Below, one piece after another: positions 1 to 64,000 of a DNA stretch of 64,000 nt; position 1 is the stretch's first letter, and each line of letters starts with the position of its first letter. The position numbers and the translations under genes are program-made. The DNA is from Candidatus Parcubacteria bacterium (lineage in GTDB: Bacteria; Patescibacteriota; Minisyncoccia; Sungbacterales; SURF-37), in the NCBI GenBank assembly GCA_003599755.1, contig QZJO01000011.1, positions 66,424-130,423 of the forward strand, given 5' to 3'. Below the pieces are notes generated by a model. That model worked only from the letters and a program-made list of their open reading frames with translations, did not search any database and was not told where the DNA came from.

Positions 1-452
1 AGCAGATAAGCGGCCATGCGCGGCAGAAAATCGAAGCTGCGAAATTGGCTCTCCGCGATGAAGGCGGCGGCGTTAGCGCTCCCTGTTACTTCCCGCGATG
101 CGCGCTCTACGTCGAATTCATGGAGCGGGCTGCGGATATCGAATTTCTTGACAAGGGAAAGCGTGAATCCGTCGAGCGTGGCAAGCACCAGCACATTGCC
201 GTTCCAGGCGTAGCCGAATGGCGATCCGTTCGGCCGGCGCTTTGCCACCCCATTGCGAGGAGCGACATTGACGAGAATTACCCCCTCGTTACCGTCAAGC
301 GCATCAATGGCGTCGATGAGGTTGCCGCTTGCTTCGAGGTCACTGTCCACGCCGATGCACGAGATCGGACTTTGCAATAATGCCGAAGCCCGAATGCTCT
401 GGCGCCCCAAAGCATTCGGATCACGGCAATCATTGATGATGGTGACAGTCAT
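1..452 (-). CDS. partial CDS (N-terminus in window, continues past window start); DUF62 / SAM hydroxide adenosyltransferase-like protein
   Basis: Minus-strand frame is open from ATG at 452 to the window edge and is not in the ORF track because it is truncated. Translation MTVTIINDCRDPNALGRQSIRASAL...LVNVAPRNG...LVLATLDGF; the RDP..G and VNVAPRNG motifs resemble the DUF62 N-terminal core. Family assignment is tentative. Confidence 0.35.
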   Translation of the reverse strand, partial: MTVTIINDCRDPNALGRQSIRASALLQSPISCIGVDSDLEASGNLIDAIDALDGNEGVILVNVAPRNGVAKRRPNGSPFGYAWNGNVLVLATLDGFTLSLVKKFDIRSPLHEFDVERASREVTGSANAAAFIAESQFRSFDFLPRMAAYL

Positions 453-1491
453 GGCGAGTGAATAGAAAACGGCCCCGGAAAGGGCCGCCTGGCGTCCGCT
501 TTGGCGAGCGCACTTAAACGGCCCGCACAGAAGCGGCGCGCATCATACGCATCATGCCGTATTTTAGGATCGAGCCGGGCATATGAGAACCGTAACGCAT
601 GCATGCGACCATGGCAACCCAGTCGGCCCGAACTAAATAAACAGGACCCGATGTCTTTTCGGGTCCTGTGGGACGGCGTCTGGCGGCGATCGTTATTTTC
701 GAGCGGGCGTCTGGCCCTCGGCGATCTTGAGCCGTCGGCGGGCAGTCTCTGTGTCCGGGGAGCGAGCGATGATTTCTGCGATGCGGATCAGATCCGCCGG
801 ATCCCGTTTCCCGCCTTCGTAGTAGCGGTTGGTCGCTACGAGCAGCTCTTGCTCTTCCTTATCCATACACCGCCTCCTCTGCGCCGTCGCCGCTACACGT
901 GGTGCAGCGGTAACGCTTTTGTACGACGACTTTTTTGCCATTCCAGTCGGAGCGATCGGGCAGGCGCCGCAGAGGTCCGCCGCAGGTTTGGCAGGCAAAC
1001 GTCGTAACGGGTTCGGCTATCGCGTCTACTGCCTCGGTTGGTGCTGGCGCGGACATCCTTCCGTTTGGCAGACCTTCTTCTCTTTCTGGCCGCTCGCCGT
1101 CGCCACGAACATCCCTCTCCTGATCCGCACGAGCGTCAGTGGGTTGGAACAGCTGGGGCATGTGGCTTCCGTCGGGGGATTGCCATTGTTCCATGTCATG
1201 CACCGCTCCTTTCGCCCTCTTGAGTTGTACGCCGCGCAGTTAAACGAAATCCGACCTTTCGGTCGGTTCTGGCACGCACTATCTGCGATCTTGCGATTAC
1301 GCGCCATCAGCCGACCGGGAGGTCGGTAAAGGAGGCGAAATAAAAGCGGTGATCGAAGCGTGATTGCATGCAGTATTGGTATAGCGTGCATTCCGGTTTT
1401 CTGTCAATTCAAGTTGGGGAAAAGTAGTTCGACCCCGCAGGCACGTGCCTGCGGGGTCGCATTCGGAATGGAAAGGGCGCTTGCCCTGCTT

Positions 1492-1836
1492 CTAGACCGA
1501 AATTGTCGTCGACACTGCGGCCGCATCCGGGTAGCGCGCGCGGAGCGTCGCGATATCCATCTTCTCGATGCTGCCGTTCGCGACGAGGCCGTCGAAGACC
1601 GACTGCGGCAGGCCGTCATGGCGGCGGAACGCTTCGGTGACGCTGAACGTGTTCAGAATCACCGCGTCAGCGCGGAAGCGCACGATCCCTTTCTGGTCCT
1701 CGGGCAGGCGCCGCAGCAGCGCATGGGATGCGTAGAGCTTGATGAGCTCCTCGGGGTCCTTCTTGGCCGGGGCGAGCGACGACCAGTTCCCTTCTTGTAG
1801 GACGGCCAGAATGTATCGAAAGCCGTTTTCCTGCAT
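1492..1836 (-). CDS. hypothetical protein (114 aa)
   Basis: Balanced amino-acid composition; AGAGGAGA Shine-Dalgarno about 8 nt upstream of the ATG; lies immediately downstream of the 1870..2340 gene (operon-like). Confidence 0.5.
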   Translation of the reverse strand: MQENGFRYILAVLQEGNWSSLAPAKKDPEELIKLYASHALLRRLPEDQKGIVRFRADAVILNTFSVTEAFRRHDGLPQSVFDGLVANGSIEKMDIATLRARYPDAAAVSTTISV

Positions 1837-1869
1837 CCGGGGTCTCCTCTTTTTGGAGATTGGCGCTGG

Positions 1870-2340
1870 TTATAGCCAGAGGCCGATGGGCTCGTGGATC
1901 CGCCTCTTCCGGATCCGGGTCGCGGCGGGTTTCGGCGACGCTTGCTTCGGGTTATCGTCGGGCGGATCGAACACGTCGAGCGGCTGCAGGAGGCAGTCGG
2001 CGAGCGTCACCCGTTGTCCGGCGATCGTCGGGTAGTTCTCGAAGACTACGGCGGTCTGTGAGCAGGGCGTGGAATCGTATCCTCGGCGTGCCGTCCACGT
2101 GACCAGCTCGGTTCGCCAGCGGAAGTTGGGAAACCGTAGCTGGATGGCGCGGTAGATCGGCTCGTTCCTGGGGAAAAGTCCTTCCGTCGCTTCGACCGGA
2201 GCTCCGCGAACGATGCCCGTGCGCAGGAGATTCTTACTCCAGCGCTCGCCGGACGGCTTGACGCCGCCGGGCTGATACCCATGCTGCACGCGAACTGCCT
2301 GCAAGCGTTGAAATGCCAGCGACGCATCCTCTCGCCTCAT
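1870..2340 (-). CDS. hypothetical protein (156 aa)
   Basis: Internal ATG at 2340 preceded by AAGGAGGAG; the longer ORF-track start at 2451 has no RBS. Confidence 0.5.
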   Translation of the reverse strand: MRREDASLAFQRLQAVRVQHGYQPGGVKPSGERWSKNLLRTGIVRGAPVEATEGLFPRNEPIYRAIQLRFPNFRWRTELVTWTARRGYDSTPCSQTAVVFENYPTIAGQRVTLADCLLQPLDVFDPPDDNPKQASPKPAATRIRKRRIHEPIGLWL

Positions 2341-2702
2341 AGCTCCTCCTTGTGGTCCGTGCTGGGTACGTTTGTTGCCGGATGCGCGACCAGACCATCG
2401 CGCACCGTCTCGGAAAGAACGTTCAAGGTCTGGGCGTAGCAGGCGAGCCATGGATCATCCGCTGCGCTCAGATCTCGAGTATGAAAGAGCCGGCCTCTTT
2501 GCGAGGCCGGCTCGGTTTGCAGGTTCAGCGTTCGTTACGCGCGCAAACGGCGATCGGCCCCTTCGGGAAAGAGGATAAACAGGCAGCCAATAAGCATCCA
2601 ATAGGCCGATTGCGGGCGCGATTGCATATCGGTTGTAGCGTAGCTCATGCCGAAGCTAGCGTCAAGAAATTATCCCCACACCCGCAAAGGAGCGGCGATA
2701 TA

Positions 2703-2731
2703 TTGACATTTATCATCTTTTAGTGTATGTA
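2703..2731 (+). promoter_or_regulatory. sigma70-like promoter (TTGACA-17nt-TATGTA) in an AT-rich island
   Basis: TTGACA at 2703-2708, 17-nt spacer, TATGTA at 2726-2731, 32 nt upstream of the 2764 ATG; the local AT-rich stretch stands out from the approximately 65% GC background. Confidence 0.45.
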
Positions 2732-2763
2732 TAAATGTAGAAACGCCAGCAAGGAGGCCCCGG

Positions 2764-3093
2764 ATGAAGAAGGTGTGGCTGGTCGCCGCGGTTCTCGGGT
2801 GCGCTTCCCTATTCATGCTCATTCTGCTGCAGCTCTCGGTTCAGCCGGCCGCTGCCTACAGTCGATCGTTCGGCAGCGGGAGTTCCAGCTTCCGCGCCGA
2901 GTTCTCGGTGCGTAGCGGCGGCGGAGGTTCGTTCGGGCGGTCGTACGGGTACGGACGGACGTACGGCTATGACCGGCGGCATGGTTTTGCGCCGAACTGC
3001 CGGCCGTACTGGGTCCAGAGCTCGCTGTTCTTCAGCAACACGTTCGGCGTGTGGGTGTATCAACCCGGCAAGTGGGTGTTCATATGCCGGTGA
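2764..3093 (+). CDS. small secreted Gly/Ser/Tyr/Arg-rich protein with signal peptide
   Basis: MKKVWLVAAVLGCASLFMLILLQL signal-like N-terminus; AAGGAGG RBS; followed by a hairpin terminator. Confidence 0.55.
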   Translation: MKKVWLVAAVLGCASLFMLILLQLSVQPAAAYSRSFGSGSSSFRAEFSVRSGGGGSFGRSYGYGRTYGYDRRHGFAPNCRPYWVQSSLFFSNTFGVWVYQPGKWVFICR

Positions 3094-3118
3094 TGCGGGC
3101 AGTGCGTCCGCCGCCGAA

Positions 3119-3153
3119 GCGCCTCGCATAGCATGTGCGAGGCGCTTTTCTTA
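3119..3153 (+). terminator. rho-independent terminator (gcgcctcgca / tgcgaggcgc stem plus T-run)
   Basis: 10-bp perfect stem with 7-nt loop followed by ttttctt; directly downstream of the 2764..3093 CDS. Confidence 0.5.
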
Positions 3154-3160
3154 CTTATTA

Positions 3161-3195
3161 AAAAGTTCTCACCCGCGACCCCGAGGTCGCGGGTG
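3161..3195 (-). terminator. rho-independent terminator for minus-strand gene 3209..3460
   Basis: Stem cacccgcgacc / ggtcgcgggtg with loop ccga; on the minus strand followed by a TTTTT run. Confidence 0.5.
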
Positions 3196-3208
3196 ATGTC
3201 TTGGCGGA

Positions 3209-3460
3209 TTATTTCCGAGGATGGGGCGAAAGAAAGATCCGGTACAGCAGGGTACCGACGATTGCGCCGCCGACGACGGTGATGAACGTCGCCGCACTCC
3301 GCAGCTCGAATCCGATGAGGTACCCGATCGAGCCGAATATCACCCCTACGATGACGCCGAATACGATGAGTGAGAGCAGCGGCTCGTTGGGCCAGGTGAT
3401 CAGCTTCATGAGGAACCCGATGACCGCCCCGAAGACGATCCATAGCAGCACGTCAACCAT
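3209..3460 (-). CDS. GlsB/YeaQ/YmgE family (transglycosylase-associated) small membrane stress protein
   Basis: MVDVLLWIVFGAVIGFLMKLI... with Gly-zipper TM helices typical of the family; GGAGGGGG RBS. Confidence 0.7.
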   Translation of the reverse strand: MVDVLLWIVFGAVIGFLMKLITWPNEPLLSLIVFGVIVGVIFGSIGYLIGFELRSAATFITVVGGAIVGTLLYRIFLSPHPRK

Positions 3461-3512
3461 CGCTCACCCCCTCCGGGCATGTGGAGAACTGACGAATTCT
3501 ATTATGCAATTT

Positions 3513-4037
3513 TTACACCTGTGTGTAAAGGAAAACGGTCCCTTCTGTTTTTAATGGCTGCCAATGCGGGAACGGAAATGCGTTGGAAACGACCCGGCTG
3601 CCCGGCTTCAATTCTCTTCGCAGTTTCACCTCGAGATCCGGCATGATGGACGGCAGCCCGTAGACCGTGACGATATCGAACGGCGCGAATGACTGATGCC
3701 AGAAATTGCTTCGGTTGACGGTCGCCCGATTGCCGAGCCCTGCGAGCCGAATGCGCAGGCGCGCGAACCAAACCAAGAGCGGGTTTATTTCAAAGCCGGT
3801 TGCGATCGCACCCGCGCGAGCAAGCGCGATCACGATCCTGCCGTCCCCTGCTCCGATGTCCGCAGCGCGTTGGCCCGGCCGGATATCAGCGAGCGCCACC
3901 ATGCAGCGGATGCGGGCGCGGCTGGACGGCACGAATGGCGCGCCGCGCGCAAACCAGAACAGCGGCACTGCTGCGGCGATCGCCAATGCCACGGCAACCA
4001 ACGTGCCGGCGTATATTGCCAAGACAAGAATCGGCAT
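3513..4037 (-). CDS. class I SAM-dependent methyltransferase with N-terminal TM anchor
   Basis: DIGAGDGRIVIALARAG glycine-rich SAM-binding motif; start taken at internal ATG (MPILVLAIYAG...). Confidence 0.55.
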   Translation of the reverse strand: MPILVLAIYAGTLVAVALAIAAAVPLFWFARGAPFVPSSRARIRCMVALADIRPGQRAADIGAGDGRIVIALARAGAIATGFEINPLLVWFARLRIRLAGLGNRATVNRSNFWHQSFAPFDIVTVYGLPSIMPDLEVKLRRELKPGSRVVSNAFPFPHWQPLKTEGTVFLYTQV

Positions 4038-4117
4038 GGCCGCATGATAGCAGCGTGTGCCCCAAAGAAGAACCGTCCCGATGTACATCGGGACGGTTCT
4101 TCTTTGCGTTGCTGCAT

Positions 4118-4318
4118 TTAGGCCGCCGGCTGCAGATTCTGCTCGATCTGCGCGTGGGCATCCGTGAGCGTGAGCGTCATGTTCGGATGCTTGTCGGCTA
4201 CGTGCTTGTCGAGCGCGGCCTGGTCCATCGTTCCCTTCAGCTTCGCTACTGCTTCATCGCGGCTTTCCGCCTCTACGGACATCACGTCGCCGCAGGAGCA
4301 GGTCATGGAATAAGTCAT
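4118..4318 (-). CDS. DUF1059 family small protein
   Basis: MTYSMTCSCGDVMSVEAESRDEAVAKLK...HVADKHP matches the DUF1059 N-terminal Cys/Asp pattern; second copy at 42387..42608. Confidence 0.6.
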   Translation of the reverse strand: MTYSMTCSCGDVMSVEAESRDEAVAKLKGTMDQAALDKHVADKHPNMTLTLTDAHAQIEQNLQPAA

Positions 4319-4500
4319 GGGAATAGGTTCGCGAATTAAATGCCCGACCTTTTGAGTATTCGCGGCTCATTCAATACTGCCACGGAATCGTGGCGTGCGT
4401 ACAGGAATGCTGACGGTTGCGGGGCATTATCTTTTCGCGTAGTGTGGATTCCAACTTCTCGTATCTCAGGCGCAGTGCACTCACCAGGAGGAGAGAGCGG

Positions 4501-6072
4501 ATGATGGAACAGGATGCGCATGTGCAGGCCCCGGCTCGAGATGCGTTCTTTGATTGTATACGGGCGGAGCGCTTGGCGCTCACGTTCGACGACGTGCGGA
4601 TCAAGCAGGGCTGGGCGTGCGTTCCGTCCGAGGGCGATGTCATGCTCGACACGTGGTTCTCGCGGCGTGTGCCGCTGAAGAGTAACGTCATCGTCACCGC
4701 CGCAATGGATACGGTGACTGAGTCCGAGATGGCCATTGCCATGGCCAAGATCGGCGGGCTCGGTATCGTCTGGGCCATGGAAGCGGAGCGCCAGGCCGAC
4801 GAAGTTCGACGCGTGAAGTACCTGCTACAGGGCCGGCTGGACAACCCTCGTACGGTCATGCCGACGGAAACGCTCGAAGAGGTGCTCAATCGCTGTAGGC
4901 GGCGCAAAAAGCCCTGGAAGTTCCGGAGCTTTCCAGTCGTCGATGCGGAGAGCCGGCTCATCGGGCTCATCACCAAGGCACACTTCGATTTCCGGCAGAA
5001 TTGGTCCAAGCGCGTCGCCGAAGTCATGATCCCCGCCAAGGAGGTGATGGTCGCTGCGGCCGACGTCGATGGCGACACTGCCTACGAGATGATGATCCGC
5101 GAGCAGAAGAAATTTCTGCCGCTGCTGGACCGCCAGACCGGGCGGCTCGTCGGCATGTACACGCACAAGGATCTCGACGGCCTTCGATCCGAGCGCTGGC
5201 GGGCGTTCAATCTCGATGAACAAGGCCGCCTGCGCGTCGGCGCTGCCATCGGCTTGAAGGAGGACGCGCACAAGCGGATGGAGCTGCTTCACGGCTATGT
5301 GGACGTCGTAGTCGTGGATCAGATGAACGGCGCCACGTCGCTCGTCGAGGAGACGGTGCGCGAGTTGAAACTCGCCTACCCGGACGTGGATATCGTGGCC
5401 GGCAACGTAGTGCGCGGCATCCATGCCCAGCGACTCATGGATACCGGAGCTGACGGCATCAAGGTCGGCCTCGGCGGCGGCTCAATCTGCAACACGCGGG
5501 ATAAATCTGGAGCCGGCACGCCTCAGGTCTCGGCAATCGAGGATGTCGCGCGGGCCTTGCGCGGGTCTGGCGTGCCGATCATCTCTGACGGCGCCATGGT
5601 CGAATCCGGCGACGTGGCGATTGCCCTGGCCGCCGGGGCTGACTGCGTGATGTCGGGGCATATCCCGGCTGCCACGGATGAGACGCCGGGCAAGCGATGG
5701 CGGATCCGGGGCGTTCCGGTGAAAGTTTACCGCGGCATGGGTTCGAAGGAGGCCATGCGGGATAACGCCGGCAAGCGCCTGGGAGGCGTGCGCGGATATC
5801 GCATTCCGCAAGGCGTGAGTACGGTTATGATCTCTAAAGGACCGGTCGCCGACGTCATGAAGGAGGTGCTCGCCGGCGTGCGCCTGGGCATCTGGATCGC
5901 GGGCGGGCGCACTATCCCCGAGTTCCATCGGTGCGTGGACTTCGACCGCATAACCGCTGCCGGCAGGCGCGAGTCGCACCCGCACAACATCGTCGCAGTT
6001 TCGGGCGACGATGTGCATCGCCTGCTCCGGGCGTCTGACGGCGATCTTTCAACACTGCTTCGGGCCGTGTAG
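4501..6072 (+). CDS. guaB: inosine-5-prime-monophosphate dehydrogenase (IMPDH) with CBS pair
   Basis: Catalytic loop GLGGGSICNTR, IISDGAM and VTAAMDTVTE motifs; AGGAGG RBS before ATG at 4501. Confidence 0.9.
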   Translation: MMEQDAHVQAPARDAFFDCIRAERLALTFDDVRIKQGWACVPSEGDVMLDTWFSRRVPLKSNVIVTAAMDTVTESEMAIAMAKIGGLGIVWAMEAERQADEVRRVKYLLQGRLDNPRTVMPTETLEEVLNRCRRRKKPWKFRSFPVVDAESRLIGLITKAHFDFRQNWSKRVAEVMIPAKEVMVAAADVDGDTAYEMMIREQKKFLPLLDRQTGRLVGMYTHKDLDGLRSERWRAFNLDEQGRLRVGAAIGLKEDAHKRMELLHGYVDVVVVDQMNGATSLVEETVRELKLAYPDVDIVAGNVVRGIHAQRLMDTGADGIKVGLGGGSICNTRDKSGAGTPQVSAIEDVARALRGSGVPIISDGAMVESGDVAIALAAGADCVMSGHIPAATDETPGKRWRIRGVPVKVYRGMGSKEAMRDNAGKRLGGVRGYRIPQGVSTVMISKGPVADVMKEVLAGVRLGIWIAGGRTIPEFHRCVDFDRITAAGRRESHPHNIVAVSGDDVHRLLRASDGDLSTLLRAV

Positions 6073-6112
6073 CGGCGTCAGAATCGTACGAAGTAAACAA
6101 GCAGCCGAAAAC

Positions 6113-6150
6113 CCGGCCGCGGACAGAGTCCGCGGCCGGTGTTCCTTTAT
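6113..6150 (+). terminator. hairpin terminator downstream of guaB
   Basis: 12-bp inverted repeat ccggccgcggac / gtccgcggccgg followed by T-rich tgttcctttatat. Confidence 0.45.
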
Positions 6151-6172
6151 ATAGTATATGGTGTGGCGCTCG

Positions 6173-6700
6173 TTAGCGTGATCGGCCGCCGGTCCGGCGC
6201 CGCGATCCGGCGCGTCGGAGACGAATTAAGCGCGCGGTTGCTCCCCTGCCGGTCGGCACTTCGCTCGCTTCGGCCGCCACGGCGGCCTGGCGTTCGCGCT
6301 CAGCCGCGTCCAATTTTTCCGCAACGCGCTGGCGTAGATCCGCCAAGCTCCAGCGCGTGCGCATGGTCAATTCGAATACGCCCTGATCCACGGCTTGGAT
6401 GGCTTTGGGCGCCTCGTGCTCGGCATTGGCCAGCATCACGACTGGCGTCTGGCGCCCCCAGGCATCCTGGCGGAGCTTTTGCAGCATGGCAAAACCCTCC
6501 ATGCGCGCCATGAGCGGATCGAGGATGATAAGATCCGGCCGTTCGCGCTGGGCGCTTGCCAGCCCTTCGCCGCCGGTCCGGGCGCCGAAGACGCGGTAGC
6601 CCGCACCCGCGAATTCCTCCAATAAAATGCGGAGGAGCGACGGCTCGTCCTCCACCACAAGAATTTTTTGCTGAACCCGGGTTGGTGTTGCTACTTCCAT
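6173..6700 (-). CDS. response regulator receiver-domain protein (no DNA-binding output domain)
   Basis: KILVVEDEPSL...DLIILD...PVVMLAN receiver motifs; C-terminal coiled/Arg-rich tail; start at ATG 6700 (MEVATP...). Confidence 0.7.
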   Translation of the reverse strand: MEVATPTRVQQKILVVEDEPSLLRILLEEFAGAGYRVFGARTGGEGLASAQRERPDLIILDPLMARMEGFAMLQKLRQDAWGRQTPVVMLANAEHEAPKAIQAVDQGVFELTMRTRWSLADLRQRVAEKLDAAERERQAAVAAEASEVPTGRGATARLIRLRRAGSRRRTGGRSR

Positions 6701-6915
6701 AGGTAATGCCCTGTAAGAATGACGCCCAAAGCGGTCGCGTCTTTCGCCGATACATATTCGGCAGTACAACGCCATAGATTATGAACGGCCTCCCCGTTTC
6801 GCATGCCGCTCTTTCAACCCCAGGGGGCCGGCGTCTTCGCCGTTGTAGTATCGGGCATACGCGAACCGAGGCCCGCGGATGCGGGCCTCGGTCTCGATTC
6901 GCTATTCGGTTGGAT

Positions 6916-8664
6916 TTAGAGCCTGATCGCCTGGTAATCGTCGAACTCGACGTCCATGAAGTCGGTGCGGATGCCGGCGTAGGCGCCTTGAGTGAACGCG
7001 CCGCCGCCGAATTGCCCGGTATCCGTGGTGTCTAAGACGAGCGTCCAGTTGCCCGTTCGCCCCACGTCGGTCCAGAGTTTCAGGTTTACGCCAGAACCGG
7101 CGTTGACCGTTTCCAGGCGCATGCCGACCCACGTGTTTTTGGGTAGGAGGTTCGGATTGGATGCGGCGTTATACGATCCGGTGAAGATTTTTTTCGACGC
7201 CATCGTGAAGTACCGGCTGCCGATTTTCTTTTTGAAGACCGCCGCCCCGTCTACGCGGAGTCCGGCGTAGTACAAGTTCTGCCCGTCGGCGTAGCGGCTG
7301 AAGAAGAGTACGCCGTTGGATGCGTTGCGGTTCGAACTCTGCGAGAGATTGTCGGCCGTGATGCGGAAGTACATCTCCTGGCGGGCGTTTTGGAACACCT
7401 GCTTGGTCAGAAGGCGGAAGATGTTTTGCGGGTGCAGGCCGTTATCGGTGTCATAGGCGTTTGCCGCCGCGTAGATTTTTTGCCATTTCGAGCCGAGCGG
7501 CAGGGCGCCTTGGATCGTTTTGCCGATGCCGTTGGCCACGGTCATGAGCGCGCCCGAGTTGACCCACCAATAGGGACTCGATGATTCGCCCATGGATCCG
7601 GTCTCTTCGATCGTCGCGTTGGTTGCCAGGCCATATCCGCTGCCTGATCCCGGACTGGCTGCCGGCGGCGGAGGCGTGGGCGTGGGTGCCGGAGCCGGCG
7701 CGGGTGCTGGCGCAAGTGCGGGCGTTGGCGTCGGCGCGGGGGCGGGTGCGGGAGCGGGGGCCGGCGCGGGCGGCGGCGTTTTGGCGAGCGTCGCGACCGC
7801 GGCGGGCGCCGCCGATTCAACGAGGAAGTCATCGAACGAGACATCCTGGAAATCGGACCAGATGCCCGACCGCCCCGTCTCATCGATGGCGCTCGAAATG
7901 TCGCGGGCCTTCAGGACTTCGCGCCATCGGCCGGTCTTGCCGTCATCTACGGAGAGCGTGAGGACGACCGCGCTGCCGTCGTTTCGCGCGTCGAGCTTTA
8001 CGCCGATCCAGCGATGCTCCGGAATCAGGTTCGCGTCGCCCTGCGCGCTGAACGTGCCCGGGAAGTGCTTCGCGTAGCCCAGGGTCTGGTAGGCGCCGTT
8101 CAGTTTCTTTTTGATCACCACGCCGCCGTCGGCTCGGATGCCGGCAACGTAGAATGTTTGGTCATCCTGGAAGCGGGACATCACGAAGATGCCGTTCCAA
8201 GGATTTCTGTTTTGGGGATTTGCAAGATTGGTCTTGTGGGAGCGGGCGTAGAAGGACGTGGCACCGTCTTGCCAGGCGTCGCGGGAAAGCAGGCGGAAGA
8301 TGTTTTGCGGATGCGTGCCGTTGTCGGAGAGGGCGGGATATACGGATGCGTAATGCTGATGCCAGGGATCGCGTGCGGGCATTTCGCCGGCAAGCGTTTT
8401 GCCGATGCCGTCGGCCATCACGAGACGGCCGCCGGATTCGAGCCACCAGTAGCGGCTTCGGGATTTCTCGGCGCTTTCAGCTTCTTCGAGCGTGCCGGCC
8501 CAGTTGAAGTTATACAGATAGGTCGACCCAGTCGTGGCTGCAGTGACGCTCGTCATGACGGCCGGGGCAGTCAACGCCGCGGAACCGATGAGCAGTGCTG
8601 CAACAGTACGGAACGGGATGCGCCGGAATTTGATATCCGGCGATCCCTCGGAATTCGCATTCAT
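6916..8664 (-). CDS. secreted protein with two tandem ~230-aa uncharacterised beta-sandwich-like domains joined by a (PA)n linker
   Basis: Signal peptide FRRIPFRTVAALLIGSAALTAPAVM; duplicated YWW(L/V)xSGG...NGIGKT...HPQNIFRLL...NRNxxNG...YYAGLRxDG...IKKK...FDD(F/Y) module; paralog of 10461..11351. Confidence 0.65.
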   Translation of the reverse strand: MNANSEGSPDIKFRRIPFRTVAALLIGSAALTAPAVMTSVTAATTGSTYLYNFNWAGTLEEAESAEKSRSRYWWLESGGRLVMADGIGKTLAGEMPARDPWHQHYASVYPALSDNGTHPQNIFRLLSRDAWQDGATSFYARSHKTNLANPQNRNPWNGIFVMSRFQDDQTFYVAGIRADGGVVIKKKLNGAYQTLGYAKHFPGTFSAQGDANLIPEHRWIGVKLDARNDGSAVVLTLSVDDGKTGRWREVLKARDISSAIDETGRSGIWSDFQDVSFDDFLVESAAPAAVATLAKTPPPAPAPAPAPAPAPTPTPALAPAPAPAPAPTPTPPPPAASPGSGSGYGLATNATIEETGSMGESSSPYWWVNSGALMTVANGIGKTIQGALPLGSKWQKIYAAANAYDTDNGLHPQNIFRLLTKQVFQNARQEMYFRITADNLSQSSNRNASNGVLFFSRYADGQNLYYAGLRVDGAAVFKKKIGSRYFTMASKKIFTGSYNAASNPNLLPKNTWVGMRLETVNAGSGVNLKLWTDVGRTGNWTLVLDTTDTGQFGGGAFTQGAYAGIRTDFMDVEFDDYQAIRL

Positions 8665-9231
8665 GCGGGAATCCCGCGATGCAGTCCGGGGCGAGCATCC
8701 GCAGCCGTGCAGGCGATACGGTCTGGATACGGATGTCCGCTGACGGAGATGCGCGCGGGGCGAACTAACAGAAGTAACCAAGAGAACATGCGCCATCCTT
8801 CATCCCTGCGGATGCCTATTGCGGAGCAGCCGGGATGACGCGAGACGGGATGGCGGTTCAGTCCGTGGTGCGGAATAGATGCTTCGAGGAGCATGGTCGG
8901 TCCGCGCGAGGCGCTGCCGGAGGTACCACCGGTCGCGCTGATGCGCAGGAGTGCCGACGAAAACCGCGCCGCGGGCCAGCTCGATAATGCAATGCCAGCC
9001 ATTCGCGGAAACCTCGGGAGAAGAGTTCCCCTACGACCCTACGACGACAATCTCGACGGTTGTCGCGTACGGCCTCGGGGACTATACCTTCGGCCACGGT
9101 GTTCCGCCATACGAATGTGGAAAACCCCTCGGTTGACTCGGCCGCCGGTTCTCGGTTTAGCAAAACCCATTCCCGCTTTGCAGAGCGGGAATGGGTTCGA
9201 GATGCGTGCCGCGCCAGCCGTTTCGGGCGAT

Positions 9232-10455
9232 TCAGGGGCGGATGCGAGCTGCGCCCGTGGCGTTCGTTACAACGGGAACTCCCGAGGCAGTCAAGTATTC
9301 CATCATTTGCCGGAATTTGTCGGGTGTCGTGCTATAGGTAGTACCCGAGTTGTTGACCTGATGGAAGACGAGGATCAGCCAGACCCCGTCCCGGCGTGCT
9401 TGATCGATCCATCCGCGTACTTCGGCGACCGTCGTGCCGACTCCCACGTTCTGGCGGCGCAGATTATACGGATCATCGCCGAAGCGCACGAATCCGTTCC
9501 AGGTGGAGCGGCCGGCGCTGTAGCCCGCGCTTTTGACCGCAGCGATGACTTCATCATCGAACGCGCCGAAAGGATACGATATCGTTGTGGCCTGAATGCC
9601 CATGGCCGCCAAATCCTCTTTGGATCCGGCTACTTCGGCCATGAGCGCGGATCCGGAAAGCGTGGTCAGATCGGCATGGGTGCGCGTATGCGAGCCGATC
9701 TCATGGCCGGCCGCATGCGCTTCCAGAATCTGACTCTCGGTCATGTAAGCGGGCCATCCGGTGCGCCGCGTGATGATGTTCATCGTCGTGCGAACGCCGT
9801 TTGCGGCCAAGATCGGGGCAATGGTCTGGTACGTATCCCGCCATCCGTCGTCGAAATTGACCGATACCATGCCGCTCATGGGCGGCGGCGCGGGCGCTGC
9901 TTCTTCGAGCACGTAGTTGTCTACGGTCAGCGAGCCCGTGCTCTTTATGAGATGAAATACCGTTAGCGCCACCGCGCCCGCAGGTGCGCTAAACGTTCCC
10001 GATGCGTTTCGCCAGGAGCCGCCGCTCGAGGGTAGGACGGCGATGTCTTTCCACGTATGCGTTCCGTTGGAGTGGCGGTATTGGACCGTGACGTAACTTT
10101 GGGTGTTGGATTGGTAATTATCCGTGAAGCTATAGGTCTTGCCGCTGGCGGTCGGGATTTCGGCGAAATACCATTTCGCATCCCCGCTCGAATAACTCGT
10201 AATGGCGACTGCAGCGGCTTTGGACGAATTGAAACCGGCGACCGGATACGTGAATGTCGCCTGGTTCGTTCCCCAGCGGCCGCGGGCCCAGGATGCCGGA
10301 TTGCCGCCTGAGCCGGCGGTCTCGAGCGACGGGTTTTGTACGAGATTGGCTGCCGCGGCCGATATCGGCGTCCAAACCGCGATCGCGGCGAATATGGCGA
10401 GCGCAAACCACGTCGCGGCGCGCGGTCGCGGTATACAGATGGATGCGGTATGCAT
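9232..10455 (-). CDS. secreted carbohydrate-binding (CBM_4_9-like) plus NodB-type polysaccharide deacetylase
   Basis: Signal peptide; LVQNPSLE...WYFAEI CBM-like region; NodB motifs VSVNFDDGWRD and HEIGSHTRTH. Confidence 0.7.
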   Translation of the reverse strand: MHTASICIPRPRAATWFALAIFAAIAVWTPISAAAANLVQNPSLETAGSGGNPASWARGRWGTNQATFTYPVAGFNSSKAAAVAITSYSSGDAKWYFAEIPTASGKTYSFTDNYQSNTQSYVTVQYRHSNGTHTWKDIAVLPSSGGSWRNASGTFSAPAGAVALTVFHLIKSTGSLTVDNYVLEEAAPAPPPMSGMVSVNFDDGWRDTYQTIAPILAANGVRTTMNIITRRTGWPAYMTESQILEAHAAGHEIGSHTRTHADLTTLSGSALMAEVAGSKEDLAAMGIQATTISYPFGAFDDEVIAAVKSAGYSAGRSTWNGFVRFGDDPYNLRRQNVGVGTTVAEVRGWIDQARRDGVWLILVFHQVNNSGTTYSTTPDKFRQMMEYLTASGVPVVTNATGAARIRP

Positions 10456-10460
10456 AATAG

Positions 10461-11351
10461 TTAGTCGTTCGTGATGGTTAGAATACGGTATTCGTCGAAT
10501 TCGACATCGAGAAAATCGGTGCGAATGCCGCCGCGACCCGGTTCGGTGATGGCCGATCCGCCGACTCGCCCGTCGTCATGCGCTTCGGCCACGAGGCGCC
10601 AGGCGCCTTTCCGATTCCGATCGAAGAACATGCGTATGATGACGGTGCCGTCGGCCTGATCTTGCACTTCGCCGATCAGGCCGAACCATTGATCGCGCGG
10701 TATGAGCGTAGGGTTTTGTTCGCGGTCATACCGGCCGGCAAAGATGGGAGCGCTGGCAAGTTCATAGTAGGTGCCGTTGATTTTTTTCTTGATCGTCGCC
10801 TGCCCGTCTACGCGCAGGCCGACATAGTACAGCGTCTCCGAGTCCTGGTACCGGTGATAGAATCCCACTCCGTTGGATGCGTTCCGGTTGGGACTTTGAC
10901 TATGGTGTTCGCCGCGAATCCGGAAATACGCGATTTGACGTTCATTCCGCCAGCGGTCGCGGGTGAGCAGGCGGAGCAGATTCTGCGGGTGCGCGCCATC
11001 ATCGGTATCGACGGGGTTCGATGCGCGGTAGCGCGTCCGCCAGGACGATTCCTCGCCAAGGTCCCCCATCAGGCCTGCGGCCACGCCGCCGGCTATCGTG
11101 ACCGCGCCGCCCGAGTTAACCCACCAATACCGATCGGTCGATTCGTCCGGCGTCGCGGTTTCTTCGATCACGCGATCTTCGGCAAAGTGTTCATAGAGGG
11201 CTGGGGGCGGAACATCCAGCGATTCCATGGGTCGCTCGCCCGCCCCGATGATCACGGCCAATGCGATCAGCGCCGCTCCGAGCGCCCAGAGTTTGGATCG
11301 AAGCGAGTGAATCAGTTGGCTTGCGGCCTCGCGCAGCGCGGCAACGGTCAT
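10461..11351 (-). CDS. membrane-anchored single-domain paralog of the 6916..8664 tandem-domain protein
   Basis: Start at internal ATG 11351 (MTVAALREA...); N-terminal TM segment LWALGAALIALAVII; same YWWVNSGG...HPQNLLRLL...FDEY domain. The ORF-track N-terminal extension is low-complexity Ser/Arg sequence. Confidence 0.6.
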   Translation of the reverse strand: MTVAALREAASQLIHSLRSKLWALGAALIALAVIIGAGERPMESLDVPPPALYEHFAEDRVIEETATPDESTDRYWWVNSGGAVTIAGGVAAGLMGDLGEESSWRTRYRASNPVDTDDGAHPQNLLRLLTRDRWRNERQIAYFRIRGEHHSQSPNRNASNGVGFYHRYQDSETLYYVGLRVDGQATIKKKINGTYYELASAPIFAGRYDREQNPTLIPRDQWFGLIGEVQDQADGTVIIRMFFDRNRKGAWRLVAEAHDDGRVGGSAITEPGRGGIRTDFLDVEFDEYRILTITND

Positions 11352-11361
11352 AGCGAAACGG

Positions 11362-12972
11362 TCACGGAGCGGCGGCGGTTGCCGGCGAGAGCGGAATCGC
11401 TCGCACCTCGCGCAAGACCAGCTGGCTTGCGTCCGGGCGCGCATCCCAGCCCTTGATGCCCACGCCTCCGGAATCGAGCGCTCGTTCGAGAAACGGCGTC
11501 GCGACGATGACTTCGCCGTTGAGCAGGCATTCGACGCTCCGGCCCCGGACGCGGATGGCGACTTCGAAGTTTCGTTCCGGAAGACTGGCGGCACGTTCGA
11601 CGCCGCGGATGACGCGCAGATCCCCGAGGTATTTCTGCTCGACGTGGGCAACCTGCTGGCTGAAGTTGCACGCGACGAAATTGTCATCGTTCTTGAAGCG
11701 CCCCCAGAGGTAGATATTCCCGCCGGCAAGCCGATCGACCACGGCGGTGAACTGATAATCGCGCCACGCCCGCGTGCCATCCAACAGGGCCGCGCTGCCG
11801 GTATCGTTGGCGGTGGGATGGAGCGCGAGCATGCCGCCGCGATGCTCCAGTACGCCCCAGGTACGGATCCAACCCGTGTCGCGATCGAGCGTGTCGGTGA
11901 ACGGCAGGGGCTTGGCGAGCCCCGCGTCCAGGCGTTCCAGAAGTTCTTCGATCCCCCATTCCGCCCGCACCTCGATGCGCCGGATGAAAAAATGTTCGCT
12001 GGCGTTGCCGCCCGGGTGATAGTTTTGCGTGAAGCGGTTGTCGTCGGACTGCTGGTAAAAAGCCATTGCGTAGATGGACAAGGCGCTGCCGAGTACGATG
12101 TCGCGCGCTTCGGGGTGGTTGAACGTCGGTTCGCCGAAATTGCCAAACGGAAACGCGAAGCCGGTGACGCGGGTGCCGAGCGTATCTTCAAGATTGCGCT
12201 TCGACGATAGGAGATCCTCCAGTACGCGATTCATGAATTCATCATTCGTCTCGAGGCGCCCCGGGCCGGCAAGCCAGAGTTTATTCGAGAAAAAATGCCC
12301 CATGTTGCCCGCGTCATCCACCGGATAGAATTCGTGCGCGTTGTTGCCGTGCGAATGGACTTCCCAGCGGCCGCTTTGAATCATTTGCTTCAACTCCTCG
12401 CCGCTCAGATAGTATTTGCTATTTTGATTCAGCGAAAATTTCGTGATTGCGAACATGACCGCCCGATAATCCAGGGCCTTGAGTACCGGATCCACGGGGT
12501 AATAGCTGTCTTTGCGGCCGTCGTCGAATGTGAGCACGAACGATTTTTCCGGAGGCTTTTTTTCGCCGCGCAGAAATGCATAGAGTTCCGCCAGCGTGAC
12601 GGTCTCCCAGCCGGCCCGTTTGAGCGCGAACATTTGCTCCTTGAAGTGCTGGTTCGGCACGTTGATGCCGCCGGGCGCGGCAACCACGCCGTGGTACAAG
12701 AGCACCGGAATGGATTCTGCCGGCCGCGGCGGCGTGGTCGAGATCGCGCCGGCCGCGGCGCGCGACGCCTCGCCGCCGAACCGATATTCGATCGCATAGC
12801 GGATCGTGTCGGCCCAGATGCCGGCGTAGCGAAAACTCAGATACGGATTATCGCGGGCGAATGAGACGCCCGCGATAAGGCCGGCGGCTACCATCATGAT
12901 GATGCCGAAAAATACAATCTTTGACGTGGTCGGCGTGTGCGTACGGAGCATAGGGGTCAGCGCGTTCCCCAT
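11362..12972 (-). CDS. membrane-anchored NodB-type polysaccharide deacetylase (PgaB/IcaB-like) with C-terminal extra domain
   Basis: VLLYHGV...LTFDDGRKDSY...HSHG motifs; N-terminal TM segment; start choice 12972 vs 12951 unresolved. Confidence 0.7.
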   Translation of the reverse strand: MGNALTPMLRTHTPTTSKIVFFGIIMMVAAGLIAGVSFARDNPYLSFRYAGIWADTIRYAIEYRFGGEASRAAAGAISTTPPRPAESIPVLLYHGVVAAPGGINVPNQHFKEQMFALKRAGWETVTLAELYAFLRGEKKPPEKSFVLTFDDGRKDSYYPVDPVLKALDYRAVMFAITKFSLNQNSKYYLSGEELKQMIQSGRWEVHSHGNNAHEFYPVDDAGNMGHFFSNKLWLAGPGRLETNDEFMNRVLEDLLSSKRNLEDTLGTRVTGFAFPFGNFGEPTFNHPEARDIVLGSALSIYAMAFYQQSDDNRFTQNYHPGGNASEHFFIRRIEVRAEWGIEELLERLDAGLAKPLPFTDTLDRDTGWIRTWGVLEHRGGMLALHPTANDTGSAALLDGTRAWRDYQFTAVVDRLAGGNIYLWGRFKNDDNFVACNFSQQVAHVEQKYLGDLRVIRGVERAASLPERNFEVAIRVRGRSVECLLNGEVIVATPFLERALDSGGVGIKGWDARPDASQLVLREVRAIPLSPATAAAP

Positions 12973-14312
12973 CCGCGGTCGCGGATGCGCAGCAGGGCAT
13001 AGAGGATCAGGAAGGAAAAGAAGAACGTGTTGAGCGCGCCCCAGAGATATAGGTACGGCCAGTAGCGGTTTTCTGGCGCCAGGATGCGGTAGTACAGGAC
13101 GACCAGCGACGTCATGAGGATGATGCCGAGGAAATAAAACAACGGCAGTATGCCGTACGCGAGCGGCGAAAAATAGAGCGCGCGGACCGCGACGAACGGC
13201 GTGGCAATGGTGATGACCAACAGCGGGATGAAATACGTCACGGTAAAGAACGGCTGCGTCCGGTACATGAAGCGCAGCGTGAAGAGCGAATTGATGATCC
13301 AAGATTTTTTCCAGCGGATTTGCTGGCGGACGAGCTGCCGGAAGCGTTCGGGCACGATCGTATAGGCGCGGGCGCGGTCGGTGTAGACGGTGCGGTAGTT
13401 TCGCTTCAGGACCCAGCTGGTCAGCGCGCGGTCATCGCCCCAGGTTACCGGCAGACCGAGGAAACGCTCGTTGAGCCAGTCGTCGAGGATCGGCATGACC
13501 GCGTTCTTGCGATACGCGGACGAGCAGCCGCTGCAGCAGAGTACCGTGAAAAGCGAGGATTCGGCCGCCTTGAGAATGCGGAACGACATGAAATAGTACG
13601 CCGCCTGCATGCGGGTGAGGATATTGTGATCGGCGTTGTGCGGGTCGGCGTGCGCACAGACCGCGCCGATGTCTTCGTGCTGAAACGGCGCGATAAGGTT
13701 TCGGAACGTGCGCGGGATGATGTAACTGTCCGAATCGAGCTGCACGACGATCTCGCCCCGCGCCCGGCGGAACCCTTCGGCCATGGCATGGCGTTTGCCA
13801 CGATTCTGTTTCCAATGGACGATGACAAGCCGCCGGCGATCGCGCTCGCCGAGTACCCGTTTCAATTCCGCAAGCATGTGCGCCGTGCCGTCGGTGCTAC
13901 CATCGTTGATGACGATGACTTCGAGTTTATCCTTGGGGTACTGCGCGCCGAGCGACTGCAGAACCGTACGCACGATTGCGCCTTCCTCGTTTTTGCACGG
14001 TATGACGATCGAAACCGTCGGTTCGTAGCGGCGGTCATCCGGTTCAATCACGCGGGCATTCGCGCGCCGGTAGAGCATTGCCGCGCCCACGCGCGAAAGC
14101 TGGAATGTGGTGATAAAGATCGTATAGCCGTAAAAGACCGGATGAGTGAAAAAGTCCGTCGCGGTTTTGGCCTTTACGAGAATAATGCCGACCAGTATGG
14201 TGGCGGTCAGAACCAGAATCGACGCGATTGAATTGCGGCGGGCCGTGGAGCCCGCCGCCGGCTTCGCGCGATATGCCGGGCGCTGTATCGTAATGGCAGA
14301 TGGATCGGTCAT
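12957..14312 (-). CDS. family-2 glycosyltransferase, processive polysaccharide synthase (PgaC/IcaA/cellulose-synthase-like)
   Basis: VSIVIPCKNEE, INDGSTDGT, QLDSDSYI (DxD), QQIRWKKSW (QxxRW) plus multiple TM helices. Confidence 0.8.
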   Translation of the reverse strand: MTDPSAITIQRPAYRAKPAAGSTARRNSIASILVLTATILVGIILVKAKTATDFFTHPVFYGYTIFITTFQLSRVGAAMLYRRANARVIEPDDRRYEPTVSIVIPCKNEEGAIVRTVLQSLGAQYPKDKLEVIVINDGSTDGTAHMLAELKRVLGERDRRRLVIVHWKQNRGKRHAMAEGFRRARGEIVVQLDSDSYIIPRTFRNLIAPFQHEDIGAVCAHADPHNADHNILTRMQAAYYFMSFRILKAAESSLFTVLCCSGCSSAYRKNAVMPILDDWLNERFLGLPVTWGDDRALTSWVLKRNYRTVYTDRARAYTIVPERFRQLVRQQIRWKKSWIINSLFTLRFMYRTQPFFTVTYFIPLLVITIATPFVAVRALYFSPLAYGILPLFYFLGIILMTSLVVLYYRILAPENRYWPYLYLWGALNTFFFSFLILYALLRIRDRGWGTR

Positions 14313-14363
14313 GGGTACGTATGGGGTATGCGCATCGCATGGGAACGGAGCGCACGTGAAGCG

Positions 14364-15233
14364 TTACGTCGGCCGGGCGCCGAGCGCCGAAGGAATGGTT
14401 GAGACGGCCGGGCTCGGCTCGGCGACGCCGCCCGCGCGGAGTTCTTCATTGATCGCCAAGAGCGCGGCAAGCAGGGGTGAAGCGGTCAGATGCGCGAGCG
14501 CGGTCACGTCTTTGGGCAGGCATTTGCCGCCGAAGCCCCGATACCCTTTGTGCCAGATGATCGAATGGCTGTCCCCGATCCACGGATGCTGGACAAGTAC
14601 TTCTCGCACCGCTTCATAATCGGCACTGAGAAGCGCACAGGCGTTGTAGATCTCGTTGAAAAAGACGACTTTCGTCGCGAAAAAAGAATTCATGGCGTGT
14701 TTGAGCACCTCGGCATCGCGCGCGGACATAACGCGCCGTATCGGGGCATCGGGCAGCAGGGCGAACAAATCATCCCGCAGCGGATGAAACACGTCGGCCA
14801 GGCCGAGAATCTGGAACTGGGGTTTTGCGAAATCATCCCAGGCGGTCGCTTCGGTCAAAAACTCCGGGTTATAGCAGAACGTAAGGTCGCGATGCACTTC
14901 TTGGAAATAATCCGTGGTGCCGGGCGCGAAGGTGGATTTAATGATGACGACGGTTCCGGGCGCCATGCGCGTAAAATACGCGCTCATAATGCGGCGGTGC
15001 TCGGCGCTCGTGCAGTTGTCGGGAAAATTAACCGCGACGAAGATGATTTCCTGCGATACGGTTTCTTCGATCGAATCCCAATTCCCGGGCTTGATGTCAT
15101 ACCATTTGGCCTCTGGGTAATAGCGTTTCAGTATGTCGCCGACAAAACCCGCGCCGATGATGCCGATGTTCGCCGGCTTGGCGCTGCCGCGGGCGGGTCG
15201 GCTCGTGCGCGACGATGGTTGCGGGTGATGCAT
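14364..15233 (-). CDS. UDP-glucose/GDP-mannose dehydrogenase family protein (short, lacks C-terminal UDP-binding domain)
   Basis: NIGIIGAGFVG Rossmann motif and catalytic GFGGKCLPKD; only 289 aa. Confidence 0.65.
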   Translation of the reverse strand: MHHPQPSSRTSRPARGSAKPANIGIIGAGFVGDILKRYYPEAKWYDIKPGNWDSIEETVSQEIIFVAVNFPDNCTSAEHRRIMSAYFTRMAPGTVVIIKSTFAPGTTDYFQEVHRDLTFCYNPEFLTEATAWDDFAKPQFQILGLADVFHPLRDDLFALLPDAPIRRVMSARDAEVLKHAMNSFFATKVVFFNEIYNACALLSADYEAVREVLVQHPWIGDSHSIIWHKGYRGFGGKCLPKDVTALAHLTASPLLAALLAINEELRAGGVAEPSPAVSTIPSALGARPT

Positions 15234-15345
15234 AGGATTTCGGTTAAGCGGTGATTGCAGAATATGTGCGGTTTGAGGATAACCGCACGAACCGTTGCGA
15301 AGAGAACGGCGCCTGCGCGGCGCGTTGATGTTGAATAGATGGCTA

Positions 15346-15576
15346 CTAGGCCGCGATCGATGCCGCCTCCGGTTCGATCGAAGACACGTATGGCGCTCCC
15401 GGAACGCCGAGCCGCTGGCGGGACGGGCAGTAGTAGCTGTAGGCGATGAGCTTCGCGTTCGGGTAGCTTTGGCGGACCTTGTCCTCCCATGCGCGGTAGG
15501 TTTTCTCGACCACCGCTTGCGTGGGGCACTCGGCTACCTCCCAGATACCGTTCACCTGCATGATGAGAAGGAACAT
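15346..15576 (-). CDS. hypothetical small protein (76 aa)
   Basis: AAAGGAGAG RBS 7 nt upstream of ATG 15576; no family recognised. Confidence 0.4.
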   Translation of the reverse strand: MFLLIMQVNGIWEVAECPTQAVVEKTYRAWEDKVRQSYPNAKLIAYSYYCPSRQRLGVPGAPYVSSIEPEAASIAA

Positions 15577-15713
15577 TGATGCTCTCCTTTCTTTTCTTCT
15601 CTGCGCTACGACTGCACGCGGCAATGGAGCGGCCGCGTCATGGGTGAGACGAACGGTTTTTACGGCTCTTACACCGGATGCCGCAGGAATCGCGCGTCTG
15701 CGCGCGGGGAGAT

Positions 15714-16547
15714 TTATGACGTGGTTGCAGGCGGAGTAGTGGTAGCAGCCGGCGGCGTTGTGGTGGCACCGGATGGCGGGGCGGGCGGAGTTGTGGTTCC
15801 GCTCGCGGGTGGAGGTGCGGGCGGCGTAGTGGTTGCCGGAGGAGGAGCGGGGGCAGGTGCCGGAGCGGGCGCTGGCGTGCCGCCAGGACGGATTACCGCG
15901 AGTGAAGCGCCATAGATGGCGATCAATCGCTGCAGCGTGATATCGTCCACCGTGCCGCTCATGACAAGGCCATGGCGTCCCTGGAAGCGTTTAATTGCGG
16001 CTTCGGTCAATGGTCCGAAATAGCCCGTGATCAGACCCTCAGGGTAGATCGCGCGATCGGTGGCAAGAGCCGACTGCAGTGCGGTGACGCCGGCTCCCCG
16101 ATCGCCTCGATCGAGATATGCGCCCGTCGCACCCGGCTGTATGGCGTTGAGTTCAGCTATGATGGAGGAAAGCTGCGTGAGGGCATGAGCGGCAAATGCC
16201 GATTTTTCTTGGGGCGTAGTCGTAGCGGAAAACCGCGCAAGTTCGGCGGTCGTGCTTGCGACAAATGCGCTCGCTCGTTCGAGAACATCCTCGCGTCGGG
16301 CGATGGTAAGCTGATTCGTGATCGTGGCGAGCCGGTTCGCGGCGGCGGTCGCGATCGCGGTGCGTTCGGCCGGAGTCGAGGTGGCGGTGATGCGGGCGAT
16401 ATCCGATTGCACGGCAGCAAGATCGAGCGCGATCTGGCCGAGCAGCGCTTCGACGTGCGAAGCCGCGGCCGGAATGGCACCGGCAAGTATGGCGGCCAGG
16501 CCGATGCCTACGGCAATACTGCGGCGAGAATGAAGAAAGTTTTTCAT
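15714..16547 (-). CDS. secreted peptidoglycan-binding (PG_binding_1) domain protein with Pro/Thr-rich C-terminal tail
   Basis: Signal peptide; GDRGAGVTALQSALA...GYFGPLTEAAIKRFQ PG-binding motif; PAPAPAPAPP/TTTPP tail. Confidence 0.65.
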   Translation of the reverse strand: MKNFLHSRRSIAVGIGLAAILAGAIPAAASHVEALLGQIALDLAAVQSDIARITATSTPAERTAIATAAANRLATITNQLTIARREDVLERASAFVASTTAELARFSATTTPQEKSAFAAHALTQLSSIIAELNAIQPGATGAYLDRGDRGAGVTALQSALATDRAIYPEGLITGYFGPLTEAAIKRFQGRHGLVMSGTVDDITLQRLIAIYGASLAVIRPGGTPAPAPAPAPAPPPATTTPPAPPPASGTTTPPAPPSGATTTPPAATTTPPATTS

Positions 16548-16649
16548 AGGCGAGGTGTCCGGGATGACGGTTTTTCGCGGTAGCCATTACATGCGGGAAT
16601 GCAAAAACCGCCCGCCTCAACGGACGGTTTTTGCATGCGAAAAGACGAA

Positions 16650-17930
16650 TCAGATCTTGGTGCGTACCATGGCCAGCACCGCGGCCGCAGACCATGCTTG
16701 CTGCCGGCAGCCGATCTGGCCGCTTGGCGAGCAGTACTCAAAATACGTCGTTTTATCGCGCATATAGAGTTCGATCGGACCGCCGAAGAATCGGATTGGC
16801 CGAAGCGAGGCGCGCTTGAGCCGCCGGGCTTGGGCGAAATAGCCGTAGTGCATGAGCCCTTCGAATATGAGGCCGTTGAGCATCGGCCAAAAACTGCCGT
16901 TGTGATACGAATCGCTGCCGGGATTGTACGTTGGCGAGCGCTTGGACATGGTGCGGATGCCGGCACGCGGGTCATACAGATCCCGGGCGAATGCGCGGCG
17001 TACGAAATCCGGCACATAGCGGTCATCCACGATCGAATGTACGCGCTCCTCTCGGTCCCGTTCAGCGGCCCAGAGGCAGATCAGCGGGTTCGCGGTGATG
17101 GTGCGGATTTGCCGCTTCTTGCCGTCCAGGGCCTGGGCGGCAAACCAGAGACCGTGCGTGCGAAATAAAAATTTCTCGTGGAATGCGGAACGAATGGCGT
17201 CGGCCTTGGCTCTCAGGCGGGCGGCAAAGTCCGGCGCCCGAGCGCTAAACTCGCCGGCCCACAATCGAAGCGCCAGCCACGCGAAGGCCTGTACTTCGAC
17301 CGGTGCGATCGGATATTCGGGCAGCATTCCGTCTGGCTGCAAGAGCGCCTCGCGCGAGTCGGTCCAAGAATGGATGGCGAGCCCGCCGAAGCGGCGGTCC
17401 GGCGGCGGCGCGTATTCTATGACGTGATCGTTGTCCGCGTCCGCATCGGTGAGCAACCAACGGAGCGCGGCCTCGGCGGCCGGCAGAACTTCGGCGAGAA
17501 ACTGATTGTCCCCGCTCGCTTGCCAATAGCGGTAGAACGCGATGAGGACGAGCGGCGTAGCGTCGATGGAATCGTAATTCCGAAGCGTCCCGTCCGGGTA
17601 TACGTACCATGGCCGCTCGCCGGTCGTGAGATGCTCGTGGCGATCGCGGCGAAATTCGTGGATGAATTTTCCCGGCTCCTCCCCGCTTTCCGGATTGCGT
17701 ACCCGGCCTTGCAGCTGAATCATGGCGCTCAGCGCTCGGCGCGACGTTGCCAATAGAAACGGATCCGGCCGCAGCGCGTAGGCAGCCAAGAGCTTCAGCA
17801 CGGTGACCGCGGTGTCCCGGCCGAAAATAGCGCCGAACGCCTCATGGCGGGCCGACGCCAAAATACCTTCCGGCGTCGCGAGCTCCGTAATCGTCGTATA
17901 CATCTTTCGTTCCAGCTCGCGCGCGGTCAT
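16650..17930 (-). CDS. GDE_C-type (amylo-alpha-1,6-glucosidase-like, (alpha/alpha)6-barrel) glycoside hydrolase
   Basis: SFWPMLNGL and CRQQAWSAAA motifs typical of the GDE_C/GH63-like fold; overlaps upstream GT4 gene by 4 nt (ATGA). Confidence 0.65.
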   Translation of the reverse strand: MTARELERKMYTTITELATPEGILASARHEAFGAIFGRDTAVTVLKLLAAYALRPDPFLLATSRRALSAMIQLQGRVRNPESGEEPGKFIHEFRRDRHEHLTTGERPWYVYPDGTLRNYDSIDATPLVLIAFYRYWQASGDNQFLAEVLPAAEAALRWLLTDADADNDHVIEYAPPPDRRFGGLAIHSWTDSREALLQPDGMLPEYPIAPVEVQAFAWLALRLWAGEFSARAPDFAARLRAKADAIRSAFHEKFLFRTHGLWFAAQALDGKKRQIRTITANPLICLWAAERDREERVHSIVDDRYVPDFVRRAFARDLYDPRAGIRTMSKRSPTYNPGSDSYHNGSFWPMLNGLIFEGLMHYGYFAQARRLKRASLRPIRFFGGPIELYMRDKTTYFEYCSPSGQIGCRQQAWSAAAVLAMVRTKI

Positions 17931-19060
17931 ATGCCAGGGCCTCCGGCCAATTGATAATACAGTCGCTCGTACCGTTCAACCATCACTTCGGCGTTGAAAT
18001 GGCGCAAGGCATGCCGCCGGCATTCGGCGCGGTTGATTTTACCTACGCGCGTCACCGCGTCGATCATGGCATCGATATTCGCCACGACATAGCCGGTGCG
18101 GCCGTGCGCAATAACTTCGCGCATCGAGCCGCGGTCGAATGCGATCACCGGCGTGCCGCATGCCATTGATTCAATGATGGTAAGGCCGAACGGTTCTTCC
18201 CACGTGATGGGATGCAGCATGGCGAGCGCCCGGCTCATCAGCCGGTTGCGCGCCGCTTCATCGACCTCGCCGATCCATTTGATCTGGTCGTTCGAGAGCT
18301 TAGGTCGAATATATTCGCGGTAGTAAGCAAGGTCAACCGTATCGAGCTTCGCCGCAATAATTAGCGGTATGTTCAAGTACTGGGCAACCTCGATAGCATG
18401 GTGCGTGCCCTTCTCCATCGAGATGCGGCCGACGAACAAGAGGTATCCGTCATGCGTCGGCGAAAACGGATACGACTCCATGGCGAGGCCGTTGTATACC
18501 GTGCCGATATGATTCGGCAGACTGTGGATATATGCGCCTTGGGAGCGGGAGATCGAGACGACGCGGGGGCGGTTCATGACCTGGTACATCCGCCGAATCA
18601 AGGTGGAAAACGGGCCATGATAAGTCGCGAGGACCGGCTTTCGGGAAAGATTCGCCGTCGGCAAACTGATATAGCCGATATGATCGTGGATCACGTCGAA
18701 CCGGCCGCCCATTTGATAGGCCGTGCCGATATTAAGCATGGTCCAGGAGTTCAAGCCGTAGATATCCGCGATGCGGGCCTCGCGCAGCGCCCGTGGGTAG
18801 ACGGAAACAAGCTTCGCGTCGGTGCGCGAATCGCCGCTGGCAAACAGGGTGACGGCGTGGCCGCGCCGAACCAGCCCTTCGGTAAGGGCGCTGACGACGC
18901 GTTCGGTTCCCCCGTACTTCTTGGGCGGTACGCTTTCGATCAGCGGTGCGATCTGGGCAATGCGGAGCGGCCTGCCTGCCGAATGGGCAGGCACTCCAGG
19001 GCGGCGGTCTTTGGGCGGCATGATGTACCGGTAACAAAAAACGGAATGGAGCTTTGTCAT
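17927..19060 (-). CDS. family-4 glycosyltransferase
   Basis: EPFGLTIIESMACGTPVIA GT4 signature and RIAQIAPL N-terminus; start 19060 or 19021 uncertain. Confidence 0.75.
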   Translation of the reverse strand: MTKLHSVFCYRYIMPPKDRRPGVPAHSAGRPLRIAQIAPLIESVPPKKYGGTERVVSALTEGLVRRGHAVTLFASGDSRTDAKLVSVYPRALREARIADIYGLNSWTMLNIGTAYQMGGRFDVIHDHIGYISLPTANLSRKPVLATYHGPFSTLIRRMYQVMNRPRVVSISRSQGAYIHSLPNHIGTVYNGLAMESYPFSPTHDGYLLFVGRISMEKGTHHAIEVAQYLNIPLIIAAKLDTVDLAYYREYIRPKLSNDQIKWIGEVDEAARNRLMSRALAMLHPITWEEPFGLTIIESMACGTPVIAFDRGSMREVIAHGRTGYVVANIDAMIDAVTRVGKINRAECRRHALRHFNAEVMVERYERLYYQLAGGPGI

Positions 19061-19156
19061 ACATGACGGTGCGCGCCGCGCGCCATTACGCGCGTAGCGG
19101 GAATCAAAAACGCCGTCCCGGCGCATGGCAGGACGGCGTCGTTGCGGCAATGGCGA

Positions 19157-19999
19157 TTAGTGGTCGTGTTCGTGGCCGTCGGCCGTTTCGTCGGCCCATA
19201 TGACGAAGGTAAATACCGTTTCGCCTCGGCCAGCATCCTTCTTATAGACCGACGTTCGTTCGCGGGCGGAGTGTTGGATGCGTTCGCCCCATTCGGCCGC
19301 GGTTTCGTCTTCCTCGCGGGCAAGGTTGAGTGTCGCAAGATTCGCAAGCGCGGGTACGTCGACGCGTGCGCGCAGCGCCGCAGCCGTCGAGCGGAGCGTC
19401 GTGGTCGTATCGGCGTGGTTGTAGATCAGTTCCAGCTGGTCATAATCATGCTGGTTCGGATGCTGGTTCGGCGTCGGGTTAGACGAATAGTCCATGCACG
19501 AGCCGAGCGGCGCATTCGAGAAGTTCTCATCCTGGTGCGCAAGGCCGAACGTATGACCGATTTCCTGGCAGAGTACCAGATTTCTCCACGCGGGCGTGTT
19601 ATATTGCACGGTCGAAAAATACGTATCGTTCATGCGCACGGCCCCCTGCGTGATATGCCCGGAAGCATTCACCCATACCGAAGCAATGCCGAGCCAACCG
19701 TTGCGGCCGTAGCGGCTGTTGCAGATCTCGACGCGGCCCGCGGTCGGCCGGCAGGTGCGCGGCGATGATCGGCCCGCGGCAATGATCGTATCGAGCACGC
19801 CGGATTGCGACCAATCGCTCGACGCGGTAGCAAGGTAGCTGTCCCATTGTGAAGAGAGATTGTCGCCAAGCTGCAGGGTGAATGGATTGGCCGTGCGCGC
19901 CCAATGGTACGTTCCCCACGCATGATCCGCCTCCGCTGATGCGGCAATCAGGCCGAGCGCGGCGACGGTAAAGAACACAATCCGGAATTTCGTAGGCAT
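19157..19999 (-). CDS. secreted metzincin-like zinc metalloprotease with variant motif QExxHxxGxxH plus Met-turn
   Basis: Signal peptide MPTKFRIVFFTVAALGLIAASAEA; CQEIGHTFGLAHQDEN followed by SCMDY. Confidence 0.55.
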   Translation of the reverse strand: MPTKFRIVFFTVAALGLIAASAEADHAWGTYHWARTANPFTLQLGDNLSSQWDSYLATASSDWSQSGVLDTIIAAGRSSPRTCRPTAGRVEICNSRYGRNGWLGIASVWVNASGHITQGAVRMNDTYFSTVQYNTPAWRNLVLCQEIGHTFGLAHQDENFSNAPLGSCMDYSSNPTPNQHPNQHDYDQLELIYNHADTTTTLRSTAAALRARVDVPALANLATLNLAREEDETAAEWGERIQHSARERTSVYKKDAGRGETVFTFVIWADETADGHEHDH

Positions 20000-20160
20000 A
20001 GTTCCCCGGTTACCAATGACGCTTGTAGTATCTCCGGCCCGCCGAAGCAGGTCAATTTCGGCTGTGGATAGGATATGCGCGCCCACGGAGCGCGCGCAGT
20101 AAGCGCGTGCGCTCTTGCGCGTCTTATACCACTACCAATGATTCGTCCGTTCACTCTTTT

Positions 20161-20619
20161 ATGGCGCAGAATCCCATCGACATGATCGTTGCGGACCATC
20201 GGACCGTCGAGCGGCTGTTTGCGGAATATCAGCATGCCGCCGCGGCCGAGCGGCGCTCCATTGCCGAGCGCCTGTTCGGAGCGTTGGAAGCGCACGCGCG
20301 TATGGAGGAGCAAGTGTTTTATCCTGCGGTTGCCGATCAAAAGGAGCGCGCAGCGACCGATAGGGTGGCCGAAGCCCAGCGGGAACACGGTGACATAAAA
20401 TTAATGATTGCCGAGCTGCGAAACCGAGCGCCCGGTGCGGCGTTTGATGAACGCATGGCCAATCTCAAAGAGGCGGTAGAGCACCACGTCAAAGAAGAAG
20501 AGACCGAGCTTTTACCCTACGCGGCAGAGCGGTTGTCGGGCCATGAGAACGCGATTGCCAGAGAGATGGAGCGGGTCAAAATGAGTATCGCGCATGCGGA
20601 TGAGCGCGGCATCGCATAG
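20161..20619 (+). CDS. hemerythrin-like (HHE cation-binding) domain protein
   Basis: Paired H..E...H helices (DHRTVERLF, EAHARMEEQVFYP, REHGDIK, VEHHVKEEE). Confidence 0.6.
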   Translation: MAQNPIDMIVADHRTVERLFAEYQHAAAAERRSIAERLFGALEAHARMEEQVFYPAVADQKERAATDRVAEAQREHGDIKLMIAELRNRAPGAAFDERMANLKEAVEHHVKEEETELLPYAAERLSGHENAIAREMERVKMSIAHADERGIA

Positions 20620-20633
20620 GCATCAGCTGGAGC

Positions 20634-20666
20634 AAAAACCGTCCGCCATTGAAGCGGACGGTTTTT
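20634..20666. terminator. bidirectional rho-independent terminator
   Basis: aaaaaccgtccgc / gcggacggttttt 13-bp stem with A-run and T-run flanks, between convergent genes ending at 20619 and 20687. Confidence 0.55.
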
Positions 20667-20686
20667 GTTCGGTTCGGTGGAACGAC

Positions 20687-22264
20687 CTATCGGTCTGGGG
20701 CGGGCAGCGGCTGCGTTACCGCTTCGGGCGGCGACATTTTTTCCAACGGCATAATCACCGGAGGCGGCGGCGCTTGATCAAGAATTTCTTTGACCAGCGG
20801 CACCATCACCGCGCGCGGCGCCCATGCGTTCTGGGGAGCTTTTGCGGCTTCGAAGCGGAGCGCCGGAATGAGGAGCTCTTCGCCTCGGAAATTCGTGTAC
20901 CGCCAGAAGCGCATGAGGACGAATTCGGGCGTTCCGAGCGCTACGGTTTCTGCGTTACCGTTCTCGGCCGGCAACATGCCGCCGTACAGGCCTCCGCGAA
21001 GCGCGAATTCTTTGAGGCGTTCGACGTTTTGTTCGAGCGCGTAGGATGATTTTTGGAAGTCGAGCGTATTGATGTTGCCGACGTTCATAGCTTTTCTCTC
21101 GCGCGCATCCACGGTGACCACGATGCCATAGGGCATGCCGCCTTCTTCGTAGACCTCCAGATCCCCGATTTTCAAGGGATAGATGACCGAGATCATGTCC
21201 GGGATGTAGCGGGCCGGACGCGTGCCGTCTTCTAGGAGCGGCTGCGGATACCAGCGCCAGCCGTCATCCACGACGGGCGCGCCGTAGTGGGACGTATCGA
21301 TGCGGTGCTCGGAGAGGAACGCGTCGGCGATGCTGATGAGCGTTTCGGATGCGGGAACTTCGGACTCGGCGAGCGGTTGGTACTCCTTGCCTTCGCGGTG
21401 CCAGCGCTCCCAATCGGCATTGATCGTAATCATGCCTTCGGGCACGTTGACGTTGATCGCGTAGCCGTAGTCGCGATTCTCCACGACCTCGAGGTTGCGT
21501 ACTGTAAGCGCGGAGAATGTGTCGAGCGCGATATCGAAGTTCATGCGGCGAAGCGCGGGCACCAGGTCCGCGGCGGAGCGGCTCGATTTGATGCGTTTGT
21601 AGACGCTTCCGTCGGCAGGTGTTTCGAACGCGTCGCCCGCGTAGCGGTATTCCCAGGGCGTATACGGCCAAGGCGCGATTGTCATGCCCGCCGTTCCTCC
21701 GCCGCCGCTTTGGGAGCGCCCCTCGATCGTGCTCGGGGCAAGCGCGCCGTCTCCGCCCATGCCGAATGCCATCATCGGGGCCGGCGATGCATCGCTGGGA
21801 GCGGTCGCGTCGGCGCCCAGTTCCTGGCCGCTGCCGGTATCGCTTCCTTTCGGCGTCGCGCTCGCGCCAACGAGGTCGCCGAATGCGCGCGCTCCTGCCT
21901 CTTCTATATTCAGGGCGAGTACGCCGCTTTGGCCGCCGGATCCGCCGTAGTCCAGATAGGTGACGCCGGCAAGCGCGACGATAACAAGCGCCAGTGCGCC
22001 GTACGCGAACCCGCTTCGCCGAAGCTCCAGCGAGGCGAGTCGCCAGATTGCGAATGATCCCCCGTTCGGCGCGGCACTGCGCATCGGCAAGGGCCGCTTC
22101 TTGAGCTCTGCGCGCAAGCGGGTGACGAATGCGGTATCAAGCTTGGTATCCGGCTTCATGAGCGAAAATTCGCGAATGATGATTTTGATGCGGTCTTCCT
22201 CGGCGCGGAGCGTTGGATCTATCTCGTAGAGCTCCGCGAGGATTTGGTCGATGGATTTATTCAT
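20687..22264 (-). CDS. anti-sigma factor: cytoplasmic N-domain, one TM, large extracytoplasmic domain
   Basis: Start ATG 22264 overlaps the sigma-factor stop by 4 nt; MNKSIDQILAELYEIDP anti-sigma-like N-terminus; TM FAYGALALVIVALAGVTYL. Confidence 0.55.
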   Translation of the reverse strand: MNKSIDQILAELYEIDPTLRAEEDRIKIIIREFSLMKPDTKLDTAFVTRLRAELKKRPLPMRSAAPNGGSFAIWRLASLELRRSGFAYGALALVIVALAGVTYLDYGGSGGQSGVLALNIEEAGARAFGDLVGASATPKGSDTGSGQELGADATAPSDASPAPMMAFGMGGDGALAPSTIEGRSQSGGGGTAGMTIAPWPYTPWEYRYAGDAFETPADGSVYKRIKSSRSAADLVPALRRMNFDIALDTFSALTVRNLEVVENRDYGYAINVNVPEGMITINADWERWHREGKEYQPLAESEVPASETLISIADAFLSEHRIDTSHYGAPVVDDGWRWYPQPLLEDGTRPARYIPDMISVIYPLKIGDLEVYEEGGMPYGIVVTVDARERKAMNVGNINTLDFQKSSYALEQNVERLKEFALRGGLYGGMLPAENGNAETVALGTPEFVLMRFWRYTNFRGEELLIPALRFEAAKAPQNAWAPRAVMVPLVKEILDQAPPPPVIMPLEKMSPPEAVTQPLPAPDR

Positions 22265-22821
22265 ATTGAGTGCGTGGCATAAAGGATAATCAGGAACGCG
22301 GCCAAGGCATTCGCGGCGCGCAGCTGCCGGATAGCCCGGGAGAAGATGACTTTGCAATGGCCCTCGCTTTTCTGGACGATCTGGGCGATTTCCTGGTACG
22401 AGAGCCCTTCCCACAAGCGCAGCATGAGGATGTCGCGCTGGACGCTGGGCAGGGCCTGCACCTCGGCGCGTACGGCCGCGAGGCGCTGGCGCGCATCGGC
22501 ATCCCGTGCGATGTCCGAGGTATCCGGAATATCCCAGGCATCGTCGATCTCGAGCGCCGGCCGAGCCGTGCGGTAGTGATCGATGACGGTATTGCGGGCG
22601 ATGCGGTACAGCCACGCGCCGAAACGCTGATCGGGATCGCACGAATCGATGTGCTCGAGCGCCTTGATAAACGTTTTGGCGGTGAGGTCTTCGGCGGTCT
22701 CTTTGTGGTGCGTCTTGTAGTAGACGTAGGTATATATCTTCTTGATATACCGATCATAGAGAGCGCTGAACGCTTCTCGGTCTCCCGTTTGGCACGCTCG
22801 AACGAGCGATTCGTCAGTCAT
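22261..22821 (-). CDS. ECF (sigma-70 family group 4) RNA polymerase sigma factor
   Basis: Region 2 (YIKKIYTYVYYKT...AEDLTAKTFIKA) and region 4 (LSYQEIAQIVQKSEGHCKV). Confidence 0.8.
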   Translation of the reverse strand: MTDESLVRACQTGDREAFSALYDRYIKKIYTYVYYKTHHKETAEDLTAKTFIKALEHIDSCDPDQRFGAWLYRIARNTVIDHYRTARPALEIDDAWDIPDTSDIARDADARQRLAAVRAEVQALPSVQRDILMLRLWEGLSYQEIAQIVQKSEGHCKVIFSRAIRQLRAANALAAFLIILYATHSI

Positions 22822-23121
22822 GGTTCGACACGCTCACCACGAGCGCACGATAGGGCGGGTAATGAGGCAGAGCGGCCTTTCGTATACTCGCCCCGCATTC
22901 GTCTCGAGTTTAGGCGAGGATAACTCTGTCGAAAGGTCATGATGCGTTTGGAATGCGTCGGACGGTCCTATAAATACATACGAGGGTCTCGCCGTCGCGT
23001 AACAATAGTATCTATACTAGCGAAAAGCGGCCGCCGATTCTACCGCGCGGCAAGCGGCGTTGCCGGCCGCGGTCAGGCGTATTACACTAGAACCGTTTTA
23101 TTAAAGAATTCATTTCCTCGC

Positions 23122-23577
23122 ATGGCGGGAACCGCGACAAAACTCATCGGTGCGGTGCTGTCCGTGGCAATCATCGGTTCGGCGATCGCGTGGCTTTCGC
23201 GCGCCGAGGACGCCGCGCCGGTTTCGCCTGCCGCGGGGATGCACGGCGGGCCGCCGCCGGGCATGCCGGGGCACATGCGCCGCTATGCTGACGGCACGTA
23301 TGCGGCAACCGGGAATTATATTTCACCCGCTGGCCGGGAGGAGATCGAGATTATGCTGACGGTCGCTGACGATATCGTCGTTGACGCGCATTTTACCGGC
23401 AAGGCGACGCATGCTACGAGTCGGACCATGCAGGGCCGGTTCGGCGCCGGCTTTCGAGAACACGTCGTGGGAAAACCGATCGACCAGATCGTGCTGGACG
23501 TCGTCAACGGCTCGTCGCTCACGCCCAAAGGATTCATGGAGGCGCTCGCGAAGATAAAAGCCGAGGCCTCGTCTTAG
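23122..23577 (+). CDS. secreted/lipoprotein-like protein, candidate FMN-binding domain (possible ApbE substrate)
   Basis: Signal/TM MAGTATKLIGAVLSVAIIGSAIAWL; ...FTGKATHATSRT... weakly resembles the FMN_bind flavinylation motif; convergent with the ApbE gene and overlaps it by 4 nt. Confidence 0.4.
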   Translation: MAGTATKLIGAVLSVAIIGSAIAWLSRAEDAAPVSPAAGMHGGPPPGMPGHMRRYADGTYAATGNYISPAGREEIEIMLTVADDIVVDAHFTGKATHATSRTMQGRFGAGFREHVVGKPIDQIVLDVVNGSSLTPKGFMEALAKIKAEASS

Positions 23578-24443
23578 AACAACTCGGCCGCGAATCCCGC
23601 CGAGCGCCGCACGCGGCGCTCGGCATTGAGCATGCAGTATTCGAAATCAAACGCGGCGAATCGCTCCGGCGCCGCGAAAAAGAGACCGGTCGCAAGCGCG
23701 TCGGCGAGTACCGCGCGGTCCGCGATGACCCAGGTTGCGAGAATTTCGCGGGGCGAGCGGAGTGTGGCCGGATCAATGATATGATGCCAGTCGCGCCAAG
23801 TCCGGCGGTTCCCGCTGGAGCTCGCCATCGCCCCCTCGGACATCGCGATCGCACCGATGATCTTGGACGGGTCGTCCGGATCCTCGAGTCCGACGCGGAG
23901 CGGCTCGCTGCCCGCGTGGAATATGTCGCCGCTGCCGTCGACCACAAATCGCCGCAATCCGGCCTTCTGCAGATAGGCGGCGACGTTATCGATGAAATAC
24001 CCCTTGCCGAGCGCCCCGAAATCAAAGAGCACGGGCTCAGCAATGCGGATATGGCGCTCGTCCAGAATCGTTACCGTCGCATCCAAGTCCGGCGTGGAGC
24101 GGATCGTCCTGTGCGGCGTGAGCGTGTAATCCGCGTCGTAGCCCAAATCCGAAATTGAGAATCCGACGAGCGGGTTCAGTTTTTTATTCGAGGGGTGCCA
24201 GAGCCTCCGGTACCAGTCGAGCATGGCCGTGAAATCGGCCGGCACTTCGGCCTCGCCCGCATGCGTCGCGAGCCGCCGCACGAGCGAGGTCGCGATAAAG
24301 CGCGAATACGTCTGGTCGAATTCGTCGGCCATGCGCGTTATCGTTTTTTGAATCGCGTCCCATGCCGCATCGCCCATGCCGTCCCCGACGCTGATGCGCC
24401 AGCGCGTGCCCATGGATTCGTAGACCCACTCGCGTTTCGGCAT
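23574..24443 (-). CDS. apbE: FAD:protein FMN transferase (ApbE/Ftp family)
   Basis: SSGNRRTWRDWHHIIDPATLRSP (TSG...HHIIDP motif) and DGSGDIFHAGS; start overlaps the upstream gene stop by 1 nt. Confidence 0.75.
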   Translation of the reverse strand: MPKREWVYESMGTRWRISVGDGMGDAAWDAIQKTITRMADEFDQTYSRFIATSLVRRLATHAGEAEVPADFTAMLDWYRRLWHPSNKKLNPLVGFSISDLGYDADYTLTPHRTIRSTPDLDATVTILDERHIRIAEPVLFDFGALGKGYFIDNVAAYLQKAGLRRFVVDGSGDIFHAGSEPLRVGLEDPDDPSKIIGAIAMSEGAMASSSGNRRTWRDWHHIIDPATLRSPREILATWVIADRAVLADALATGLFFAAPERFAAFDFEYCMLNAERRVRRSAGFAAELF

Positions 24444-25954
24444 CAGTATCCCGGAAAATAATCGGTGGCGATCCGGCCTGCGGCAACGCCCATGCCGCGA
24501 AGCAGCCGTTTGTAGGATTCCACCATTGCATTGGGTCCGGAAAGGTAGAACGTCCGCTCCTTCCAGTCCGAGACATGAGTTCGTATCATCGCCGGAGTCA
24601 AAAAGCCGCGCTCGCGGATCCACGCGATCCCCTCCCCGCCCTCGTTGACCAGATATACGGTTCGCAGGCCGATTGCGCGCTCCGCCGCGCCGAGGAAATC
24701 GCGGTACGCGATATCCGCGGGGGTCCGATTCGAGTAGAACAACACGATGTCCCGGCGCTCGGCCCGGTCCATGCAATATTTGATCATGCTGCGAAACGGC
24801 GTGATGCCGATGCCGCCGGCAACGAATGCCAGTTTTTCGCGCGCGGCCGCCGGCAGCGTAAAATCGCCGGCCAACTGTCCCGCCCAAATCCGATCTCCCG
24901 GCTCGAGCGAGACGAGTTTTTGCTTAAAGGTGCTCGGTTTGGGGCCGAAGCGCACGCCGATGCGGAGGTCGGATTCCGTCGGCGAAGCCGCGATGGTGAA
25001 GTACCGGCGGATGCCCCGCACATCCGATCGTGCGTGCGGCAGGGTCCACTCCAGGTATTGCCCGGGTCGGAATGCGAGCGGCGCATCGGGTTTGAAGACG
25101 AATTCAAACGTGTCGCGGGCGGTCTCGATTTTTTCCGCAAGCACGAGCGTCAGCCGACGTTTGAGCCCGACCGCGTAGGAAAACAAATTGCCGATGACAA
25201 GCGCGAGTTCGGGTGATGACGATATGGGGCCGAACGCGAATGGGATACTCGAGAGCAGTCCCACGCCCGCGCCATACGCCAGCTGTAGCCGCCGCGTCGG
25301 CGGCATGGTCTGCGGCTCGGTCATCATGATGGCGGCGAAGAATACGATCGGCCACGAAAGGAAGTGCTGGCCGAGGAGATCATATATATCGGACTCGGCG
25401 AGGATCCCGAGCGCGAGCACGCCGACTACGCTTGCCGTGATGCCGGCAAGAACGAGCGAGAACCGCCTGATTTTTTTGACGATGAGCAATCCTACGAGCG
25501 CCGTGGCCGGCAGCATGACCGCCGATCCGATCCACCAAATCGCGCCGCCGCCCGCGGTAAAGCCGAGCGCGACTGCCGCGAACGCCGCCGGATTGAACAG
25601 ATGCCGGTTCCGCGTGGCGATGACGTATTTGGCGGCGACCGCGATCACGGCCGCAAGCGCGAGCCATGCGGCATCGCGGGACGAAAACGGCGGCGACATG
25701 ATGAAAAACAGGATGAGCGCGGTAATGAGCGTGGATTCGATGTTCGCCGGCGCGGCATAGAATTTCGCCCAAGCATAGTGCGCAAAAAGCGCCGCGGCAA
25801 CGAGTACGCCGAGCGACAGCAGCAATTGCAAACCGGAATATGAAAGCATTCCGGCAAACCCGAAAAGCACTGCCACGAGAGCGGGCCCGCCCAGGCCCCA
25901 AATCAGGAGGCGGTACATGGTGATCGAGTCGATCAATCGGTTCAGGGCGTTCAT
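24443..25954 (-). CDS. integral-membrane oxidoreductase: N-terminal polytopic domain fused to FNR-like FAD/NAD(P)-binding reductase domain
   Basis: About 8 predicted TM helices, then RRYFTIAS (RxY[ST] FAD motif) and FVAGGIGITPFRS (NAD(P) motif). Confidence 0.65.
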   Translation of the reverse strand: MNALNRLIDSITMYRLLIWGLGGPALVAVLFGFAGMLSYSGLQLLLSLGVLVAAALFAHYAWAKFYAAPANIESTLITALILFFIMSPPFSSRDAAWLALAAVIAVAAKYVIATRNRHLFNPAAFAAVALGFTAGGGAIWWIGSAVMLPATALVGLLIVKKIRRFSLVLAGITASVVGVLALGILAESDIYDLLGQHFLSWPIVFFAAIMMTEPQTMPPTRRLQLAYGAGVGLLSSIPFAFGPISSSPELALVIGNLFSYAVGLKRRLTLVLAEKIETARDTFEFVFKPDAPLAFRPGQYLEWTLPHARSDVRGIRRYFTIAASPTESDLRIGVRFGPKPSTFKQKLVSLEPGDRIWAGQLAGDFTLPAAAREKLAFVAGGIGITPFRSMIKYCMDRAERRDIVLFYSNRTPADIAYRDFLGAAERAIGLRTVYLVNEGGEGIAWIRERGFLTPAMIRTHVSDWKERTFYLSGPNAMVESYKRLLRGMGVAAGRIATDYFPGY

Positions 25955-26134
25955 GGGAGGTGCTGGTATTGATGATATTGAAGCAGGTGCGGGGCGGATT
26001 GGCAAAGCAGAGGCATGCTTCCCCGTAGTCCGGTTGCGGCGTATCTTTTTCGCAATTACAGCGGCCGGTAGCGCCGGGAAAAGGAAATCCGCCCGAGCAT
26101 CTGTGCAGGGGCGGATTGGTGCGACGGACTCGCG

Positions 26135-27397
26135 TCACTCGGGGTGCTGCCGCAATCCGGCAAGAGCCAACAGCCGGAACGCGGTTTTGTAGGTGATCTT
26201 CAGTTTCTTCGCTACCTCCCGTCGGTTGCCCCGGCATTCGACCCAAAGATCCCGCACCAGTTTGATCCGCTGTTCTTCGGTCGTCCTTCTTTTGAGCTCT
26301 GTCCAGCTCAGCTGGATCAGCGAGCTGGGCAGCGGCGCGCTGGCGGGGGCGACGTCGGTGGGTTCCGGATCTTCCGCGGTGCTCTCCCAGGCGCTGCCCT
26401 GGGCCAAGTAGTACTGGATATCGCGTTCCGACACGGTGTCGCCGGGAAAGAGATGCCGTATCCGCGTGACTAGATGCTTGAGTTCGCGAACGTTCCCGGG
26501 CCAGGCGTACGCCTCCATGGCGCGGATCGCATCCGCTGAGAATTTTTTTTCCGGAGCTGCAGCTTGGAGGAACCGGGTGGCGAGCCCGGCGATGTCATCG
26601 ACGCGCTCCGCGAGACGGGGTACGTGGATCCGGATGACGGTAAGCCGATGGAAGAGATCGGCTCGGAAGAGCCCGCGCTTGACGAGCGCGGGCAAATCCC
26701 GGTTCGTTGCGGCGAGGATGCGCACGTTTACGACTCGAGATTCCACGCCTCCCACGCGCCATATCACCTGATCATCCAGGAACCGCAGCAGTTTTATCTG
26801 GAGGCCGAATGGGAGATCGCCGATCTCGTCCAGGAGGACCGTGCCGCCGTTGGCGGCAAGGAATAGTCCCGAGCTTTCGCGCACGGCTCCGGTAAACGCT
26901 CCGCGGACATGCCCGAAGAGCAGGCTCTCGGCGAGCTCCGGCGCGAGGAGGCCACAGTTCACCGGGATGAAGGGCTTGTTTTTACGGTCGCTGAGCCGAT
27001 GGAATGCCCGAGCAACGAGCTCCTTGCCGACGCCGCTGGCGCCGGTAATGAGTATCGAAGCGTCGGTTGCGGCGACTTTTCTGATGTCTGCGGCAAGTCG
27101 CTGCATGATCGGGCTGAACAAGAGGAAGCCGGGAACTAGCTCCGGATCTTCGGCGAATGCGGGGAATGCGGCGGCGGGCGGTATGACCGCCGCCGGCGCA
27201 GGCCTTCGCGAAGCGCGCCACGGATGCTGCCGGCAGAATTCCTCGAACGATATGAGCGGCAGGTTCGCTGTGCGCAGCCGGGTTTCGTGCGCATAGAATG
27301 CGCTTCTGCAGGCATTGCAGGAGCCGAACCGCCGGTATGTAGCCGGGCGGATGCCGCAGCGTTTGCATAGCGGCGCGGTCGCAGATGGCGTCACCAT
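26135..27397 (-). CDS. sigma-54-dependent transcriptional activator with N-terminal zinc ribbon instead of a receiver domain
   Basis: Walker A ITGASGVGKE; arginine finger/GAFTGA region HVRGAFTGA; C-terminal Fis-type HTH; N-terminal CKRCG...CNAC. Confidence 0.8.
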   Translation of the reverse strand: MVTPSATAPLCKRCGIRPATYRRFGSCNACRSAFYAHETRLRTANLPLISFEEFCRQHPWRASRRPAPAAVIPPAAAFPAFAEDPELVPGFLLFSPIMQRLAADIRKVAATDASILITGASGVGKELVARAFHRLSDRKNKPFIPVNCGLLAPELAESLLFGHVRGAFTGAVRESSGLFLAANGGTVLLDEIGDLPFGLQIKLLRFLDDQVIWRVGGVESRVVNVRILAATNRDLPALVKRGLFRADLFHRLTVIRIHVPRLAERVDDIAGLATRFLQAAAPEKKFSADAIRAMEAYAWPGNVRELKHLVTRIRHLFPGDTVSERDIQYYLAQGSAWESTAEDPEPTDVAPASAPLPSSLIQLSWTELKRRTTEEQRIKLVRDLWVECRGNRREVAKKLKITYKTAFRLLALAGLRQHPE

Positions 27398-27544
27398 CGG
27401 TTCTCACCTCGTTTCTCATCTCAACGTGCTGATGCCTCACCTATCCGTAATATCTACGACACCGCGCGTCAATTCGCGGTTTCCCATGCACGTGAGCCCT
27501 CCTTAAATGGCTGCGCCCCGACAATCTTCGTCGGGGCGCTTCAG

Positions 27545-27823
27545 CTATGCGGTGGCACGCCGCAGCTCCTCTCTCATTCTCTTGCGTTCCGATCCATGGA
27601 CCAACTCACACCATCTGCGGTTGTCTTCGCCGCCGCACTCTCCGGATCCGGCGGGCAGGGCGCGTGCCGGCACCAGAAGATCATCCTTGCCGTCCCAGCT
27701 CGGCGCGTGCGGCGGACACCAGCGCAACTCGACGAGCTCTCGAGTCGGGTCGGTGTCCGGTTCGCAGGACGGGCAGTAGGGACGCGTGGTTACTTTCCCC
27801 TGCGGTTCGATGTAGTCGCTCAT
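27545..27823 (-). CDS. small zinc-ribbon-like protein (92 aa)
   Basis: GGGAGG RBS; YCPSC...WCPPH...C..C cysteine pattern; last gene of the small-protein operon upstream of the sigma-54 activator. Confidence 0.45.
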   Translation of the reverse strand: MSDYIEPQGKVTTRPYCPSCEPDTDPTRELVELRWCPPHAPSWDGKDDLLVPARALPAGSGECGGEDNRRWCELVHGSERKRMREELRRATA

Positions 27824-27863
27824 CGGACCTCCCGTGGCGCGAGGATGCGGTCTTGCGCGGTTC

Positions 27864-28064
27864 TCATGCCGATTCCCCGACATGCGCCCAGAAATCGTCA
27901 TCCCGCTCCGTAGGCGGAAGCCGCACCAGGATCTTTTTCCGATGGAGGAAATCGCACATGATGCGATTCCCGTCTGCCCACTGATCGCCGTGCGACGTGT
28001 GATGATGACGGCAGAGCCGCTCATCATTCGGCAAAACCGATCCGCACGCTGCGCACAGTGCCAT
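27864..28064 (-). CDS. mini HNH-like endonuclease-fold protein (66 aa), paralog 1
   Basis: GAGGAGG RBS; CAAC...C.HHH..H.D.W..GNRIMCDFLHRKK matches HNH architecture (CxxC, catalytic His, Asn, second C...H pair). Confidence 0.5.
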   Translation of the reverse strand: MALCAACGSVLPNDERLCRHHHTSHGDQWADGNRIMCDFLHRKKILVRLPPTERDDDFWAHVGESA

Positions 28065-28074
28065 GATTACCTCC

Positions 28075-28401
28075 TCAGGTCGTGCGGACCTCGCGGGCCC
28101 ACACGCTCATTTCGGCCGCGAGTTCGTCGGGCGTAATGCCCGCGACTGCGGCAAGCCGCAGGGTGTTGGCGAGGAAGTTCCGCGTGGCTAGGTGCAGGCG
28201 AAAGTCATCGATGGGCGCGCCGTGCGCGAGCGGTTCCACGACTTCGGCAAGTTTCCCGCAGGCCTTGATCTGATGATCCAGGATATGGCCGAGCGAGAAA
28301 TGCGCGTGCTCCTCGGCGGGCAGATGCCGCAGGATCGGATAGTGTTCGGCATTGAACGGCCAGTGCCGGACGACCGTATCGGTCAACGTGCAAAGATCCA
28401 T
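28075..28401 (-). CDS. hypothetical His-rich 108-aa protein
   Basis: GGGAGGAG RBS before internal ATG 28401; H..H motifs (EEHAHFSLGHILDH); family not assigned. Confidence 0.5.
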   Translation of the reverse strand: MDLCTLTDTVVRHWPFNAEHYPILRHLPAEEHAHFSLGHILDHQIKACGKLAEVVEPLAHGAPIDDFRLHLATRNFLANTLRLAAVAGITPDELAAEMSVWAREVRTT

Positions 28402-28514
28402 GGGTCTCCTCCCTTCTACTGCGACCGTAGCAAACTTGAGGGCAAATAAAAAGCGCGCCTCGGCATCGATGCCGAGGCGCTTCACGATAGGCACATCCGT
28501 GCCAGCTTCTACAG

Positions 28515-28832
28515 CTACGAGATGGTTCTCCACCGGTGGGCCACGAGTCGCTGGTCCTGGCGCACGCGGGGCAGCGGGATGGGCGGAAGGTTATAACGCT
28601 GCGGGATGCTGGATTGCCTTGGCTCTCGGGGCAGATCATGCCGCCAATCTTCGCGGTGTGCCCCGGCGTCGTCCCGCTCCGCCATTGCAAGGCGCGGCGG
28701 CAGCTTCTTGCGGTGGAGGAAGTCGCACATGATGCGGTTGCCCTCCGCCCAGTCGCGGCTGGCACAGTCGATGTGGTGAGGGCAGATATCTGCGCCTTGG
28801 AGCCGATTGTCGCACATCACGCACTGCGGCAT
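28515..28832 (-). CDS. mini HNH-like endonuclease-fold protein (105 aa), paralog 2
   Basis: AAGGAGGAG RBS; MPQCVMCDN...CPHHIDCASRDWAEGNRIMCDFLHRKK; the GNRIMCDFLHRKK core is identical to paralog 1. Confidence 0.5.
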   Translation of the reverse strand: MPQCVMCDNRLQGADICPHHIDCASRDWAEGNRIMCDFLHRKKLPPRLAMAERDDAGAHREDWRHDLPREPRQSSIPQRYNLPPIPLPRVRQDQRLVAHRWRTIS

Positions 28833-29008
28833 GATCTCCTCCTTGAGGAAGTGCTCGACAGCGTTTGTCGTAGATCGCAAGCAGTTCGCCGTGGTTGCTC
28901 GCGAAGAAATCGTCTCGACCGCGCCACTGGGGCATTTATAAAGAAGCATAATAAATACATTTTGTCAATAAATGCACGCACCAACGGCCCGTATACTACG
29001 GTCAGAAT

Positions 29009-30148
29009 ATGCGGAGCATTGCAGCAATCGTACTGGTCCTTGCCGCGGCCGGAGGAGCGGCCTTTTTCTGGTATCGGCCTGCAGCTGCGCCGGCTGCGTC
29101 CGGAGCGCTCGATTTTACATTGACCACGCTTTCGCAAGCGGTCGCGGCCGCAGCGCCCGGCTCCGAGCTCCGCGATATTCCCGACACGGCGGCAGTTGGT
29201 GGCGGCTGGCGCATCGAGACGTCGCGCGATGGCCGCGCACTGCTCGAATCCCCCGATGAAACCCTGGTGACGCTCGATCAGAACACGGAACTGACCGTCG
29301 TCGCGCATGATGCCGACGCGCGCCGAAGCAAGTTCTCGCTGGCCGGCGGCCGCGCGTGGACGCGCGTGAAGAAACTATTCGATCAGGACGAATTGTACGA
29401 AATCCGTTCATCGAATGCCGTTGCCACGGTACGCGGCACATCATTTTCATTCGGGTATGCGGCGGGCGTGACGACGTTGTTGGTCGCCGAAGGAATCGTC
29501 GGCATTCTGGCTCTTGATCCGGAAACCGGCCAACCGCTTACGGCTTCGAGTACGCTCGTACACGCCGGCCAAAAGGCGATCGTGGATGATCGCCTGCCGC
29601 CGTCGGAGCGGATTCGCGTGGCCGCATTAACGACGGAAGATATGGAATCAGAATGGTACCGCTTCAATGATCCTGATGGTTCTCCCGCGCCCGCTCCGGC
29701 ACCGCCCCCTGCTCCCGCTCCGGCCCCCACACCGATGCCCGCTCCAGCGCCGACGCCGGAGCCATCGCCCGCGCCGGCTCCTCTCCCCGCGCCCAACCCT
29801 CCGCCGCCTCCGGCGCCGCTGGCGATTGATGCCGTTGCGCCGGATACGGTGACGTATAATCCGTCGGGCGCGAATGCCGTTCAGATCGCCGGCAGCGGCT
29901 TTTCGGGCGCGACGGCGGTTCTGGTCGGCGTCCTTGCGGTGAAATTCGAAATCAAGGATGACGGGGCCATTTGGCTGTTTGCCGATTCATCGATATCGCC
30001 CGGAACCTATGCGGTAAGCGTCCGCCGTGGCAGCGAAGAGGCCAAGCGCGATCGCGCGCTCACGATTCTGCCGCAGCCGGACCGATCCGACGAGTCCGGT
30101 GCCAATCCTAATCAGGATCCTCCGCCCGGTTCCGCGGCCACTAACTGA
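29009..30148 (+). CDS. FecR-domain protein with Pro-rich linker and C-terminal Ig-like (IPT/TIG-like) domain, N-terminal TM
   Basis: FecR-like block VKKLFDQDELYEIRSSNAVATVRGTSFSF; PAPAPAPPPAPAP linker. Confidence 0.7.
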   Translation: MRSIAAIVLVLAAAGGAAFFWYRPAAAPAASGALDFTLTTLSQAVAAAAPGSELRDIPDTAAVGGGWRIETSRDGRALLESPDETLVTLDQNTELTVVAHDADARRSKFSLAGGRAWTRVKKLFDQDELYEIRSSNAVATVRGTSFSFGYAAGVTTLLVAEGIVGILALDPETGQPLTASSTLVHAGQKAIVDDRLPPSERIRVAALTTEDMESEWYRFNDPDGSPAPAPAPPPAPAPAPTPMPAPAPTPEPSPAPAPLPAPNPPPPPAPLAIDAVAPDTVTYNPSGANAVQIAGSGFSGATAVLVGVLAVKFEIKDDGAIWLFADSSISPGTYAVSVRRGSEEAKRDRALTILPQPDRSDESGANPNQDPPPGSAATN

Positions 30149-30154
30149 GCGCGC

Positions 30155-32083
30155 GTGTCAGCGACTATCAGGAAAATCGTTTCGCTTGCCGCCATCGGCG
30201 CGCTGATAACGGCCGGCGCGGCTTTTGCCGTGCAGTTCGGTTTTCTCGATTCCTGGGAGGAGCTCGTGCGGGATCGGTTCTTCATCCGCCGCGCGCCGCC
30301 GGCCGAAATCGTCATCGTCGCCATTGATGACGCAAGTATTGCAACGATCGGCCAATGGCCGTGGCCACGGCGCGAGTTCGCGGTGCTTTTGGAACGGGTG
30401 CGGGGCGCTCGCGCTGTTGCGATCGACGTCACGTTCTCAGAAGCGTCGCGGCATGGGGCCGCGGATGACCGCGCATTCGCCGATGCGATCGTGGCGTTCG
30501 GCCAGCCGATTGTCCTGCCGGTTGAAATCAATGAGCGGAGCGAAGTCGTGCTTGCTCCCCTGCCTGAACTTTCGGCGGCCGCCGCCGAAGGATTTGCCGA
30601 CGTCCTCGTAGACGCAGACGGCATCACGCGTTTCGTCCGGACACGGCTTTTGGGGTACGAGAGTTTTGCCCTTGCAGCGGCGCGCCAGCTTGGTGCCGCG
30701 GCCGGCGGCGATGCGGCCGCGGCGGATCGTTTGCGCATCGATTACCGCGGGCCGGCGCGGACATTTTCGACGGTTTCGTTCCATGACGCGGCAGCGGGGC
30801 GGATTCCGGAGCGCGCGTTTGCCGACAAGCTTGTCTTGGTCGGGGCCACGGCAAGCAATCTCCATGATATTTTGGCCACGCCGTTCGGCCGCATGCCGGG
30901 CGTGGAAGTCCACGCCAATGCCATTGCCACGCTTATGGACGATCGCCCGTTTCGCGCGATTCCGTTCGGGGTCGCGGTTGGGGCATTCGCGCTCGCGAAC
31001 GCGCTTGCGGCCGGAACCGTGTATGCCGTGCGCCGGCTGCGCGTGCTGGTCGGTTTGCTGGCTGGTTTCCTCTCCTTGATTGTCGCGGCGTCATTCGCGC
31101 TGTTCGAAACACAGCTGACGTTCCCGACGGTTGCCGCCGTGCTCGGGTTTCTGGGGACCGCGGGTAGTGCGACGGCGCTGCAGTATCTTGCCGAATCCCG
31201 GGAGAAGCGCTTTATCCAAAAATCATTTCAGCATTACCTCGCGCCGGACGTCGTGCGCGAACTTATCAAAGATCCCGCGAAGTTGCGCCTGGGCGGCGAG
31301 CGCAGGACCGTGGCAATCCTCTTTTCGGACATCCGCGGCTTTACTTCGCTCTCCGAGACCATGGATCCCGAGGCGCTTGCGCATCTGGTTAATGAATATC
31401 TGACGGCCATGACCGATATCGTAATGGCGCGCCACGGTCTTGTGGATAAATACATCGGCGACGCGATCATGGCGCTGTGGGGCGCGCCGATCGAGCGCCC
31501 GGATGCGACCCAACAGGCGTGCCGCGCGGCACTCGCCATGGTGGAACGCCTGGCCGAGCTCAACGAGCAATGGGCTCGCGAGAAGCTGCCGCGCTTGGAT
31601 ATCGGCATCGGTATCAACGCCGGCGCGGTATTCGTCGGCAACATCGGCTCGCGGGAGCGGTTCAACTATACGGTTATCGGCGACGAAGTGAATTTCACGT
31701 CGCGCTTGGAGGGACTCAACAAAATCTATGGGACGCGCATCATCGTGAGCGACGCGGTGCGGGCCGCAATCGCTGATGTTCCGGATCTGTTCGTGCGTGA
31801 ACTGGACCGCGTCATGGTCAAAGGGAAAAAAGAGCCGCGCACGATTTTCGAGCTTTTGCCCGCGAAGCAGCCGGAAGGGGCAGCGGCCGAGGCGTTTGCC
31901 GCGTTCGCGCGCGGGCGCCAGCACTATGCGGCGGGCCGCTGGCGGGAGGCCGCGGCGGAATTTGGGCGCGCGCTGGAGCTGGCCGATGATCCGCCGAGCC
32001 GCTTGTTTCTCGAGCGCTGCCGCGTATTGCAGCAGCACCCGCCGGACCAATGGACGGGCGTATTCGAGTTCAAGTCGAAATAG
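30155..32083 (+). CDS. CHASE2 sensor-domain class III adenylate/guanylate cyclase
   Basis: GTG start 6 nt after the FecR gene; periplasmic CHASE2 region, then TM block, then cyclase motifs ILFSDIRGFTSLSE, YIGDAIMALWGAP, NFTSRLE. Confidence 0.8.
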   Translation: MSATIRKIVSLAAIGALITAGAAFAVQFGFLDSWEELVRDRFFIRRAPPAEIVIVAIDDASIATIGQWPWPRREFAVLLERVRGARAVAIDVTFSEASRHGAADDRAFADAIVAFGQPIVLPVEINERSEVVLAPLPELSAAAAEGFADVLVDADGITRFVRTRLLGYESFALAAARQLGAAAGGDAAAADRLRIDYRGPARTFSTVSFHDAAAGRIPERAFADKLVLVGATASNLHDILATPFGRMPGVEVHANAIATLMDDRPFRAIPFGVAVGAFALANALAAGTVYAVRRLRVLVGLLAGFLSLIVAASFALFETQLTFPTVAAVLGFLGTAGSATALQYLAESREKRFIQKSFQHYLAPDVVRELIKDPAKLRLGGERRTVAILFSDIRGFTSLSETMDPEALAHLVNEYLTAMTDIVMARHGLVDKYIGDAIMALWGAPIERPDATQQACRAALAMVERLAELNEQWAREKLPRLDIGIGINAGAVFVGNIGSRERFNYTVIGDEVNFTSRLEGLNKIYGTRIIVSDAVRAAIADVPDLFVRELDRVMVKGKKEPRTIFELLPAKQPEGAAAEAFAAFARGRQHYAAGRWREAAAEFGRALELADDPPSRLFLERCRVLQQHPPDQWTGVFEFKSK

Positions 32084-32131
32084 AGCACCACGGCCTTCCG
32101 GCCGTGGTGCTCTGCAAGAGATTATAGGACG

Positions 32132-32533
32132 CTAGCGCGCGTTCGAGTCGGGTTGGTGCACGCCGAAAATATTGCCTTCGGTATCTTTGTAGTAGGCCTG
32201 CCAGGCCATGCCCGGGATAGCTTGCTTGGGAAGCGCTAAAATTCCGCCAGCTGCCTCGATCTTCCGTATCGTTTCGTCGATGTTCTCAACCTGCACCGTA
32301 CAGACGTAGGCGTTTACGGGCTGGTTCGCTTCTGGAGCTTTGCCTCTGCGCACGAAAAGGCCGCCATTAATGCCTGGCTCCTTACTGTCTTTGTCCGCTG
32401 TCATCACTCCCCAGTATGAAAACGGCTCTTTCATCCATACGGGGAAATCCCAACCAAACACGGCCCGGTAAAAGGCAATCGCCCGCTCAGGATCTGCTGC
32501 ATGAATTTCGAAATGGACGACTCTGTTGCTCAT
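32132..32533 (-). CDS. VOC/glyoxalase-bleomycin-resistance family protein
   Basis: VVHFEIHAADPERAIAFYRAVFGW... paired beta-alpha-beta-beta-beta modules; start at ATG 32533. Confidence 0.65.
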   Translation of the reverse strand: MSNRVVHFEIHAADPERAIAFYRAVFGWDFPVWMKEPFSYWGVMTADKDSKEPGINGGLFVRRGKAPEANQPVNAYVCTVQVENIDETIRKIEAAGGILALPKQAIPGMAWQAYYKDTEGNIFGVHQPDSNAR

Positions 32534-32626
32534 ATCGTCATGGTATCTCGCCGCAGCGGTATTGCGCAATTGAAGAAGCCCCGCACGGTGAAGCTGTGCT
32601 TGGCTTCTTCGTGCGGGGCGTGCGGC

Positions 32627-32734
32627 CTACTTCTGCTTTCCGCCCTGCTTCTGGCGGACGCGCAACTTCTCGATCGCGAAGGCAGCGCCGACGAGGACGA
32701 GGACGAGGATCGGAATGAACTGGTGCGGGGTCAT
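32627..32734 (-). CDS. candidate 35-aa single-TM microprotein
   Basis: MTPHQFIPILVLVLVGAAFAIEKLRVRQKQGGKQK with AGGAG about 9 nt upstream; below the ORF-track size cutoff. Coordinates derived from the frame of the overlapping plus-strand ORF. Confidence 0.3.
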   Translation of the reverse strand: MTPHQFIPILVLVLVGAAFAIEKLRVRQKQGGKQK

Positions 32735-33022
32735 TGCGTGCTCCTGGGTGTTCGGTGTTGGTTGTTCGGCTCACCGCAAGAAATTCCGCGAATGCGAACT
32801 GCGCCCGGGGCCTCCTTTCCGAGTCGGTGACTTCAAACAGAATGGATGGAAATCGGTCCTCTTTGAAGCCACCGAAGTATTGAAAGGATAATATTACATT
32901 ATCACTTTCCGCATAAAAAGTCAATAGGAGACATCCGTGCGTTTTTGAAAGTCATTATTCCGGGCTACGTCGTCTGCTTCGTCGCTGATTGCCAATTATC
33001 CGCAATAATTTTGCACTCGATT

Positions 33023-33436
33023 ATGACAACCCGGCAAAGGTTTGGTTATGCCGTGGCAGCTGGCATGACTCTTCTTGCCGTGCTTCCTTCCACGTTCGCT
33101 GTCGCGGAGACGGAAACTTCGCTCCCCCGGCATCCCATCATCGTAAACGAGACCGTCGCGTGGGAGTCAAACGCGATTCCCGTCCAGGCCGGACGGCGTT
33201 ACATTTTTTCCGACCAGTACCTTGCGAACGTGACGAATGAAATCGATATTCGATATATGTTGGCCAATGGCTCGCACTTGGATGTGCGCGTAGAACAATT
33301 CGGCAGCAGCCGAGTTTGGAATAATGCCGCGATCAGCTTCGCCGCGCCGCCGAATGCCGTATCTATGGTCATTACGCATCGGATACACGGCAGCGGCTAT
33401 ATTGTTGCGCGGAATTTCAAACTCGTGGCGGAGTAG
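33023..33436 (+). CDS. secreted hypothetical protein (137 aa)
   Basis: Signal peptide MTTRQRFGYAVAAGMTLLAVLPSTFAVAETE; no family recognised. Confidence 0.5.
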   Translation: MTTRQRFGYAVAAGMTLLAVLPSTFAVAETETSLPRHPIIVNETVAWESNAIPVQAGRRYIFSDQYLANVTNEIDIRYMLANGSHLDVRVEQFGSSRVWNNAAISFAAPPNAVSMVITHRIHGSGYIVARNFKLVAE

Positions 33437-33481
33437 TTTGCTCGAGCAAGCGGTGACTGGCGCATAACGCAAACGTCGTTC

Positions 33482-34072
33482 TTAGTACCAGCTCTCGAGC
33501 CAGCTTTGCATCATGAGAATCTCGCGCGATTGCGAGGTGATGATGGCATCAGCCAGCATTTTCATTTCTTCGCGCTCGGTCGAGGCCTGGAGCATGCGGG
33601 CCATGACGATTGCCATCTCGTGATGCGGAATCATCTGCAGCATGAATTCGCGGTCAAACTCGGCGTCAGACACGCGGCGCAGCGCCTCGGTGTCCCCTTC
33701 CATGCCGCCCATGTGCATCATGCCCATGCCGTGCCTCGCGATGGGCGCGGATCCGAACCATTCCTGGTACCAGGCGCGCATGTCGCGATTCTCCCGCTCC
33801 TGCGCTTCGATGATGCCGTTGGCGAGCGAGAGGATTTCCGGCCGGCGCGACCGTTCGAGCGCGATGCCCGCCATCGCGATCGCGCCTTCGTGATGCGGAA
33901 TCATCTGCTCGATGAAGTGCGCGTCAATCCGCCCCGCAGCGCCGACCGGCGTCGCATCGCGGTACATCATGGGTCCGCCCCAGCCGTCGGGCAAAGCAGG
34001 CAAAACCAGCGGCGCGACAATCAAGCCGAGGATCAAACTGCCGATGCCGACGACGAGGATTTCCTTGCTCAT
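33482..34072 (-). CDS. DUF305 family protein (two DUF305 repeats), membrane-anchored
   Basis: Twice-repeated FIEQMIPHHEGAIAMA / FMLQMIPHHEMAIVMA motif; adjacent to the Cu ATPase. Confidence 0.7.
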   Translation of the reverse strand: MSKEILVVGIGSLILGLIVAPLVLPALPDGWGGPMMYRDATPVGAAGRIDAHFIEQMIPHHEGAIAMAGIALERSRRPEILSLANGIIEAQERENRDMRAWYQEWFGSAPIARHGMGMMHMGGMEGDTEALRRVSDAEFDREFMLQMIPHHEMAIVMARMLQASTEREEMKMLADAIITSQSREILMMQSWLESWY

Positions 34073-34132
34073 ACGTTCCCATCGTATGCTTCGCCATCGC
34101 CGGCCGCAAGCCGGCGATGAGCGCCGTGTCGC

Positions 34133-36259
34133 TCACAGCGTACGCCGCCGCAGCGCGGCCGCGTTGATCGCGACGATTACCGTGGACAGCGACATGAAGA
34201 CCGCGGCGATCGCGGGCTGGAGCATAATGCCCCACGCGGCGAGCGCGCCGGCGGCAACCGGCAACGCGATTACGTTATAACCGGTCGCCCAGAAAAGGTT
34301 TTGGATCATTTTCGCGTACGTGAGGCGGGAGAGCGTAATGATTTTAGGAATATCGCGCGGATCGTTTCTAACGAGAATAACGCCTGCTGATTCGATCGCC
34401 ACATTGGTTCCCGCGCCGACGGCAATGCCGATGTCGGCCTGGGCAAGCGCGGGCGCGTCGTTGACGCCGTCGCCGACCATGGCGACGCGCTCGCCGCGGT
34501 CCTGGAGCTTACGGACCGTTGCCGCTTTCTGGTCCGGCAGAACGCGCGCGAAGTATTCATCGATCGAGAGCTCCTGGGCCACCCAAGCCGCTACGTCTTC
34601 GGCGTCACCCGTGATCATGGCGACTTTGATGCCCATGGTTTTGAGCGCCTGCACCGCGGCGCGGGATTCCTCGCGGATGGCGTCGGCCAGGGCAACGCTG
34701 CCGACATAGGCGCGGTTTTCAGCGATATGGACTACGGTTTTTCCTTCGCGCTCGTGGGACCGGATTGCGGCCTGGTGCTCGGGCGGAATTGCGGCCCCTT
34801 GCTCCTGGATGAGCGGCAGAGATCCGACAACCACGCGCTTTCCCTCGACATCAGCCTGCACGCCTTTACCGCGCAGATTAGCGAACGAAGTATTGCTCGG
34901 AATGACGACCCTCTGCTCCTGGGCTTCGGCAACGATGGCGCGGCCGAGCGGGTGCTCGGATTGCGCGTTCGCGGCGGCGGCCCGGGAGAGTACGGCGTCT
35001 TTCGGCCCGATGACGGCCACGACCTCGAACGAGCCCTTCGTGAGCGTGCCGGTTTTATCGAAGAGGACCGCGGTGACGCTGCGTGCGGCCTCAAGCGCGA
35101 GGCGGCGCTTCACGAGGAATCCATTTCGCGAGGCGAGCGTCGTGGAAATGGACGCGACGAGCGGTATCGCGAGCCCGAGCGCATGCGGGCAGGCGATCAC
35201 CAGGACCGCGACCAAGCGCTCGACCGCAAACCCAAATCCCGCGTCAAGGGATATCCAAGTCGCGAACGTGATGCCGCCGGCCGATACGGCCAAGTATGTC
35301 AGATACATGGCGGCGCGGTCGGATACCAATTGCAGGCGCGATTTCGACGCCTCTGCCTCGGCAACCAGGCGCATGACGCCGGCAAGAAAAGTACGCTCGC
35401 CGAGCTTGTCCACGCGGATTTGCAAACTGCCGTCTTCGTTGATAGTGCCGGCGATCACCGGGTCGCCGCGCCGCTTCGGCACCGGCCGCGATTCGCCGGT
35501 GACGAGCGACTCATTGACGGATGATTCTCCTCCGACCACGGTGCCGTCGGCAGGTACGGTGGCGCCCGGGCGGATAAGTACGACATCGCCTTCCACGAGT
35601 TCGCGGAGCGGGACCGCGGTGGGCTTGCCGTCGCGAATAACTTCGGCGGTGTCGGGAATGAGTTTTGCCAGTTCCGCGAGTGCTCCTTGAGCGCTGGCGA
35701 CCGCGCGCATTTCAATCCAGTGGCCGAGGAGCATCACGGCGATGAGCGTGGCAAGCTCCCAGAAGAGCGTCATGTCCTCCCCGAGCAAAACCGCGCCGGC
35801 GCTATACAGATACGCCGCGCTGATCGCCAGCGCGATGAGCGTCATCATGCCGGGTTGCCGGGCCTTAAGCTCCGCTAGCGCGCCGTTGAGAAATACGAGG
35901 CCGCCGTAGAAAAAAACGATTGACCCGAGAACGAGCGATACATATGCCGAGCCGGGAAACGCGGGCGCTTCCCAGGAAAGAAATAGGCGCGGAAGGTCCG
36001 AGTACAGGATAATCGGAATAGTCAAAACGGCCGTGACCCAAAACTTTTTCAGGAAATCCTCGGTATGGTGCCCGGCGTGCTTGTCGTGAGCGGCATGGTG
36101 CATTTGCTGCTCGGCTGGCGACCGAGCCGCATCGGCGGGCACTAAGTCCATGCTGCATTTCGGGCACCGGCCCGGACCTGCCTGCCGGATATCCGGGTGC
36201 ATGGGACAGATGTATTCTGCTTGGTCGTGCGCGTGATTCATGGCAGTCAAGACCATCAT
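34133..36259 (-). CDS. heavy-metal (copper) translocating P1B-type ATPase, CopB-like (CPH motif) with His-rich N-terminus and TRASH/YHS-like CPxHPxI...CPKCxM metal-binding domain
   Basis: DKTGTLT, ACPHALGLAIP (CPH), MVGDGVNDAPAL, TGES; N-terminal YICPMHPDIRQAGPGRCPKCSMDL. Confidence 0.85.
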   Translation of the reverse strand: MMVLTAMNHAHDQAEYICPMHPDIRQAGPGRCPKCSMDLVPADAARSPAEQQMHHAAHDKHAGHHTEDFLKKFWVTAVLTIPIILYSDLPRLFLSWEAPAFPGSAYVSLVLGSIVFFYGGLVFLNGALAELKARQPGMMTLIALAISAAYLYSAGAVLLGEDMTLFWELATLIAVMLLGHWIEMRAVASAQGALAELAKLIPDTAEVIRDGKPTAVPLRELVEGDVVLIRPGATVPADGTVVGGESSVNESLVTGESRPVPKRRGDPVIAGTINEDGSLQIRVDKLGERTFLAGVMRLVAEAEASKSRLQLVSDRAAMYLTYLAVSAGGITFATWISLDAGFGFAVERLVAVLVIACPHALGLAIPLVASISTTLASRNGFLVKRRLALEAARSVTAVLFDKTGTLTKGSFEVVAVIGPKDAVLSRAAAANAQSEHPLGRAIVAEAQEQRVVIPSNTSFANLRGKGVQADVEGKRVVVGSLPLIQEQGAAIPPEHQAAIRSHEREGKTVVHIAENRAYVGSVALADAIREESRAAVQALKTMGIKVAMITGDAEDVAAWVAQELSIDEYFARVLPDQKAATVRKLQDRGERVAMVGDGVNDAPALAQADIGIAVGAGTNVAIESAGVILVRNDPRDIPKIITLSRLTYAKMIQNLFWATGYNVIALPVAAGALAAWGIMLQPAIAAVFMSLSTVIVAINAAALRRRTL

Positions 36260-36367
36260 ATACTGATCGGATGCATTCAGCAGGCGCTATGAACGAAAAC
36301 CGTCTCGCGCGCTCGGCGCGCGAGACGGTGGTAGAGGTTCGGCGCTCGCGCCGATCGAAGGGCCGGG

Positions 36368-36724
36368 CTATCTCGTCGCCGCGGCGACGGCTGGCACCGC
36401 GGCGGCCGCCTGGGCCGTGCGGGACTGCAGGTTCGTGATGACCTCGTCGGCGAGCTCCAGCACGACCCTGAGATATACCCGGTGGTGCCGGCCGTGCGCC
36501 TGGGGCATCGCGACCATCAGGGTTTGCCGGGCTGTCGTACAGACGGCGAGCATGCGCTCGACATCCTCTGCCGGAATCTCGACTTCGCTGATCAGGGTGA
36601 GGACGGCCTCGACGGCACCCTGCTTGTAGGGATCGGCTTGGATGCCGACCAGGCGTATGGGGCTGAGCATCTCGCGGACTACTTCGGGGAAGGGCTTGAT
36701 TCTTGGGGGTTCGGTTTCGTCCAT
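36368..36724 (-). CDS. hypothetical protein (118 aa) downstream of copB-like gene
   Basis: GGAGG RBS before ATG 36724; no family match. Confidence 0.45.
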   Translation of the reverse strand: MDETEPPRIKPFPEVVREMLSPIRLVGIQADPYKQGAVEAVLTLISEVEIPAEDVERMLAVCTTARQTLMVAMPQAHGRHHRVYLRVVLELADEVITNLQSRTAQAAAAVPAVAAATR

Positions 36725-36874
36725 ACATGCCTCCGCCCCAATTGGGGAACTTCTGGCATTCAGCATGAACGCTTTTTTTGATTCGTCAATGCGTGCGGCT
36801 CGGAGTCAAGGGGCGCGCGTATGAAGAAGGCCGCCGATGCGCGGGCGACCTTCGCTCGGTCGGCGCGTCGGCGG

Positions 36875-37177
36875 CTAGTTGCCGGTTCGGCTGAATCCGG
36901 CCGCAGAAAACCGCACGCGCGATCCCTGCGACGTAATCCGTTCCTCGGTGATTTCGATGAAGCGCTCCCAGCGCGCCTTGAGCGCGCGCAGCTCGTCCAG
37001 CTCCGTTGACCGGATGAACTTGAGCGCGGCACCGTCGCGTAACAGCAGTTCGACGACCCCGCCAAGCTCCAGGCCGAGCTTTGGTCCCGCATCGGCGAGC
37101 AACGCCTCTTTCAGCTCGGCTCGCTGCCGCAGCTCCTCGTTGATCTCCTTCGCGAATCGCTCCGCGATGCGGTTCAT
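36875..37177 (-). CDS. hypothetical helical protein (100 aa)
   Basis: Internal ATG with weak GGGGAG RBS; coiled-coil-like composition. Confidence 0.35.
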   Translation of the reverse strand: MNRIAERFAKEINEELRQRAELKEALLADAGPKLGLELGGVVELLLRDGAALKFIRSTELDELRALKARWERFIEITEERITSQGSRVRFSAAGFSRTGN

Positions 37178-37362
37178 CTTCGCGATGCGGCTCCCCACGC
37201 AGCCGGGAAGCAGGAGCGGTCGTTTTTGGCCAGCGCGCATGCGGACCTCCTATGCGAGATAGTGATCTTCCGATAACATGCTGCGCACAAGAAGCCAATA
37301 GAAGAAACCCCGCACGGCGAAGCCATGCGGAGCTTCTTCCTGCGGGGTCTGGATCCGGATGT

Positions 37363-38307
37363 TTACTGCGTGGATTGCCGCTCTCCGACGCGCGATCCGC
37401 GGCCGGTCTGCTGGCGAATGTGGCGCGTTGCCGCGCTGAACGACATGCCGAGAACTTCCCCGGCTAACTTTTCCTGCAGCGCGTGGTCGAATTGGACAAG
37501 CTGCAGCGCGGTCGCGAACCCGAGGCGCTGGCCGCGGGGACGCATGAGAGACAGTAAGGCGGCCACGTTCGGAGACAGCCGCCGGAGCGCAAGGTGCTGG
37601 TTGACCCAGCCGATCGAGGCGTTGCGGTCCTCGGCGATCTTCATGCAGCTGTGCCCCTGCGCGCGCAGCTGAAGAATCGCGCGCATGACGGCAATCGCGT
37701 CGTGATCGCGCGTGCCTCGTCGGGACGGGGTGATGGGAGCAACGGTATCGCCGTGCGATGTCTCAGGTGCTGCCGGTGCCTGGGGAGCGTGGGCGGTGCC
37801 GCTCGAGTGCGCGTTCGGCTCGGGCGGCGGGATTGCGGCCGGGGGCTGGGAACCGTTGCCGTTCGCTGGAAGATCGGCCGTTACGGCGGGCGGCACCGGC
37901 GGACCAGTTGGGGCAGGCGCGCTTCGGCCGTTCTGATGCGCCGGTTTCGGAGTCGGATCCGCGTTCGGCATCGCAAGCCGCCGGCGCGCATTGGCGATGA
38001 TCACGACGCCGGTGGCCATGTGCGGGCCACAGAAACCGGAGATGCGATCCGACGCGATACGCGGATGCTCGGCTCGATCGCCGACGCAGGCGATGCAGGG
38101 CCGCCAGGGCGAGCCGCACCGATTCTTGGCGCAGCCGTTGAGGTTGGTCGCGAAGTCGCTTGCCATTCGCAGGCAGCCGTCACGATCCACGCCGCCCCCG
38201 CCCAGAAGTGGGCATGCATAGAGTTTCTCCGGAAGGCGTTCGCGTCGCACGGTCGGGACGGGTCCGCGCGCCAGAAGCCGGTGATCACCTGCCCGGAACT
38301 GGGTCAT
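37363..38307 (-). CDS. DNA-binding protein: N-terminal Cys-rich region plus Pro-rich linker plus C-terminal ParB/KorB-like HTH
   Basis: GAAAGGAGAA RBS; C-terminus SCMKIAEDRNASIGWVNQHLALRRLSPNVAALL resembles the ParB/Spo0J HTH; N-terminus has 9 Cys (CPLLGG...GCLRM...GCAKNRCGSPWRPCIACVG...FCGPH). Confidence 0.5.
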   Translation of the reverse strand: MTQFRAGDHRLLARGPVPTVRRERLPEKLYACPLLGGGGVDRDGCLRMASDFATNLNGCAKNRCGSPWRPCIACVGDRAEHPRIASDRISGFCGPHMATGVVIIANARRRLAMPNADPTPKPAHQNGRSAPAPTGPPVPPAVTADLPANGNGSQPPAAIPPPEPNAHSSGTAHAPQAPAAPETSHGDTVAPITPSRRGTRDHDAIAVMRAILQLRAQGHSCMKIAEDRNASIGWVNQHLALRRLSPNVAALLSLMRPRGQRLGFATALQLVQFDHALQEKLAGEVLGMSFSAATRHIRQQTGRGSRVGERQSTQ

Positions 38308-38437
38308 GGGCGTTCTCCTTTCGTGGTGTTGAGAGCTCGGCACTTCTGGCTTCGTTGTAGCATGAGAGTGGCCAAAACCAATACCGCGCCGTACACAATG
38401 TACGCGCGGCACTGATAATAACTCTACCGAGAATTTC

Positions 38438-39772
38438 TTATTGGAGGAACATGCCGAGAAAGATGGAAAGCAGCGCGGCTGCTCCTTCGGCAGGCGAATA
38501 GGGCATCGGCTTGCCGGCTTCCGTGGAGCTCGGCTCGGGCGTCACTTCTATTTCCATTTGAGGCGCTGGATGAATTCGACCCTCTGCACCCTGGGGCGGA
38601 AACGGCGGCATTGCTTCGCGCGGAAACTCTGCGCTCTCGGGGGGAAATGGAAATTCTCTACCTTCAGAGGGAAATGGAGGCATTCCCTCATGCGGGGGCC
38701 GCATGAAATTCGCATCTGAAGGAGGCGGAAACCCTTCTCCTTCGGGCGGCCTCATCGTCGCAAAGCATGCGCCCATGTTCGCCTGGGCCTCTTGCGAAGG
38801 AGGATTGCCCGCCAGCATGCGGTCCAATTCTTCTCCGAGCGAATCTCTGAGGCATTGCTGGACTTCGGCCGGCATCATCTGGAAATCGTTTTTGAAGCGA
38901 TCGCGCCCTTCCCGCATTTGCTGAAAGTCCTGCGGCGGGATATCGCCGCGTTCCACGGAAAAATTGAAGCAGGCCTCTTCATTGGCCGGATCGTTGCAAA
39001 ATGTCTCGCAGGCCTCCCCGAGGCATCCGCCGGGGCCTCTGCCGCCCGTCTTTCTCAGAAATGCCGCATCTTCTTCCGTCATCATGCCGGAAGCAAGTCC
39101 GAAAGCGATGCATTCTTCCACGTGGTCCGCGCAATAGAGCGCGCATTCCTCGTCGCCGCGGCAGCGCGGCGGCGCAATACCCTGCTCGAGCGCGCCGAGT
39201 ATTTTATCTACCTCGCGCAGTTCTTCTTCGGACATCAATCCGGCGGTTTTCGCGAATGCGATGCATTCTTTCATCTGGGCGGGGTTGGAGCCGCTGCAGT
39301 ACGCGTCGCATGATGCTTTATCGGTGCAGCCGCCGGGGAGGGTGGCGCCCGATTCGAGCGCCCGCATGACTTTGCGCGCCTCGTCGAGCTCTCGGCCCGA
39401 CATCATGCCCGTTTGCTCGGCAAAGACGATGCATTCGCGCATGTTTCGCGTGTCGTTGCAGAACGCCTCGCACGAATTTTTCGACGTGCATCCGCCCGGC
39501 CCTTTGCTTCCCGCTTCGAGGAACTTGCGCGCCTTCGAAACTTCTTCCGGCGTCATGAGCCCGTTTCGTTCCGCAAACGCCAGGCAGGCATTCTGGTTGG
39601 CCGGCTCATCGCAATACGCATGGCATTCCTCTTTTGACCCGCATCCGCCAAGCTCGCTCACCGGGAATTGAATAATCGGTTCCGCGAATGCTCCCATCGC
39701 GAGAAGTATCAATACGCCGCTTCCGACAAGTGCGCCTGCCACCCTGCTCATAGCCGCGACAGAGCTTTGCAT
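38438..39772 (-). CDS. secreted protein with five tandem ~45-aa four-cysteine repeats and hydrophobic C-terminal tail
   Basis: Signal peptide; repeat GGCxSKxxCxAYCxxPxNxxxCxxFAExxGLMxxEE x5; C-terminal Pro/Glu-rich stretch and terminal AAALLSIFLGMFLQ. Confidence 0.6.
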   Translation of the reverse strand: MQSSVAAMSRVAGALVGSGVLILLAMGAFAEPIIQFPVSELGGCGSKEECHAYCDEPANQNACLAFAERNGLMTPEEVSKARKFLEAGSKGPGGCTSKNSCEAFCNDTRNMRECIVFAEQTGMMSGRELDEARKVMRALESGATLPGGCTDKASCDAYCSGSNPAQMKECIAFAKTAGLMSEEELREVDKILGALEQGIAPPRCRGDEECALYCADHVEECIAFGLASGMMTEEDAAFLRKTGGRGPGGCLGEACETFCNDPANEEACFNFSVERGDIPPQDFQQMREGRDRFKNDFQMMPAEVQQCLRDSLGEELDRMLAGNPPSQEAQANMGACFATMRPPEGEGFPPPSDANFMRPPHEGMPPFPSEGREFPFPPESAEFPREAMPPFPPQGAEGRIHPAPQMEIEVTPEPSSTEAGKPMPYSPAEGAAALLSIFLGMFLQ

Positions 39773-39773
39773 G

Positions 39774-40013
39774 TTACTCGAACGGATTGGTTTTTACGTC
39801 GCTGAACGGGTTTGTTTCGCGTACGGGGTTCACGTCGGGAACGCTAACGGTGCCGGACACGGAATTGGTCTGGGTAGATGGCTGCTCTTCGGCTGGCGCG
39901 GGAGCTTGGAGATCAGCGGGGTAGAAGGAGAAATAGAATAGCGCCGCAAGAATGGCAACAAGAACGACAGCCCCGATCCAGATTGGCTTCGGCATACGTT
40001 TATTATAGCCCAC
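39774..40013 (-). CDS. small single-TM membrane protein
   Basis: PKPIWIGAVVLVAILAALFYFSFY TM segment; stop is 1 nt from the start of the 38438..39772 gene; alternative ATG start at 39995. Confidence 0.4.
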   Translation of the reverse strand: MGYNKRMPKPIWIGAVVLVAILAALFYFSFYPADLQAPAPAEEQPSTQTNSVSGTVSVPDVNPVRETNPFSDVKTNPFE

Positions 40014-40059
40014 GCGAAAGGGCTGCTATGCACAGGACGTCTCGTATGGGCGGCACTCT

Positions 40060-41829
40060 TTAGCGCAATTCGTACTGGCTCAAGAGTTTCTTGTTGCCTT
40101 CGATCTGATAGTGCAAGAGCTCGGCATAGAGGCCTTTGCGCCGCGCAAGCTCCTGCGGGCTTCCTGCGTCGGCGATGGTCCCGTTATCGATAACCACCAC
40201 GCGATCCACGTTCTGGATGGTCGAGAACCGGTGCGCGATGATGATTACGAGGCGGTTTTTAAACAGTTTCTGCAATGCATCCTGCACCAAATGCTCGGAC
40301 CGCGAATCCAAGCTCGACGTCGCCTCGTCGAGAATCAAAATGGGCTTGTCATGCAAAATCGCCCGCGCGATCTGGATCCGCTGCTTTTGCCCGCCGGACA
40401 GCTTCACGCCCCGCTCGCCGATCTGGGCATCGAGTCCGTCCTTGAGCTTGGACACGAATTCGTACGCGTTGGCCTGCTCCAGGGCGCGGATGATTTGTTC
40501 GTCCGTGGCGCCGGGTACGCCGTAGCCGACGTTTTCCCGGATCGTCGAGGAAAATAATTCGTTGTCCTGGAATACGAGCGCGATGTGGCTCCGAACCCAG
40601 GAATGGTCCGCCTCAGCGTAGCTTTTGCCCGAAAGCAGCAAGCGGCCGCGCGTCGGCTCATACAGTTTGAGAATCAGGTTGATGAGCGTGGTTTTTCCGG
40701 CGCCCGAATGCCCCACGAGAGCCACGGTTTCGCGGTTCGAGAATGTGATCGTTACGTCGGTCAGGACCGGTGATCCATCCTCATAGGCGAAGCTGACGCG
40801 GTCGAACGAAATTTCCGGCTCTGCAACCGGGGGCCGCGCCGCCGATGTTTGAAAATCCTCGCGCTCAGGCAGGTTGAGTACTTCAAAGAATGCCTTGGAA
40901 TCCGCGTCGGCCTGCTGCACCTGCTCGAGAATAAAACTCATGCCATACAGCGGCCACCGCAGCTGGGCTAACAGCTGGATTACCAGGACCATTTCGCCGA
41001 GCGACAAATCGCCCAGATACGTCTTCCGGAAAATGATAAAAAGCACCGCGACAAAGATGATCTCGAGCCCGAATTCGCGGATGAAGTTCAGGATATGGTA
41101 TTGGGTCGATTGGCGATCATAGATTGTATTGATCGTTCTATAGGTGTCCGAGACCCGTTTCCATTCCTGCCGTTGGGCATTGTAGGTTCTGACTAGTTTG
41201 ATGTTGGCGATGACCTCGGCGATTCTCCCCCGCGCTGCGTCCTCATGCGTGTTTTTTTTCACTTGTCGCTCGCCCCACTTTTTTGTCGAATACCGCGTAA
41301 TGGCGATGTAGACGGGAAATACGGAAAGCGCGAGAAGTCCGATAGTCCAGTCGAAATACGAAAGCACGGCAATGCCGAACGCCGCCTGGAGAATGCCGGG
41401 GATGATCCAGTTGGTCGCCTGTCCGATGAAATCGCGGATCGAACCGATGCCGCGATTCAGCTGGTTGATGACTTTTCCCGAAATCTCACCGTCGAAGTGC
41501 CGCTGCTCGAGCGTGAAAATTTTCCGATAGTAGAGCTCCGTGAGGAACCTTCCCAGGCGCGAGGCGATATGATCCCCCACGCGCTGCCCGGCGGTGTTCA
41601 CCACCACCATCGCGATATTGATGCCGAGAATCAGCAGGAAGAAAAAGACGAGGCGGTCGTAGTCCCCGGCTCCGGCCGTGATCTGGGCGGAAAGTTCGTC
41701 CACGACGAATTTCAAGGTAACCGGGGTCGCCTGCTGCAGCACCGCCAAAACGGTGATGAGGATGCAGGCCAAAACAATCCACGGGTGCAGCGGTTTGGCC
41801 AGGCGAATGATATTGAGGATGTTCGTCAT
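40060..41829 (-). CDS. ABC exporter, fused permease plus ATPase (MsbA/type I exporter-like)
   Basis: Six-TM domain followed by Walker A GHSGAGKTT, signature LSGGQKQR, Walker B ILILDEATS; start at internal ATG 41829 because the upstream extension overlaps the real gene at 41949..42302. Confidence 0.8.
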   Translation of the reverse strand: MTNILNIIRLAKPLHPWIVLACILITVLAVLQQATPVTLKFVVDELSAQITAGAGDYDRLVFFFLLILGINIAMVVVNTAGQRVGDHIASRLGRFLTELYYRKIFTLEQRHFDGEISGKVINQLNRGIGSIRDFIGQATNWIIPGILQAAFGIAVLSYFDWTIGLLALSVFPVYIAITRYSTKKWGERQVKKNTHEDAARGRIAEVIANIKLVRTYNAQRQEWKRVSDTYRTINTIYDRQSTQYHILNFIREFGLEIIFVAVLFIIFRKTYLGDLSLGEMVLVIQLLAQLRWPLYGMSFILEQVQQADADSKAFFEVLNLPEREDFQTSAARPPVAEPEISFDRVSFAYEDGSPVLTDVTITFSNRETVALVGHSGAGKTTLINLILKLYEPTRGRLLLSGKSYAEADHSWVRSHIALVFQDNELFSSTIRENVGYGVPGATDEQIIRALEQANAYEFVSKLKDGLDAQIGERGVKLSGGQKQRIQIARAILHDKPILILDEATSSLDSRSEHLVQDALQKLFKNRLVIIIAHRFSTIQNVDRVVVIDNGTIADAGSPQELARRKGLYAELLHYQIEGNKKLLSQYELR

Positions 41830-41948
41830 GCCGCGTTTTTTTTGCTTCGGGATTGCGTATGCAGCGTAGCGGTTTTGCGCCGGAAATGAAATGAGTGAGC
41901 CGCCCGGATGGTGTCCGGGCGGCTGGCGGCTTCGACAGGAACGTTCGT

Positions 41949-42302
41949 TCAGGAACTGGTCAGCGCCTCGGCGCAACTGCGCGCGAGATCCGAGTTCGGC
42001 TTCTTGGCGCCGACGGGGGTTGCCCAGCCGCCCTTCTCGATCAGGTCGGGCTGGGTCCAGGAGCTCTCCGCCTTGAGCGCGGCGACCTTGGCTGCCGCAT
42101 CGGGCTGCTGCTTGAACCGCTCGACGCAGATCGGGGTGAGCGCCGCGATGACGGCCGCTTCGGTCTGGTCGCGCGCCATCTTCTTGGCCGTGCTCTCGAG
42201 CGTCCATCCGAGCCCCGTGAAGCCGATGATCATGATCGCAACGGCGCCGATCACGACCCCCTGCAGCGTGTGCACCAGACGATCCTTCGCCGGCTGCTTC
42301 AT
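41949..42302 (-). CDS. small membrane protein (117 aa)
   Basis: CAAGGAGGCAG RBS; TM segment VVIGAVAIMIIGFTGLGW. Confidence 0.5.
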   Translation of the reverse strand: MKQPAKDRLVHTLQGVVIGAVAIMIIGFTGLGWTLESTAKKMARDQTEAAVIAALTPICVERFKQQPDAAAKVAALKAESSWTQPDLIEKGGWATPVGAKKPNSDLARSCAEALTSS

Positions 42303-42386
42303 AACTGCCTCCTTGGAAGGTCAATGCCTTCCCGATATATTCAGCATACCCCGAAAAACCGCCGAACGGTAGCCGTGACGCGCCGG

Positions 42387-42608
42387 CTATTCGTTTTCGG
42401 CCCGAGCATCGAACTCGCGCTGCATGCGCGCCATCCATTGCTCTTTATTTTCGCCGGTGCGCTTTTCCATATCCATGATGCTCGCCTTGTGTGCATCGTC
42501 GGCCATCATGTGCCGGGCGCCGTTTTGCATGATCTGGTCAAACGTATTGCCGGAGAATGTTTCGTCGCATACGCCTCCCAATTCGCGGCACGAAAATGTT
42601 TTGCTCAT
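42387..42608 (-). CDS. DUF1059 family small protein
   Basis: MSKTFSCRELGGVCDETFSG... canonical DUF1059 N-terminus. Confidence 0.65.
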   Translation of the reverse strand: MSKTFSCRELGGVCDETFSGNTFDQIMQNGARHMMADDAHKASIMDMEKRTGENKEQWMARMQREFDARAENE

Positions 42609-42627
42609 ATAAATGTATTAATGCCAT

Positions 42628-42885
42628 TCACCGATGCGGGCAGCCGGCCCAGCAGCACGGCCGGCGCATGCCTTCGATAAGTTCAGCGCGCGTCCGCGCG
42701 ATCCGGCGGCTTCTCGTCTCCGGCTGCTTTGCGGACTCGACCCAGCAGATCCATTCGTTGCGCGCGAGCGGCGTGATATCCTCCCATGCCGCAAGCGCCT
42801 TCGGGGAAGCAGTAAGGACTTTTCGGAAGTCCGCTGGGACTTGATGGACTACGCCGGCGGCGAATTTATGGCGAGTTTTTGCCAT
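42628..42885 (-). CDS. YdeI/OmpD-associated family protein
   Basis: LARNEWICWVESAKQPETRSRRIART motif typical of the family. Confidence 0.6.
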   Translation of the reverse strand: MAKTRHKFAAGVVHQVPADFRKVLTASPKALAAWEDITPLARNEWICWVESAKQPETRSRRIARTRAELIEGMRRPCCWAGCPHR

Positions 42886-43038
42886 ATAATGATACTACAT
42901 CGGGCAATGGTTCTTCCCCTATTCTTGACGTTTCATTTTGGTATTGCTTAGCTAGGCGCAGCCCGGCTCTTTTTCATTCCTCCTCGTTAGCTCGAAGCAT
43001 CCCATGTGCGGATTCTTCGACCCTGATGAGGAGGCCCC

Positions 43039-43353
43039 ATGAATAAGGTTCGAGCGCACGTTCGGCAGTGCTGGAGAATTTACCTCGGCGTCCTGATAGC
43101 CGGGCTACTCATTCTCTCCGCGATCGCCGAAGTTCATTGGTTCTCGATTCTTGTCTGGGCAGCCGCGAGTATCGGCCTTCTTTCACTCGTGGCGGCAGCC
43201 CTGTGGTCTGCGGCGACGAGCGGCCAACGGTATGCCATGGCATTAGCCATGCTCATCACTATAGCGATGATGGGGATCTTCGCGTTTACCGTGGCGCCCC
43301 CGGCGGTACAGAAGGCGGTTCGGTTCTTCATAACGGTACTCTTCACCGACTAG
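43039..43353 (+). CDS. hypothetical 3-TM membrane protein
   Basis: GAGGAGG RBS; hydrophobic helices; putative promoter TTGACG-17-TTAGCT about 110 nt upstream. Confidence 0.5.
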   Translation: MNKVRAHVRQCWRIYLGVLIAGLLILSAIAEVHWFSILVWAAASIGLLSLVAAALWSAATSGQRYAMALAMLITIAMMGIFAFTVAPPAVQKAVRFFITVLFTD

Positions 43354-43384
43354 ACGGGCGATTCCCGCCCTGAGGAGGAGTGTC

Positions 43385-43885
43385 ATGCGTGATGCGAATG
43401 ACCGTGACTGGAACCTGCACCGAAACATCCTACCCGTCGTCATCGGTGCTGTGCGGGACGTCATCGTGAAGCTTCCCACGGACGAGCCGGAGCGAAGCGG
43501 CGGCTACTTCTGCCTCCTCGAGCGTGATGACCTCGCGCCCACCGCGATGGTACGGGTCGGCAATCCGGCCCCCGCACGGTTGGCGGAGTATCTCTCTCGC
43601 GCGGGAGCGAAGGCGCATCGTTTGCGTGGCCATTCTGATCAGGAACCCAGTAGCTGGGTGACGCGTAATCTGCTGCTTGGTCGTCACTACGGCGGCGCGA
43701 TCAGAGCCGGTGAATACATCTTGTCGTTTTCCGGCCTGCCGGAACTCGCCGAAGAGGCCGCGATGCTCCTGGCTGCGTGGCGCCTCGGTTGGCTCACGAG
43801 GGACCAGGCAGGGGTGATTGCGACGCTGAGCAACAACCGGTTCTTCCTCGACAACACCTGGCTGATCGCCCACGCTCGTACATAG
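43385..43885 (+). CDS. hypothetical protein (166 aa)
   Basis: GGAGGAG RBS; no family recognised. Confidence 0.5.
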   Translation: MRDANDRDWNLHRNILPVVIGAVRDVIVKLPTDEPERSGGYFCLLERDDLAPTAMVRVGNPAPARLAEYLSRAGAKAHRLRGHSDQEPSSWVTRNLLLGRHYGGAIRAGEYILSFSGLPELAEEAAMLLAAWRLGWLTRDQAGVIATLSNNRFFLDNTWLIAHART

Positions 43886-43942
43886 CGGTTGCGGGTCGAG
43901 AATCTCGCGCACTGAAAAGGGCAACCCCTGAGGAGGAAGACC

Positions 43943-44392
43943 ATGATCACGGAAGCAGTTGCTGCCCGGATCAATCAGCTCTACGTCAATCCGCAAGAGC
44001 GGACGCCCAACGAAGTCGATCGCCTGCTCGACCAGATCGCGAAGATCCGGGAGTCCTGCGCGCACGACTTCCGACTGCTCGTGCCGATGAAGCCGCTGCC
44101 GCCCTCGCTGGTGCCTGACGTGCTCATTGGGGCACGGCACCCCAATAGGGCCGGCTACTATGCCGATCCCCAAGAGCTCCGGTTCTACTGTCTCAAGTGC
44201 AGCGACCAAGGACAGGCGGACGTTACGACCCGCTGTCCCCGCTGTCTGGGACGCATGATCCAGCCGCGCGAATATGAGGATCGCGCGAAATACTTCGGTA
44301 GTTGGTCTGCGAAGTATAGCGCGCGCCTCTACACCTGTAGCGACTGCGGACAGGAAGTTGTCATGGATGAATACAAGTACGGCTGCCTCTAG
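43943..44392 (+). CDS. hypothetical Cys-rich (multi CxxC zinc-ribbon) protein (149 aa)
   Basis: GAGGAGGAAG RBS; CLKCSD...CPRC...CSDCG...C. Confidence 0.5.
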   Translation: MITEAVAARINQLYVNPQERTPNEVDRLLDQIAKIRESCAHDFRLLVPMKPLPPSLVPDVLIGARHPNRAGYYADPQELRFYCLKCSDQGQADVTTRCPRCLGRMIQPREYEDRAKYFGSWSAKYSARLYTCSDCGQEVVMDEYKYGCL

Positions 44393-44510
44393 GCCCGCCG
44401 TTTGCACGAAGGCCCGCCGCTGCGCCAGCGGCGGGCCTCTTTTTGGTAAATTATGTATTCGAAACGACAACGTGCGCACTGCGGTCTAGAAATGAGGGAG
44501 GAGTGAAGCG

Positions 44511-44735
44511 ATGGAAAAATCAGAGACATCCGTCAAGTTCTATGATTTCAATGAGCAGCCGCTCATGGGCATGGATCCGATTCTCCTCGGCCGCGAGTTC
44601 GGCATCACCATCGAGATTCTTGGCGGCCGTGACGAAATTCTGGGCGCGTACCCGATTCGTATCTCGGGCTCGGGAGCCGGTGTCGATGCCTACATCGAAC
44701 GATACGGCCACACGTGGAAAGGTACGACGTTATAG
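44511..44735 (+). CDS. hypothetical small protein (74 aa)
   Basis: GGGAGGAG RBS; followed by a strong terminator. Confidence 0.45.
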   Translation: MEKSETSVKFYDFNEQPLMGMDPILLGREFGITIEILGGRDEILGAYPIRISGSGAGVDAYIERYGHTWKGTTL

Positions 44736-44882
44736 CCGTCACCGAGGGCGAGTAAAGGAGCTCGCCACTCGCGGTGGCGGCTTCTTCTACCTCTGGTCCG
44801 CTGGCCGAACGAGATCAGGATATTCTGCTGCAGGTAAGGGCGGTTTTCCATCGCTGTTTCGCATTTGCGACCCGCAGGGAAA

Positions 44883-44912
44883 CAAAAAACTCCCCGCGGC
44901 GGGGAGTTTTTT
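44883..44912. terminator. bidirectional rho-independent terminator
   Basis: aaaaaactcccc gcggc ggggagtttttt; between convergent genes ending at 44735 and 44942. Confidence 0.6.
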
Positions 44913-44941
44913 GTCGCGCGGGCCGCTCGCGGTTCGTATCG

Positions 44942-45841
44942 CTACCTCACGTTCACCCACGCCATGCCCCGATCCGCGCTCTTGTAGATGGCGTTCTTGT
45001 TCGTTAGCGCATAAACAACGTCCGGTTCGGTCTTGCTGAACGCAAGATACAGGACGGTTCCGCCGGCAAAGGTTTCGTTCACTTTCTCCCACGAAACGCC
45101 GCCGTCGGCGCTTTTGCCGAGCCCGCCGAGGCGTTCGGAGAACGCAAGCGCGTAGTCATTGTCCTGCGGATGGGACGCAAAGACGCTTACCGCCCCGCCC
45201 GAAAGTTCTTCGGAAAGGTTTGCCCATGCATCGCCCTTGTCCTTGCTGATTTGTACGCCGTTTTGAGTTGCGGCATAGAGGGTATGTTTATCCGTATGAT
45301 CGACCGAGAGCGAGTACGGGGCAATTGAGCCACGCGCATATTCCCATGATCTGCCGCCATCCTGGCTTCTTTGGAGTTTACCGCCGAAAAATCCATAGAT
45401 GACATCTGGATTTGCCGCGCTCACCGCCATGGCATGGAAGTCCACCGGACCGCCGAGTCCTGCGGATATGCGTTCCCACGAGAGGCCGCCGTCCGTCGTT
45501 TTTTGAAGGCCGATATTGCCGCCGCGTGCGGGATGCCCGCTACTGAAGAACACGTTTGCTTCCGTCGGATGCGAATTGAAACCCATCAAGTCGTCGCGCG
45601 TCTCGCCGATGCGATAGAGGTCTTTGTCGTCCTTGAGGAGATATAACCCCTCGTGCGTGGCGATGTAGACCTTGCTCGCGTCCGTGACATCAACCGCAAT
45701 CCCGTGCGAATGGCTGAACGATGATACGGGAATAAGCGGTTCGCCGCCGCGGGCCGCGCCGGGGGCGTCTTCCTTAACCAGGAGAAAGCCGAGCGCGAGC
45801 AGGAGGATGGCGCCCCCCGCGATTAGATAGTTTTTCTGCAT
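44942..45841 (-). CDS. secreted BNR/Asp-box repeat beta-propeller protein (Ycf48/sialidase-like fold)
   Basis: Signal peptide; repeated S/TxDGGxSW boxes (TTDGGLSW, SQDGGRSW, SKDKGDAW, SADGGVSW). Confidence 0.65.
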   Translation of the reverse strand: MQKNYLIAGGAILLLALGFLLVKEDAPGAARGGEPLIPVSSFSHSHGIAVDVTDASKVYIATHEGLYLLKDDKDLYRIGETRDDLMGFNSHPTEANVFFSSGHPARGGNIGLQKTTDGGLSWERISAGLGGPVDFHAMAVSAANPDVIYGFFGGKLQRSQDGGRSWEYARGSIAPYSLSVDHTDKHTLYAATQNGVQISKDKGDAWANLSEELSGGAVSVFASHPQDNDYALAFSERLGGLGKSADGGVSWEKVNETFAGGTVLYLAFSKTEPDVVYALTNKNAIYKSADRGMAWVNVR

Positions 45842-45858
45842 AAAGTTTACTCGTTAAA

Positions 45859-46218
45859 TCAATTTCGGCGCCACTGCCGCATCATATCGATCTCGTTCGC
45901 CTGCGCGGCGATGATGTCGTTGGCGAGTTTGATGAATTCGGGGCGCTTCGTGCCGGCAAGAAGCGTGCGCGCCATTTCAACCGCGCCTTCGTGATGTACG
46001 ATCATCCCGTCGAGGAAGGCTCGTTCCAGGGCCGCTCCCGTTCTGCCGTCGAGGTCCGCCATCATCCCGCTCATCGCGCCATGCATGCCGCTCGGGATAC
46101 TCGCGGACGGATACGGCACGTTCTTCGCGGCTGCCGTCGTGCCCGCAACGTATCCGATGACGAGGCCGAGAATGAGGGTCAGCAAGCCGATGACCAAACC
46201 GTTGTTGATAGGTTCCAT
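45859..46218 (-). CDS. DUF305 family protein (single repeat), membrane-anchored
   Basis: LDGMIVHHEGAVEMA motif; TM N-terminus. Confidence 0.65.
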   Translation of the reverse strand: MEPINNGLVIGLLTLILGLVIGYVAGTTAAAKNVPYPSASIPSGMHGAMSGMMADLDGRTGAALERAFLDGMIVHHEGAVEMARTLLAGTKRPEFIKLANDIIAAQANEIDMMRQWRRN

Positions 46219-46258
46219 AAGTCGTTGTTGTTATGGGCGGATACAGAATGCAACAACG

Positions 46259-46648
46259 CTACGGCGCGCGCGGACTGGTTGCGGTCTCCAGAAGGAGCGT
46301 GGAAAAAAGCGAATCACGTAAAAATCCTTCGGGAACGAATATGCGCGGCCGAGGCGGATCAGGCGGGTCGCAGGTGCGGCGCAAAAACAGGCGTGCAGCG
46401 GCAAATGCGAGAAGCGCTAAAACGGGTATCCCCGGCGGTATCGCGGTCATCAGTGCTTGCCACAAGGAGATGTGTTCAAACGCGGGCATCGTACATATCG
46501 CTTTTTCCCCAAACATAAACGGACAATTGATCATCGGCGCCCCGTCGTGAGCCATGCCCATCACCCCGACAGGCAATACGAGCATCGGGCCGATGCATAC
46601 CGCGAGCGCGACAATCGAGACAGACGATTTTATGAGCGTATGTTCCAT
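46259..46648 (-). CDS. hypothetical membrane protein, possibly degenerate
   Basis: Hydrophobic N-terminus but odd Pro/Asp-rich C-terminus; lies at the GC transition before the lower-GC block. Confidence 0.3.
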   Translation of the reverse strand: MEHTLIKSSVSIVALAVCIGPMLVLPVGVMGMAHDGAPMINCPFMFGEKAICTMPAFEHISLWQALMTAIPPGIPVLALLAFAAARLFLRRTCDPPDPPRPRIFVPEGFLRDSLFSTLLLETATSPRAP

Positions 46649-46755
46649 AGTAGGGTCGGCAGCATCAGGGCACGAACCATGCAACTCAGCAGTAAAGCGA
46701 AGTTCGCTTTATGGTAAGCAGCGAGCCGCGGCATTTACCCCGCACCAATTCCTTT

Positions 46756-46962
46756 CTCCGAAAGCGAGACGACGTTCGAACCTTAACGATCAAATTAGTC
46801 CGCGACGTTTATGAAAGCATACGCGAGTTCGGTCTCGCGCTCAATCTGCCGAAGTTCGCTTTTGTTCCGGGTCGACGTGACGACGCCTCGCGGTGGCGTC
46901 CCTCTCAATTTATGAATTCAGAGCAGGCCGCCAAGTGGGAGAAACCGGCCGCATGAGGCCGG
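46756..46962 (+). repeat. 207-bp direct repeat, copy 1 (about 97% identical to copy 2)
   Basis: ctccgaaagcgagacgacgttcgaacc...gagaaaccggccgcatgaggccgg repeated at 48864..49070; contains several short hairpins. Confidence 0.85.
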
Positions 46963-47067
46963 GTCGCATGGCTCTTGACGAGATAACATATAAGTGCTTT
47001 TGTTATTTGGCTCCTCCCAATCAGCTCTTCTCGATCACTTGATAAATCGCGCATTCAGGAGGGGCTC

Positions 47068-47319
47068 GTGTCAGCTCATAACGAGAGACAGCTAGACTCA
47101 GAGTCGCATCATGACCTTCACATGAAGTTGGTCGCGGCTATCCAGGAGGCGCAAGAGGAAGCTTCCCGCGCGTGGGAAAAATGGGAGGCTGAACTCCGTG
47201 ATTGGCACCTCGAGAATCCTGGGAGGCGCACGCGGCGTGGTGTGCATGGGAGGCGGAGATGGAAACGGAAAGGAGGAGGGGATGATGCAAATCAGCATCT
47301 ACCAACATCACGGAGGTGA
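47068..47319 (+). CDS. hypothetical small helical protein (GTG start)
   Basis: AGGAGGGG RBS before GTG 47068; overlaps the next gene by 38 nt in a different frame. Confidence 0.35.
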   Translation: MSAHNERQLDSESHHDLHMKLVAAIQEAQEEASRAWEKWEAELRDWHLENPGRRTRRGVHGRRRWKRKGGGDDANQHLPTSRR

Positions 47320-47641
47320 CTTCAAGGTCGCCTGGACCGACGGCGATGGAGGAGAGCGCCACTTCATGTACGATCTGGGCGGGGCCATCAGCTTTGCCCT
47401 CGGACTGAAGATCGGCGCGCTCGCGCGAGGCGAGGAGGCCGAACTCATCGTCAACGTCCGACATCCGGCGATGAATCGGGGCTTCCGCGACGGATTCCTG
47501 ATGGGTCGTGGCGACCCAACCGGACAGGAGTGGCTGTTTGCCGGCGGTTATACTGCCGATAGACGCTCTCCGCCGGACGATGGACGCTACGCAGCTCATC
47601 TGCCGTTCATGCGCGAGCGACTGGCGGAGTTCCTCCGCTAG
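47282..47641 (+). CDS. hypothetical protein (119 aa)
   Basis: AAAGGAGGAGGGG RBS before ATGATG 47282; no family match. Confidence 0.45.
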   Translation: MMQISIYQHHGGDFKVAWTDGDGGERHFMYDLGGAISFALGLKIGALARGEEAELIVNVRHPAMNRGFRDGFLMGRGDPTGQEWLFAGGYTADRRSPPDDGRYAAHLPFMRERLAEFLR

Positions 47642-47777
47642 CACTCGGGTCACTTCACCGGACCTTACTCGGTGGACGCGACGATTGGCTGCGCAATGCC
47701 GATCATCACAGGCACCGATGCATAGAGAGCATCGGGCCTTTTGTTTTCGCTCAATCGGTGATGTACGGCATAACTAA

Positions 47778-48608
47778 TTAGATACCGAGCAGCTGAACGA
47801 TGACGCTTGGCTTCCAGACCTGCCCTAAATTTGATAGTTCGCTTAACTCCTCATCTTGGACCCGACCAGAGTATATACCCATGAATTTCGTTCGCGGTGG
47901 TACACCAAGCTGGAAACCCTCTGACGAATGAATGAGACCCGATCTATATGCGATCACAGGAGAACCCGACATACCTTTTTTTGTTGACGCGTCAATTAGA
48001 AAGATTGGCCTCTTCGCATAGTCGATATCGATATCCGAGGCGACGTGACCCGTCTTCCAAATTGGAAATTTACCAAAAGCCGATTGATTGTACGGGAATC
48101 CGATTATTGAAACGGGATCCGATGGCAAGATTATAAGATCTGTATTCGCAAGGGTGATATCCAGTGGGTGCACATCGATATCGTTCGTGACCTCGATCGG
48201 TAGAGCGATGACATCTGCTTTTCCATCTGCCGTGTCTATCTCCTTCCACGTGAGTTTGCCATTTCCATCTTGTAGGGAAACATCCTTCGGAATCCATTTA
48301 CCGAGCAAGTCTTTTCGGTGATGCCAGATTCGAATCGTGTTAGGTATTGCAGCTAGCCCCGAAAGTGGATTATCTGTTTTAGGATCTCGTCCAGATACGA
48401 CATGCCAGTTCGTTATCAAGAAATGCTCTCCATCTCTGGCAACAATAAATCCGGTACCGGAGCCCAGTTGTTGGGCATTAAAAAAGATTTCCAGATGGAG
48501 CGAAATTGCCGTAAGGGGATGCACGATTGGCATAGTTGTTTCTCGAAGATATTGCGGCCAGGACATGGCCTGAGTCATCGTTATGTTCGAACCTCTAATT
48601 CTTCGCAT
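47778..48608 (-). CDS. trypsin-like (S1/chymotrypsin-fold) serine peptidase
   Basis: GSGTGFIV...HFLITNWHVV (His), D, and TKKGMSGSPV (Ser) catalytic triad context; about 48% GC vs about 65% flanks; start 48608/48578/48533 uncertain. Confidence 0.7.
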   Translation of the reverse strand: MRRIRGSNITMTQAMSWPQYLRETTMPIVHPLTAISLHLEIFFNAQQLGSGTGFIVARDGEHFLITNWHVVSGRDPKTDNPLSGLAAIPNTIRIWHHRKDLLGKWIPKDVSLQDGNGKLTWKEIDTADGKADVIALPIEVTNDIDVHPLDITLANTDLIILPSDPVSIIGFPYNQSAFGKFPIWKTGHVASDIDIDYAKRPIFLIDASTKKGMSGSPVIAYRSGLIHSSEGFQLGVPPRTKFMGIYSGRVQDEELSELSNLGQVWKPSVIVQLLGI

Positions 48609-48863
48609 CAAACCGATTCAATTTTGAACTTTTGGCCTTCCATTTTTGACAATGCTCGGGCGGCAGGATCCCGGCGCTCTGCGCCTAGAACCGTCGCGGC
48701 ACGCGCACTGCATGCGCTAACGCCGCTCTTTGAAACCTTGCGGTTTCAATACTTCCACCACGGGGAAACTCCCGTTTCCCCGACCTCCCTTCTCTGGTTC
48801 GAATCCTACGCGCCTCGTGCATCAAAATCAAAACCCCTCGCAAGGAGAGGTTTTGATTTCGAA

Positions 48864-49070
48864 CTCCGAAAGCGAGACGACGTTCGAACCTTAACGATCA
48901 AATTAGTCCGCGACGTTTATGAAAGCATACGCGAGTTCGGTCTCGCGCTCAATCTGCCGACGTTCGCTTTTGTTCCGGGTCGCCGTGACGACGCCTCGCG
49001 GTGGCGTCCTTCTCACATTATGAATTCGGAGCAGGCCGCCAAGTGGGAGAAACCGGCCGCATGAGGCCGG
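48864..49070 (+). repeat. 207-bp direct repeat, copy 2
   Basis: See copy 1; the two copies bracket the 1.9-kb protease cassette. Confidence 0.85.
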
Positions 49071-49120
49071 TCCGCGTTCGAGCGTTTCATGGTAGAAGCT
49101 AGATAACGAATCAGCAGTAG

Positions 49121-51004
49121 CTATTCGCCCATCTCTCCGAGGAAGCGGGATCTCTCCTTTCCAACGATCCTTCCACCATGCCGATGCGTTTCTCTGCCTG
49201 TTCGCTGAGAGGCCCATGACATCAGTAACGACTGTTTCGAGCGGGTAACCGAGACGAAGAAAAGGCGCCGGCGCTCCTCGATGTTCGGCATCTCCCCCGG
49301 CATGAGATCGTCCTCCAGCGCGGGAATAAAAACGATTGGCGCCTCGAGGCCTTTGGCGCTGTGCATGGTAAGAATCCGTACCTTATCCGGGAGTTCCGCA
49401 TCCTTTCCCTCGAGCTTGCCAGCTTCTCGCTCCTGCTCGAAATTCTGCAGGAGCTCGCTTAGTTTCATCACATTCTCCTTCCCCGCCTGCCTTGCAAAGT
49501 ATTCCTGTGCGATCCCTATTCCCTTATCATCAGCGCATTGTGGTGCATCTCGGATAATGGTCGGGATGATTGTTTCGAAATTCCTTTCAGCAGCACGTTC
49601 GGACATCTTCCGATGAAATTCTCCTACGAGACGTCGGTGCCGAATATCGGGATAGCGACTGGGGTCCTTTGCGACATTTTGAGTTGCCGCCCAAAGTGAC
49701 TGCCCGTTTGCCTGAGCCAGATCACGAAGATGTTTAATGGTCTCTGCCCCAATGCCATCGTGCGCGCCAAGACATTGGCGTGCAGCCAGATTATCTGACT
49801 GATCAGCCAGGAGTCCGAGTACCGCGAGGAGTTGAGCGAAACATTCAGAGTCGAATGGACCAGCTATTCTCAATTGAACATCGGTCGGAATATTGGCTAC
49901 CCGAAGCGCTGAGATGTAATCATCCGCAACTCCACCATCGCCAAAGAGAATCATCATCTCACGGTACTGAGCGCCACGTTCGTGAAGTTCCTCGACCTTA
50001 GCGACCAGCCATTGGATTTCTGCTTTTTTGCTTCGCAACCAGAAGGTTGCGACTGTGCCCCCATTCTGCGCGGCAACAAGGTTGGCCTTTCCTGGAATTC
50101 TTATCCTGTTGTTGCGAATCAAGGCATTTGCTTTATCGATTATGGCGGACGGGCAGCGATGGCATTTTGTTAGAAGGAGCGTCGTGGTGCCAGCGACGCG
50201 GTCGTGGAAATCAACCAGTCCATTGGGTCGAGCGAAGCGCTGGGTCTCATAGATGCTTTGGTCCTCATCGCCCACTACACAAAGACCACGAGGGTTACCT
50301 ATCAGAAGACGTACCAGCTCTTGATCGCTATGATTCAGGTCCTGGTATTCATCGACGAGTAGATAATGAATCCTCGCCTGCTCTCTTTCGCGAATGTTGG
50401 GATGGGCTTCAAAGATGCGCAACACAGCGTGAACAACTCGAAACCAATCGACACCACCATAGAATCCCTGAATCGCCTCGTACGCTTCGGTGAACCTATG
50501 ATAGGTCTCCGTTGCTTGGGGGCTCCTGCGAATCCAGTTCGGGATACCAGCGCCGCTCAATTCGGCCCTGTACGCGTTTAGATATGTTTTTATATTGCCC
50601 TGTCCTCTGAAAGGCAGTCGTAGACCGATCGCATTTAGATCGACCATCACATCTTGGATAAGGATTCTTGTTTCATGCTCACTTAAGGGTCGAACCGTTT
50701 GTTTCATTCCAACTAGGTCAGCGTGCTGTTTTAGAATCCCCATCGCTTTCGAGTGAAGCGTCCGGACATCAGGCATTCGATCCGGAGCGATGCCCTCGCG
50801 TTCGAGACGCTGCCGCATCTCTTTCGCCGCCGCACGCGTAAACGTCACCGCGAGCATCGTTTTTGGATCAATTTTGTCCTTAGTGAGCAGATCAACTATT
50901 CGAGCGACCAGACACATGGTCTTTCCAGTTCCAGGACCAGCAACAACGCGGAGAGGGCTATCCCTGTGATCCACGACTTGCTGCTGCTCGTCGCTCAGAT
51001 TCAT
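49121..51004 (-). CDS. UvrD/PcrA-like superfamily-1 DNA helicase (627 aa, lower GC)
   Basis: Motif I AGPGTGKT, motif II LLVDEYQD, motif V TMHSAKGLE, motif VI VSVTRSK. Confidence 0.8.
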   Translation of the reverse strand: MNLSDEQQQVVDHRDSPLRVVAGPGTGKTMCLVARIVDLLTKDKIDPKTMLAVTFTRAAAKEMRQRLEREGIAPDRMPDVRTLHSKAMGILKQHADLVGMKQTVRPLSEHETRILIQDVMVDLNAIGLRLPFRGQGNIKTYLNAYRAELSGAGIPNWIRRSPQATETYHRFTEAYEAIQGFYGGVDWFRVVHAVLRIFEAHPNIREREQARIHYLLVDEYQDLNHSDQELVRLLIGNPRGLCVVGDEDQSIYETQRFARPNGLVDFHDRVAGTTTLLLTKCHRCPSAIIDKANALIRNNRIRIPGKANLVAAQNGGTVATFWLRSKKAEIQWLVAKVEELHERGAQYREMMILFGDGGVADDYISALRVANIPTDVQLRIAGPFDSECFAQLLAVLGLLADQSDNLAARQCLGAHDGIGAETIKHLRDLAQANGQSLWAATQNVAKDPSRYPDIRHRRLVGEFHRKMSERAAERNFETIIPTIIRDAPQCADDKGIGIAQEYFARQAGKENVMKLSELLQNFEQEREAGKLEGKDAELPDKVRILTMHSAKGLEAPIVFIPALEDDLMPGEMPNIEERRRLFFVSVTRSKQSLLMSWASQRTGRETHRHGGRIVGKERSRFLGEMGE

Positions 51005-51209
51005 AATCCCGGATATGTTCGAACTTTTCTTTGAGAGGTCATGCGATTACTTTAAAACGTTGTTGTTTCTGGGTGTTTAGGACATAACCTCTCCGGAGTA
51101 TCGCCGCCTCAGAAACCGGCCTACTTCGGCCGGTTTCTCCGTCTAGTCGCCATCCTGCGGGGTCGTAAAGTGAGCACAGGTTCGATCAGAACTGCCGGCT
51201 CCTTGCGAA

Positions 51210-51401
51210 ATGAACATGAACGAAACCGCAGGGTATCGAGCGTTCCAGGCACGCGTCCGTGCCTGGGGCGATCTCTTCGCATCAATGGGTCTCCCCATGA
51301 AGGCGGACGATGTCGAGACTGTCGCGACGTATGCAGCGGCAATCGAAGAAGTGATTCGGAAAAGTCGTCGGAATTCGCGTAAGCGTATTAGTCGAAAGTA
51401 G
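51210..51401 (+). CDS. possible small helical protein (63 aa) next to tRNA
   Basis: ORF only; no RBS; speculative. Confidence 0.15.
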   Translation: MNMNETAGYRAFQARVRAWGDLFASMGLPMKADDVETVATYAAAIEEVIRKSRRNSRKRISRK

Positions 51402-51514
51402 CTAGATAACTGCGGGGACGTCGGCGAGAGGATCGAACCGTGGGGATGAGTCCAGGTTCGAATCCCACGCCTGGGTGAGGTTGAAACGCGCGCATTTATG
51501 CGCAAAATGACCGA

Positions 51515-51586
51515 CTCCGGCGGCAGGATTCGAACCTGCGACCATCTCGTTAACAGCGAGCCGCTCTACCACTGAGCTACGCCGGA
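51515..51586 (-). tRNA. tRNA-Asn (anticodon GUU)
   Basis: Cloverleaf readable on minus strand: acceptor TCCGGCG/CGCCGGA, D-arm GCTC-AGTGGTA-GAGC, anticodon stem-loop GCTCG-CTGTTAA-CGAGA, T-arm GCAGG-TTCGAAT-CCTGC; CCA not encoded. Confidence 0.7.
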
Positions 51587-51589
51587 ATA
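51569..51589. repeat. 21-bp direct repeat ccactgagctacgccggaata (copy A, overlaps tRNA 5-prime end)
   Basis: Identical 21-mer recurs at about 51871..51891, bracketing the GIY-YIG ORF. Confidence 0.6.
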
Positions 51590-51825
51590 AGGTTATGCTT
51601 TCGAATGTACTTTCTGCCTGCTGCACTCTTCAGATATCGCTCACGTTCTCGCGCTTCCTCAATCGTATTGCATTCTTCTGTATATATCACTTTCCACGGA
51701 GCATACCGGCTAGAGAAGGTTCCTTGCCCATTATTATGCTCATGAAGTCTGCGGTCTAGATCCGTAGTGCTGCCGGTATATGTCTTTTTCGCCGTTTTAC
51801 TTTTGAGGATGTACACTATCGCCAT
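51577..51825 (-). CDS. GIY-YIG nuclease family small protein
   Basis: IVYILKSKTAKKTYTGSTTDLDRRLHEHNNG...WKVIYTEECNTIEEARERERYLK; 3-prime end overlaps the tRNA-Asn 5-prime end. Confidence 0.65.
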   Translation of the reverse strand: MAIVYILKSKTAKKTYTGSTTDLDRRLHEHNNGQGTFSSRYAPWKVIYTEECNTIEEARERERYLKSAAGRKYIRKHNLIPA

Positions 51826-51870
51826 ACCGCTCTACCCGCCTCGCGTCGACTCGCCGCGAGTCGAGGCGGG

Positions 51871-51891
51871 CCACTGAGCTACGCCGGAATA
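51871..51891. repeat. 21-bp direct repeat copy B (tRNA-Asn 5-prime fragment) preceded by a GC hairpin
   Basis: ccactgagctacgccggaata preceded by gtcgactcgccgcgagtcgag palindrome; approximate coordinates. Confidence 0.55.
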
Positions 51892-51996
51892 TGTATCCGC
51901 CCCTTTAATAAGAACTTCCATCTGAAATCTCCGCGGGCCGCTGAGCTTCCGATGTGCGACTGAACATCGCAAGGATACGCCAAAATCGATCAGAAA

Positions 51997-52344
51997 TCAA
52001 TACGGATAAAAGATCGAAGCCACCCGCTTGGGTGGCTTCGCATAACGGCGGCACCAGGAAAGAATCCGGTCGGCCGATGGATCGGCGATGCCGGTCGTCC
52101 CCCAGCGGAAGATGCCGTTGCAGAACCGCTGGCCCGCCGGCGTGTTCGGCCGAATGCAGTGCTCGATTGCGTACGGCCGCTCCTCGATCATGAGTCCGTC
52201 CGCGCGCCGGCAAGCATAGGCGAGTAGGACATCGGGCTCGATGAGCAGGGTGCCGAGCAGCATGGCAAGAAACACGGCAACAAAGGTCAGGGCGATCACC
52301 GCCCCGTACAGCATGAAGCGCGTGCGATCGAATGCGCCTCGCAT
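51997..52344 (-). CDS. hypothetical membrane-anchored protein
   Basis: ORF with TM segment LYGAVIALTFVAVFLAMLLGTLLI; no RBS found. Confidence 0.25.
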   Translation of the reverse strand: MRGAFDRTRFMLYGAVIALTFVAVFLAMLLGTLLIEPDVLLAYACRRADGLMIEERPYAIEHCIRPNTPAGQRFCNGIFRWGTTGIADPSADRILSWCRRYAKPPKRVASIFYPY

Positions 52345-52491
52345 GCTACACCCCTTTCCCGCATGGTCGCGGACGATTTTATGAACCTAGGGCATTCTCT
52401 ATTATATAGCAATCCGCTATAAGGAAAGGCCTCACCCGAGAGAGCCGTGCTTGGCTTCCCCGGGTGAGGCCTATGCTCTGTGAAGACGCGT

Positions 52492-52785
52492 TCACGGCGC
52501 CGCTGCCAACGTATATCCCCTCGCACGGAGGAAGCATTCGATGTACTCGCGGCACTCATCGCTGATCAGCTCGGCGCACTGCGGCGGGAAGAACGTGACC
52601 TCCGTTGATCCGATCGGACGCAGGAGTTCGAAGGTCGTGTGTCCCAGCCCATCCTTGAGCCCGGCATGACCGATGAACCATACGTCGCCGCGTTCTGTGA
52701 CCGGCACCACGCGGATGTTCTCTGCGGCCTTCTTGGGCGCTTTCTGGAACAGTCGGGAAGCCAGTGCTTTGATCCCCGCTAGCAT
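52492..52785 (-). CDS. hypothetical protein (97 aa)
   Basis: GAGGAGG RBS before internal ATG 52785. Confidence 0.45.
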   Translation of the reverse strand: MLAGIKALASRLFQKAPKKAAENIRVVPVTERGDVWFIGHAGLKDGLGHTTFELLRPIGSTEVTFFPPQCAELISDECREYIECFLRARGYTLAAAP

Positions 52786-52892
52786 GGCGCACCTCCTCGA
52801 TGCGGGTATGCTAACAGGAACGGTATTTTTCGCAATGCCGAAAAACACTCCTCCTTTGAAGAGGTTGGGGATATTCGGTTAACAATGATGGC

Positions 52893-54218
52893 CTAGATCT
52901 CGCACGAGACCGATACCTCCTCGTCGATGCAGGTGTCGGTTCCCCCGCCGCCGTGTACGGTATCCGTGCCCGGGCCGCCGTCGAGGAGATCGTCCCCGTT
53001 GCCGCCCTGCAGCTGGTCATTGCCGTCTTCGCCGTAGAGCTCATCGTCGTCATTGCTGCCGGTCGCGTTGTCATTTCCGCCGCCGAGGCGGATGACGTCA
53101 TTCCCGTTTCCGCCGCTGACCGTGTCATTGCCGCTGCCGGTCACGATTTCGTCATTCCCGTTTCCACCGGAAACCGTGTTGTTTCCTTCGCCGCCGAAAA
53201 TATCATCGTCCCCATTACCGCCCGTAATAACGTCATCGCCGTTGCCGCCGTAGATCGTGTCATTCCCCGCGCCGGCATTTACTTCGTCGTTGCCATCGCC
53301 CAAATCAATCCAGTCATCGCCGTCGCCGGTCTGGACTTCGTCGTTGCCGCCGTAGGCATACACGGTCGCGGGGCCATCGGATTGGATGATGAGGTCGCGG
53401 CCGGGCGTTCCGCAGATGATGTCGGTTCCATCCTCGGCTTTGGCCATGTCCGTGCCATTGCCGTCGTACATGACGATCACGTCATCAACGCCGTCGAACG
53501 CGCGCAAGATCCCGTTATAAGAGCTTCCGTCATCGCGGCCGCCGTGGATGATTTCGTTGGCATCCACCCAAATGGTCGCCGGGTGGCCCTCGCAAAACGG
53601 CGCATCGGTCGGGACGCTCTGGACCTCCACTACTAAATCGCAGCCGAACGTTTCGCCGGCAAGCGCGGGATCGAGCTGGTATTCGGACGCGACGCCCGAA
53701 TCCTGGGAGCACTGTCCCATGAAGCAGGGCACATGCAAGTCAATAATCCATTGATCCGCGGTGTCGCTTTCGGATTTCGCGAGCGTTCCGACGGCGATGC
53801 TGGAGGTTGCACTCGGATCATGGAATGCGGGCACGCCGGTGTCGTTGGCCGGCGCGTTGTCCGGGGTTTTGGAAAGATACGGGCAGAGCGACCGATAACA
53901 GCGGGCATAGTCGGTCGGGTTTTCCCGGCAATACGCGCGTTCCTCTTCGCTGTCGGTGCGGGGCTTGGGCCGCTGGACGATGCGATATTCGACTTCATCG
54001 AGGTTCGGGTTGGCGATGAACGCCGATGAAAGGTCGATGTTGATGGGCTCGAGATGCACTTCGCCCGGAAATACGGTCGAGAACGAAATGATATTGGGCG
54101 TGACGGAGAGGTTCGCGTTGATGGTGACGTGGTTTGCGCTGACGCCAAGCGTGCCGAACGCGGCAATTGCCAAAAAGCCGGCCGCAGCTACAAGCAGGCG
54201 CACGACGTATGAATTCAT
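52893..54218 (-). CDS. secreted protein: SipW-cognate-like signal plus conserved ~230-aa N-domain plus C-terminal RTX-type Ca-binding nonapeptide repeats
   Basis: N-domain shares VEYRIVQRPKP...CFMGQCSQD...FGCDLVVEV blocks with the 58526, 60375 and 61756 paralogs; C-terminus GGNGNDxIxGGxGND repeats. Confidence 0.65.
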   Translation of the reverse strand: MNSYVVRLLVAAAGFLAIAAFGTLGVSANHVTINANLSVTPNIISFSTVFPGEVHLEPINIDLSSAFIANPNLDEVEYRIVQRPKPRTDSEEERAYCRENPTDYARCYRSLCPYLSKTPDNAPANDTGVPAFHDPSATSSIAVGTLAKSESDTADQWIIDLHVPCFMGQCSQDSGVASEYQLDPALAGETFGCDLVVEVQSVPTDAPFCEGHPATIWVDANEIIHGGRDDGSSYNGILRAFDGVDDVIVMYDGNGTDMAKAEDGTDIICGTPGRDLIIQSDGPATVYAYGGNDEVQTGDGDDWIDLGDGNDEVNAGAGNDTIYGGNGDDVITGGNGDDDIFGGEGNNTVSGGNGNDEIVTGSGNDTVSGGNGNDVIRLGGGNDNATGSNDDDELYGEDGNDQLQGGNGDDLLDGGPGTDTVHGGGGTDTCIDEEVSVSCEI

Positions 54219-54235
54219 TCCCGGAATATGACTAG

Positions 54236-57025
54236 TCATTCCGTTGCTGGCGCATCAGACGGCGGAGGGGTCGGAACTGGCTCGGGAACAGGTGCTTCGG
54301 GCGAGGGGTCGGCTGGAGCCGGATCCATCGGCGGAGGCGGAGCTTCGGCAGGATCAGGCACCGGCGCTTCGGCCGGCTCTTCGGGCTCAGCCACGGGCGT
54401 CTCCGATGGCGTCTCCGTAGTCGAGGAATCGGGCGTGGCATCAGATTGTTCTTCCGGCGTCGGAGCAGGGGTCTGGGCTGCTGGTTCCGGCTCGCTGCTC
54501 GCCTCCGGTTCATCAGCAACCCCGCCATCTACCGCGGGCTCCTCGGAAGCGTCAGTATTCGTCGCTTGTGAGTCATTTTCGTCTGCCGGCGCGGCCGGAT
54601 CTTCGTCTGCAGGCGCGCTTTCGCTTGCGGGCGCAGGGGTTTCAATGGCTTCCTCTTCGGGTTCCGGCTCCGGCCGGCGGACTTCTAACGGCAGCGGTTC
54701 TTCCACGGGGATATCAACCGCATCCACGAGTACGGGCTGTACGATGGTAGTCAGTTTTTCGCCGCTGGGCTGGAACGGCGTCTGCCACGGCTGCATGACT
54801 TCGAGCGGCCGGTAGAAATAATTGTTGGCAGCGCCCGGCGTCGGGTCGGGGTCCACCCAGTTGGCCGCGCCATCCGGAATGCGCGCGAACGATTTGTTCT
54901 CGGGCGCATCCTGGGTGTAGGCGTGGCTGTCGATCAACAAGCCGCCCGCGCCGATTTCATTCGAGAACAGGCGCACGGTGTCGCCGCCGGTATTTTCCAG
55001 TTCAAAATCGTCGTCCCCGTCGCGGTAGACCACGAGGAATCCGTGCGATGGGATGATCGTGCTGCCGGTATCGGTGATCGCGCCCGAGATCACGAGCTCG
55101 TTGTCGTTCGAGCTGTCGTAGAGCACGTAGCCCGCCACGTCCACGCTGAAGCCCGTGGGATTGAAGAGCTCCACCCATTCGCCGTCGAGCGCCCCGCCGC
55201 CCGTTCCCTGGTCGTCCCCGGTGGGGTTGGGGACGAATTCGTTGATCAATACATGGGTTGTCGAATCATACGGCTGCACTTCGCCGCAAGCGATTTGGTT
55301 GGGCAGGGCGCGGTAGTTGACCGTCACGCCCGAATCGAAGCGGATCGCGGTATTGGCATCCAGATCGTTGCCGGTTCCGGCTTTCGCGAACGCGGCCAAA
55401 AGCGTCCGGCTGCCGTTGATGTGAATGTCGCCTTCGGACGCGAAGAGCACGGCCTCGCCGATATCCGACGCATCGGCCGCGGCCTCGATGGCCGCGTCGT
55501 CGCCGGTAATCGCGCCGCTTGTGGATACGAGCAAGATCGCGCCGACGACGCCCGAGCCCGAAAAGCTTGCGCCCGCGGCGATATCGATCGCGCCGTCCAC
55601 GATGATGGTTACGAAACTGTCGCCGAATGCCGGGTCCTGGGCAATGACGGTGTTGGAACCGATCGCGAGATTGCCGTGGATGTAGAGCGGCCCGTCGATG
55701 ACGGCGCTGTTGTTCGCGCCGAACTCCACGTTGCCCATGATTTCGGCCGGTCCGAGCTCGAGGCCGACGGTATTGTCCGGGAAGATGAGATGGCCGTTGA
55801 TAGTGCCGCCGTCTTGCGCGCGGGCTTTCCAGAAAGGAATAGAAATATTCGGAAGCGTCGTAGCCGGGATATTCGTAAGCGTCGTACCGGACACGGTGAT
55901 GCTCGGATCAATCGTGTTCTTGGCAAACGCGCTGCCGTTGATTTCGCGGCCGGATCCCCCGCCGAACGCTTCGATCTCATCGTTGGAGCGGACGTTGCCG
56001 TTGACTACCACGCTCGGGCCGAACGTTACGTCATCGTTGCCGTTGGTCACGCCGGCCGCCTGCACCGCGAGTTGATCCGGAAACGCGGCGAAATTTGCCG
56101 CGCAGGCAAAGCCGGTGTCGAAGTTCAAAAAGTCCACGACTTCGGTCTCGATGTCGTCGATCGTCACCGCGACGCTTTCGGGCGTGAGGTGCTGCCAGCC
56201 GATGCGCGTTTCCTCTTTGACGATATAACCGGCCGGGTCGAGGCCCGTGAATTGGTAGTAGCCGTTGGCGTCGGTGACCGTAACGGCGATCACGTCGAGT
56301 GTATCGCCATCGAGCAATTGGATCTGCCAGCCCTCGACGCCGAAGTCGCCCGGCGTAAAGGATTCGGACTGGTCGAGGTCATGGTATTTGTAGCCCTGGA
56401 TTTTTCCCTTGGTCTGGGCAAAGTCGTAAATCTCGGTCGTGATCAAACTCTCGTGCGCGCCGGGCAGGCCGGAGTCGCAGGCAATGGCTTTGACCACCGC
56501 GTCGTCCGAAAGCGGAATGGGCCCCACGGGTTTGGGTCCGCCGGCCGAGATGCCGCAGACCGGATCGGGCGCGATGTTCGGGTCCAGCCCCGGGGTGACC
56601 GTATAAAACACATGCGTGGCGTCCGGATCGTCGTCATCAATCGTGAGATTGATCGGGTCGGTGTAATTGCCGCCCGGCGGCGTGATGACCGGCGGCTCGA
56701 TCATGATGATCGTCGCGGTGACGTTGACCACGTGGCCCTCGAACGCCGTGATAAGCGGCAGCGAGGCCACGCTCAGGGCGACCGCGATCGCGGTCAGGCG
56801 CGTGAAGGTCTTGCGGCTCGAGAGCCGCCGCTGCACCCGTTGCAGCATCCGCGCCACCGGAGAGATCCGCCGCGGTATGATCACGGCCGGAGTGCTCGTC
56901 TTCGCAGTGAGGTTGATGACGTAGCGGCTCAACGGCGCAGTCCGCTTGCGCTGGACACGCGTAACACCGCCTTTGGCAAGGCGTTTTATTTCGGAAATTT
57001 GTTTCTTCGAGCGGGATTCGTTCAT
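54236..57025 (-). CDS. large secreted surface protein: SipW-cognate-like signal, Cna-B/SdrD-B-like domain, beta-helix (bactofilin-like) region, lamin-tail domain, acidic Pro/Glu-rich C-terminus
   Basis: LPLITAFEGHVVNVTATI signal-processing region as in paralogs; GYKYHDLD...DANGYYQF Cna-B-like; HVLINEFVPNPTGDD...GEWVELFNPTG LTD; start 57025 vs 56848 uncertain. Confidence 0.65.
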   Translation of the reverse strand: MNESRSKKQISEIKRLAKGGVTRVQRKRTAPLSRYVINLTAKTSTPAVIIPRRISPVARMLQRVQRRLSSRKTFTRLTAIAVALSVASLPLITAFEGHVVNVTATIIMIEPPVITPPGGNYTDPINLTIDDDDPDATHVFYTVTPGLDPNIAPDPVCGISAGGPKPVGPIPLSDDAVVKAIACDSGLPGAHESLITTEIYDFAQTKGKIQGYKYHDLDQSESFTPGDFGVEGWQIQLLDGDTLDVIAVTVTDANGYYQFTGLDPAGYIVKEETRIGWQHLTPESVAVTIDDIETEVVDFLNFDTGFACAANFAAFPDQLAVQAAGVTNGNDDVTFGPSVVVNGNVRSNDEIEAFGGGSGREINGSAFAKNTIDPSITVSGTTLTNIPATTLPNISIPFWKARAQDGGTINGHLIFPDNTVGLELGPAEIMGNVEFGANNSAVIDGPLYIHGNLAIGSNTVIAQDPAFGDSFVTIIVDGAIDIAAGASFSGSGVVGAILLVSTSGAITGDDAAIEAAADASDIGEAVLFASEGDIHINGSRTLLAAFAKAGTGNDLDANTAIRFDSGVTVNYRALPNQIACGEVQPYDSTTHVLINEFVPNPTGDDQGTGGGALDGEWVELFNPTGFSVDVAGYVLYDSSNDNELVISGAITDTGSTIIPSHGFLVVYRDGDDDFELENTGGDTVRLFSNEIGAGGLLIDSHAYTQDAPENKSFARIPDGAANWVDPDPTPGAANNYFYRPLEVMQPWQTPFQPSGEKLTTIVQPVLVDAVDIPVEEPLPLEVRRPEPEPEEEAIETPAPASESAPADEDPAAPADENDSQATNTDASEEPAVDGGVADEPEASSEPEPAAQTPAPTPEEQSDATPDSSTTETPSETPVAEPEEPAEAPVPDPAEAPPPPMDPAPADPSPEAPVPEPVPTPPPSDAPATE

Positions 57026-57057
57026 GTGAGTCGAGTCCCCGGCCCGGTTGTAGAATT

Positions 57058-57318
57058 TCAGCTGGCGCGCCGCTTGAACAAATAGTCCTTCAGCCGACGC
57101 TTCAGCAGTCTGCGACCGTGCGTTGTTTTGAGATGTTTCTCTCTGCGGCGCGCATCGGAGCCTTCGAGCATGGCCTCGTAGTAGATGCAGCGCCACTGGC
57201 TTCTCTTGGTGGAGAAATTCTTCCCGCTGTTGTGTTCGGCGAGTCGCTTTCGGAGATCAACGGTATATCCGATGTAATGCTCTCCGCTTGGGTTCTCGAG
57301 AACGTAGACGTAGAACAC
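57058..57318 (-). CDS. GIY-YIG nuclease family small protein (GTG start proposed)
   Basis: FYVYVLENPSGEHYIGYTVDLRKRLAEHNSG...WRCIYYEA...RRREKHLK; placed 11 nt downstream of the signal-peptidase gene stop. Confidence 0.55.
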   Translation of the reverse strand: MFYVYVLENPSGEHYIGYTVDLRKRLAEHNSGKNFSTKRSQWRCIYYEAMLEGSDARRREKHLKTTHGRRLLKRRLKDYLFKRRAS

Positions 57319-57328
57319 AGCTGAAATT

Positions 57329-57829
57329 TCACAACCGGGAGGCCCAGATCGAGATGTAACCGATGTACGGTATGCGAAACGGTTGTTCGGGGCGGAATTC
57401 CACCGCTTCCCCGACCACGTCTTCATAGGTGACGGGCGGGTCCTCGGAAAAATTCGCGTCCCCTTTCGTGACTAGCGTCGTCGCGTTGGTTCGCACCACC
57501 CGGTGGATGGTGAAGCCCTCGGCGTTCCGCCAGACCACGATGTCGCCCTCGGCGATGTCGGGTTTGGACACCGCGCGAATCAAAATCATGTCCCCGGTTT
57601 TGAGCGCGGGCCACATGGAGCCGGACGTGATCGCGGCAATGGGAACGTCGGTCCCGAATTTCCAGATCAGGAATTTGGGCACGCCCCAGAGAATGCCAAC
57701 GACGATCGCGGCGTAGATCGCCACGTTCAAGACGATTTTGAGAACGGTGCGGGTCACAGCCACAGGCGTGCAGGCATCGCGCTCAGAGCACCGAGCCGTC
57801 GGGAGCGAGGCCGCGCCGATACGTGTCAT
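57329..57829 (-). CDS. signal peptidase I, SipW-type (S26B, archaeal/eukaryal-like)
   Basis: SGSMWP catalytic Ser motif and FTIHRVV His motif; N-terminal TM; start possibly at internal GTG 57757. Confidence 0.7.
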   Translation of the reverse strand: MTRIGAASLPTARCSERDACTPVAVTRTVLKIVLNVAIYAAIVVGILWGVPKFLIWKFGTDVPIAAITSGSMWPALKTGDMILIRAVSKPDIAEGDIVVWRNAEGFTIHRVVRTNATTLVTKGDANFSEDPPVTYEDVVGEAVEFRPEQPFRIPYIGYISIWASRL

Positions 57830-58235
57830 CGCCCTGCCACGGGCCCGGAATCTTGAAGAGGAATACCCGGCCGGTCATGGTCTCGCCGATGCGGGCGGAA
57901 GCCGGCATGTAGACCGAAAACTCGATCTTGGTCTGGGCGTTGGCCGGCAGGATGAAGAAGTTCTTGTCGAGCTTCATGAGCTCGCTGACCGAGCCGAAGC
58001 GCACCACGGCGACATACAGCGGAATCGCGGTGCGATTCTGGATGTCTACCCGGCGCACGGTCTGGGTTCCCGGCGAGAGGTCGCCGAAGTCGAGGCGCTC
58101 GGTCGTGGGATTCACCCCGACCCGGCCCCGGCCTTCGATGACGTGCACCTGTGCGCGATATTTGTTCGCGTCGAGGGTGATGTAAAAGATCGCCAAGAAA
58201 ACGACGGCGAGGATGACAAACAGGATTTTTTCCAT
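57783..58235 (-). CDS. membrane-anchored hypothetical protein upstream of SipW-type peptidase
   Basis: TM MEKILFVILAVVFLAIFYITL then a beta-rich domain; operon position; no family recognised. Confidence 0.45.
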   Translation of the reverse strand: MEKILFVILAVVFLAIFYITLDANKYRAQVHVIEGRGRVGVNPTTERLDFGDLSPGTQTVRRVDIQNRTAIPLYVAVVRFGSVSELMKLDKNFFILPANAQTKIEFSVYMPASARIGETMTGRVFLFKIPGPWQGDDTYRRGLAPDGSVL

Positions 58236-58525
58236 CCGCGACAGCGATGAAAGCCATCGGCGGAAGCTCAGCTTGCCTGATCCGCCTTGGGCGGATCCGA
58301 CTTGTGGGATTTGAGTAGTAGGTTCCATACCACCCACTTGTACCCCATTTTGATCTGTTTGTCAGCCCCACGAGCTGCCCGAGTCGCCGCCTAGATTTCG
58401 CCGAAGCAGAACCTAGGCGGTACACTCGGATTTCCATCTGAATCTCACAAGGACTCAGGCGAAGCTTGCCGCCTAAGTTTCGCAACGCGAAAGTGAGGCG
58501 GGGTTTGGACAGCTAAGCGTGGTGC

Positions 58526-60211
58526 TTAGTTTTCGGGATATGCAGAAGATTCTGCCGGCTCGGTATCAACTTCGGTGATGTCATTCGTGCGAGCCGCCTC
58601 GGCTTCGCCATCCCACCAGTTGTCCTCGGCATTCACGTCTGCGCCGCCGGATACGGACGGACCGTACCAATTGACATTGTTCCCAAGACCTGCGGGAGCA
58701 AAGTTGTTGGTATTTACGGTCAGGACGCCGTTGTTACTCGTCCCATTCGCAGCGGCCGGAGCTACGCCGACGGCCTCAAGAACGTTGCTTTCGAAATCAT
58801 TGTGGTGAATCGAGGAAGCATCCGGGCCGTCGTTCGCCACGCCCACGTCATTGTTCAGGATGTCGTTGAACGCCACTTCATAATTTGAAGCGGTGTTGAA
58901 GAACATGGCCTGGCGCCAACCATCAAAGACATTGTGAAGAATGTCGATGTTGGTCGCGACAGGCGTTGATCCGGAACCGATCTCAGTAATCACAGCCTTT
59001 GCGTCAGCGCCCTTGGCACCCCCCGGAGCCGTGAACAGGTTGTGGCTGATTACGGTGTTATCAAGCGACGAGTTGCTGCCTTGTCCGGTTTCGTTGTGGA
59101 TGTAGATCGCGGCATTCGCGCTTGCTTGGATGAAGCTGTAGTTGGTGAATTCAAGGCCGGTGATAGTCACGTTATCAGCGTCGATGAACATGCCGCCGGG
59201 GATGTTTGCATCACCAGCCGCTCCAAGCCCCGCAATCGTCACGCTCTCATCGACGTTGATGGGGAAGGTATCGGTGCCGTTGTACGTGGAATCAACACAG
59301 ATTGTCGCTCCGGGAGCGGCTGCATCAATGGCGGCCTGTAGAGATTCGCTACCCGATACCGTATCAGTGCAATCAGCCGGATCATCATAGGAAGCGACTG
59401 CAGCCCCTACGAGGGGGCGTACTTCTTCGCTGACATCCGACACTTCGACCCAGAGGTCGCAGCCGAAGATTTTGTGTTCGTTCGCGATCGGCTGGGTGAA
59501 GGCATCGGCATCGATCGTGGAGCTCGCGCTCACACGCTCGACGAATTCCTGCCAGTCCTGGGCGCAATAGTTGCCAAAGCAAGGTACTGCAAGATCGATA
59601 ACCCAGTTGTCGACAGTATCACCGGGGAGCTCATCCTCGGTGTCCACATCCGATTTTGCCAAGCGGCCGAACGTGTCGAGATATTGAACAGTCGAGGTTG
59701 GACCGTTGGTGTCAACCCAGAATGGAATGTGGAACGAATTGGTATTGCCGTCGTTCTCATCCGGTCCGTGTTTCGAGATGTATTCGCAGAGCGACGGAAG
59801 GACGCCCCATGTTTCGCCCGTGGTAAGCTGCCGTGGAGCCTCGCCACAATCAACGCTGTAAGAGCCATCTTGGTTCGCCACGAGATGACCGGTTGTTGCG
59901 AGCGGCTCGTCCATCAGAACGGTGCCATTTTCGGCCGTGATCGCGCATTTTGGCTTCTGGCGGATGAAGTATGCGACGTCATCCACGCGACCCTCTTCCA
60001 AAAACGAGTTGGAAAGTTGAACGGTCAGCGGCTGATCCAGATGCTCCTGCGGAAAGACCGTGCCGAAGTCGATCCACTCGGTACCTACGGAAAGCGCATT
60101 CTCGATTTTTGCCGTCACGTTGACCACGTGCGCCTCGAACGCCGCGAAGAGCGGCAAGAGCGCGACCGCGGTTCCCGCGACAACGATCCCCAATGCTAGT
60201 TTCTTTTTCAT
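58526..60211 (-). CDS. secreted protein: SipW-cognate-like signal plus conserved N-domain plus right-handed beta-helix-like C-terminal region
   Basis: MKKKLALGIVVAGTAVALLPLFAAFEAHVVNVTAKIENAL; C-terminal NxxIxxN parallel beta-helix-type repeats. Confidence 0.65.
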   Translation of the reverse strand: MKKKLALGIVVAGTAVALLPLFAAFEAHVVNVTAKIENALSVGTEWIDFGTVFPQEHLDQPLTVQLSNSFLEEGRVDDVAYFIRQKPKCAITAENGTVLMDEPLATTGHLVANQDGSYSVDCGEAPRQLTTGETWGVLPSLCEYISKHGPDENDGNTNSFHIPFWVDTNGPTSTVQYLDTFGRLAKSDVDTEDELPGDTVDNWVIDLAVPCFGNYCAQDWQEFVERVSASSTIDADAFTQPIANEHKIFGCDLWVEVSDVSEEVRPLVGAAVASYDDPADCTDTVSGSESLQAAIDAAAPGATICVDSTYNGTDTFPINVDESVTIAGLGAAGDANIPGGMFIDADNVTITGLEFTNYSFIQASANAAIYIHNETGQGSNSSLDNTVISHNLFTAPGGAKGADAKAVITEIGSGSTPVATNIDILHNVFDGWRQAMFFNTASNYEVAFNDILNNDVGVANDGPDASSIHHNDFESNVLEAVGVAPAAANGTSNNGVLTVNTNNFAPAGLGNNVNWYGPSVSGGADVNAEDNWWDGEAEAARTNDITEVDTEPAESSAYPEN

Positions 60212-60374
60212 TTGTTTGGTTTGAATTAGTTCTGCTCGACTCGACCTTTTGTACGTTCCCCTTTGCAGCAACCGCTGTATCAGAGCATTTCGGATACAGG
60301 AGTTGCTGCAGGGTTTTTGGCCTTCCGGCCAAAGCATAGTCCCCGCTTCCGCAGGAACTATGTTTGGGCGCAAG

Positions 60375-61655
60375 TTACTCCACCGGCTCCACGCACTCCT
60401 TGCTGTTGTAGCTCAGCTTGTAGAGGAGTCCCGCGGGGTTGGTTTCGGGCGTGCCGCCGGGCATCCCCTCGTTCGTGACCTCAATTTTTAGCGTATTGAG
60501 GCCGGGTGCGAGGTTCGTGACCGCGTACGCATCCTGCGTGGCGGCTTGGAAGTTGTTCGGGTTGACCAATTCTTGGCCGACGAGGATGTCGTTTACGAAC
60601 GCGCGGTACGTATTGTCGGTCGCGATGTTGAGAAACGCGCTCGTCACCGTGCCGCTGACCGTGAACGTCCGCTCGAACGTGAACGTCTCGGTGAGGGTCG
60701 GGTTATCAACCGGGTCGCTTTCCCAGATCCAGGACGCGAACGGAATACTTGCCGTCCATGCCGGATGGATTGAGGTCACGAGCTCGGCCGGCGCGTCGCC
60801 GTTTTCGGCGACCGTGGTATTCGTGTCGCTGCCGATCTGCGTGAGCGTTTCTTCGCCGAGCGCGCAGCTGACTTCGGATACTTCGACCCAAAGATCGCAG
60901 CCGAAGATTTTGTGCTCGTTTTCTTTTGGCTGGGTGTACTCGTCGGCGTTGATCGTCGAGCTGCCGCTGACGGCGGCCACGAAGTCGGCCCAGTCCTGGG
61001 CGCAGAATCCGCCGAAGCACGGCACGGCCAGGTCAATGATCCAGTTGTCTACGGTGTCGCCGTCGATCTCGTCTTCCAGATCAGTGTCGGATTTGGCGAG
61101 GCGGCCGTGCGTGTCGTTCCACGCGATGCCAAACGGCGTCTCGGCGCCGTCACCGACAATCGTCCACGGCTGGTGGAACGACGTGAGGGTCTCGTCGTTT
61201 TCATCCGGCCCTTCTTTGGAGATGTATTCGCATAGCGACGGCAACATGCCCCAGCTTTCGCCCTCAACGAGCGCGCGGGGCGCGGGGCCGCAGTCCACGG
61301 TTACCTCGCCCTCCTGATCGAGCACCAAGTGGCCGGTCGCGGCGAGCGGCTCGTCCACCAGAACGGTGCCGTTCTCGCGCGTGATGGCGCATTTGGGTTT
61401 TTGGCGGAGGAAATATTCAACGTCGTCCACGCGATCTTCGTCGAGGAATGATTGCGACAAGGCAACGCGCAGCGGCTGGTCCAGGTGCTCCTGCGGAAAG
61501 ACCGTGCCGAAGTCGATCCAGTCGGTGCTTACCTGGAGGGCATTTTCGATTTTTGCCGTCACGTTGACCACGTGCGCCTCGAACGCCGCAAACAGCGGCA
61601 AAAGCGCGATGGCGAGACCGACGGCGGCAATTCCGATGCCGATTCGTTTAGTCAT
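60375..61655 (-). CDS. secreted protein: SipW-cognate-like signal plus conserved N-domain plus C-terminal beta-sandwich
   Basis: MTKRIGIGIAAVGLAIALLPLFAAFEAHVVNVTAKIENAL; N-domain about 70% identical to the 58526 paralog. Confidence 0.65.
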   Translation of the reverse strand: MTKRIGIGIAAVGLAIALLPLFAAFEAHVVNVTAKIENALQVSTDWIDFGTVFPQEHLDQPLRVALSQSFLDEDRVDDVEYFLRQKPKCAITRENGTVLVDEPLAATGHLVLDQEGEVTVDCGPAPRALVEGESWGMLPSLCEYISKEGPDENDETLTSFHQPWTIVGDGAETPFGIAWNDTHGRLAKSDTDLEDEIDGDTVDNWIIDLAVPCFGGFCAQDWADFVAAVSGSSTINADEYTQPKENEHKIFGCDLWVEVSEVSCALGEETLTQIGSDTNTTVAENGDAPAELVTSIHPAWTASIPFASWIWESDPVDNPTLTETFTFERTFTVSGTVTSAFLNIATDNTYRAFVNDILVGQELVNPNNFQAATQDAYAVTNLAPGLNTLKIEVTNEGMPGGTPETNPAGLLYKLSYNSKECVEPVE

Positions 61656-61755
61656 GCGTCTGATTGCCGAACCGTTCCCCGAGTCCGGAAAGTCACGCGA
61701 GTGAAGCGATAACCCCAAACCCCGCGGATTGCGGGGTTTGGGGGAGTTTCAGCGA

Positions 61756-63207
61756 TTACTCTTCGCAAACCGTAAGTTCGACCAAGATCGATTCAAGGTC
61801 ATCGAAATCGCTTGCGAGGAAGTATTGGCTCGGAGCATCGGCAATCTCATTCATGAGGAATGCCTCGGTGGTCGATGTGACGCCGATCCCGATGGCGAAT
61901 ACGTCGATACCGGCAGCGCGCGCCGCATCAGCTGCAGCCGCTGCGTCTATCGCGCCTTGCGCTTCGTCCGGCTGATTGGGCGCACCGTCCGAGATAACGA
62001 CCATGACGTCCTGCACCGATGGCCGCTCATGGGCATGCGCGTTATCGAGTTCGGCAATGGCAAGCGTGATGCCGGCTTCCATATCCGTGGTCCCGCCGCT
62101 TACCAAGCCATTGATAGCGGCCTGAATGGTCGCTTTGACGTCCGTGAGGTGCGAATCCAATGTTGCGCCACTGGAGAAACTCGTCTGGCCGATATGGTTC
62201 TCATTACCCGATGCCGAAGGCATGAGCGCATCAACGAACGCGAGCAATCCCGTCTTTACGGTGTTCATGTCCGTCCCGCCGATGCTGCCGGAGCGATCAA
62301 CCACAAGCATGAGGTCGATCTCTTCTTCGCAGCCAAGACCCGGCAAGCTGATGTTGAATACTTCGAACCAAAGATCGCAGCCGAAGATCTTGTGCTGATT
62401 CTCGATCGGCTGGGTCCAGTCGTCGGCATTCTCCTGCTCGTTCGCGTTATGCGTGCCGACGAATGTCGCCCAGTCCTGGGCGCAGAATCCGCCGAAGCAC
62501 GGCACGGCCAAGTCGATCAGCCAGTTATCCTCGAAGTCCTGGACGCTTTTGGCCAGGCGGCCCTGGGCTTCCAGCCAGGAGATGCTTTCACCGTTTACGG
62601 TAAACGGCGCGTGGAATGCGTCTACATCGTCATCGTTCTCCTGCTCGGTGCCGTCTTCCGTGTCTTCGTGCTTCGAAAGATACGGGCAGAGCATGGGCAG
62701 TACGCCCCAGGTCTCTTCCGGAACGGTTTGAAGCTCGCGGGGCGCGGGGCCGCAATCTACGTAGTAGCCGTCGAATTGAGTTACGCCTTCGAATGTATCG
62801 CCGGGATCCAACGGCAGCGGATCAGCTACGTCATTCGGATCATACGCGCCGGGGAATACGTGGCCGGTCCGAGTATACAGATGCGTGCCATCTTCGCCCG
62901 TGGCGGCGTCGAATTCCGTGCCGTCATTCCAGGTGATGGCGCATTTGGGCTTTTGGCGGATTACGTACTCCACGTCGTCCACCCGGTCTTCATCTTGGAA
63001 CGATTGCGACAGGGCGATGGGGATGTTCTTTACGAGATACTCCTGCGGGAAGACGGTGCCGAAGTCCAAGGGATTTACGGGAACCGTCAAAGCGTTTTCG
63101 ATCTTGGCCGTGACGTTGACCACGTGTGCCTCGAACGCCGCGAACAGCGGCAGAAGGGCAACGGTGGCGCCGGCAACGGCAAGACCGAATAGAACCTTTC
63201 TTTTCAT
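61756..63207 (-). CDS. secreted protein: SipW-cognate-like signal plus conserved N-domain plus C-terminal von Willebrand factor A (MIDAS) domain
   Basis: MKRKVLFGLAVAGATVALLPLFAAFEAHVVNVTAKIENAL; LMLVVDRSGSIGG...TDMEAGI...VVISDGAPN VWA motifs. Confidence 0.7.
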   Translation of the reverse strand: MKRKVLFGLAVAGATVALLPLFAAFEAHVVNVTAKIENALTVPVNPLDFGTVFPQEYLVKNIPIALSQSFQDEDRVDDVEYVIRQKPKCAITWNDGTEFDAATGEDGTHLYTRTGHVFPGAYDPNDVADPLPLDPGDTFEGVTQFDGYYVDCGPAPRELQTVPEETWGVLPMLCPYLSKHEDTEDGTEQENDDDVDAFHAPFTVNGESISWLEAQGRLAKSVQDFEDNWLIDLAVPCFGGFCAQDWATFVGTHNANEQENADDWTQPIENQHKIFGCDLWFEVFNISLPGLGCEEEIDLMLVVDRSGSIGGTDMNTVKTGLLAFVDALMPSASGNENHIGQTSFSSGATLDSHLTDVKATIQAAINGLVSGGTTDMEAGITLAIAELDNAHAHERPSVQDVMVVISDGAPNQPDEAQGAIDAAAAADAARAAGIDVFAIGIGVTSTTEAFLMNEIADAPSQYFLASDFDDLESILVELTVCEE

Positions 63208-63495
63208 ATAGTTATGCAGTTAGTCGGTTAATCGGTTGAGCGACCTGCCGATGCCGGCAGGACGGAACAATGGCTCGACCTTGAAGTGCCCCGCACCGCG
63301 CGGGGTGCCGGGGTAAACAAAACAGAGCCGCCGCTTGCGCGGGGCTCTGCTTGAATAACGAAAAATTCCATCTCCCCAAAGGAGAGACAGCCGCGGAGCC
63401 ATGAACCGGAACACAGGGTTTTTATCATTCGGGCTCGACGGTAGTTCGGCGACCAGAGCCATCCGCCTGTTGCGCGTGCAATCGGCGGGACGGTT

Positions 63496-63624
63496 CTGCC
63501 CACCGCAGGGCCGGCGCGCCATCTCGTCCCGCGGTGAAGCGGGTAGACAGCAGCCCGTCGCTATGTCCGCGGTCGGCGGAAGGAAGGACGGGTTGAGCGC
63601 AGATGCCAGCCCTGCGCTGGGCAA
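63496..63624 (+). ncRNA. candidate SRP RNA (4.5S/ffs-like) domain IV hairpin
   Basis: GGCGGAAGGAAGGACGGG...GCGCAGATGCC resembles the conserved SRP RNA GGAAGGAAGCAGCC...GGCAGAUGA core; flanking arms ctgcccaccgcagggccggc and gccagccctgcgctgggc are 16/18 complementary. Not verified by covariance model. Confidence 0.3.
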
Positions 63625-64000
63625 AACGTTTGAACGGGAAATCTATCGGCTGCGGGAACGATGCAAACGTTCACCGGAGCCGTTAGCGTACCAGCAGTGA
63701 AAATATCCGGTCAATTTTCGGCACGCCGTTTTATGCACAGGTTATTCAACGCGGGGCCATTTTGGTCCAGCGCGACGGGCGGTTGACACGCCAAGCGAGA
63801 TGTCGCTACGAATGCATTGCAAAAACAGCATCGGTTTTCGGTGAGGCGAGATCGCATATGGGGGTCTTACTGCTCGTGTTCCCCAAGGTAAGACCCCCGT
63901 ATGCGAACTCGATGCTGAATTTCCCTTCGGTCCGACGCGCATTATTTAATGCGCGCCGGTCTTATTTAATTTCCCAGCGCAAAAAACATTAATCGCCGCT

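Follow-up and report, generated by a model that had tools for sequence, protein, structure and literature searches.

A putative synthase-dependent surface-polysaccharide cassette with a previously unclassified, probably polymer-binding domain in Patescibacteria

The class I hyaluronan synthases (HAS; e.g., CvHAS and XlHAS1) are encoded in operons that group hasA with hasB and hasC (hasACB on pXO1 of Bacillus anthracis) and rely on one membrane GT2 glycosyltransferase, which both polymerises and exports the chain. In the pgaABCD and icaADBC systems, the GT2 is paired with an extracytoplasmic CE4 deacetylase, and in the chitooligosaccharide pathway NodC is paired with NodB, a small, cytoplasmic deacetylase. 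Another processive synthase is adjoined by BcsB, a membrane-anchored jelly-roll protein, which serves here as an analogy only. The CBM66, DUF1080, and LamG-type ConA-like modules are beta-sandwiches used modularly, either as tandem copies or next to GH, PL, and CE domains. Finally, a plasmid of Paenibacillus cellulositrophicus carries a CE4, GT2, CE4, GH18 locus, which is itself uncharacterised.

Here, we analysed a locus in a 64,000-nt window of a Candidatus Parcubacteria bacterium (contig QZJO01000011.1). At a probability of roughly 0.5, we read it as a synthase-dependent surface-polysaccharide cassette in which a repeated domain (UNK) represents a ConA-like, non-catalytic carbohydrate-binding family for the cassette's own polymer. 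The most likely product of the cassette is an amino-sugar polymer of the cell surface, which its enzymes would synthesise, export, and de-acetylate. A preliminary description had read six minus-strand genes here, and all six ORFs were present where it had placed them, with correct gene calls; these are given below with one further neighbour.

14364..15233, minus strand: short NDP-sugar dehydrogenase, UGDH-like, 289 aa (Pfam PF03721 and PF00984)
12957..14312, minus strand: processive membrane GT2 synthase, 451 aa (Pfam, NCBIfam, motifs)
11362..12972, minus strand: membrane CE4 de-N-acetylase, 536 aa (PF01522, AF2, Foldseek)
10461..11351, minus strand: UNK1, 296 aa, a TM anchor with a single unclassified ConA-like domain (AF2, Foldseek)
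9232..10455, minus strand: secreted CBM-CE4 deacetylase, 407 aa (PF01522 at 4.5e-23)
6916..8664, minus strand: tandem UNK protein, secreted or anchored (alignment, tblastn)
6173..6775, minus strand: receiver-only response regulator (PF00072 at 4.2e-17)

The 16-nt overlap reported between the GT2 and membrane CE4 genes is exact (ATG at 12972; TGA stop ending at 12957), and would disappear if a second ATG at 12951 were used. The UNK1 gene starts 10 nt past the membrane CE4 stop. The tandem UNK ORF (626 aa) reaches to 8796, with Met45 (8664) preceding a hydrophobic segment and probably being the start; the gap after the CBM-CE4 gene, previously called short, thus becomes ~570 nt. Directly downstream of the tandem gene lies the response regulator, possibly a regulatory neighbour outside the core; across 72 loci, histidine kinases neighbour the cassette in nine and response regulators in five.

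The cluster, whose recurrence in other genomes the preliminary description had named as the point to check, is a conserved unit. In that order and on one strand, GT2 and membrane CE4 directly precede UNK in 43 of the 60 informative loci; for the GT2 taken alone, the count is 49. Unbiased clustering of the neighbouring genes of the 72 loci returned only five recurrent families, namely UNK (72), GT2 (53), membrane CE4 (49), dehydrogenase (18), and CBM-CE4 (16), with no conserved GH or PL in the common form. Two accessory genes are frequent, one for a sugar-nucleotide dehydrogenase and one for a secreted CBM-CE4 deacetylase, the latter often followed by UNK (11 of 19 loci with this gene type). 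In one variant, the GT2 is followed by a heparinase II/III-CE4 fusion and then UNK, placing a lyase-like domain already beside UNK. The cassette is typical of Patescibacteria (CPR); it is shared by many ultra-small uncultured bacteria and by some archaea, at least one checked locus being archaeal (DPANN).

The GT2 carries the processive D,D,D,QxxRW signature reported earlier (DGS, DSD, GDDR, and QQIRW) and matched Glycos_transf_2 and Chitin_synth_2 in Pfam. Within NCBIfam, the NodC model scored 176 bits over the full length, far under its cut-off of 550, and the PgaC model reached 119 bits, matching just the GT domain; the best PDB sequence matches were XlHAS1 (3.9e-29) and CvHAS. Pairwise alignments were full length with HasA (164 bits, 32% identity over 80% of the protein) and NodC (127–149 bits), and limited to the GT domain with PgaC/IcaA, at the lowest scores (84–94 bits). 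Using HAS-type collar and gating residues as the reference (PMC11750622), we noted that the GT2 shares Y288, F292, C307, GDDR, QxxRW, S385, and WGTR with HAS, its C-terminus being the gating-loop motif GWGTR. PgaC has none of F292, GDDR, S385, and the C-terminal WGTR; PgaC/IcaA show E, I/V, a GDDI-like motif, and WVS/WSS at the collar and gating positions, and NodC has E, C, and WLS where the GT2 has Y/R, F, and WGT. Two basic residues of the channel helix are kept at the positions of HAS R287 and R296; in the window's GT2 subtype R287 is Tyr, and there is no GLYG motif. A rough NJ tree set the GT2 apart as its own clade, with PgaC/IcaA as the outgroup. On these sequence comparisons, we place it in the HAS/NodC/chitin synthase superfamily, as its own clade beside the hyaluronan synthases and NodC. 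A PgaC/IcaA-like GT2 is ruled out by the restricted alignment, the lowest scores, the differing collar and gating residues, and the tree.

The membrane CE4 protein (identical to C4552_03885) comprises an N-terminal hydrophobic/TM helix, a PgaB-type CE4 domain (TFDDG, HSHxxxxH), and a C-terminal CBM66-like beta-sandwich. Its NCBIfam matches to PgaB and IcaB were all under cut-off; with the AF2 model (pLDDT 91.9), Foldseek matched the PgaB N-domain (E 2.5e-19) and, for the C-terminal domain, CBM66 (E 7e-10), which stands in place of a GH153 domain, absent from the model and its Foldseek matches. By sequence and fold it is closest to PgaB, BpsB, and IcaB. The second deacetylase, described as a secreted protein with a CBM and a CE4 domain, does have a signal-like N-terminus and CE4 motifs (FDDG, HTRTH, YPFG), is HfsH-like in NCBIfam, and has CE4 matches in PDB; the CBM assignment is less firm, its N-terminal domain giving a weak, sub-cut-off match to CBM_4_9 (E 0.0026).

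The dehydrogenase consists of the N-terminal and central domains only (PF03721, PF00984), with a Rossmann GxGxxG, NPEFL, and a catalytic-Cys motif (GGKCLPKD), and its best NCBIfam matches are UDP-glucose 6-dehydrogenases. The UDP-binding C-terminal domain (PF03720) was not found by Pfam, as the preliminary description had noted, but the term truncated should be dropped, since the protein belongs to a conserved short family: the architecture recurs in at least 119 other 90%-identity clusters (240–295 aa), in glycan-synthesis contexts, and in an ortholog at locus L051. The same evidence rules out a pseudogene or local truncation. Given the missing UDP-binding domain, activity of the window's enzyme is uncertain. 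Across the cassettes, 20 of 60 loci carry a same-strand dehydrogenase no more than 6.5 kb upstream of UNK. Over half of all loci lack an adjacent copy; at many others the gene directly precedes the GT2. Two unrelated lineages have been recruited to this position, and most members resemble UDP-HexNAc dehydrogenases rather than UGDH.

The dehydrogenases and heparinase-like fusions suggest a polymer that is probably acidic and glycosaminoglycan-like; towards a uronic acid we counted the upstream position and two lineages of the dehydrogenases, the heparinase II/III-CE4 fusions, the basic channel-helix residues, and GlmS, which adjoins the cassette at L038. It is possible, if unlikely, that the polymer is instead plain chitin or chitosan (a beta-1,4-GlcNAc/GlcN homopolymer), with the dehydrogenases serving other pathways and UNK binding beta-1,4 glycans generally. 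The Chitin_synth_2 match, the full-length NodC match, the CE4 and GH18 neighbours in the Paenibacillus relative, the fusions of UNK to beta-1,4-glycanases (GH5, GH6, GH10), and the lack of a dehydrogenase at over half of the loci would all fit, and the GlcA carboxylate is bound in CvHAS by residues of GKR and QxxRW, two motifs also present in NodC and PgaC. Against a homopolymer speak the dehydrogenases of two independent lineages immediately upstream of the GT2 at many loci, the heparinase II/III-like domains fused to the cassette's CE4, and the F292, S385, and WGT that CPR GT2s share with HAS and not with NodC.

The repeated uncharacterised domain reported earlier is present in exactly three copies in the window (tblastn of UNK1), with 35–40% identity and 61 invariant alignment columns, a likeness far beyond chance. 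Spanning ~240 aa, it had no match in Pfam, NCBIfam, or PDB sequences, and we regard it as uncharacterised at the sequence level. UNK1 (identical to C4552_03880 and P0001) carries a TM anchor (aa 3–36) and the domain at about 10464–11204; the tandem protein carries D1 (about 7801–8520) and D2 (about 6919–7641), joined by a Pro/Ala/Thr-rich linker (about 7642–7800). Foldseek with the UNK1 AF2 model (pLDDT 94.7) returned a ConA-like beta-sandwich with CBM66 as the best PDB match; the fold matches are generic (query-normalised TM 0.4–0.46, 8–16% identity). The matches also include PL20 glucuronan lyase, PL14, PL28, PL7, and GH16 (rmsd 5–13 Å for the lyases and GH), and the best in BFVD were phage tail-fibre LamG-like domains. 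UNK is ~80 residues longer than CBM66, with an N-terminal extension bearing YWWxNSGG and DTDxGxHPQN motifs, and hhalign gave 5% probability against the DUF1080/CBM66-like domain of the adjacent deacetylase.

Most commonly, UNK occurs as a short TM-anchored protein (103 of 113 homologs have an N-terminal hydrophobic segment), but it is also found in tandem (two-domain architectures in ~25 of the best 150 clusters) and fused at either end to GH5, GH6, GH10, heparinase-II/III+CE4, CE4, PG_binding_1, or PKD arrays, one PKD-array protein carrying three copies. This pattern favours a binding or tethering module, and, judging by the modelled fold, UNK is probably a previously unclassified lectin-like domain that holds on to the cassette's polymer. 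The preliminary description had left the choice at polymer-binding or polymer-cleaving, the right pair of options, with the fusions and tandem copies now favouring the former.

The other option would make UNK a polymer-processing enzyme (lyase, hydrolase, transglycosylase, or epimerase) on a beta-jelly-roll scaffold, in the role of BcsZ, AlgL, the PgaB C-terminal domain, or PelA in other synthase-dependent systems, which we consider rather doubtful. A catalytic role is kept open by ~20 polar or charged residues (including PQN, R127, R156, R167, Y175, R180, D182, K188–K190, D259, D279, and D282) conserved in at least 93% of 294 domain instances, fused copies included; this near-invariant set of Arg, Lys, Tyr, His, Gln, Asn, and Asp exceeds the needs of a typical CBM and is compatible with an active site. 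UNK could also fill the GH/PL slot, given the lack of a conserved GH or PL in the common cassette, and it sits where the Paenibacillus relative has GH18; jelly-roll lyases and GH16 are among its fold matches, and a uronic-acid substrate, as the dehydrogenases suggest, would suit beta-elimination. On the other hand, occurring in tandem and fusing promiscuously, as UNK does with five catalytic families, is typical behaviour for CBMs rather than enzymes, a heparinase-like domain already coexists with UNK in one protein or cassette, the lyase and GH matches have high rmsd and rank behind CBM66, and no PL7-type or GH16-type catalytic motif was readable in the alignment.

That UNK is an adhesin lectin for host or partner-cell glycans in episymbiotic attachment, linked to the cassette as a co-regulated surface function, is improbable. 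The PKD-array protein is adhesin-like, the fold matches reach phage tail fibres, and UNK occurs only in episymbiotic lineages (CPR and DPANN), but its operonic linkage is tight and extends to fusion with one gene in particular, that of the cassette's deacetylase, and in its commonest form it would barely reach past the cell's own envelope. The pga/ica-type PNAG (beta-1,6-GlcNAc) system first proposed is highly improbable: the PgaB/IcaB-type CE4 fold of its PNAG-like core stands, and PgaC still scores on the GT domain, but the GT2 falls on the HAS/NodC side with PgaC/IcaA as the outgroup, the overlapping genes leave no room for PgaD/IcaD, and PgaA and GH153 are lacking.

Under the preferred reading, with UNK as a binding module, a cytoplasmic dehydrogenase, optional across genomes, would supply a UDP-uronic-acid-type donor, and the HAS/NodC-type GT2 would polymerise a GlcNAc-containing beta-linked chain and pass it across the membrane through a channel formed by the synthase itself. 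Close to the outer face of that membrane, the PgaB-type CE4, held by its TM anchor and bearing a CBM66-like domain, may strip part of the N-acetyl groups. UNK, as a new non-catalytic ConA-like family specific for this polymer, would in its TM-anchored single form capture the growing chain or tether it to the cell surface, much as the BcsB carbohydrate-binding domains would for cellulose synthase, and in its secreted tandem form, after the CBM-CE4 gene in many loci, cross-link or coat it. Within this reading, gene content, folds, synteny, and domain fusions are observed directly, and topology, polymer chemistry, and binding by UNK are predicted. In other genomes, UNK may target GH5, GH6, GH10, lyase-like, CE4, and adhesin-like proteins to the polymer.

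Compared with has operons, the cassette shares the single polymerising and exporting GT2, the adjacent sugar-nucleotide dehydrogenase at many loci, and a nucleotidyltransferase (downstream at L001), but has operons contain neither the deacetylase nor UNK, and the cassette differs in the separate clade of its GT2, the absent GLYG motif, the Tyr at R287, and dehydrogenases that are mostly UDP-HexNAc dehydrogenase-like rather than UGDH. As in pgaABCD/icaADBC, the GT2 precedes an extracytoplasmic CE4 with a fold closest to the PgaB N-domain and IcaB, and partial deacetylation of a GlcNAc polymer is the likely chemistry; the cassette differs in the non-PgaC/IcaA GT2, in having no PgaD/IcaD or PgaA, and in a CBM66-like domain replacing GH153. 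A NodC-like GT2 adjoining a NodB-homology deacetylase recalls the NodC/NodB pathway, although the cassette deacetylases are large and membrane-anchored or secreted, and NodA is absent. UNK resembles the CBM66, DUF1080, and LamG-type modules in fold and modular use, but has no detectable sequence relation to any Pfam family. The P. cellulositrophicus locus supplies the closest GT2 among the searched collections of cultured organisms (36% identity, 243 bits); the deacetylase encoded after it is a homolog of the membrane CE4, with similarity extending into the start of the beta-sandwich. The third gene there is GH18 rather than UNK, and the Paenibacillus CE4 shows no HSH...H motif in the alignment.

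The ORF listing and the Pfam and NCBIfam assignments bear out the preliminary description of the cassette as a single minus-strand run, comprising six genes and a recurring unclassified domain of ~240 aa (here termed UNK):

14364-15233, minus strand, short nucleotide-sugar dehydrogenase, 289 aa, NAD-binding and central domains only (Pfam, NCBIfam)
12957-14312, minus strand, GT2 synthase, 451 aa, Chitin_synth_2 match (Pfam, NCBIfam)
11362-12972, minus strand, membrane CE4 deacetylase, 536 aa from the ATG at 12972, NodB-homology (Pfam, NCBIfam)
10461-11351, minus strand, UNK1, a single-copy anchored protein, 296 aa, no Pfam/NCBIfam match
9232-10455, minus strand, secreted CBM-CE4 deacetylase, 407 aa, NodB-homology (Pfam, NCBIfam)
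6916-8796, minus strand, tandem UNK protein, 626-aa ORF, no Pfam/NCBIfam match

The tandem UNK protein likely starts at Met45 (position 8664). Only 51 nt separate the dehydrogenase and GT2 genes, the GT2 stop overlaps the membrane CE4 ATG by exactly the 16 nt claimed earlier, and the UNK1 gene begins 10 nt past the membrane CE4 stop. The claim of a recurring unassigned domain also holds, its three copies, the sole ones in the window, aligning at 35–40% identity with 61 invariant columns. Neighbouring hypothetical proteins of a Parcubacteria MAG (C4552_03880, C4552_03885, and C4552_03895) are identical to UNK1, the membrane CE4, and the short dehydrogenase, respectively. A promoter and terminator scan returned counts no greater than in shuffled sequence. 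Upstream of the cassette lie three further genes, none of which is conserved with it elsewhere:

15714-16547, minus strand, PG_binding_1 protein with a Pro/Ala/Thr-rich tail, directly upstream of the cassette
16650-17930, minus strand, GDE_C/MGH1-like glycoside hydrolase
17927-19150, minus strand, GT4 glycosyltransferase, overlapping the hydrolase gene by 4 nt

PG_binding_1 does, however, occur as a fusion partner of UNK in other genomes (proteins P0143, P0148, P0141, and P0165). The tandem UNK gene is immediately followed by a receiver-only response regulator (6173-6775, minus strand), and a small plus-strand ORF (32945-33436), matchless in a Pfam search, aligns over 89 aa, at 31% identity, with the CBM-like N-domain of the secreted deacetylase (match at 33161-33424).

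Scanning a species-representative genome set gave 257 stretches encoding a UNK relative, from which the best 79 of 257 loci (L-numbers) were retrieved; synteny was surveyed by tblastn in 60 informative loci and neighbours by unbiased ORF clustering in 72. The preliminary description had raised the question of whether the cassette is a conserved unit elsewhere, and on checking, co-directional genes for GT2 and the membrane CE4 immediately precede UNK in 43/60 informative loci, with GT2 present in 49/60 and a dehydrogenase within 6.5 kb upstream, on the same strand, in 20/60. Four UNK homologs looked up on long contigs all show the order GT2 (Chitin_synth), CE4 (~510–770 aa), and UNK, with a full-length dehydrogenase upstream in two. 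The UNK gene comes after the secreted CBM-CE4 gene in 11 of 19 cases, and the fuller layout of the window is repeated in L061, L054, and L013. Just five neighbour families recur across the 72 loci, namely UNK (72), GT2 (53), the membrane CE4 (49), the dehydrogenase (18), and CBM-CE4 (16). Rarer neighbours include a giant heparinase-II/III+CE4 protein (4), histidine kinases (9), and OmpR-type response regulators (5). Together with the response regulator in the window, these neighbours (for instance at L062 9967-11130 and L054 8032-8706) hint at two-component control of the cassette.

The hosts are Patescibacteria (CPR) together with some MAGs labelled as DPANN archaea. One such locus, L038 (1-16801), is genuinely archaeal, given that the same stretch encodes an archaeal-type ribosomal protein P0 (Ribosomal_L10 + RL10P_insert; L038 316-1125). 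It carries a dehydrogenase, GT2, and a DUF2334/CE4 deacetylase divergent from UNK, with a Laminin_G_3 protein on the far side of UNK, followed by GlmS. In a neighbor-joining (NJ) tree, the archaeal GT2s (L038, also L034 and L035) nest within the GT2 subtype of the window, which suggests transfer between bacteria and archaea.

The UNK family, at 816 clusters of 50% identity in an exhaustive HMMER search, is of modest size. Searches of 51 members against Pfam, NCBIfam, and PDB sequences came back empty, even at E values up to 10. In the AF2 model of UNK1 (pLDDT 94.7), a TM helix leads into an all-beta domain, which Foldseek places among ConA-like lectin/glucanase beta-sandwich jelly-rolls, with CBM66 the top match (E 6.5e-8; target-normalised TM 0.70–0.79) and weaker matches to a GH43 C-terminal domain, YesU, DUF1080 proteins, the PL20, PL14, PL28, and PL7 lyases, and GH16. 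Identity to these is 8–16% throughout, and UNK, while sharing the CBM66/ConA-like fold, lacks sequence membership in CBM66, DUF1080, or Laminin_G_3. A common family with the CBM66-like domain of the membrane CE4 was excluded, as profile-profile comparison (hhalign) of UNK with the deacetylase family, including its CBM66/DUF1080-like domain, gave a probability of only 5%.

An N-terminal hydrophobic segment occurs in 103/113 UNK homologs, and two or three UNK copies are found in ~25 of the best 150 clusters. In long members, UNK is fused at either terminus to GH6 (with CAP or Ig-like domains and PG_binding_1), GH5, GH10 with PA14 and dockerin, heparinase II/III with CE4, the cassette's own CE4, PKD arrays, or PG_binding_1, and it is retained next to a lyase-like domain in a variant cassette. 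Promiscuous, repeatable, and accessory deployment of this kind typifies carbohydrate-binding or anchoring modules, and we regard a binding or tethering role as having about an even chance. However, a set of ~20 polar residues shows at least 93% conservation over 294 UNK domain instances (among them P122-Q123-N124, R127, R156, R167, Y175, R180, D182, K188-K190, D259, D279, and D282, with many conserved Arg, Tyr, His, and Gln), and the common cassette has no other conserved GH or PL in the neighbour clustering of 72 loci, which together argue against a purely binding UNK. A catalytic role seems about half as likely as binding or tethering. The jelly-roll lyase matches (PL7/14/20/28) superpose at an rmsd of 8–13 Å, and no PL7 signature is readable in UNK. 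A GH16-like ExDxxE in the C-terminal TDFxDVxFD stretch was rejected, as only D279 and D282 are invariant and lie at a hairpin.

The membrane CE4 model (pLDDT 91.9) comprises an N-terminal TM helix, a CE4 domain whose nearest matches are the PgaB N-domain (E 2.5e-19), BpsB, PplD, and IcaB, and a C-terminal beta-sandwich nearest CBM66 (E 7e-10), not a GH153 barrel. Its sequence carries the metal/catalytic motifs TFDDG and HSHxxxxH, and the family alignment shows D150, D151, and H208 as invariant or nearly so, along with two invariant Cys in the C-domain. Positive-inside N-termini and these two Cys point to an extracytoplasmic placement of the enzymes. The secreted CE4 has FDDG, HTRTH, and YPFG motifs and a weak CBM_4_9-like N-domain. 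In a variant cassette, a ~1000–1300-aa protein with heparinase II/III N and C domains plus CE4, sometimes also fused to UNK, replaces the membrane CE4 between GT2 and UNK (proteins P0145 and P0155):

L060 2646-6137, heparinase II/III+CE4 variant
L019 4468-7785, heparinase II/III+CE4 variant
L043 3866-7816, heparinase II/III+CE4 variant
L032 80-3142, heparinase II/III+CE4 variant

This protein is the lyase(-like) plus deacetylase equivalent of PgaB and PelA. The GT2 of the variant cassette is a divergent subtype, with Trp at the XlHAS1 R287 position and WHR instead of WGT.

The window dehydrogenase departs from the three-domain UGDH architecture (PF03721, PF00984, and PF03720) in that PF03720 is absent, and had been called truncated. 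That description does not stand, as at least 119 other clusters (240–295 aa, none with PF03720) from CPR and DPANN keep the two-domain form, each time among glycan-synthesis genes; a pseudogene reading was likewise rejected, the same short form being kept in L051 as well as in these clusters. Members include:

window 14364-15233, minus strand, the cassette's own dehydrogenase
L051 1576-2427
L086 9001-9810, beside a cassette-type GT2
L087 7001-7792, beside an epimerase/dehydratase with GT4s
L088 7001-7756, beside other glycan genes

Both the window's enzyme and the family carry NPEFL and the catalytic-Cys motif GGKCLPKD. Given the conserved two-domain family and its glycan-gene neighbourhoods, the enzyme is probably functional although it lacks the UDP-binding domain.

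The GT2 scores 176.5 bits end to end against the NodC model TIGR04242 (cut-off 550) and 119.5 bits, over the GT domain only, against the PgaC model TIGR03937 (cut-off 422). Among solved structures, its nearest sequence relatives are the hyaluronan synthases (HAS) XlHAS1 (3.9e-29) and CvHAS. On one BLAST scale, an uncharacterised Paenibacillus GT2 scores 243 bits (36% identity), B. anthracis HasA 164 bits (32% identity, aa 93–451), NodC 127–149 bits, and PgaC/IcaA 84–94 bits (GT domain only, tblastn). At the acceptor-collar and gating-loop positions named for XlHAS1 (PMC11750622), the window GT2 is HAS-like (Y288, F292, C307, GDDR, QxxRW as QQIRW, S385, and a C-terminal WGTR within GWGTR), whereas NodC has E287, C292, and WLS in place of Y, F, and WGT, and PgaC is of the E/I/GDDI-type/WVS form. 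It differs from class I HAS in lacking GLYG, in having DSDS for DxDT, and in two arginine positions: R287, which stabilises GlcA, is replaced by Tyr in the subtype of the window but retained by roughly half of the CPR homologs, and R296 is Lys throughout. The CPR, DPANN, and Paenibacillus GT2s form their own clade outside HAS, sister to NodC + HAS, in a rough NJ tree with weak support (24–67%), too weak for assigning a product. Nor do the GlcA-carboxylate residues of CvHAS discriminate hyaluronan from chitin synthesis, as NodC and PgaC likewise retain K177 (GKR motif) and R341 (QxxRW), which are thus common to the chitin-type enzymes. The separate clade, mixed HAS-like motifs, and sub-cut-off model scores indicate a new lineage of the HAS/NodC superfamily, whose product is not readable from sequence alone.

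The closest GT2 in the cultured-organism collections searched, at the 36% identity noted, belongs to an uncharacterised CE4, GT2, CE4, and GH18 locus on a Paenibacillus cellulositrophicus plasmid (L085; NZ_CP045296.1, 261845-269475). The CE4 downstream of this GT2 lacks the HSH...H metal motif (WEMGTNGY versus WEVHSHGN in the BLAST alignment) and may therefore be a pseudo-deacetylase.

With two CE4 enzymes in the cassette and GlmS next door in L038, the polymer would have to contain N-acetyl (or acetyl) groups. Several features point to uronic acid and a glycosaminoglycan-like chain: a dehydrogenase lies immediately upstream of GT2 in many loci; two unrelated lineages occupy that position, one full-length and UDP-ManNAc/UDP-GlcNAc-dehydrogenase-like (L001, L003), the other the UGDH-like short form (window, L051, L086); the cassette's CE4 is joined to heparinase II/III-like domains, whose known chemistry (lyase or epimerase) targets uronic-acid polymers; and two basic residues are conserved in the GT2 channel helix. 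Set against these, plain chitin or chitosan is a serious alternative, favoured by the GH18 context of the Paenibacillus locus, the GH5/6/10 fusions of UNK, and a dehydrogenase missing in more than half of loci. GH6 (some GH8 or GH5) also adjoins the cassette or is fused to UNK in several genomes (P0193, P0141, P0165, and P0122), with neighbours at:

L001 11621-12853
L003 2806-4776 and 89-2764

Such genes are unexpected here, since the hosts are not known to use cellulose, and they may instead point to a beta-1,4 backbone in the cassette's own polymer. We give roughly a 30% probability to the full proposal: that UNK founds a new carbohydrate-active family (CBM, possibly lyase/hydrolase) dedicated to an undescribed, partly de-N-acetylated, uronic-acid-containing surface polymer, with a distinct HAS/NodC-sister synthase clade horizontally shared between CPR and DPANN, and that this coat holds surface enzymes and attaches episymbionts to their partners.

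In the proposed mechanism, the dehydrogenase would make a UDP-uronic donor, and GT2 would polymerise the chain and export it. On the outer membrane face, the membrane CE4, with its CBM66-like domain, would de-N-acetylate the chain, and TM-anchored UNK would bind it as it emerges; the CE4-UNK fusions argue that the two act together. Further out, the polymer would be modified and cross-linked by the secreted CBM-CE4 together with the tandem UNK protein. The folds, synteny, and fusions are observations, and the topology, polymer chemistry, and binding by UNK are inferred from them and from the sequence features above.

The two host groups, CPR bacteria and DPANN archaea, account for a sizeable part of microbial diversity and live attached to other cells, with poorly understood surfaces. 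The cassette is a concrete, testable candidate for a surface glycan in both, compact in its set of synthase, deacetylase, and lectin-like protein, and the checked DPANN locus shows it crossing the boundary between bacteria and archaea. A literature search found no description of the cassette or of UNK. It offers three families for characterisation, namely the ConA-like domain (without a Pfam entry), the HAS/NodC-sister synthase clade, and the two-domain mini nucleotide-sugar dehydrogenase. While UNK is a new domain family, the parts are all of known kinds, and the advance thus falls short of a new principle.

Among known systems, the cassette belongs to neither PNAG nor NodBC, and it appears not to belong to canonical HAS. 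At most, part of the PNAG-like core proposed earlier survives: the deacetylase has its fold and best sequence matches in PgaB, BpsB, and IcaB, with an equivalog score of 87 far below the PgaB/IcaB cut-off of 322, whereas the GT2 is not of the PgaC/IcaA type in either its bit scores or its collar and gating residues. In place of the GH153 domain of PgaB, the cassette CE4 has the CBM66-like beta-sandwich. The cassette leaves no room for PgaD/IcaD, its genes overlapping or abutting, and no PgaD/IcaD, GH153, or PgaA family is among the recurrent neighbours of the 72 loci. A Nod-factor-like reading was rejected, as both deacetylases are extracytoplasmic and NodA is absent. By analogy, the cassette appears to work like a synthase-dependent exopolysaccharide system, closest to the has operons for its synthase and to pga/ica for its deacetylase.

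Follow-up and report, generated by a model that had tools for sequence, protein, structure and literature searches.

The locus raises the question of what a small exported protein, an ApbE-family flavin transferase and a membrane protein fused to an FNR-type reductase domain accomplish together in a Candidatus Parcubacteria MAG, whose group is not expected to possess a quinone-based respiratory chain. The three-gene module probably passes electrons out of the cell, and the reading that we favour with reasonable confidence is a two-subunit NQR/RNF-like transmembrane electron-transfer module encoded together with its maturation enzyme. The analysis covered a 64-kb stretch of DNA, referred to as the window, in which the three ORFs listed in an earlier note are all present at the positions given there (Table 1). 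The overlaps it described are borne out by the coordinates: the stop of the fusion and the start of ApbE share 1 nt, and the ApbE gene and the convergent small gene share 4 nt.

Table 1. Positions in the window of the three genes and of the domains and sites assigned or predicted within them.
Feature	Position	Strand	Details
Small exported FMN_bind-like protein, NqrC/RnfG-like subunit	23122..23577	+	151 aa ORF
N-terminal hydrophobic segment, predicted signal peptide or signal anchor	23143..23199	+	approximately residues 8-26, KLIGAVLSVAIIGSAIAWL
Variant flavinylation motif (predicted), D126-V-V-N-G-S-S-L-T-P-K-G-F138	23497..23535	+	conservation, RsxG alignment
Ser132, predicted FMN acceptor	23515..23517	+	motif conservation
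ApbE-family FAD:protein FMN transferase, without signal peptide	23574..24443	-	289 aa, PF02424
NqrB/RnfD-like membrane domain and FNR-type domain fusion	24443..25954	-	503 aa, PF03116 and PF00175
NqrB/RnfD-like membrane domain	25160..25954	-	approximately residues 1-265 of 503; PF03116
FNR-type FAD/NAD(P)H-binding domain, predicted cytoplasmic	24443..25159	-	approximately residues 266-503 plus stop; PF00175

The identification of an ApbE protein beside a membrane FNR-type reductase was confirmed by Pfam matches to PF02424, PF03116 and PF00175. In the fusion, NQR2_RnfD_RnfE (PF03116) scored 33.4 bits, above its cut-off of 27.7, over residues 169-276 of a 520-aa ORF, and NAD_binding_1 (PF00175) matched residues 394-499 of the same ORF (E=4.7e-15). 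The profile of the membrane domain gave a single match among solved structures, a weak one to RnfD (8ahx_D, E=0.039), and also matched RsxD weakly. The AF2 model contains approximately 10 membrane helices, and a positively charged KRR directly follows the last of them. In sequence, the solved structures nearest to the FNR domain are the FAD/NAD domains of NqrF (E ~1e-17), and a Foldseek search with the fusion returned FNR-family structures with E-values down to 4e-18; this search is uninformative on the membrane domain since the FNR domain dominates it. Both segments on which the reductase assignment had been based, RRYFTIAS and AGGIGITP, are real, with R316, R317, F319, T320, G380, G381, G383, T385 and P386 invariant in 24 relatives, as are the motifs R-x-(Y/F)-T and GGxGxxP. 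Alignment with E. coli RsxD revealed that an RsxD loop of approximately 75 residues, containing GISQATPL and with it the flavinylated Thr, is missing from the fusion, and the fusion carries no [ST]GA[ST] motif.

The likeness to NQR/RNF-like flavinylated systems that the earlier note drew is exactly right, and the locus is an ordinary member of an already known class, reported for the most part in Actinobacteria and members of the candidate phyla radiation (Meheust et al. 2021 eLife, PMC8238504; Huang et al. 2024 mSystems, PMC11334425). The fusion architecture, previously called unusual, has more than 5000 relatives and is what defines this class. An N-terminal membrane domain matching PF03116, followed in the same protein by PF00175, is the operational definition of Meheust et al. 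2021, whose flavinylation-associated clusters are those with ApbE or FMN_bind within five genes and at least one member bearing a signal peptide or lipidation site; here, the ApbE gene lies directly downstream of the fusion and the small protein has a predicted signal or anchor. The loss of the NqrB/RnfD flavinylation site from the fusion is likewise part of the description of the class by Huang et al. 2024, and an adjacent ApbE and a membrane-anchored NqrC/RnfG-like subunit are also held in common. In the description by Huang et al. 2024, the subunits would form an intimate complex that brings the flavin of the small subunit to the flavin site of the membrane subunit (PMC11334425). Two features of the present locus are not stated in these papers: the small subunit mostly escapes Pfam FMN_bind and has G-S-S in place of G-A-T, and a signal peptide is missing from the linked ApbE. 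The class looks commoner than the 127 clusters reported, as the small protein was present in 381 species genomes in a genome scan.

Gene linkage was assessed in 80 related loci, each drawn from a different species. The small gene adjoins the ApbE gene in 78 of them, co-directionally or convergently and often with an overlap. The fusion adjoins in 32-33, with direct tblastn, blastp and motif counts giving 30-33, and approximately 60% of the loci have no fusion gene within 5-8 kb of the small gene/ApbE pair. The association of the three genes is far beyond chance. A higher figure for the fusion, 48/80 from a BLAST-graph cluster, proved to be a chaining artefact when set against the direct counts. 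The same three-gene operon with overlapping genes was also found on actinobacterial-looking contigs. No conserved acceptor enzyme or transporter was present near the module in the 80 loci. A hemerythrin-domain gene (20107..20619) lies 2.5 kb from the module in the window and is not a conserved neighbour.

The small protein is identical in sequence to the NCBI hypothetical protein C4552_03940 of a Candidatus Parcubacteria MAG, and its family comprises 3462 representatives at 50% identity. Its hydrophobic segment is preceded by Lys and followed by an acidic stretch, and AF2 places a helix at residues 6-26. A hydrophobic N-terminal segment is present in 143 of 149 relatives, with a lipobox in 44 and a twin-arginine motif in four. 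Hydropathy, charge distribution and the lipoboxes of relatives agree with the proposal of the earlier note that the protein is exported, with a signal anchor predicted at the N-terminus. A Pfam search of 23122..23577 for FMN_bind (PF04205), suggested alongside that proposal, gave no match for the window protein at E<0.1; seven of 24 relatives matched, weakly (best E=1.3e-4), over model positions 5-74 of 77, and two reached the 22-bit cut-off. With Foldseek, the AF2 model (pLDDT ~98 over residues 55-151) weakly resembled RnfG 8rb8_G and the FMN_bind crystal structures 8p2a and 8p2b, a domain type with a fold of three strands and helices (E ~0.02), and IscU/SufU-like folds scored equally well. 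Searching PDB sequences with the family profile returned no NqrC or RnfG, only chance matches to ribosomal protein S6, and hhalign against E. coli RsxG was insignificant (2% probability). The small protein is probably a divergent, borderline FMN_bind domain.

A candidate site of flavinylation lies close to the C-terminus of the small protein. The segment spanning residues 126 to 138, DVVNGSSLTPKGF, aligns with the flavinylation site DFDQFTGATITPRAV of E. coli RsxG (TGATITP), and across 24 relatives G130, S131, S132 and T134 never vary, with P135 nearly constant. Because this invariant segment aligns with the RsxG site, Ser132 is likely to be the FMN acceptor. At the same position, related loci have GAS, GNS and GAT variants, and a sister locus has the canonical SGAT. 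In the AF2 model the motif directly precedes the last helix (residues 134-150), and it lies approximately 20 residues from the C-terminus. The published ApbE substrate motif is D-x-x-[ST]-G-A-[ST], whose final residue receives the FMN (PMC12052999). The window sequence D-V-V-N-G-S-S departs from this consensus through Asn at -3 and Ser at -1 and fits it at Asp -6, Gly -2 and the Ser acceptor, though the Asp at -6 is not conserved among the relatives. Ala-to-Val and Gly-to-Ala changes to the motif retain approximately 50% flavinylation, and Ala-to-Ser is not reported in that source (PMC12052999). The segment TGKATHATS, which had been put forward as resembling a flavinylation motif, is variable among relatives, unlike the invariant G130-S131-S132-x-T134-P135, and lies in the loop after strand 3 of the AF2 model; it was rejected as the site.

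The ApbE protein matches PF02424 over positions 1-253 of the 266-position model (E=1.6e-40) and aligns with E. coli ApbE (4xgw, 2o18) from the first beta-strand. This full-length match includes the catalytic motifs, with HHIIDP corresponding to SHVIDP and ADALATGLF to ADAWDTGLM of the E. coli structures; the catalytic roles of these residues are taken from a review (PMC12052999). The protein has neither a signal peptide nor a lipoprotein signal. NCBI assigns a GTG start (289 aa) and an alternative ATG lies at 24461, so that the ORF begins nine or 15 residues before the first strand, respectively. The in-frame sequence 5' of the gene runs into the fusion gene and lacks hydrophobic character. 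Among 79 ApbE ORFs of related loci, 66 start no earlier than that of the window, and the 13 longer in-frame ORFs have a Met just ahead of the conserved start; an upstream start that would supply a signal peptide was rejected on these grounds. The best 120 database relatives are all 280-304 aa, and ApbE proteins lacking a signal also occur in actinobacterial and Streptomyces loci and in a locus whose partner has the canonical SGAT.

An ApbE without a signal peptide and a presumed substrate that is exported are predicted to reside in different compartments, a mismatch of which PMC8238504 and PMC11334425 make no mention. It could be removed by supposing that the small protein is not the substrate. 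ApbE would then modify a cytoplasmic target, or act as an FAD pyrophosphatase or flavin-trafficking enzyme supplying the fusion, and the small protein would hold flavin without a covalent bond or serve some purpose other than redox chemistry. The differing compartments, the non-canonical motif, the lack of an FMN_bind match for the window protein and its weak structural matches would all suit such an arrangement. We nevertheless consider it improbable, because ApbE neighbours the small gene in 78/80 loci, frequently with an overlap and also in loci that have no fusion close by, because Ser132 and the residues around it never vary and match a flavinylation site of proven type in the alignment, and because the sister locus has the canonical SGAT at the same position. 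A search for [ST]GA[ST]-type motifs preceded by Asp found none in the fusion or in any credible ORF of the window. According to the earlier note, its reading would fail if the small protein gave no FMN_bind hit and ApbE had a different substrate elsewhere; the first half holds for the window protein, but the credible ORFs of the 64-kb window contain no further canonical ApbE substrate motif.

The mismatch could also be reconciled with the NQR/RNF-like module itself if maturation preceded export, a proposal that we advance only tentatively. The cytoplasmic ApbE would flavinylate Ser132 on the unfolded or untranslocated small protein, and the FMN-bearing chain would then leave through Sec in most lineages and possibly through Tat in a few. 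Flavinylation before export would make both an exported ApbE and exported FAD unnecessary. The Tat route can be dismissed as a general answer to the mismatch, as a twin-arginine motif is present in only 4/149 N-termini; 143/149 have a signal anchor or lipobox. The ApbE starts a few residues before the first beta-strand in 66/79 ORFs (with the conserved-start Met in the other 13), the uniform length of its 120 best relatives with their catalytic motifs kept, and the recurrence of signal-less ApbE in actinobacterial, Streptomyces and canonical-SGAT loci all speak for maturation before export. SecYEG reportedly passes preproteins with rigid adducts of approximately 2 nm, in work attributed to Bonardi et al. 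in 2011, which would favour such export, but we are not aware of any flavinylated chain that Sec exports. Signal-anchored proteins are, moreover, usually inserted co-translationally, which would leave a cytosolic enzyme little access. A seven-residue motif suffices for ApbE and terminal tags are functional (PMC12052999), which suits a motif about 20 residues from the C-terminus. The cytoplasmic ApbE of Klebsiella pneumoniae, whose partner is a soluble fumarate reductase, similarly lacks a signal peptide, but it serves only a cytoplasmic substrate, whereas the presumed substrate here is exported; a cytosolic ApbE also failed to substitute for the periplasmic enzyme in Salmonella (PMC12052999). 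A second, exported ApbE may also be encoded elsewhere in the genome, beyond the 64-kb window. Extended to NQR/RNF-like systems throughout the candidate phyla radiation and Actinobacteria, the idea that a dedicated cytoplasmic ApbE clade flavinylates a G-S-S partner before Sec export is a possibility that we would not yet back; if true, these groups would make extracytoplasmic flavoproteins with neither an exported ApbE nor exported FAD. The mismatch in any case poses a concrete and cheaply testable question.

As a two-subunit NQR/RNF-like module, the locus would operate by the mechanism proposed for the class (PMC8238504, PMC11334425). The FNR domain, on the cytoplasmic side, would oxidise NAD(P)H on its FAD, and electrons would cross the membrane through the NqrB/RnfD-like domain, which is thought to hold a non-covalent flavin. 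An FMN at the outer face, joined by a phosphoester to Ser132 of the membrane-anchored small protein after transfer from FAD by ApbE, would take up these electrons and then reduce an extracytoplasmic acceptor. The net effect would be to dispose of reducing equivalents without quinones, or to reduce a substrate outside the cell, for example Fe(III). A more specialised role, in which the module is an assimilatory ferric reductase dedicated to iron uptake and not to general electron disposal or respiration, seems unlikely to us. Six NQR/RNF-like clusters adjoin a VIT1 ferrous iron transporter (Meheust et al., PMC8238504), and the hemerythrin-domain gene 2.5 kb away could be read in the same sense, but that gene is not conserved beside the module, and a conserved iron transporter is absent from the vicinity of the module in the 80 loci, with none adjacent in the window.

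Compared with Na+-NQR and Rnf, the electron-transfer module has a membrane domain homologous to NqrB/RnfD, a reductase domain closest to the FAD/NAD domain of NqrF and a small-subunit motif that aligns with the RnfG/RsxG flavinylation site, and ApbE-dependent maturation is expected in both. It differs in consisting of two subunits without NqrA/D/E or RnfA/B/C/E; its reductase lacks a 2Fe-2S domain, and its membrane subunit lacks the loop for covalent flavin. Electrons presumably cross the membrane in one direction here instead of following a semicircular path, and ion pumping is not implied. The Listeria system (FmnB/PplA/Ndh2/EetA/B) similarly combines an ApbE-family enzyme with a membrane-anchored or lipoprotein FMN_bind carrier, which is likewise thought to pass electrons from cytoplasmic NADH to outside acceptors. 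In Listeria, the electrons travel by way of EetA/B and a pool of quinones, and FmnB, a lipoprotein located outside the cytoplasm, is supplied by an ECF transporter that exports FAD (PMC9973259). In the present locus, by contrast, the membrane conduit carries the NAD(P)H domain as a direct fusion, nothing implies a quinone step, and the ApbE is without an export signal.

Members of the candidate phyla radiation are usually considered fermenters that lack respiratory chains. If the module works as proposed, it would be among the few recognisable redox devices in these organisms, and such a direct connection of NAD(P)H with the surroundings of the cell would have consequences for NAD(P)H reoxidation in them and for their interactions with hosts or minerals. 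Since FMN_bind mostly misses the small-protein family and the linked ApbE has no signal, surveys that filter on both will undercount flavinylation in these phyla. Extracytosolic flavinylation has been reported as under-represented in the candidate phyla radiation (PMC8238504), and such undercounting may contribute to that result.

In the window, part of a metagenome-assembled genome of Candidatus Parcubacteria, the flavin-related locus is composed of three overlapping genes, and each encoded protein has an identical NCBI entry for that organism. The stop codon of the fusion gene, which encodes an NqrB/RnfD-like membrane domain joined to an FNR-type domain, shares one base with the start of the gene for the flavin transferase ApbE, for which an alternative ATG start is present at 24461. 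The small gene, encoding a putatively exported FMN_bind-like protein, lies on the opposite strand, and its 3' end overlaps that of the ApbE gene by four bases. An earlier note had described a three-gene flavin locus with these coordinates and overlaps, and the ORF positions, Pfam domains and gene linkage bear out the description.

Genes of the flavin locus and its surroundings in the window
Feature	Position	Strand	Remarks
Hemerythrin-domain gene	20107..20619	+	
651-aa ORF	20687..22642	-	no Pfam match
ECF sigma factor	22261..22821	-	
Small gene	23122..23577	+	151 aa
ApbE	23574..24443	-	289 aa, GTG start in the NCBI annotation
Fusion gene	24443..25954	-	503 aa
Sigma-54-dependent activator	26135..27397	-	PF00158, E=3e-60
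Small Cys/His-rich ORF	27864..28064	-	
Small Cys/His-rich ORF	28515..28949	-	

The hemerythrin-domain gene, the 651-aa ORF and the ECF sigma factor, just upstream of the small gene (20107..22821), may form a regulatory unit. The sigma-54-dependent activator, encoded on the strand of the fusion gene and immediately upstream of it, has an N-terminal CxxC...CxxC segment in place of a receiver domain. The two neighbouring Cys/His-rich ORFs are paralogues with the common stretch W[AE][DE]GNRIMCDFLHRKK. In the related loci, neither the activator nor any of the three genes preceding the small gene is kept beside the module, and no other conserved neighbour was found.

The ApbE protein matches nearly the whole Pfam model (E=1.6e-40). 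The membrane half of the fusion matches NQR2_RnfD_RnfE with 33.4 bits, against a curated cut-off of 27.7, and the C-terminal half matches NAD_binding_1 (E=4.7e-15). With a profile of 24 fusion relatives, the best matches among solved structures were NqrF FAD/NAD domains (E about 1e-17), and the AF2 model (mean pLDDT 85.7) matches FNR-family structures with E values down to 4e-18. The RRYFTIAS and AGGIGITP segments picked out in the earlier note hold family-invariant residues. Alignment of the membrane half to E. coli RsxD, carried by the FNPA and T(D/E)P motifs, reveals the loss of a loop of approximately 75 residues bearing the flavinylated GISQATPL site of RsxD. From the AF2 helices and the Lys/Arg distribution, both termini and the FNR domain are predicted to be cytoplasmic, and what is left of the deleted loop would face outwards.

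This architecture had been called unusual, which does not hold: the fusion has more than 5000 relatives at E<=1e-5 and is the defining feature of a published class. NQR/RNF-like systems are defined by a fusion of a PF03116-type protein with an NAD-binding domain inside a flavinylation cluster (Meheust et al. 2021, PMC8238504), and the window locus has such a fusion in such a cluster. Huang et al. 2024 (PMC11334425) describe a two-subunit complex with an extracytosolic NqrC/RnfG-like subunit, in which the NqrB/RnfD flavinylation site is lost, as it is in the window fusion. Their AlphaFold-Multimer model suggests that the covalent flavin of the small subunit reaches the flavin site of the membrane subunit. 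The window locus is thus a typical member of this bioinformatically defined class, and the earlier idea of flavinylation-linked electron transfer was essentially right. No experimental study of the class was found in the literature.

The small gene adjoins ApbE in 78 of 80 loci from different species, in co-directional or convergent orientation, and the fusion is adjacent in 32-33 of the 80. In approximately 60% of these loci the small gene/ApbE pair has no RnfD-FNR gene in its vicinity; for 30 of them, the flanking sequence extends 5 kb or more to either side. When three fusion proteins on long contigs were taken as the start, all three had an adjacent ApbE and two a small FMN_bind-type gene. 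The same three overlapping genes occur in actinobacterial-looking contigs in the order small gene, ApbE, fusion. In the Streptomyces niveus locus L081 (4277..6447 and 9659..11752), two paralogous lipoproteins of the small-protein family (G-S-S and G-N-S) flank a signal-less ApbE. This locus has no RnfD-FNR fusion nearby; about 4 kb away are genes for a membrane FAD_binding_8/NAD_binding_1 protein and a Flavodoxin_4 protein. The sister locus L087 (2685..5530) encodes a canonical S-G-A-T FMN_bind subunit and a signal-less ApbE of a different clade (251 aa, shorter), with the same type of fusion after them.

The small protein alone has no match in Pfam or NCBIfam. Among 24 relatives, seven match FMN_bind weakly, over positions 5-74 of the 77-position model, and two of these seven attain the 22-bit cut-off. 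In the AF2 model, residues 55-151 (pLDDT about 98) form three strands and then helices. The Foldseek matches to this model include RnfG (8rb8_G) and crystal structures of FMN_bind domains (8p2a, 8p2b), but they are weak and interspersed with IscU/SufU-like folds. These results are suggestive rather than conclusive of a divergent FMN_bind branch. The family comprises 3462 representatives at 50% identity, with relatives in 381 species genomes that are overwhelmingly of candidate phyla radiation lineages, along with some Actinobacteria including Streptomyces. One 440-aa relative (P0309) contains three tandem G-S-S-type domains, none recognised by Pfam, and resembles published multi-flavinylated proteins. 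The candidate-phyla-radiation-type module also turns up in several genomes with the label "uncultured Gammaproteobacteria" (L005, L035, L078 and others; about 1 to 1.6 Mb, for example OZ246401.1 with 938 kb); these taxon labels look doubtful.

TGKATHATS, proposed earlier as a flavinylation-like motif, is variable among relatives and must be replaced by the invariant G130-S131-S132-x-T134-P135. This motif sits within VVNGSSLTPKGF, directly before the last helix, and VVNGSSLTPKGF aligns onto DFDQFTGATITPRAV of E. coli RsxG, placing Ser132 in the position of the flavinylated Thr. At the same place, related loci carry G-A-S or the canonical S-G-A-T, and the Streptomyces paralogue carries G-N-S. 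The small protein departs from the published D-x-x-[ST]-G-A-[ST] motif at -3 (Asn) and at -1 (Ser). Ser is accepted as an acceptor, and changes at -1 and -2 reduce flavinylation without abolishing it, though Ala-to-Ser at -1 is not among the changes reported (PMC12052999).

In the mechanism considered most likely, NAD(P)H would reduce the FAD in the FNR domain on the cytoplasmic side, and the NqrB/RnfD-like domain would conduct electrons across the membrane. FMN, attached by ApbE to Ser132 of the small subunit, would receive them on the outer face and pass them to a further acceptor. An N-terminal hydrophobic segment is present in 143 of 149 small proteins (lipobox in 44, twin-arginine motif in only 4), whereas the linked ApbEs lack a signal peptide. 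The window ApbE starts nine residues ahead of the strand opening the mature E. coli ApbE fold, and the in-frame sequence further upstream, which is not hydrophobic, falls within the fusion gene. In the related loci, 66 of 79 ApbE ORFs start no earlier; the other 13 are longer in frame, each with a Met directly before the conserved start. The best 120 database relatives are all 280-304 aa. Signal-less ApbEs also occur in the actinobacterial and Streptomyces loci, and in L087, where the partner bears canonical SGAT. According to a review of ApbE (PMC12052999), the location of the enzyme sets the substrates it serves, and the cytosolic ApbEs listed there are confined to Klebsiella and eukaryotes; the location mismatch is absent from both systematic papers (PMC8238504, PMC11334425). 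Flavinylation of the small protein before export is a tentative and rather unlikely explanation. Possible alternatives are that a second, exported ApbE is encoded elsewhere in the genome, or that the window ApbE has a different cytoplasmic role.

What this locus adds to the NQR/RNF-like class is of modest value: a G-S-S branch of the small subunit that is largely missed by Pfam, and a linked ApbE that carries no signal peptide.

Follow-up and report, generated by a model that had tools for sequence, protein, structure and literature searches.

Three genes lie side by side on the reverse strand of the 64-kb stretch of Candidatus Parcubacteria DNA analysed here (hereafter, the window). The large gene, identified from the ORF list and its translation, encodes a secreted 444-residue protein with cysteine-quartet repeats (38438..39772, stop codon included). 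A GenBank protein from Candidatus Parcubacteria bacterium (C4552_04015) is 100% identical to it and is called from an internal Met. Immediately upstream is the gene for a 73-residue partner (39774..39995; identical to GenBank C4552_04020), whose start is most likely the ATG at 39995. The two genes meet at a TAA-C-ATG junction (39772..39776), where a single base lies between the small-gene stop codon (39774-39776) and the large-gene ATG at 39772. The initial annotation had described this one-nucleotide spacing and the small product as a tiny membrane protein, and we find the same junction and a single predicted transmembrane helix. It had also placed an MsbA-like ABC exporter upstream. This gene is indeed present (589 residues, 40060..41829, with its real start near 41829) and combines a TMD and an NBD (PF00664 and PF00005). 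Its best NCBIfam models are of MsbA, HlyB and CydDC type, with MsbA-type the best, and all scores fall under the curated cut-offs. Promoter and terminator scans gave counts at the level of shuffled controls, and a PADLOC defence-system scan returned nothing for the gene pair. Three features are missing from the initial annotation: the signal peptide and the two-cysteine cap (residues ~275-345) of the large protein, and the NPF-repeat tail of the small one.

Layout of the secreted repeat protein

The large protein begins with a signal peptide (residues 1-30; 39683..39772, reverse strand) that has a basic n-region, a hydrophobic core and a cleavage-type site between AFA and EP. Hydropathy is maximal at residues 7-31, and the AF2 model has a low-confidence helix at the N-terminus, with confident structure beginning at residue 31. 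Homologues have an N-terminus of the same kind. Cleavage is predicted between ...LLAMGAFA and EPI. The signal is of Sec type, contains no twin-arginine motif, and has no lipobox (L-[AS]-[GA]-C), the first cysteine of the protein being residue 44.

Five tandem modules of four cysteines and three helices follow (residues 38-274; 38951..39661, reverse strand), as defined by pattern matching and AF2. On the same strand, their cysteine quartets lie at 39575-39643, 39422-39490, 39254-39328, 39101-39163 and 38960-39025, starting at residues 44, 95, 149, 204 and 250. The five regular four-cysteine modules of the initial annotation are thus borne out; its period of about 45 residues is not, the repeats being spaced by 46-55 residues. 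The last module is succeeded by a non-repeat helical cap (residues 275-345; 38738..38950, reverse strand), delimited by conserved alignment columns and AF2, with two invariant cysteines, C307 and C336. Its predicted helices span residues 280-299, 302-312, 314-320 and 327-339, with pLDDT of about 90-97.

Beyond the cap, residues 346-425 form a disordered spacer (38498..38737, reverse strand); its richness in Pro, Glu and Phe, already described in the initial annotation, amounts to 22 P, 12 E and 7 F in 80 residues. Confidence in the AF2 model declines across its start, from a pLDDT of 73 at residues 341-350 to 53 at residues 351-360 and below 50 from about residue 362. In homologues the spacer varies in length and is rich in P, Q, G, E, F and Y, and some carry additional isolated four-cysteine mini-modules within it. 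The protein ends in a short hydrophobic or amphipathic helix assigned from hydropathy (residues 426-444, ...EGAAALLSIFLGMFLQ; 38441..38497, reverse strand), whose final ~15 residues match the hydrophobic tail described earlier.

A signal peptide, a repeat ectodomain, a Pro-rich spacer and a C-terminal hydrophobic segment are also the elements of Gram-positive sortase substrates. Sortase, exosortase and archaeosortase signals consist of a motif (LPxTG, PEP, PGF or GG), a transmembrane helix and a basic cluster. A C-terminal sorting signal with a cognate sortase had been put forward for checking, and the family departs from this pattern on each count. Among 268 family C-termini, LPxTG and PGF each occur once (1/268) and GG-CTERM-like motifs not at all (0/268), and a basic tail is missing; the window protein has no PEP-CTERM or type-I secretion signal at its C-terminus, and likewise no GG-leader; and no sortase gene is conserved nearby. 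The terminal helix of the window protein reaches a KD value of 2.47 in a 12-residue window and only 1.35 in a 19-residue window. Across the family, a 12-residue hydrophobic patch is present at the C-terminus of 172 of 268 members, with a TM-grade 19-residue window in only five, and its helical hydrophobic moment of 1.48 exceeds the 1.03 of shuffled sequences. In most family members the helix lacks the length and hydrophobicity of a true anchor.

The four-cysteine module and its family

In the window protein the cysteines are spaced C-x5-C-x3-C-x8/10/6-C, with x4 before the second cysteine in module 5. Across all six frames of the window, the pattern C-x4-6-C-x3-C-x6-10-C-xx-[FYW] matches five times, always within the 444-residue ORF, and all four cysteines are kept in each of 1,358 modules from 205 family members, so the quartet repeat lies beyond chance. 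The spacing C-x5-C-x3-C-x8-C occurs 1,151 times in family modules, with x6 in 140. None contains a CxxC pair or a thioredoxin-like motif. Some tolerate an insertion of 25-30 residues between Cys1 and Cys2 with Cys1 retained. Co-loss of cysteines offered no guide to disulfide pairing, since no module lacks a cysteine and apparent losses of Cys1 proved to be long insertions.

AF2 predicts residues 31-345 to be an all-alpha repeat of three helices per module with pLDDT above 90, and a separate two-module model gives the same three helices at a pLDDT of 92. Each module has a pair of cysteines at i and i+4 of a single helix; of the remaining two, one belongs to the helix that follows and the other to the loop that precedes. 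The initial annotation could name no resembling repeat, and neither can we: the module corresponds to no known domain or fold by Pfam, NCBIfam, PDB sequences or Foldseek. For the window protein, Pfam yields no family at E<=0.1 and NCBIfam no match. A two-module profile finds nothing among PDB sequences at E<=10, and Foldseek finds no significant match in the PDB (best E = 0.68 with the complete model, 1.3 with the two-module one). Seven homologues gave no Pfam families except weak AtDEF-like matches. These matches, to the defensin-like family PF25052, were rejected: three homologues reach 27-38 bits, confined to the signal peptide and first module, where no single stretch is significant by itself, and the window protein has no match.

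The family comprises 1,968 clusters at 50% identity, almost entirely from Parcubacteria/Patescibacteria as judged from record titles. Family proteins contain 3 to 10 repeats, and some relatives join the module to Kazal and LamG extracellular domains. A literature search for Cys-rich repeat proteins in Parcubacteria or Patescibacteria found nothing relevant. Two other readings of the large protein were rejected. A diversifying effector is contradicted by the ~40-60% identity of relatives over the aligned region and by the presence of just one copy at every locus inspected, the 64-kb window among them. An S-layer protein was dismissed: S-layer proteins are not known to be Cys-rich and helical like the 444-residue protein.

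The small membrane partner and the gene neighbourhood

The 73-residue partner has a predicted N-in signal-anchor helix at residues 5-25 (39921-39983, reverse strand) and a conserved C-terminal tail, PDVNPVRETNPFSDVKTNPFE, at residues 53-73 (39777-39839, reverse strand). The linker between them differs among partners in both length and sequence. Conservation is highest in the tail, whose consensus is ...P-D-x-NP-x-x-K-x-NPF-x-x-[IV]-K-T-NPF-[EQK]-COOH. Its final NPF is present without exception in 67 of 67 partners, and in 63 of them 0-1 residue separates it from the C-terminus. The transmembrane helix has a median KD of 2.72 and a hydrophobic segment of ~19-21 residues flanked by aromatic residues and Lys. 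Flanking charge averages +2.3 on the N-terminal side and +0.4 past the helix, and is greater on the N-terminal side in 52 of 67 partners. From these charges we infer an N-in topology, which would make the tail extracytoplasmic, so that it shares a compartment with the secreted large protein. Pfam matches for eight partners are sub-threshold and driven by the transmembrane helix. Searching 5.8 billion sequences with the single small protein, a query too short for a database of that size, gave only three matches.

The small NPF-tail gene lies directly upstream of the large gene and shares its strand; a first pass recognised it at 76 of 86 related loci, and inspection revealed it at seven of nine apparent misses, for a total of 83. 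The three loci without it (L018, L042 and L046) are contig ends or contain a run of N, so the pair is present at every assessable locus. Of 76 loci, 56 have the small-gene stop within 10 nt of the next in-frame large-gene ATG (gaps of exactly 1 and 4 nt account for 13 and 14 loci), tight spacing that suggests coupled translation. Together, the pairing and the spacing support a functional tie between the two proteins, and the pairing is much stronger than initially guessed. No natural fusions of the two were seen among homologues. The number of NP motifs per partner is constant at about four while the number of repeats varies from 3 to 10, which gives no hint that each repeat has a motif of its own. 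We regard the two genes as a cell-envelope cassette, previously undescribed and so far found almost only in Parcubacteria/Patescibacteria.

The ABC exporter is adjacent to this cassette and outside it. The initial annotation had proposed that the exporter is coupled to the large protein, either by dedicated export or by handling of a lipid anchor. The arrangement in the window invites such a reading, with exporter, small gene and large gene on one strand and spaced 64 nt and 1 nt apart, and one other locus (L014) repeats this order. The coupling does not extend further: a full-length TMD+NBD exporter is found within 5 kb at only 3 of 87 loci, namely the window, L014 and L031, and at L031 it lies downstream. 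Clustering of neighbours at 86 loci identified no conserved neighbour aside from the small gene, and sortase, metal, protease and peptide-transporter genes were all unconserved. The classical Sec signal peptide makes a dedicated exporter unneeded. Lipobox, GG-leader and C-terminal type-I secretion signal are all missing from the large protein, and no membrane-fusion or peptidase partner of the exporter is present. It is extremely unlikely that this exporter has the large protein as a dedicated substrate or helps to give it a lipid anchor; the exporter is a chance neighbour, unrelated to the pair.

Cysteine chemistry and a possible surface assembly

Four cysteines per module are compatible with two disulfides or with a metal site, and we favour disulfides. 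This preference draws on the even cysteine count in 178 of 205 family proteins, the two-cysteine cap, the absence of CxxC, the company of Kazal and LamG domains in relatives, and the reported enrichment of MdbA-like oxidoreductase and VKOR in CPR bacteria (PMC6744442). No Dsb, MdbA or VKOR genes were seen among the window ORFs scanned. The predicted arrangement recalls the twin Cx3C/Cx9C (CHCH) helix-hairpin proteins and cystine-stabilised alpha/alpha hairpins, in which a helix bearing Cx3C is stapled to neighbouring elements and for which the question of zinc finger or disulfide also arose historically. It differs in that only one helix carries Cx3C, with a loop cysteine and a cysteine on the next helix as its partners, in that the modules are in tandem within a long exported protein, and in the lack of a Pfam match.

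The chief alternative, which we consider unlikely, is that each module forms a Cys4 site for Zn, Cu(I) or an Fe-S cluster, with the protein acting as an extracytoplasmic metal store, buffer or sensor. The geometry would permit it, since the i/i+4 pair, the cysteine of the next helix and the loop cysteine, all invariant, could converge on a metal, and retention of Cys1 across long insertions is consistent with ligation. The window also contains a heavy-metal (copper) P-type ATPase and two DUF305 genes within 8 kb, and a cupredoxin gene lies ~2 kb away at another locus (L004). Against this, metal genes are not conserved neighbours across the 86 loci, and a cap with exactly two cysteines suits a disulfide and not a metal site. 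CxxC pairs typify structural Zn(Cys)4 and rubredoxin-type sites and are missing from the motif, which remains compatible with an atypical site. No match was found to copper-storage or metallothionein families; Csp1 and Csp3, four-helix bundles with a Cys-lined core, differ from the three-helix tandem modules and show no Pfam, NCBIfam or Foldseek match. A pre-assembled Fe-S cofactor is argued against by Sec-type export without a twin-arginine motif.

The closest known parallels to a disulfide-bonded helical repeat are the Helicobacter cysteine-rich proteins HcpB and HcpC and other Sel1-like proteins such as COA7, which are exported or intermembrane-space alpha-helical repeats with cysteines that form disulfides. 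Disulfide-containing Sel1-like solenoids typically bind peptides or proteins, and COA7 in addition has disulfide reductase activity (PMC8892353). The latter is a precedent for redox-active quartets, which would make the large protein an extracytoplasmic thiol-disulfide buffer or oxidoreductase scaffold, and a high, invariant cysteine content in an exported protein is in keeping with such a role. We consider it very improbable: a CxxC or thioredoxin-like motif is absent, the cysteines look structural, positioned within and between packed helices of a confident AF2 model, and similarity to COA7 or Hcp is absent by sequence and by Foldseek. Membership of the Sel1/TPR clan is not indicated either. 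Sel1-like and Hcp repeats have ~36-44 residues, two antiparallel helices and a cysteine pair, whereas the present modules have 46-55 residues, three helices and four cysteines; the large protein has no Sel1/TPR-clan match in Pfam, and HcpB, HcpC and COA7 are not among its Foldseek matches.

Our main reading, to which we give a probability of roughly 45%, is that the pair forms a disulfide-stapled surface solenoid that is held by, or acts with, the NPF peptide of the partner. The large protein would be exported by Sec, and its mature part would be a rigid all-alpha rod of five modules and the two-cysteine cap. After export, its cysteines would be oxidised to intramodule disulfides, two per module and one in the cap for a total of 11, probably by machinery of the MdbA/VKOR type reported as enriched in CPR. 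Such disulfides would staple a helical solenoid with a small core and lend it stability outside the cell. The rod may be kept at the cell surface in a roughly stoichiometric complex with the 73-residue partner, whose C-terminal NPF peptide would dock on the solenoid, much as C-terminal peptides are gripped by solenoids of TPR and Sel1-like type. A second attachment, either spanning the wall or lying at the membrane surface, could come from the rod's own Pro-rich spacer and amphipathic helix. The role would be structural or adhesive, as an envelope or surface scaffold. Counting against this reading are the constant number of NP motifs despite varying repeat numbers, the shortness and polarity of the terminal helix in most members, and the lack of Dsb, MdbA or VKOR genes among the window ORFs scanned.

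Systems in which TPR solenoids bind C-terminal peptides, such as Hop/CHIP with EEVD-COOH and PEX5 with PTS1, resemble this arrangement in pairing a solenoid with a motif at the extreme C-terminus of its partner. The likeness is a functional analogy only, with no membership by sequence or fold, and the assembly here would be extracytoplasmic and Cys-stapled, with putative binding. A small gene encoding an N-terminal hydrophobic segment and a conserved extreme C-terminus next to a helical-repeat gene is also reminiscent of RNPP cassettes, and the small ORF might encode a pre-pro-peptide from which the NPF peptide is released as a signal or cofactor, the solenoid being its extracellular receptor, carrier or processing scaffold. 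The variable linker between helix and tail would fit a processed precursor. RNPP receptors are cytoplasmic TPR proteins that act through an HTH or phosphatase output and are paired with a secreted, processed peptide, whereas the solenoid here bears a signal peptide and lacks any output domain. The ~19-21-residue hydrophobic segment of the partner, with its aromatic and Lys flanks, looks like a long signal-anchor and not a cleavable signal peptide, and no protease or peptide transporter is conserved nearby. Release of the peptide is therefore improbable.

A bolder form of the surface-solenoid reading is speculative and, in our estimate, rather doubtful. It holds that the pair is a previously unrecognised extracytoplasmic recognition system almost confined to Parcubacteria: a solenoid of new three-helix fold, stapled by disulfides, would clamp the free NPF end of its membrane-anchored partner. 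Together with its aromatic/Pro/Gln-rich low-complexity tail, the solenoid might form a main tether or mesh in the envelope of these ultra-small cells, perhaps a host-contact layer. If the NPF tail does bind the solenoid, the two would be a new extracellular peptide-recognition pair and a possible binding module.

Parcubacteria rank with the most abundant of uncultivated bacteria, yet little is known of what their cell surface is made of. The gene pair is a testable envelope component, unannotated, with a confidently predicted repeat fold that has no PDB match by Foldseek. The four-cysteine three-helix module is a candidate domain family for which a curated model is absent. Finally, a small ORF homologous to the partner also occurs at one locus of different architecture (L089).

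Architecture of the large protein

The large gene (38438..39772 (-)) encodes a 444-aa protein with five Cys quartets, whose first Cys residues lie at aa 44, 95, 149, 204 and 250. The quartet spacing is C-x5-C-x3-C-x8/x10/x6-C followed by xx-F, with x4 before Cys2 in the last module. A six-frame scan of the window matched this pattern five times in the large-protein ORF and nowhere else. The initial annotation had described a regular repeat with four Cys per unit, which holds, but its period of ~45 aa does not, since the modules recur every 46–55 aa. Residues 1–30 resemble a Sec signal peptide, with a basic n-region, a hydrophobic core and the ending AMGAFA↓EP; it has neither a lipobox nor a twin arginine. 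The GenBank entry C4552_04015, a 100% identical match to the large protein, begins at an internal Met (aa 26), so that this version (P0001) lacks the signal peptide and masks both the fact that the protein is secreted and the 1-nt junction with the upstream gene.

Module five is followed by a conserved non-repeat helical cap (aa ~275–345), overlooked in the initial annotation, which adds two invariant Cys, C307 and C336. A Pro/Glu/Phe-rich segment and a hydrophobic C-terminal tail had been reported beyond the repeats, and both are present, the former at aa 346–425 (P 22, E 12 and F 7 in 80 residues). An AlphaFold2 model built on a 120-sequence alignment predicts an all-helical structure for aa 31–345 with pLDDT >90, and a two-module construct modelled separately reached a pLDDT of 92. 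Each predicted module has three helices, with Cys1 in the loop preceding helix 1, Cys2 and Cys3 at i/i+4 on helix 1, and Cys4 on helix 2. The model is disordered from about aa 350, and the last ~17 residues form a low-confidence helix with a hydrophobic moment of 1.48, compared with 1.03 for shuffled sequence. A TM-grade C-terminal segment is found in just 5 of 268 family members.

A large family of hypothetical proteins

When 5.8 billion clustered proteins were searched and 8,000 candidates scored, at least 762 of these proved to be relatives; those with names are each a 'hypothetical protein' from Parcubacteria or Patescibacteria MAGs. When 1.84 billion representatives were searched exhaustively with a profile, 1,968 clusters passed E≤1e-3, of which 1,701 reached E≤1e-10 and 1,190 reached E≤1e-30, which indicates a large and sharply bounded family. 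Searching GTDB species representatives with just two peptide patterns yielded 199 confirmed loci. Record titles of the 80 GTDB loci that we fetched carry the labels Kaiser-, Jorgensen-, Lipton-, Yanofsky-, Nomura-, Wolfe-, Azam-, Staskawicz-, Giovannoni-, Nealson- and Sungbacteria, Paceibacterota and Minisyncoccia, and some read 'uncultured Candidatus Saccharibacteria', a pipeline label for bins. The cassette has its closest relative in a Kaiserbacteria MAG (L009), at 68% identity across two modules.

Members have 3 to 10 repeats, most commonly 6–7, and a set of 205 proteins yielded 1,358 modules, every one of which keeps all four Cys. Loss of Cys1 in some modules proved only apparent and reflects 25–30 aa insertions between Cys1 and Cys2. 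Modules one and two and the last module with the cap are best conserved; it is the number of repeats between them that differs among members. Some members contain Kazal inserts or a C-terminal Laminin_G_3 domain. A sub-family (P0163, P0176, P0213, P0215, P0223, P0237, P0238, P0258 and P0262) carries an extra N-terminal domain of ~110–160 aa, unannotated and without a Pfam match, with the conserved motif LKKDxNGLFTLTIxDPxGIxEFSL...DCxGN; some of these proteins have Kazal inserts, a LamG domain or the C-terminal Cys motif NYNYCKQC[FY]P[DE][KR]. In many members, isolated four-Cys mini-modules (GPGGC-x5-C-x3-C-x6-C-xx-F, third helix absent) are scattered through Pro/Gln/Gly-rich tails, as at aa 423–564 of the L053 protein and aa 432–513 of the L068 protein. 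Their isolation in low-complexity sequence implies that the Cys quartet is a self-contained unit.

The repeat corresponds to no known domain, and databases list the family as hypothetical proteins only. The large protein has no Pfam or NCBIfam match at E≤0.1; against PDB sequences the single sequence gave only E>0.8, and a two-module profile gave nothing at E≤10. Foldseek searches of the PDB returned nothing significant for the whole model (best E 0.68) or the two-module model (best E 1.3, TM-scores ≤0.37). Several helical-repeat proteins rank among the top insignificant matches of the whole model, including AP-2 alpha, the VPS35 C-terminal region, the AlgK complex, SA2 and the kinesin light chain TPR domain. 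A weak precomputed Pfam label in a few homologues, 'AtDEF-like', extends only over the signal peptide plus module one, and we do not consider it credible. We found no description of the family in the literature. The described proteins nearest in kind are HcpB, HcpC and COA7, Sel1-like repeat proteins that contain disulfides (PMC8892353). The large protein does not belong with them by sequence profile, by the length of its repeat, by the number of helices or by the fold search. We rate it as an exported cysteine-stapled helical-repeat protein in the general sense, with a moderate chance that it represents something more distinctive.

An obligate small partner

Gene neighbourhoods were compared at 86 loci, comprising six found by protein identity and the 80 from GTDB. 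Only one neighbour of the large gene is conserved, a small same-strand ORF immediately upstream of it (39774..39995 (-) in the window), detected in 76 of the 86 loci on a first pass. Seven of nine apparent misses do have the ORF on inspection (NPY variants or a filter effect), and at the loci left without it (L018, L042 and L046) the sequence stops at a contig end or runs into a stretch of N. The small gene is an obligate partner, previously unnoticed, and it is likewise directly upstream of the gene for P0176 with its extra N-terminal domain. No other neighbour family occurs in more than eight loci by all-against-all clustering of the neighbouring ORFs.

The 1-nt gap reported between the two genes is correct, the small-ORF stop being TAA at 39774–39776 and the large-gene ATG lying at 39772. 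From the small-gene stop to the next ATG in the large-gene frame the distance is ≤10 nt in 56 of 76 loci (1 nt in 13, 4 nt in 14), and these short gaps indicate coupled translation. The proposed operon also included the MsbA-like ABC exporter upstream (40060..41829 (-)), and dedicated export or lipid-anchor handling by this transporter had been raised as possibilities; the operon proposal holds for the small gene but not for the exporter. The exporter has a TMD and an NBD, a true start near 41829, and best NCBIfam matches that are MsbA-type and all below cut-off. A full TMD+NBD exporter lies within 5 kb of the large gene only in the window, L014 (upstream) and L031 (downstream), so the adjacency is incidental and the neighbourhood data contradict ABC-dependent export.

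The small partner (73 aa in the window, family median 90 aa) has no match in Pfam, NCBIfam or PADLOC. A 19-aa stretch of it is strongly hydrophobic (median KD 2.72) and is flanked by net charges of +2.3 on the N-terminal side and +0.4 on the C-terminal side, the former being greater in 52 of 67 proteins; by the positive-inside rule, the N-terminus would be inside and the C-terminus outside. A variable linker leads to the conserved part, the last ~26 residues, NPL-E-N-K-P-D-x-NP-x-x-K-[TA]-NPF-x-x-[IV]-K-T-NPF, with 0 or 1 residue after the final NPF in 63 of 67.

Cysteine chemistry and a possible membrane-tethered complex

Indirect evidence favours disulfides over metal ligands at roughly 70:30. 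Points for disulfides are the predicted Sec export of the large protein by its signal peptide, an even Cys count in 178 of 205 members, the absence of a CxxC knuckle from family modules, and the occurrence of the module alongside further disulfide-rich domains of extracellular type, Kazal among them. The cap has exactly two invariant Cys, which permits a disulfide and precludes a four-ligand site. Enrichment of CPR genomes for an MdbA-like thiol-disulfide oxidoreductase, frequently adjoining VKOR, has been reported (PMC6744442). The four invariant Cys of a module could instead converge on a metal, and the cassette lies beside a metal-handling cluster with a heavy-metal P-type ATPase that has an HMBD (PF19335) at its N-terminus, plus two DUF305 proteins (33482..36259 and 45859..46218 (-)), but this linkage is not kept in other loci. 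A BNR/sortilin-like secreted protein (44942..45841 (-)) is encoded near the cluster.

The conserved and closely spaced gene pair would put the membrane-anchored C-terminal peptide of the small partner and the rigid helical-repeat rod into one extracytoplasmic compartment, where we infer, as the simplest reading, that they form a stoichiometric complex. In it the solenoid would receive the NPF tail, by analogy with C-terminal peptides on TPR/SLR solenoids, which would keep the rod tethered to the membrane. The conserved end modules and variable middle suggest specific contacts at the rod ends, and the Pro-rich spacer and short amphipathic C-terminal helix may provide a second attachment or self-association. 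Alternatively, the NPF peptide could be processed, with the large protein as its extracellular receptor, or the large protein could be a redox-active scaffold.

Directly downstream of the cassette is a candidate 349-aa ORF (37363..38412 (-); 60% GC) with a Pro/Ala-rich middle and no Pfam, NCBIfam or PADLOC match. An RnfD/NQR2-like and NAD_binding_1 fusion (24443..26005 (-)), adjoined by ApbE in the window, recurs ~2–4 kb from the cassette in L004 (L004:3856-5933), which may be chance or loose synteny. The window also encodes regulators of kinds unusual in Parcubacteria, a sigma-54 activator (26135..27397 (-)) and an adenylate cyclase with CHASE2, and its GC of 52–65% is high for this group. 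Predicted surface or secreted proteins encoded at 52893..57196 and 61756..63207 (-) include one with RTX calcium-binding repeats, a 986-aa protein with Lamin-tail and SdrD_B domains, and one with a VWA domain.
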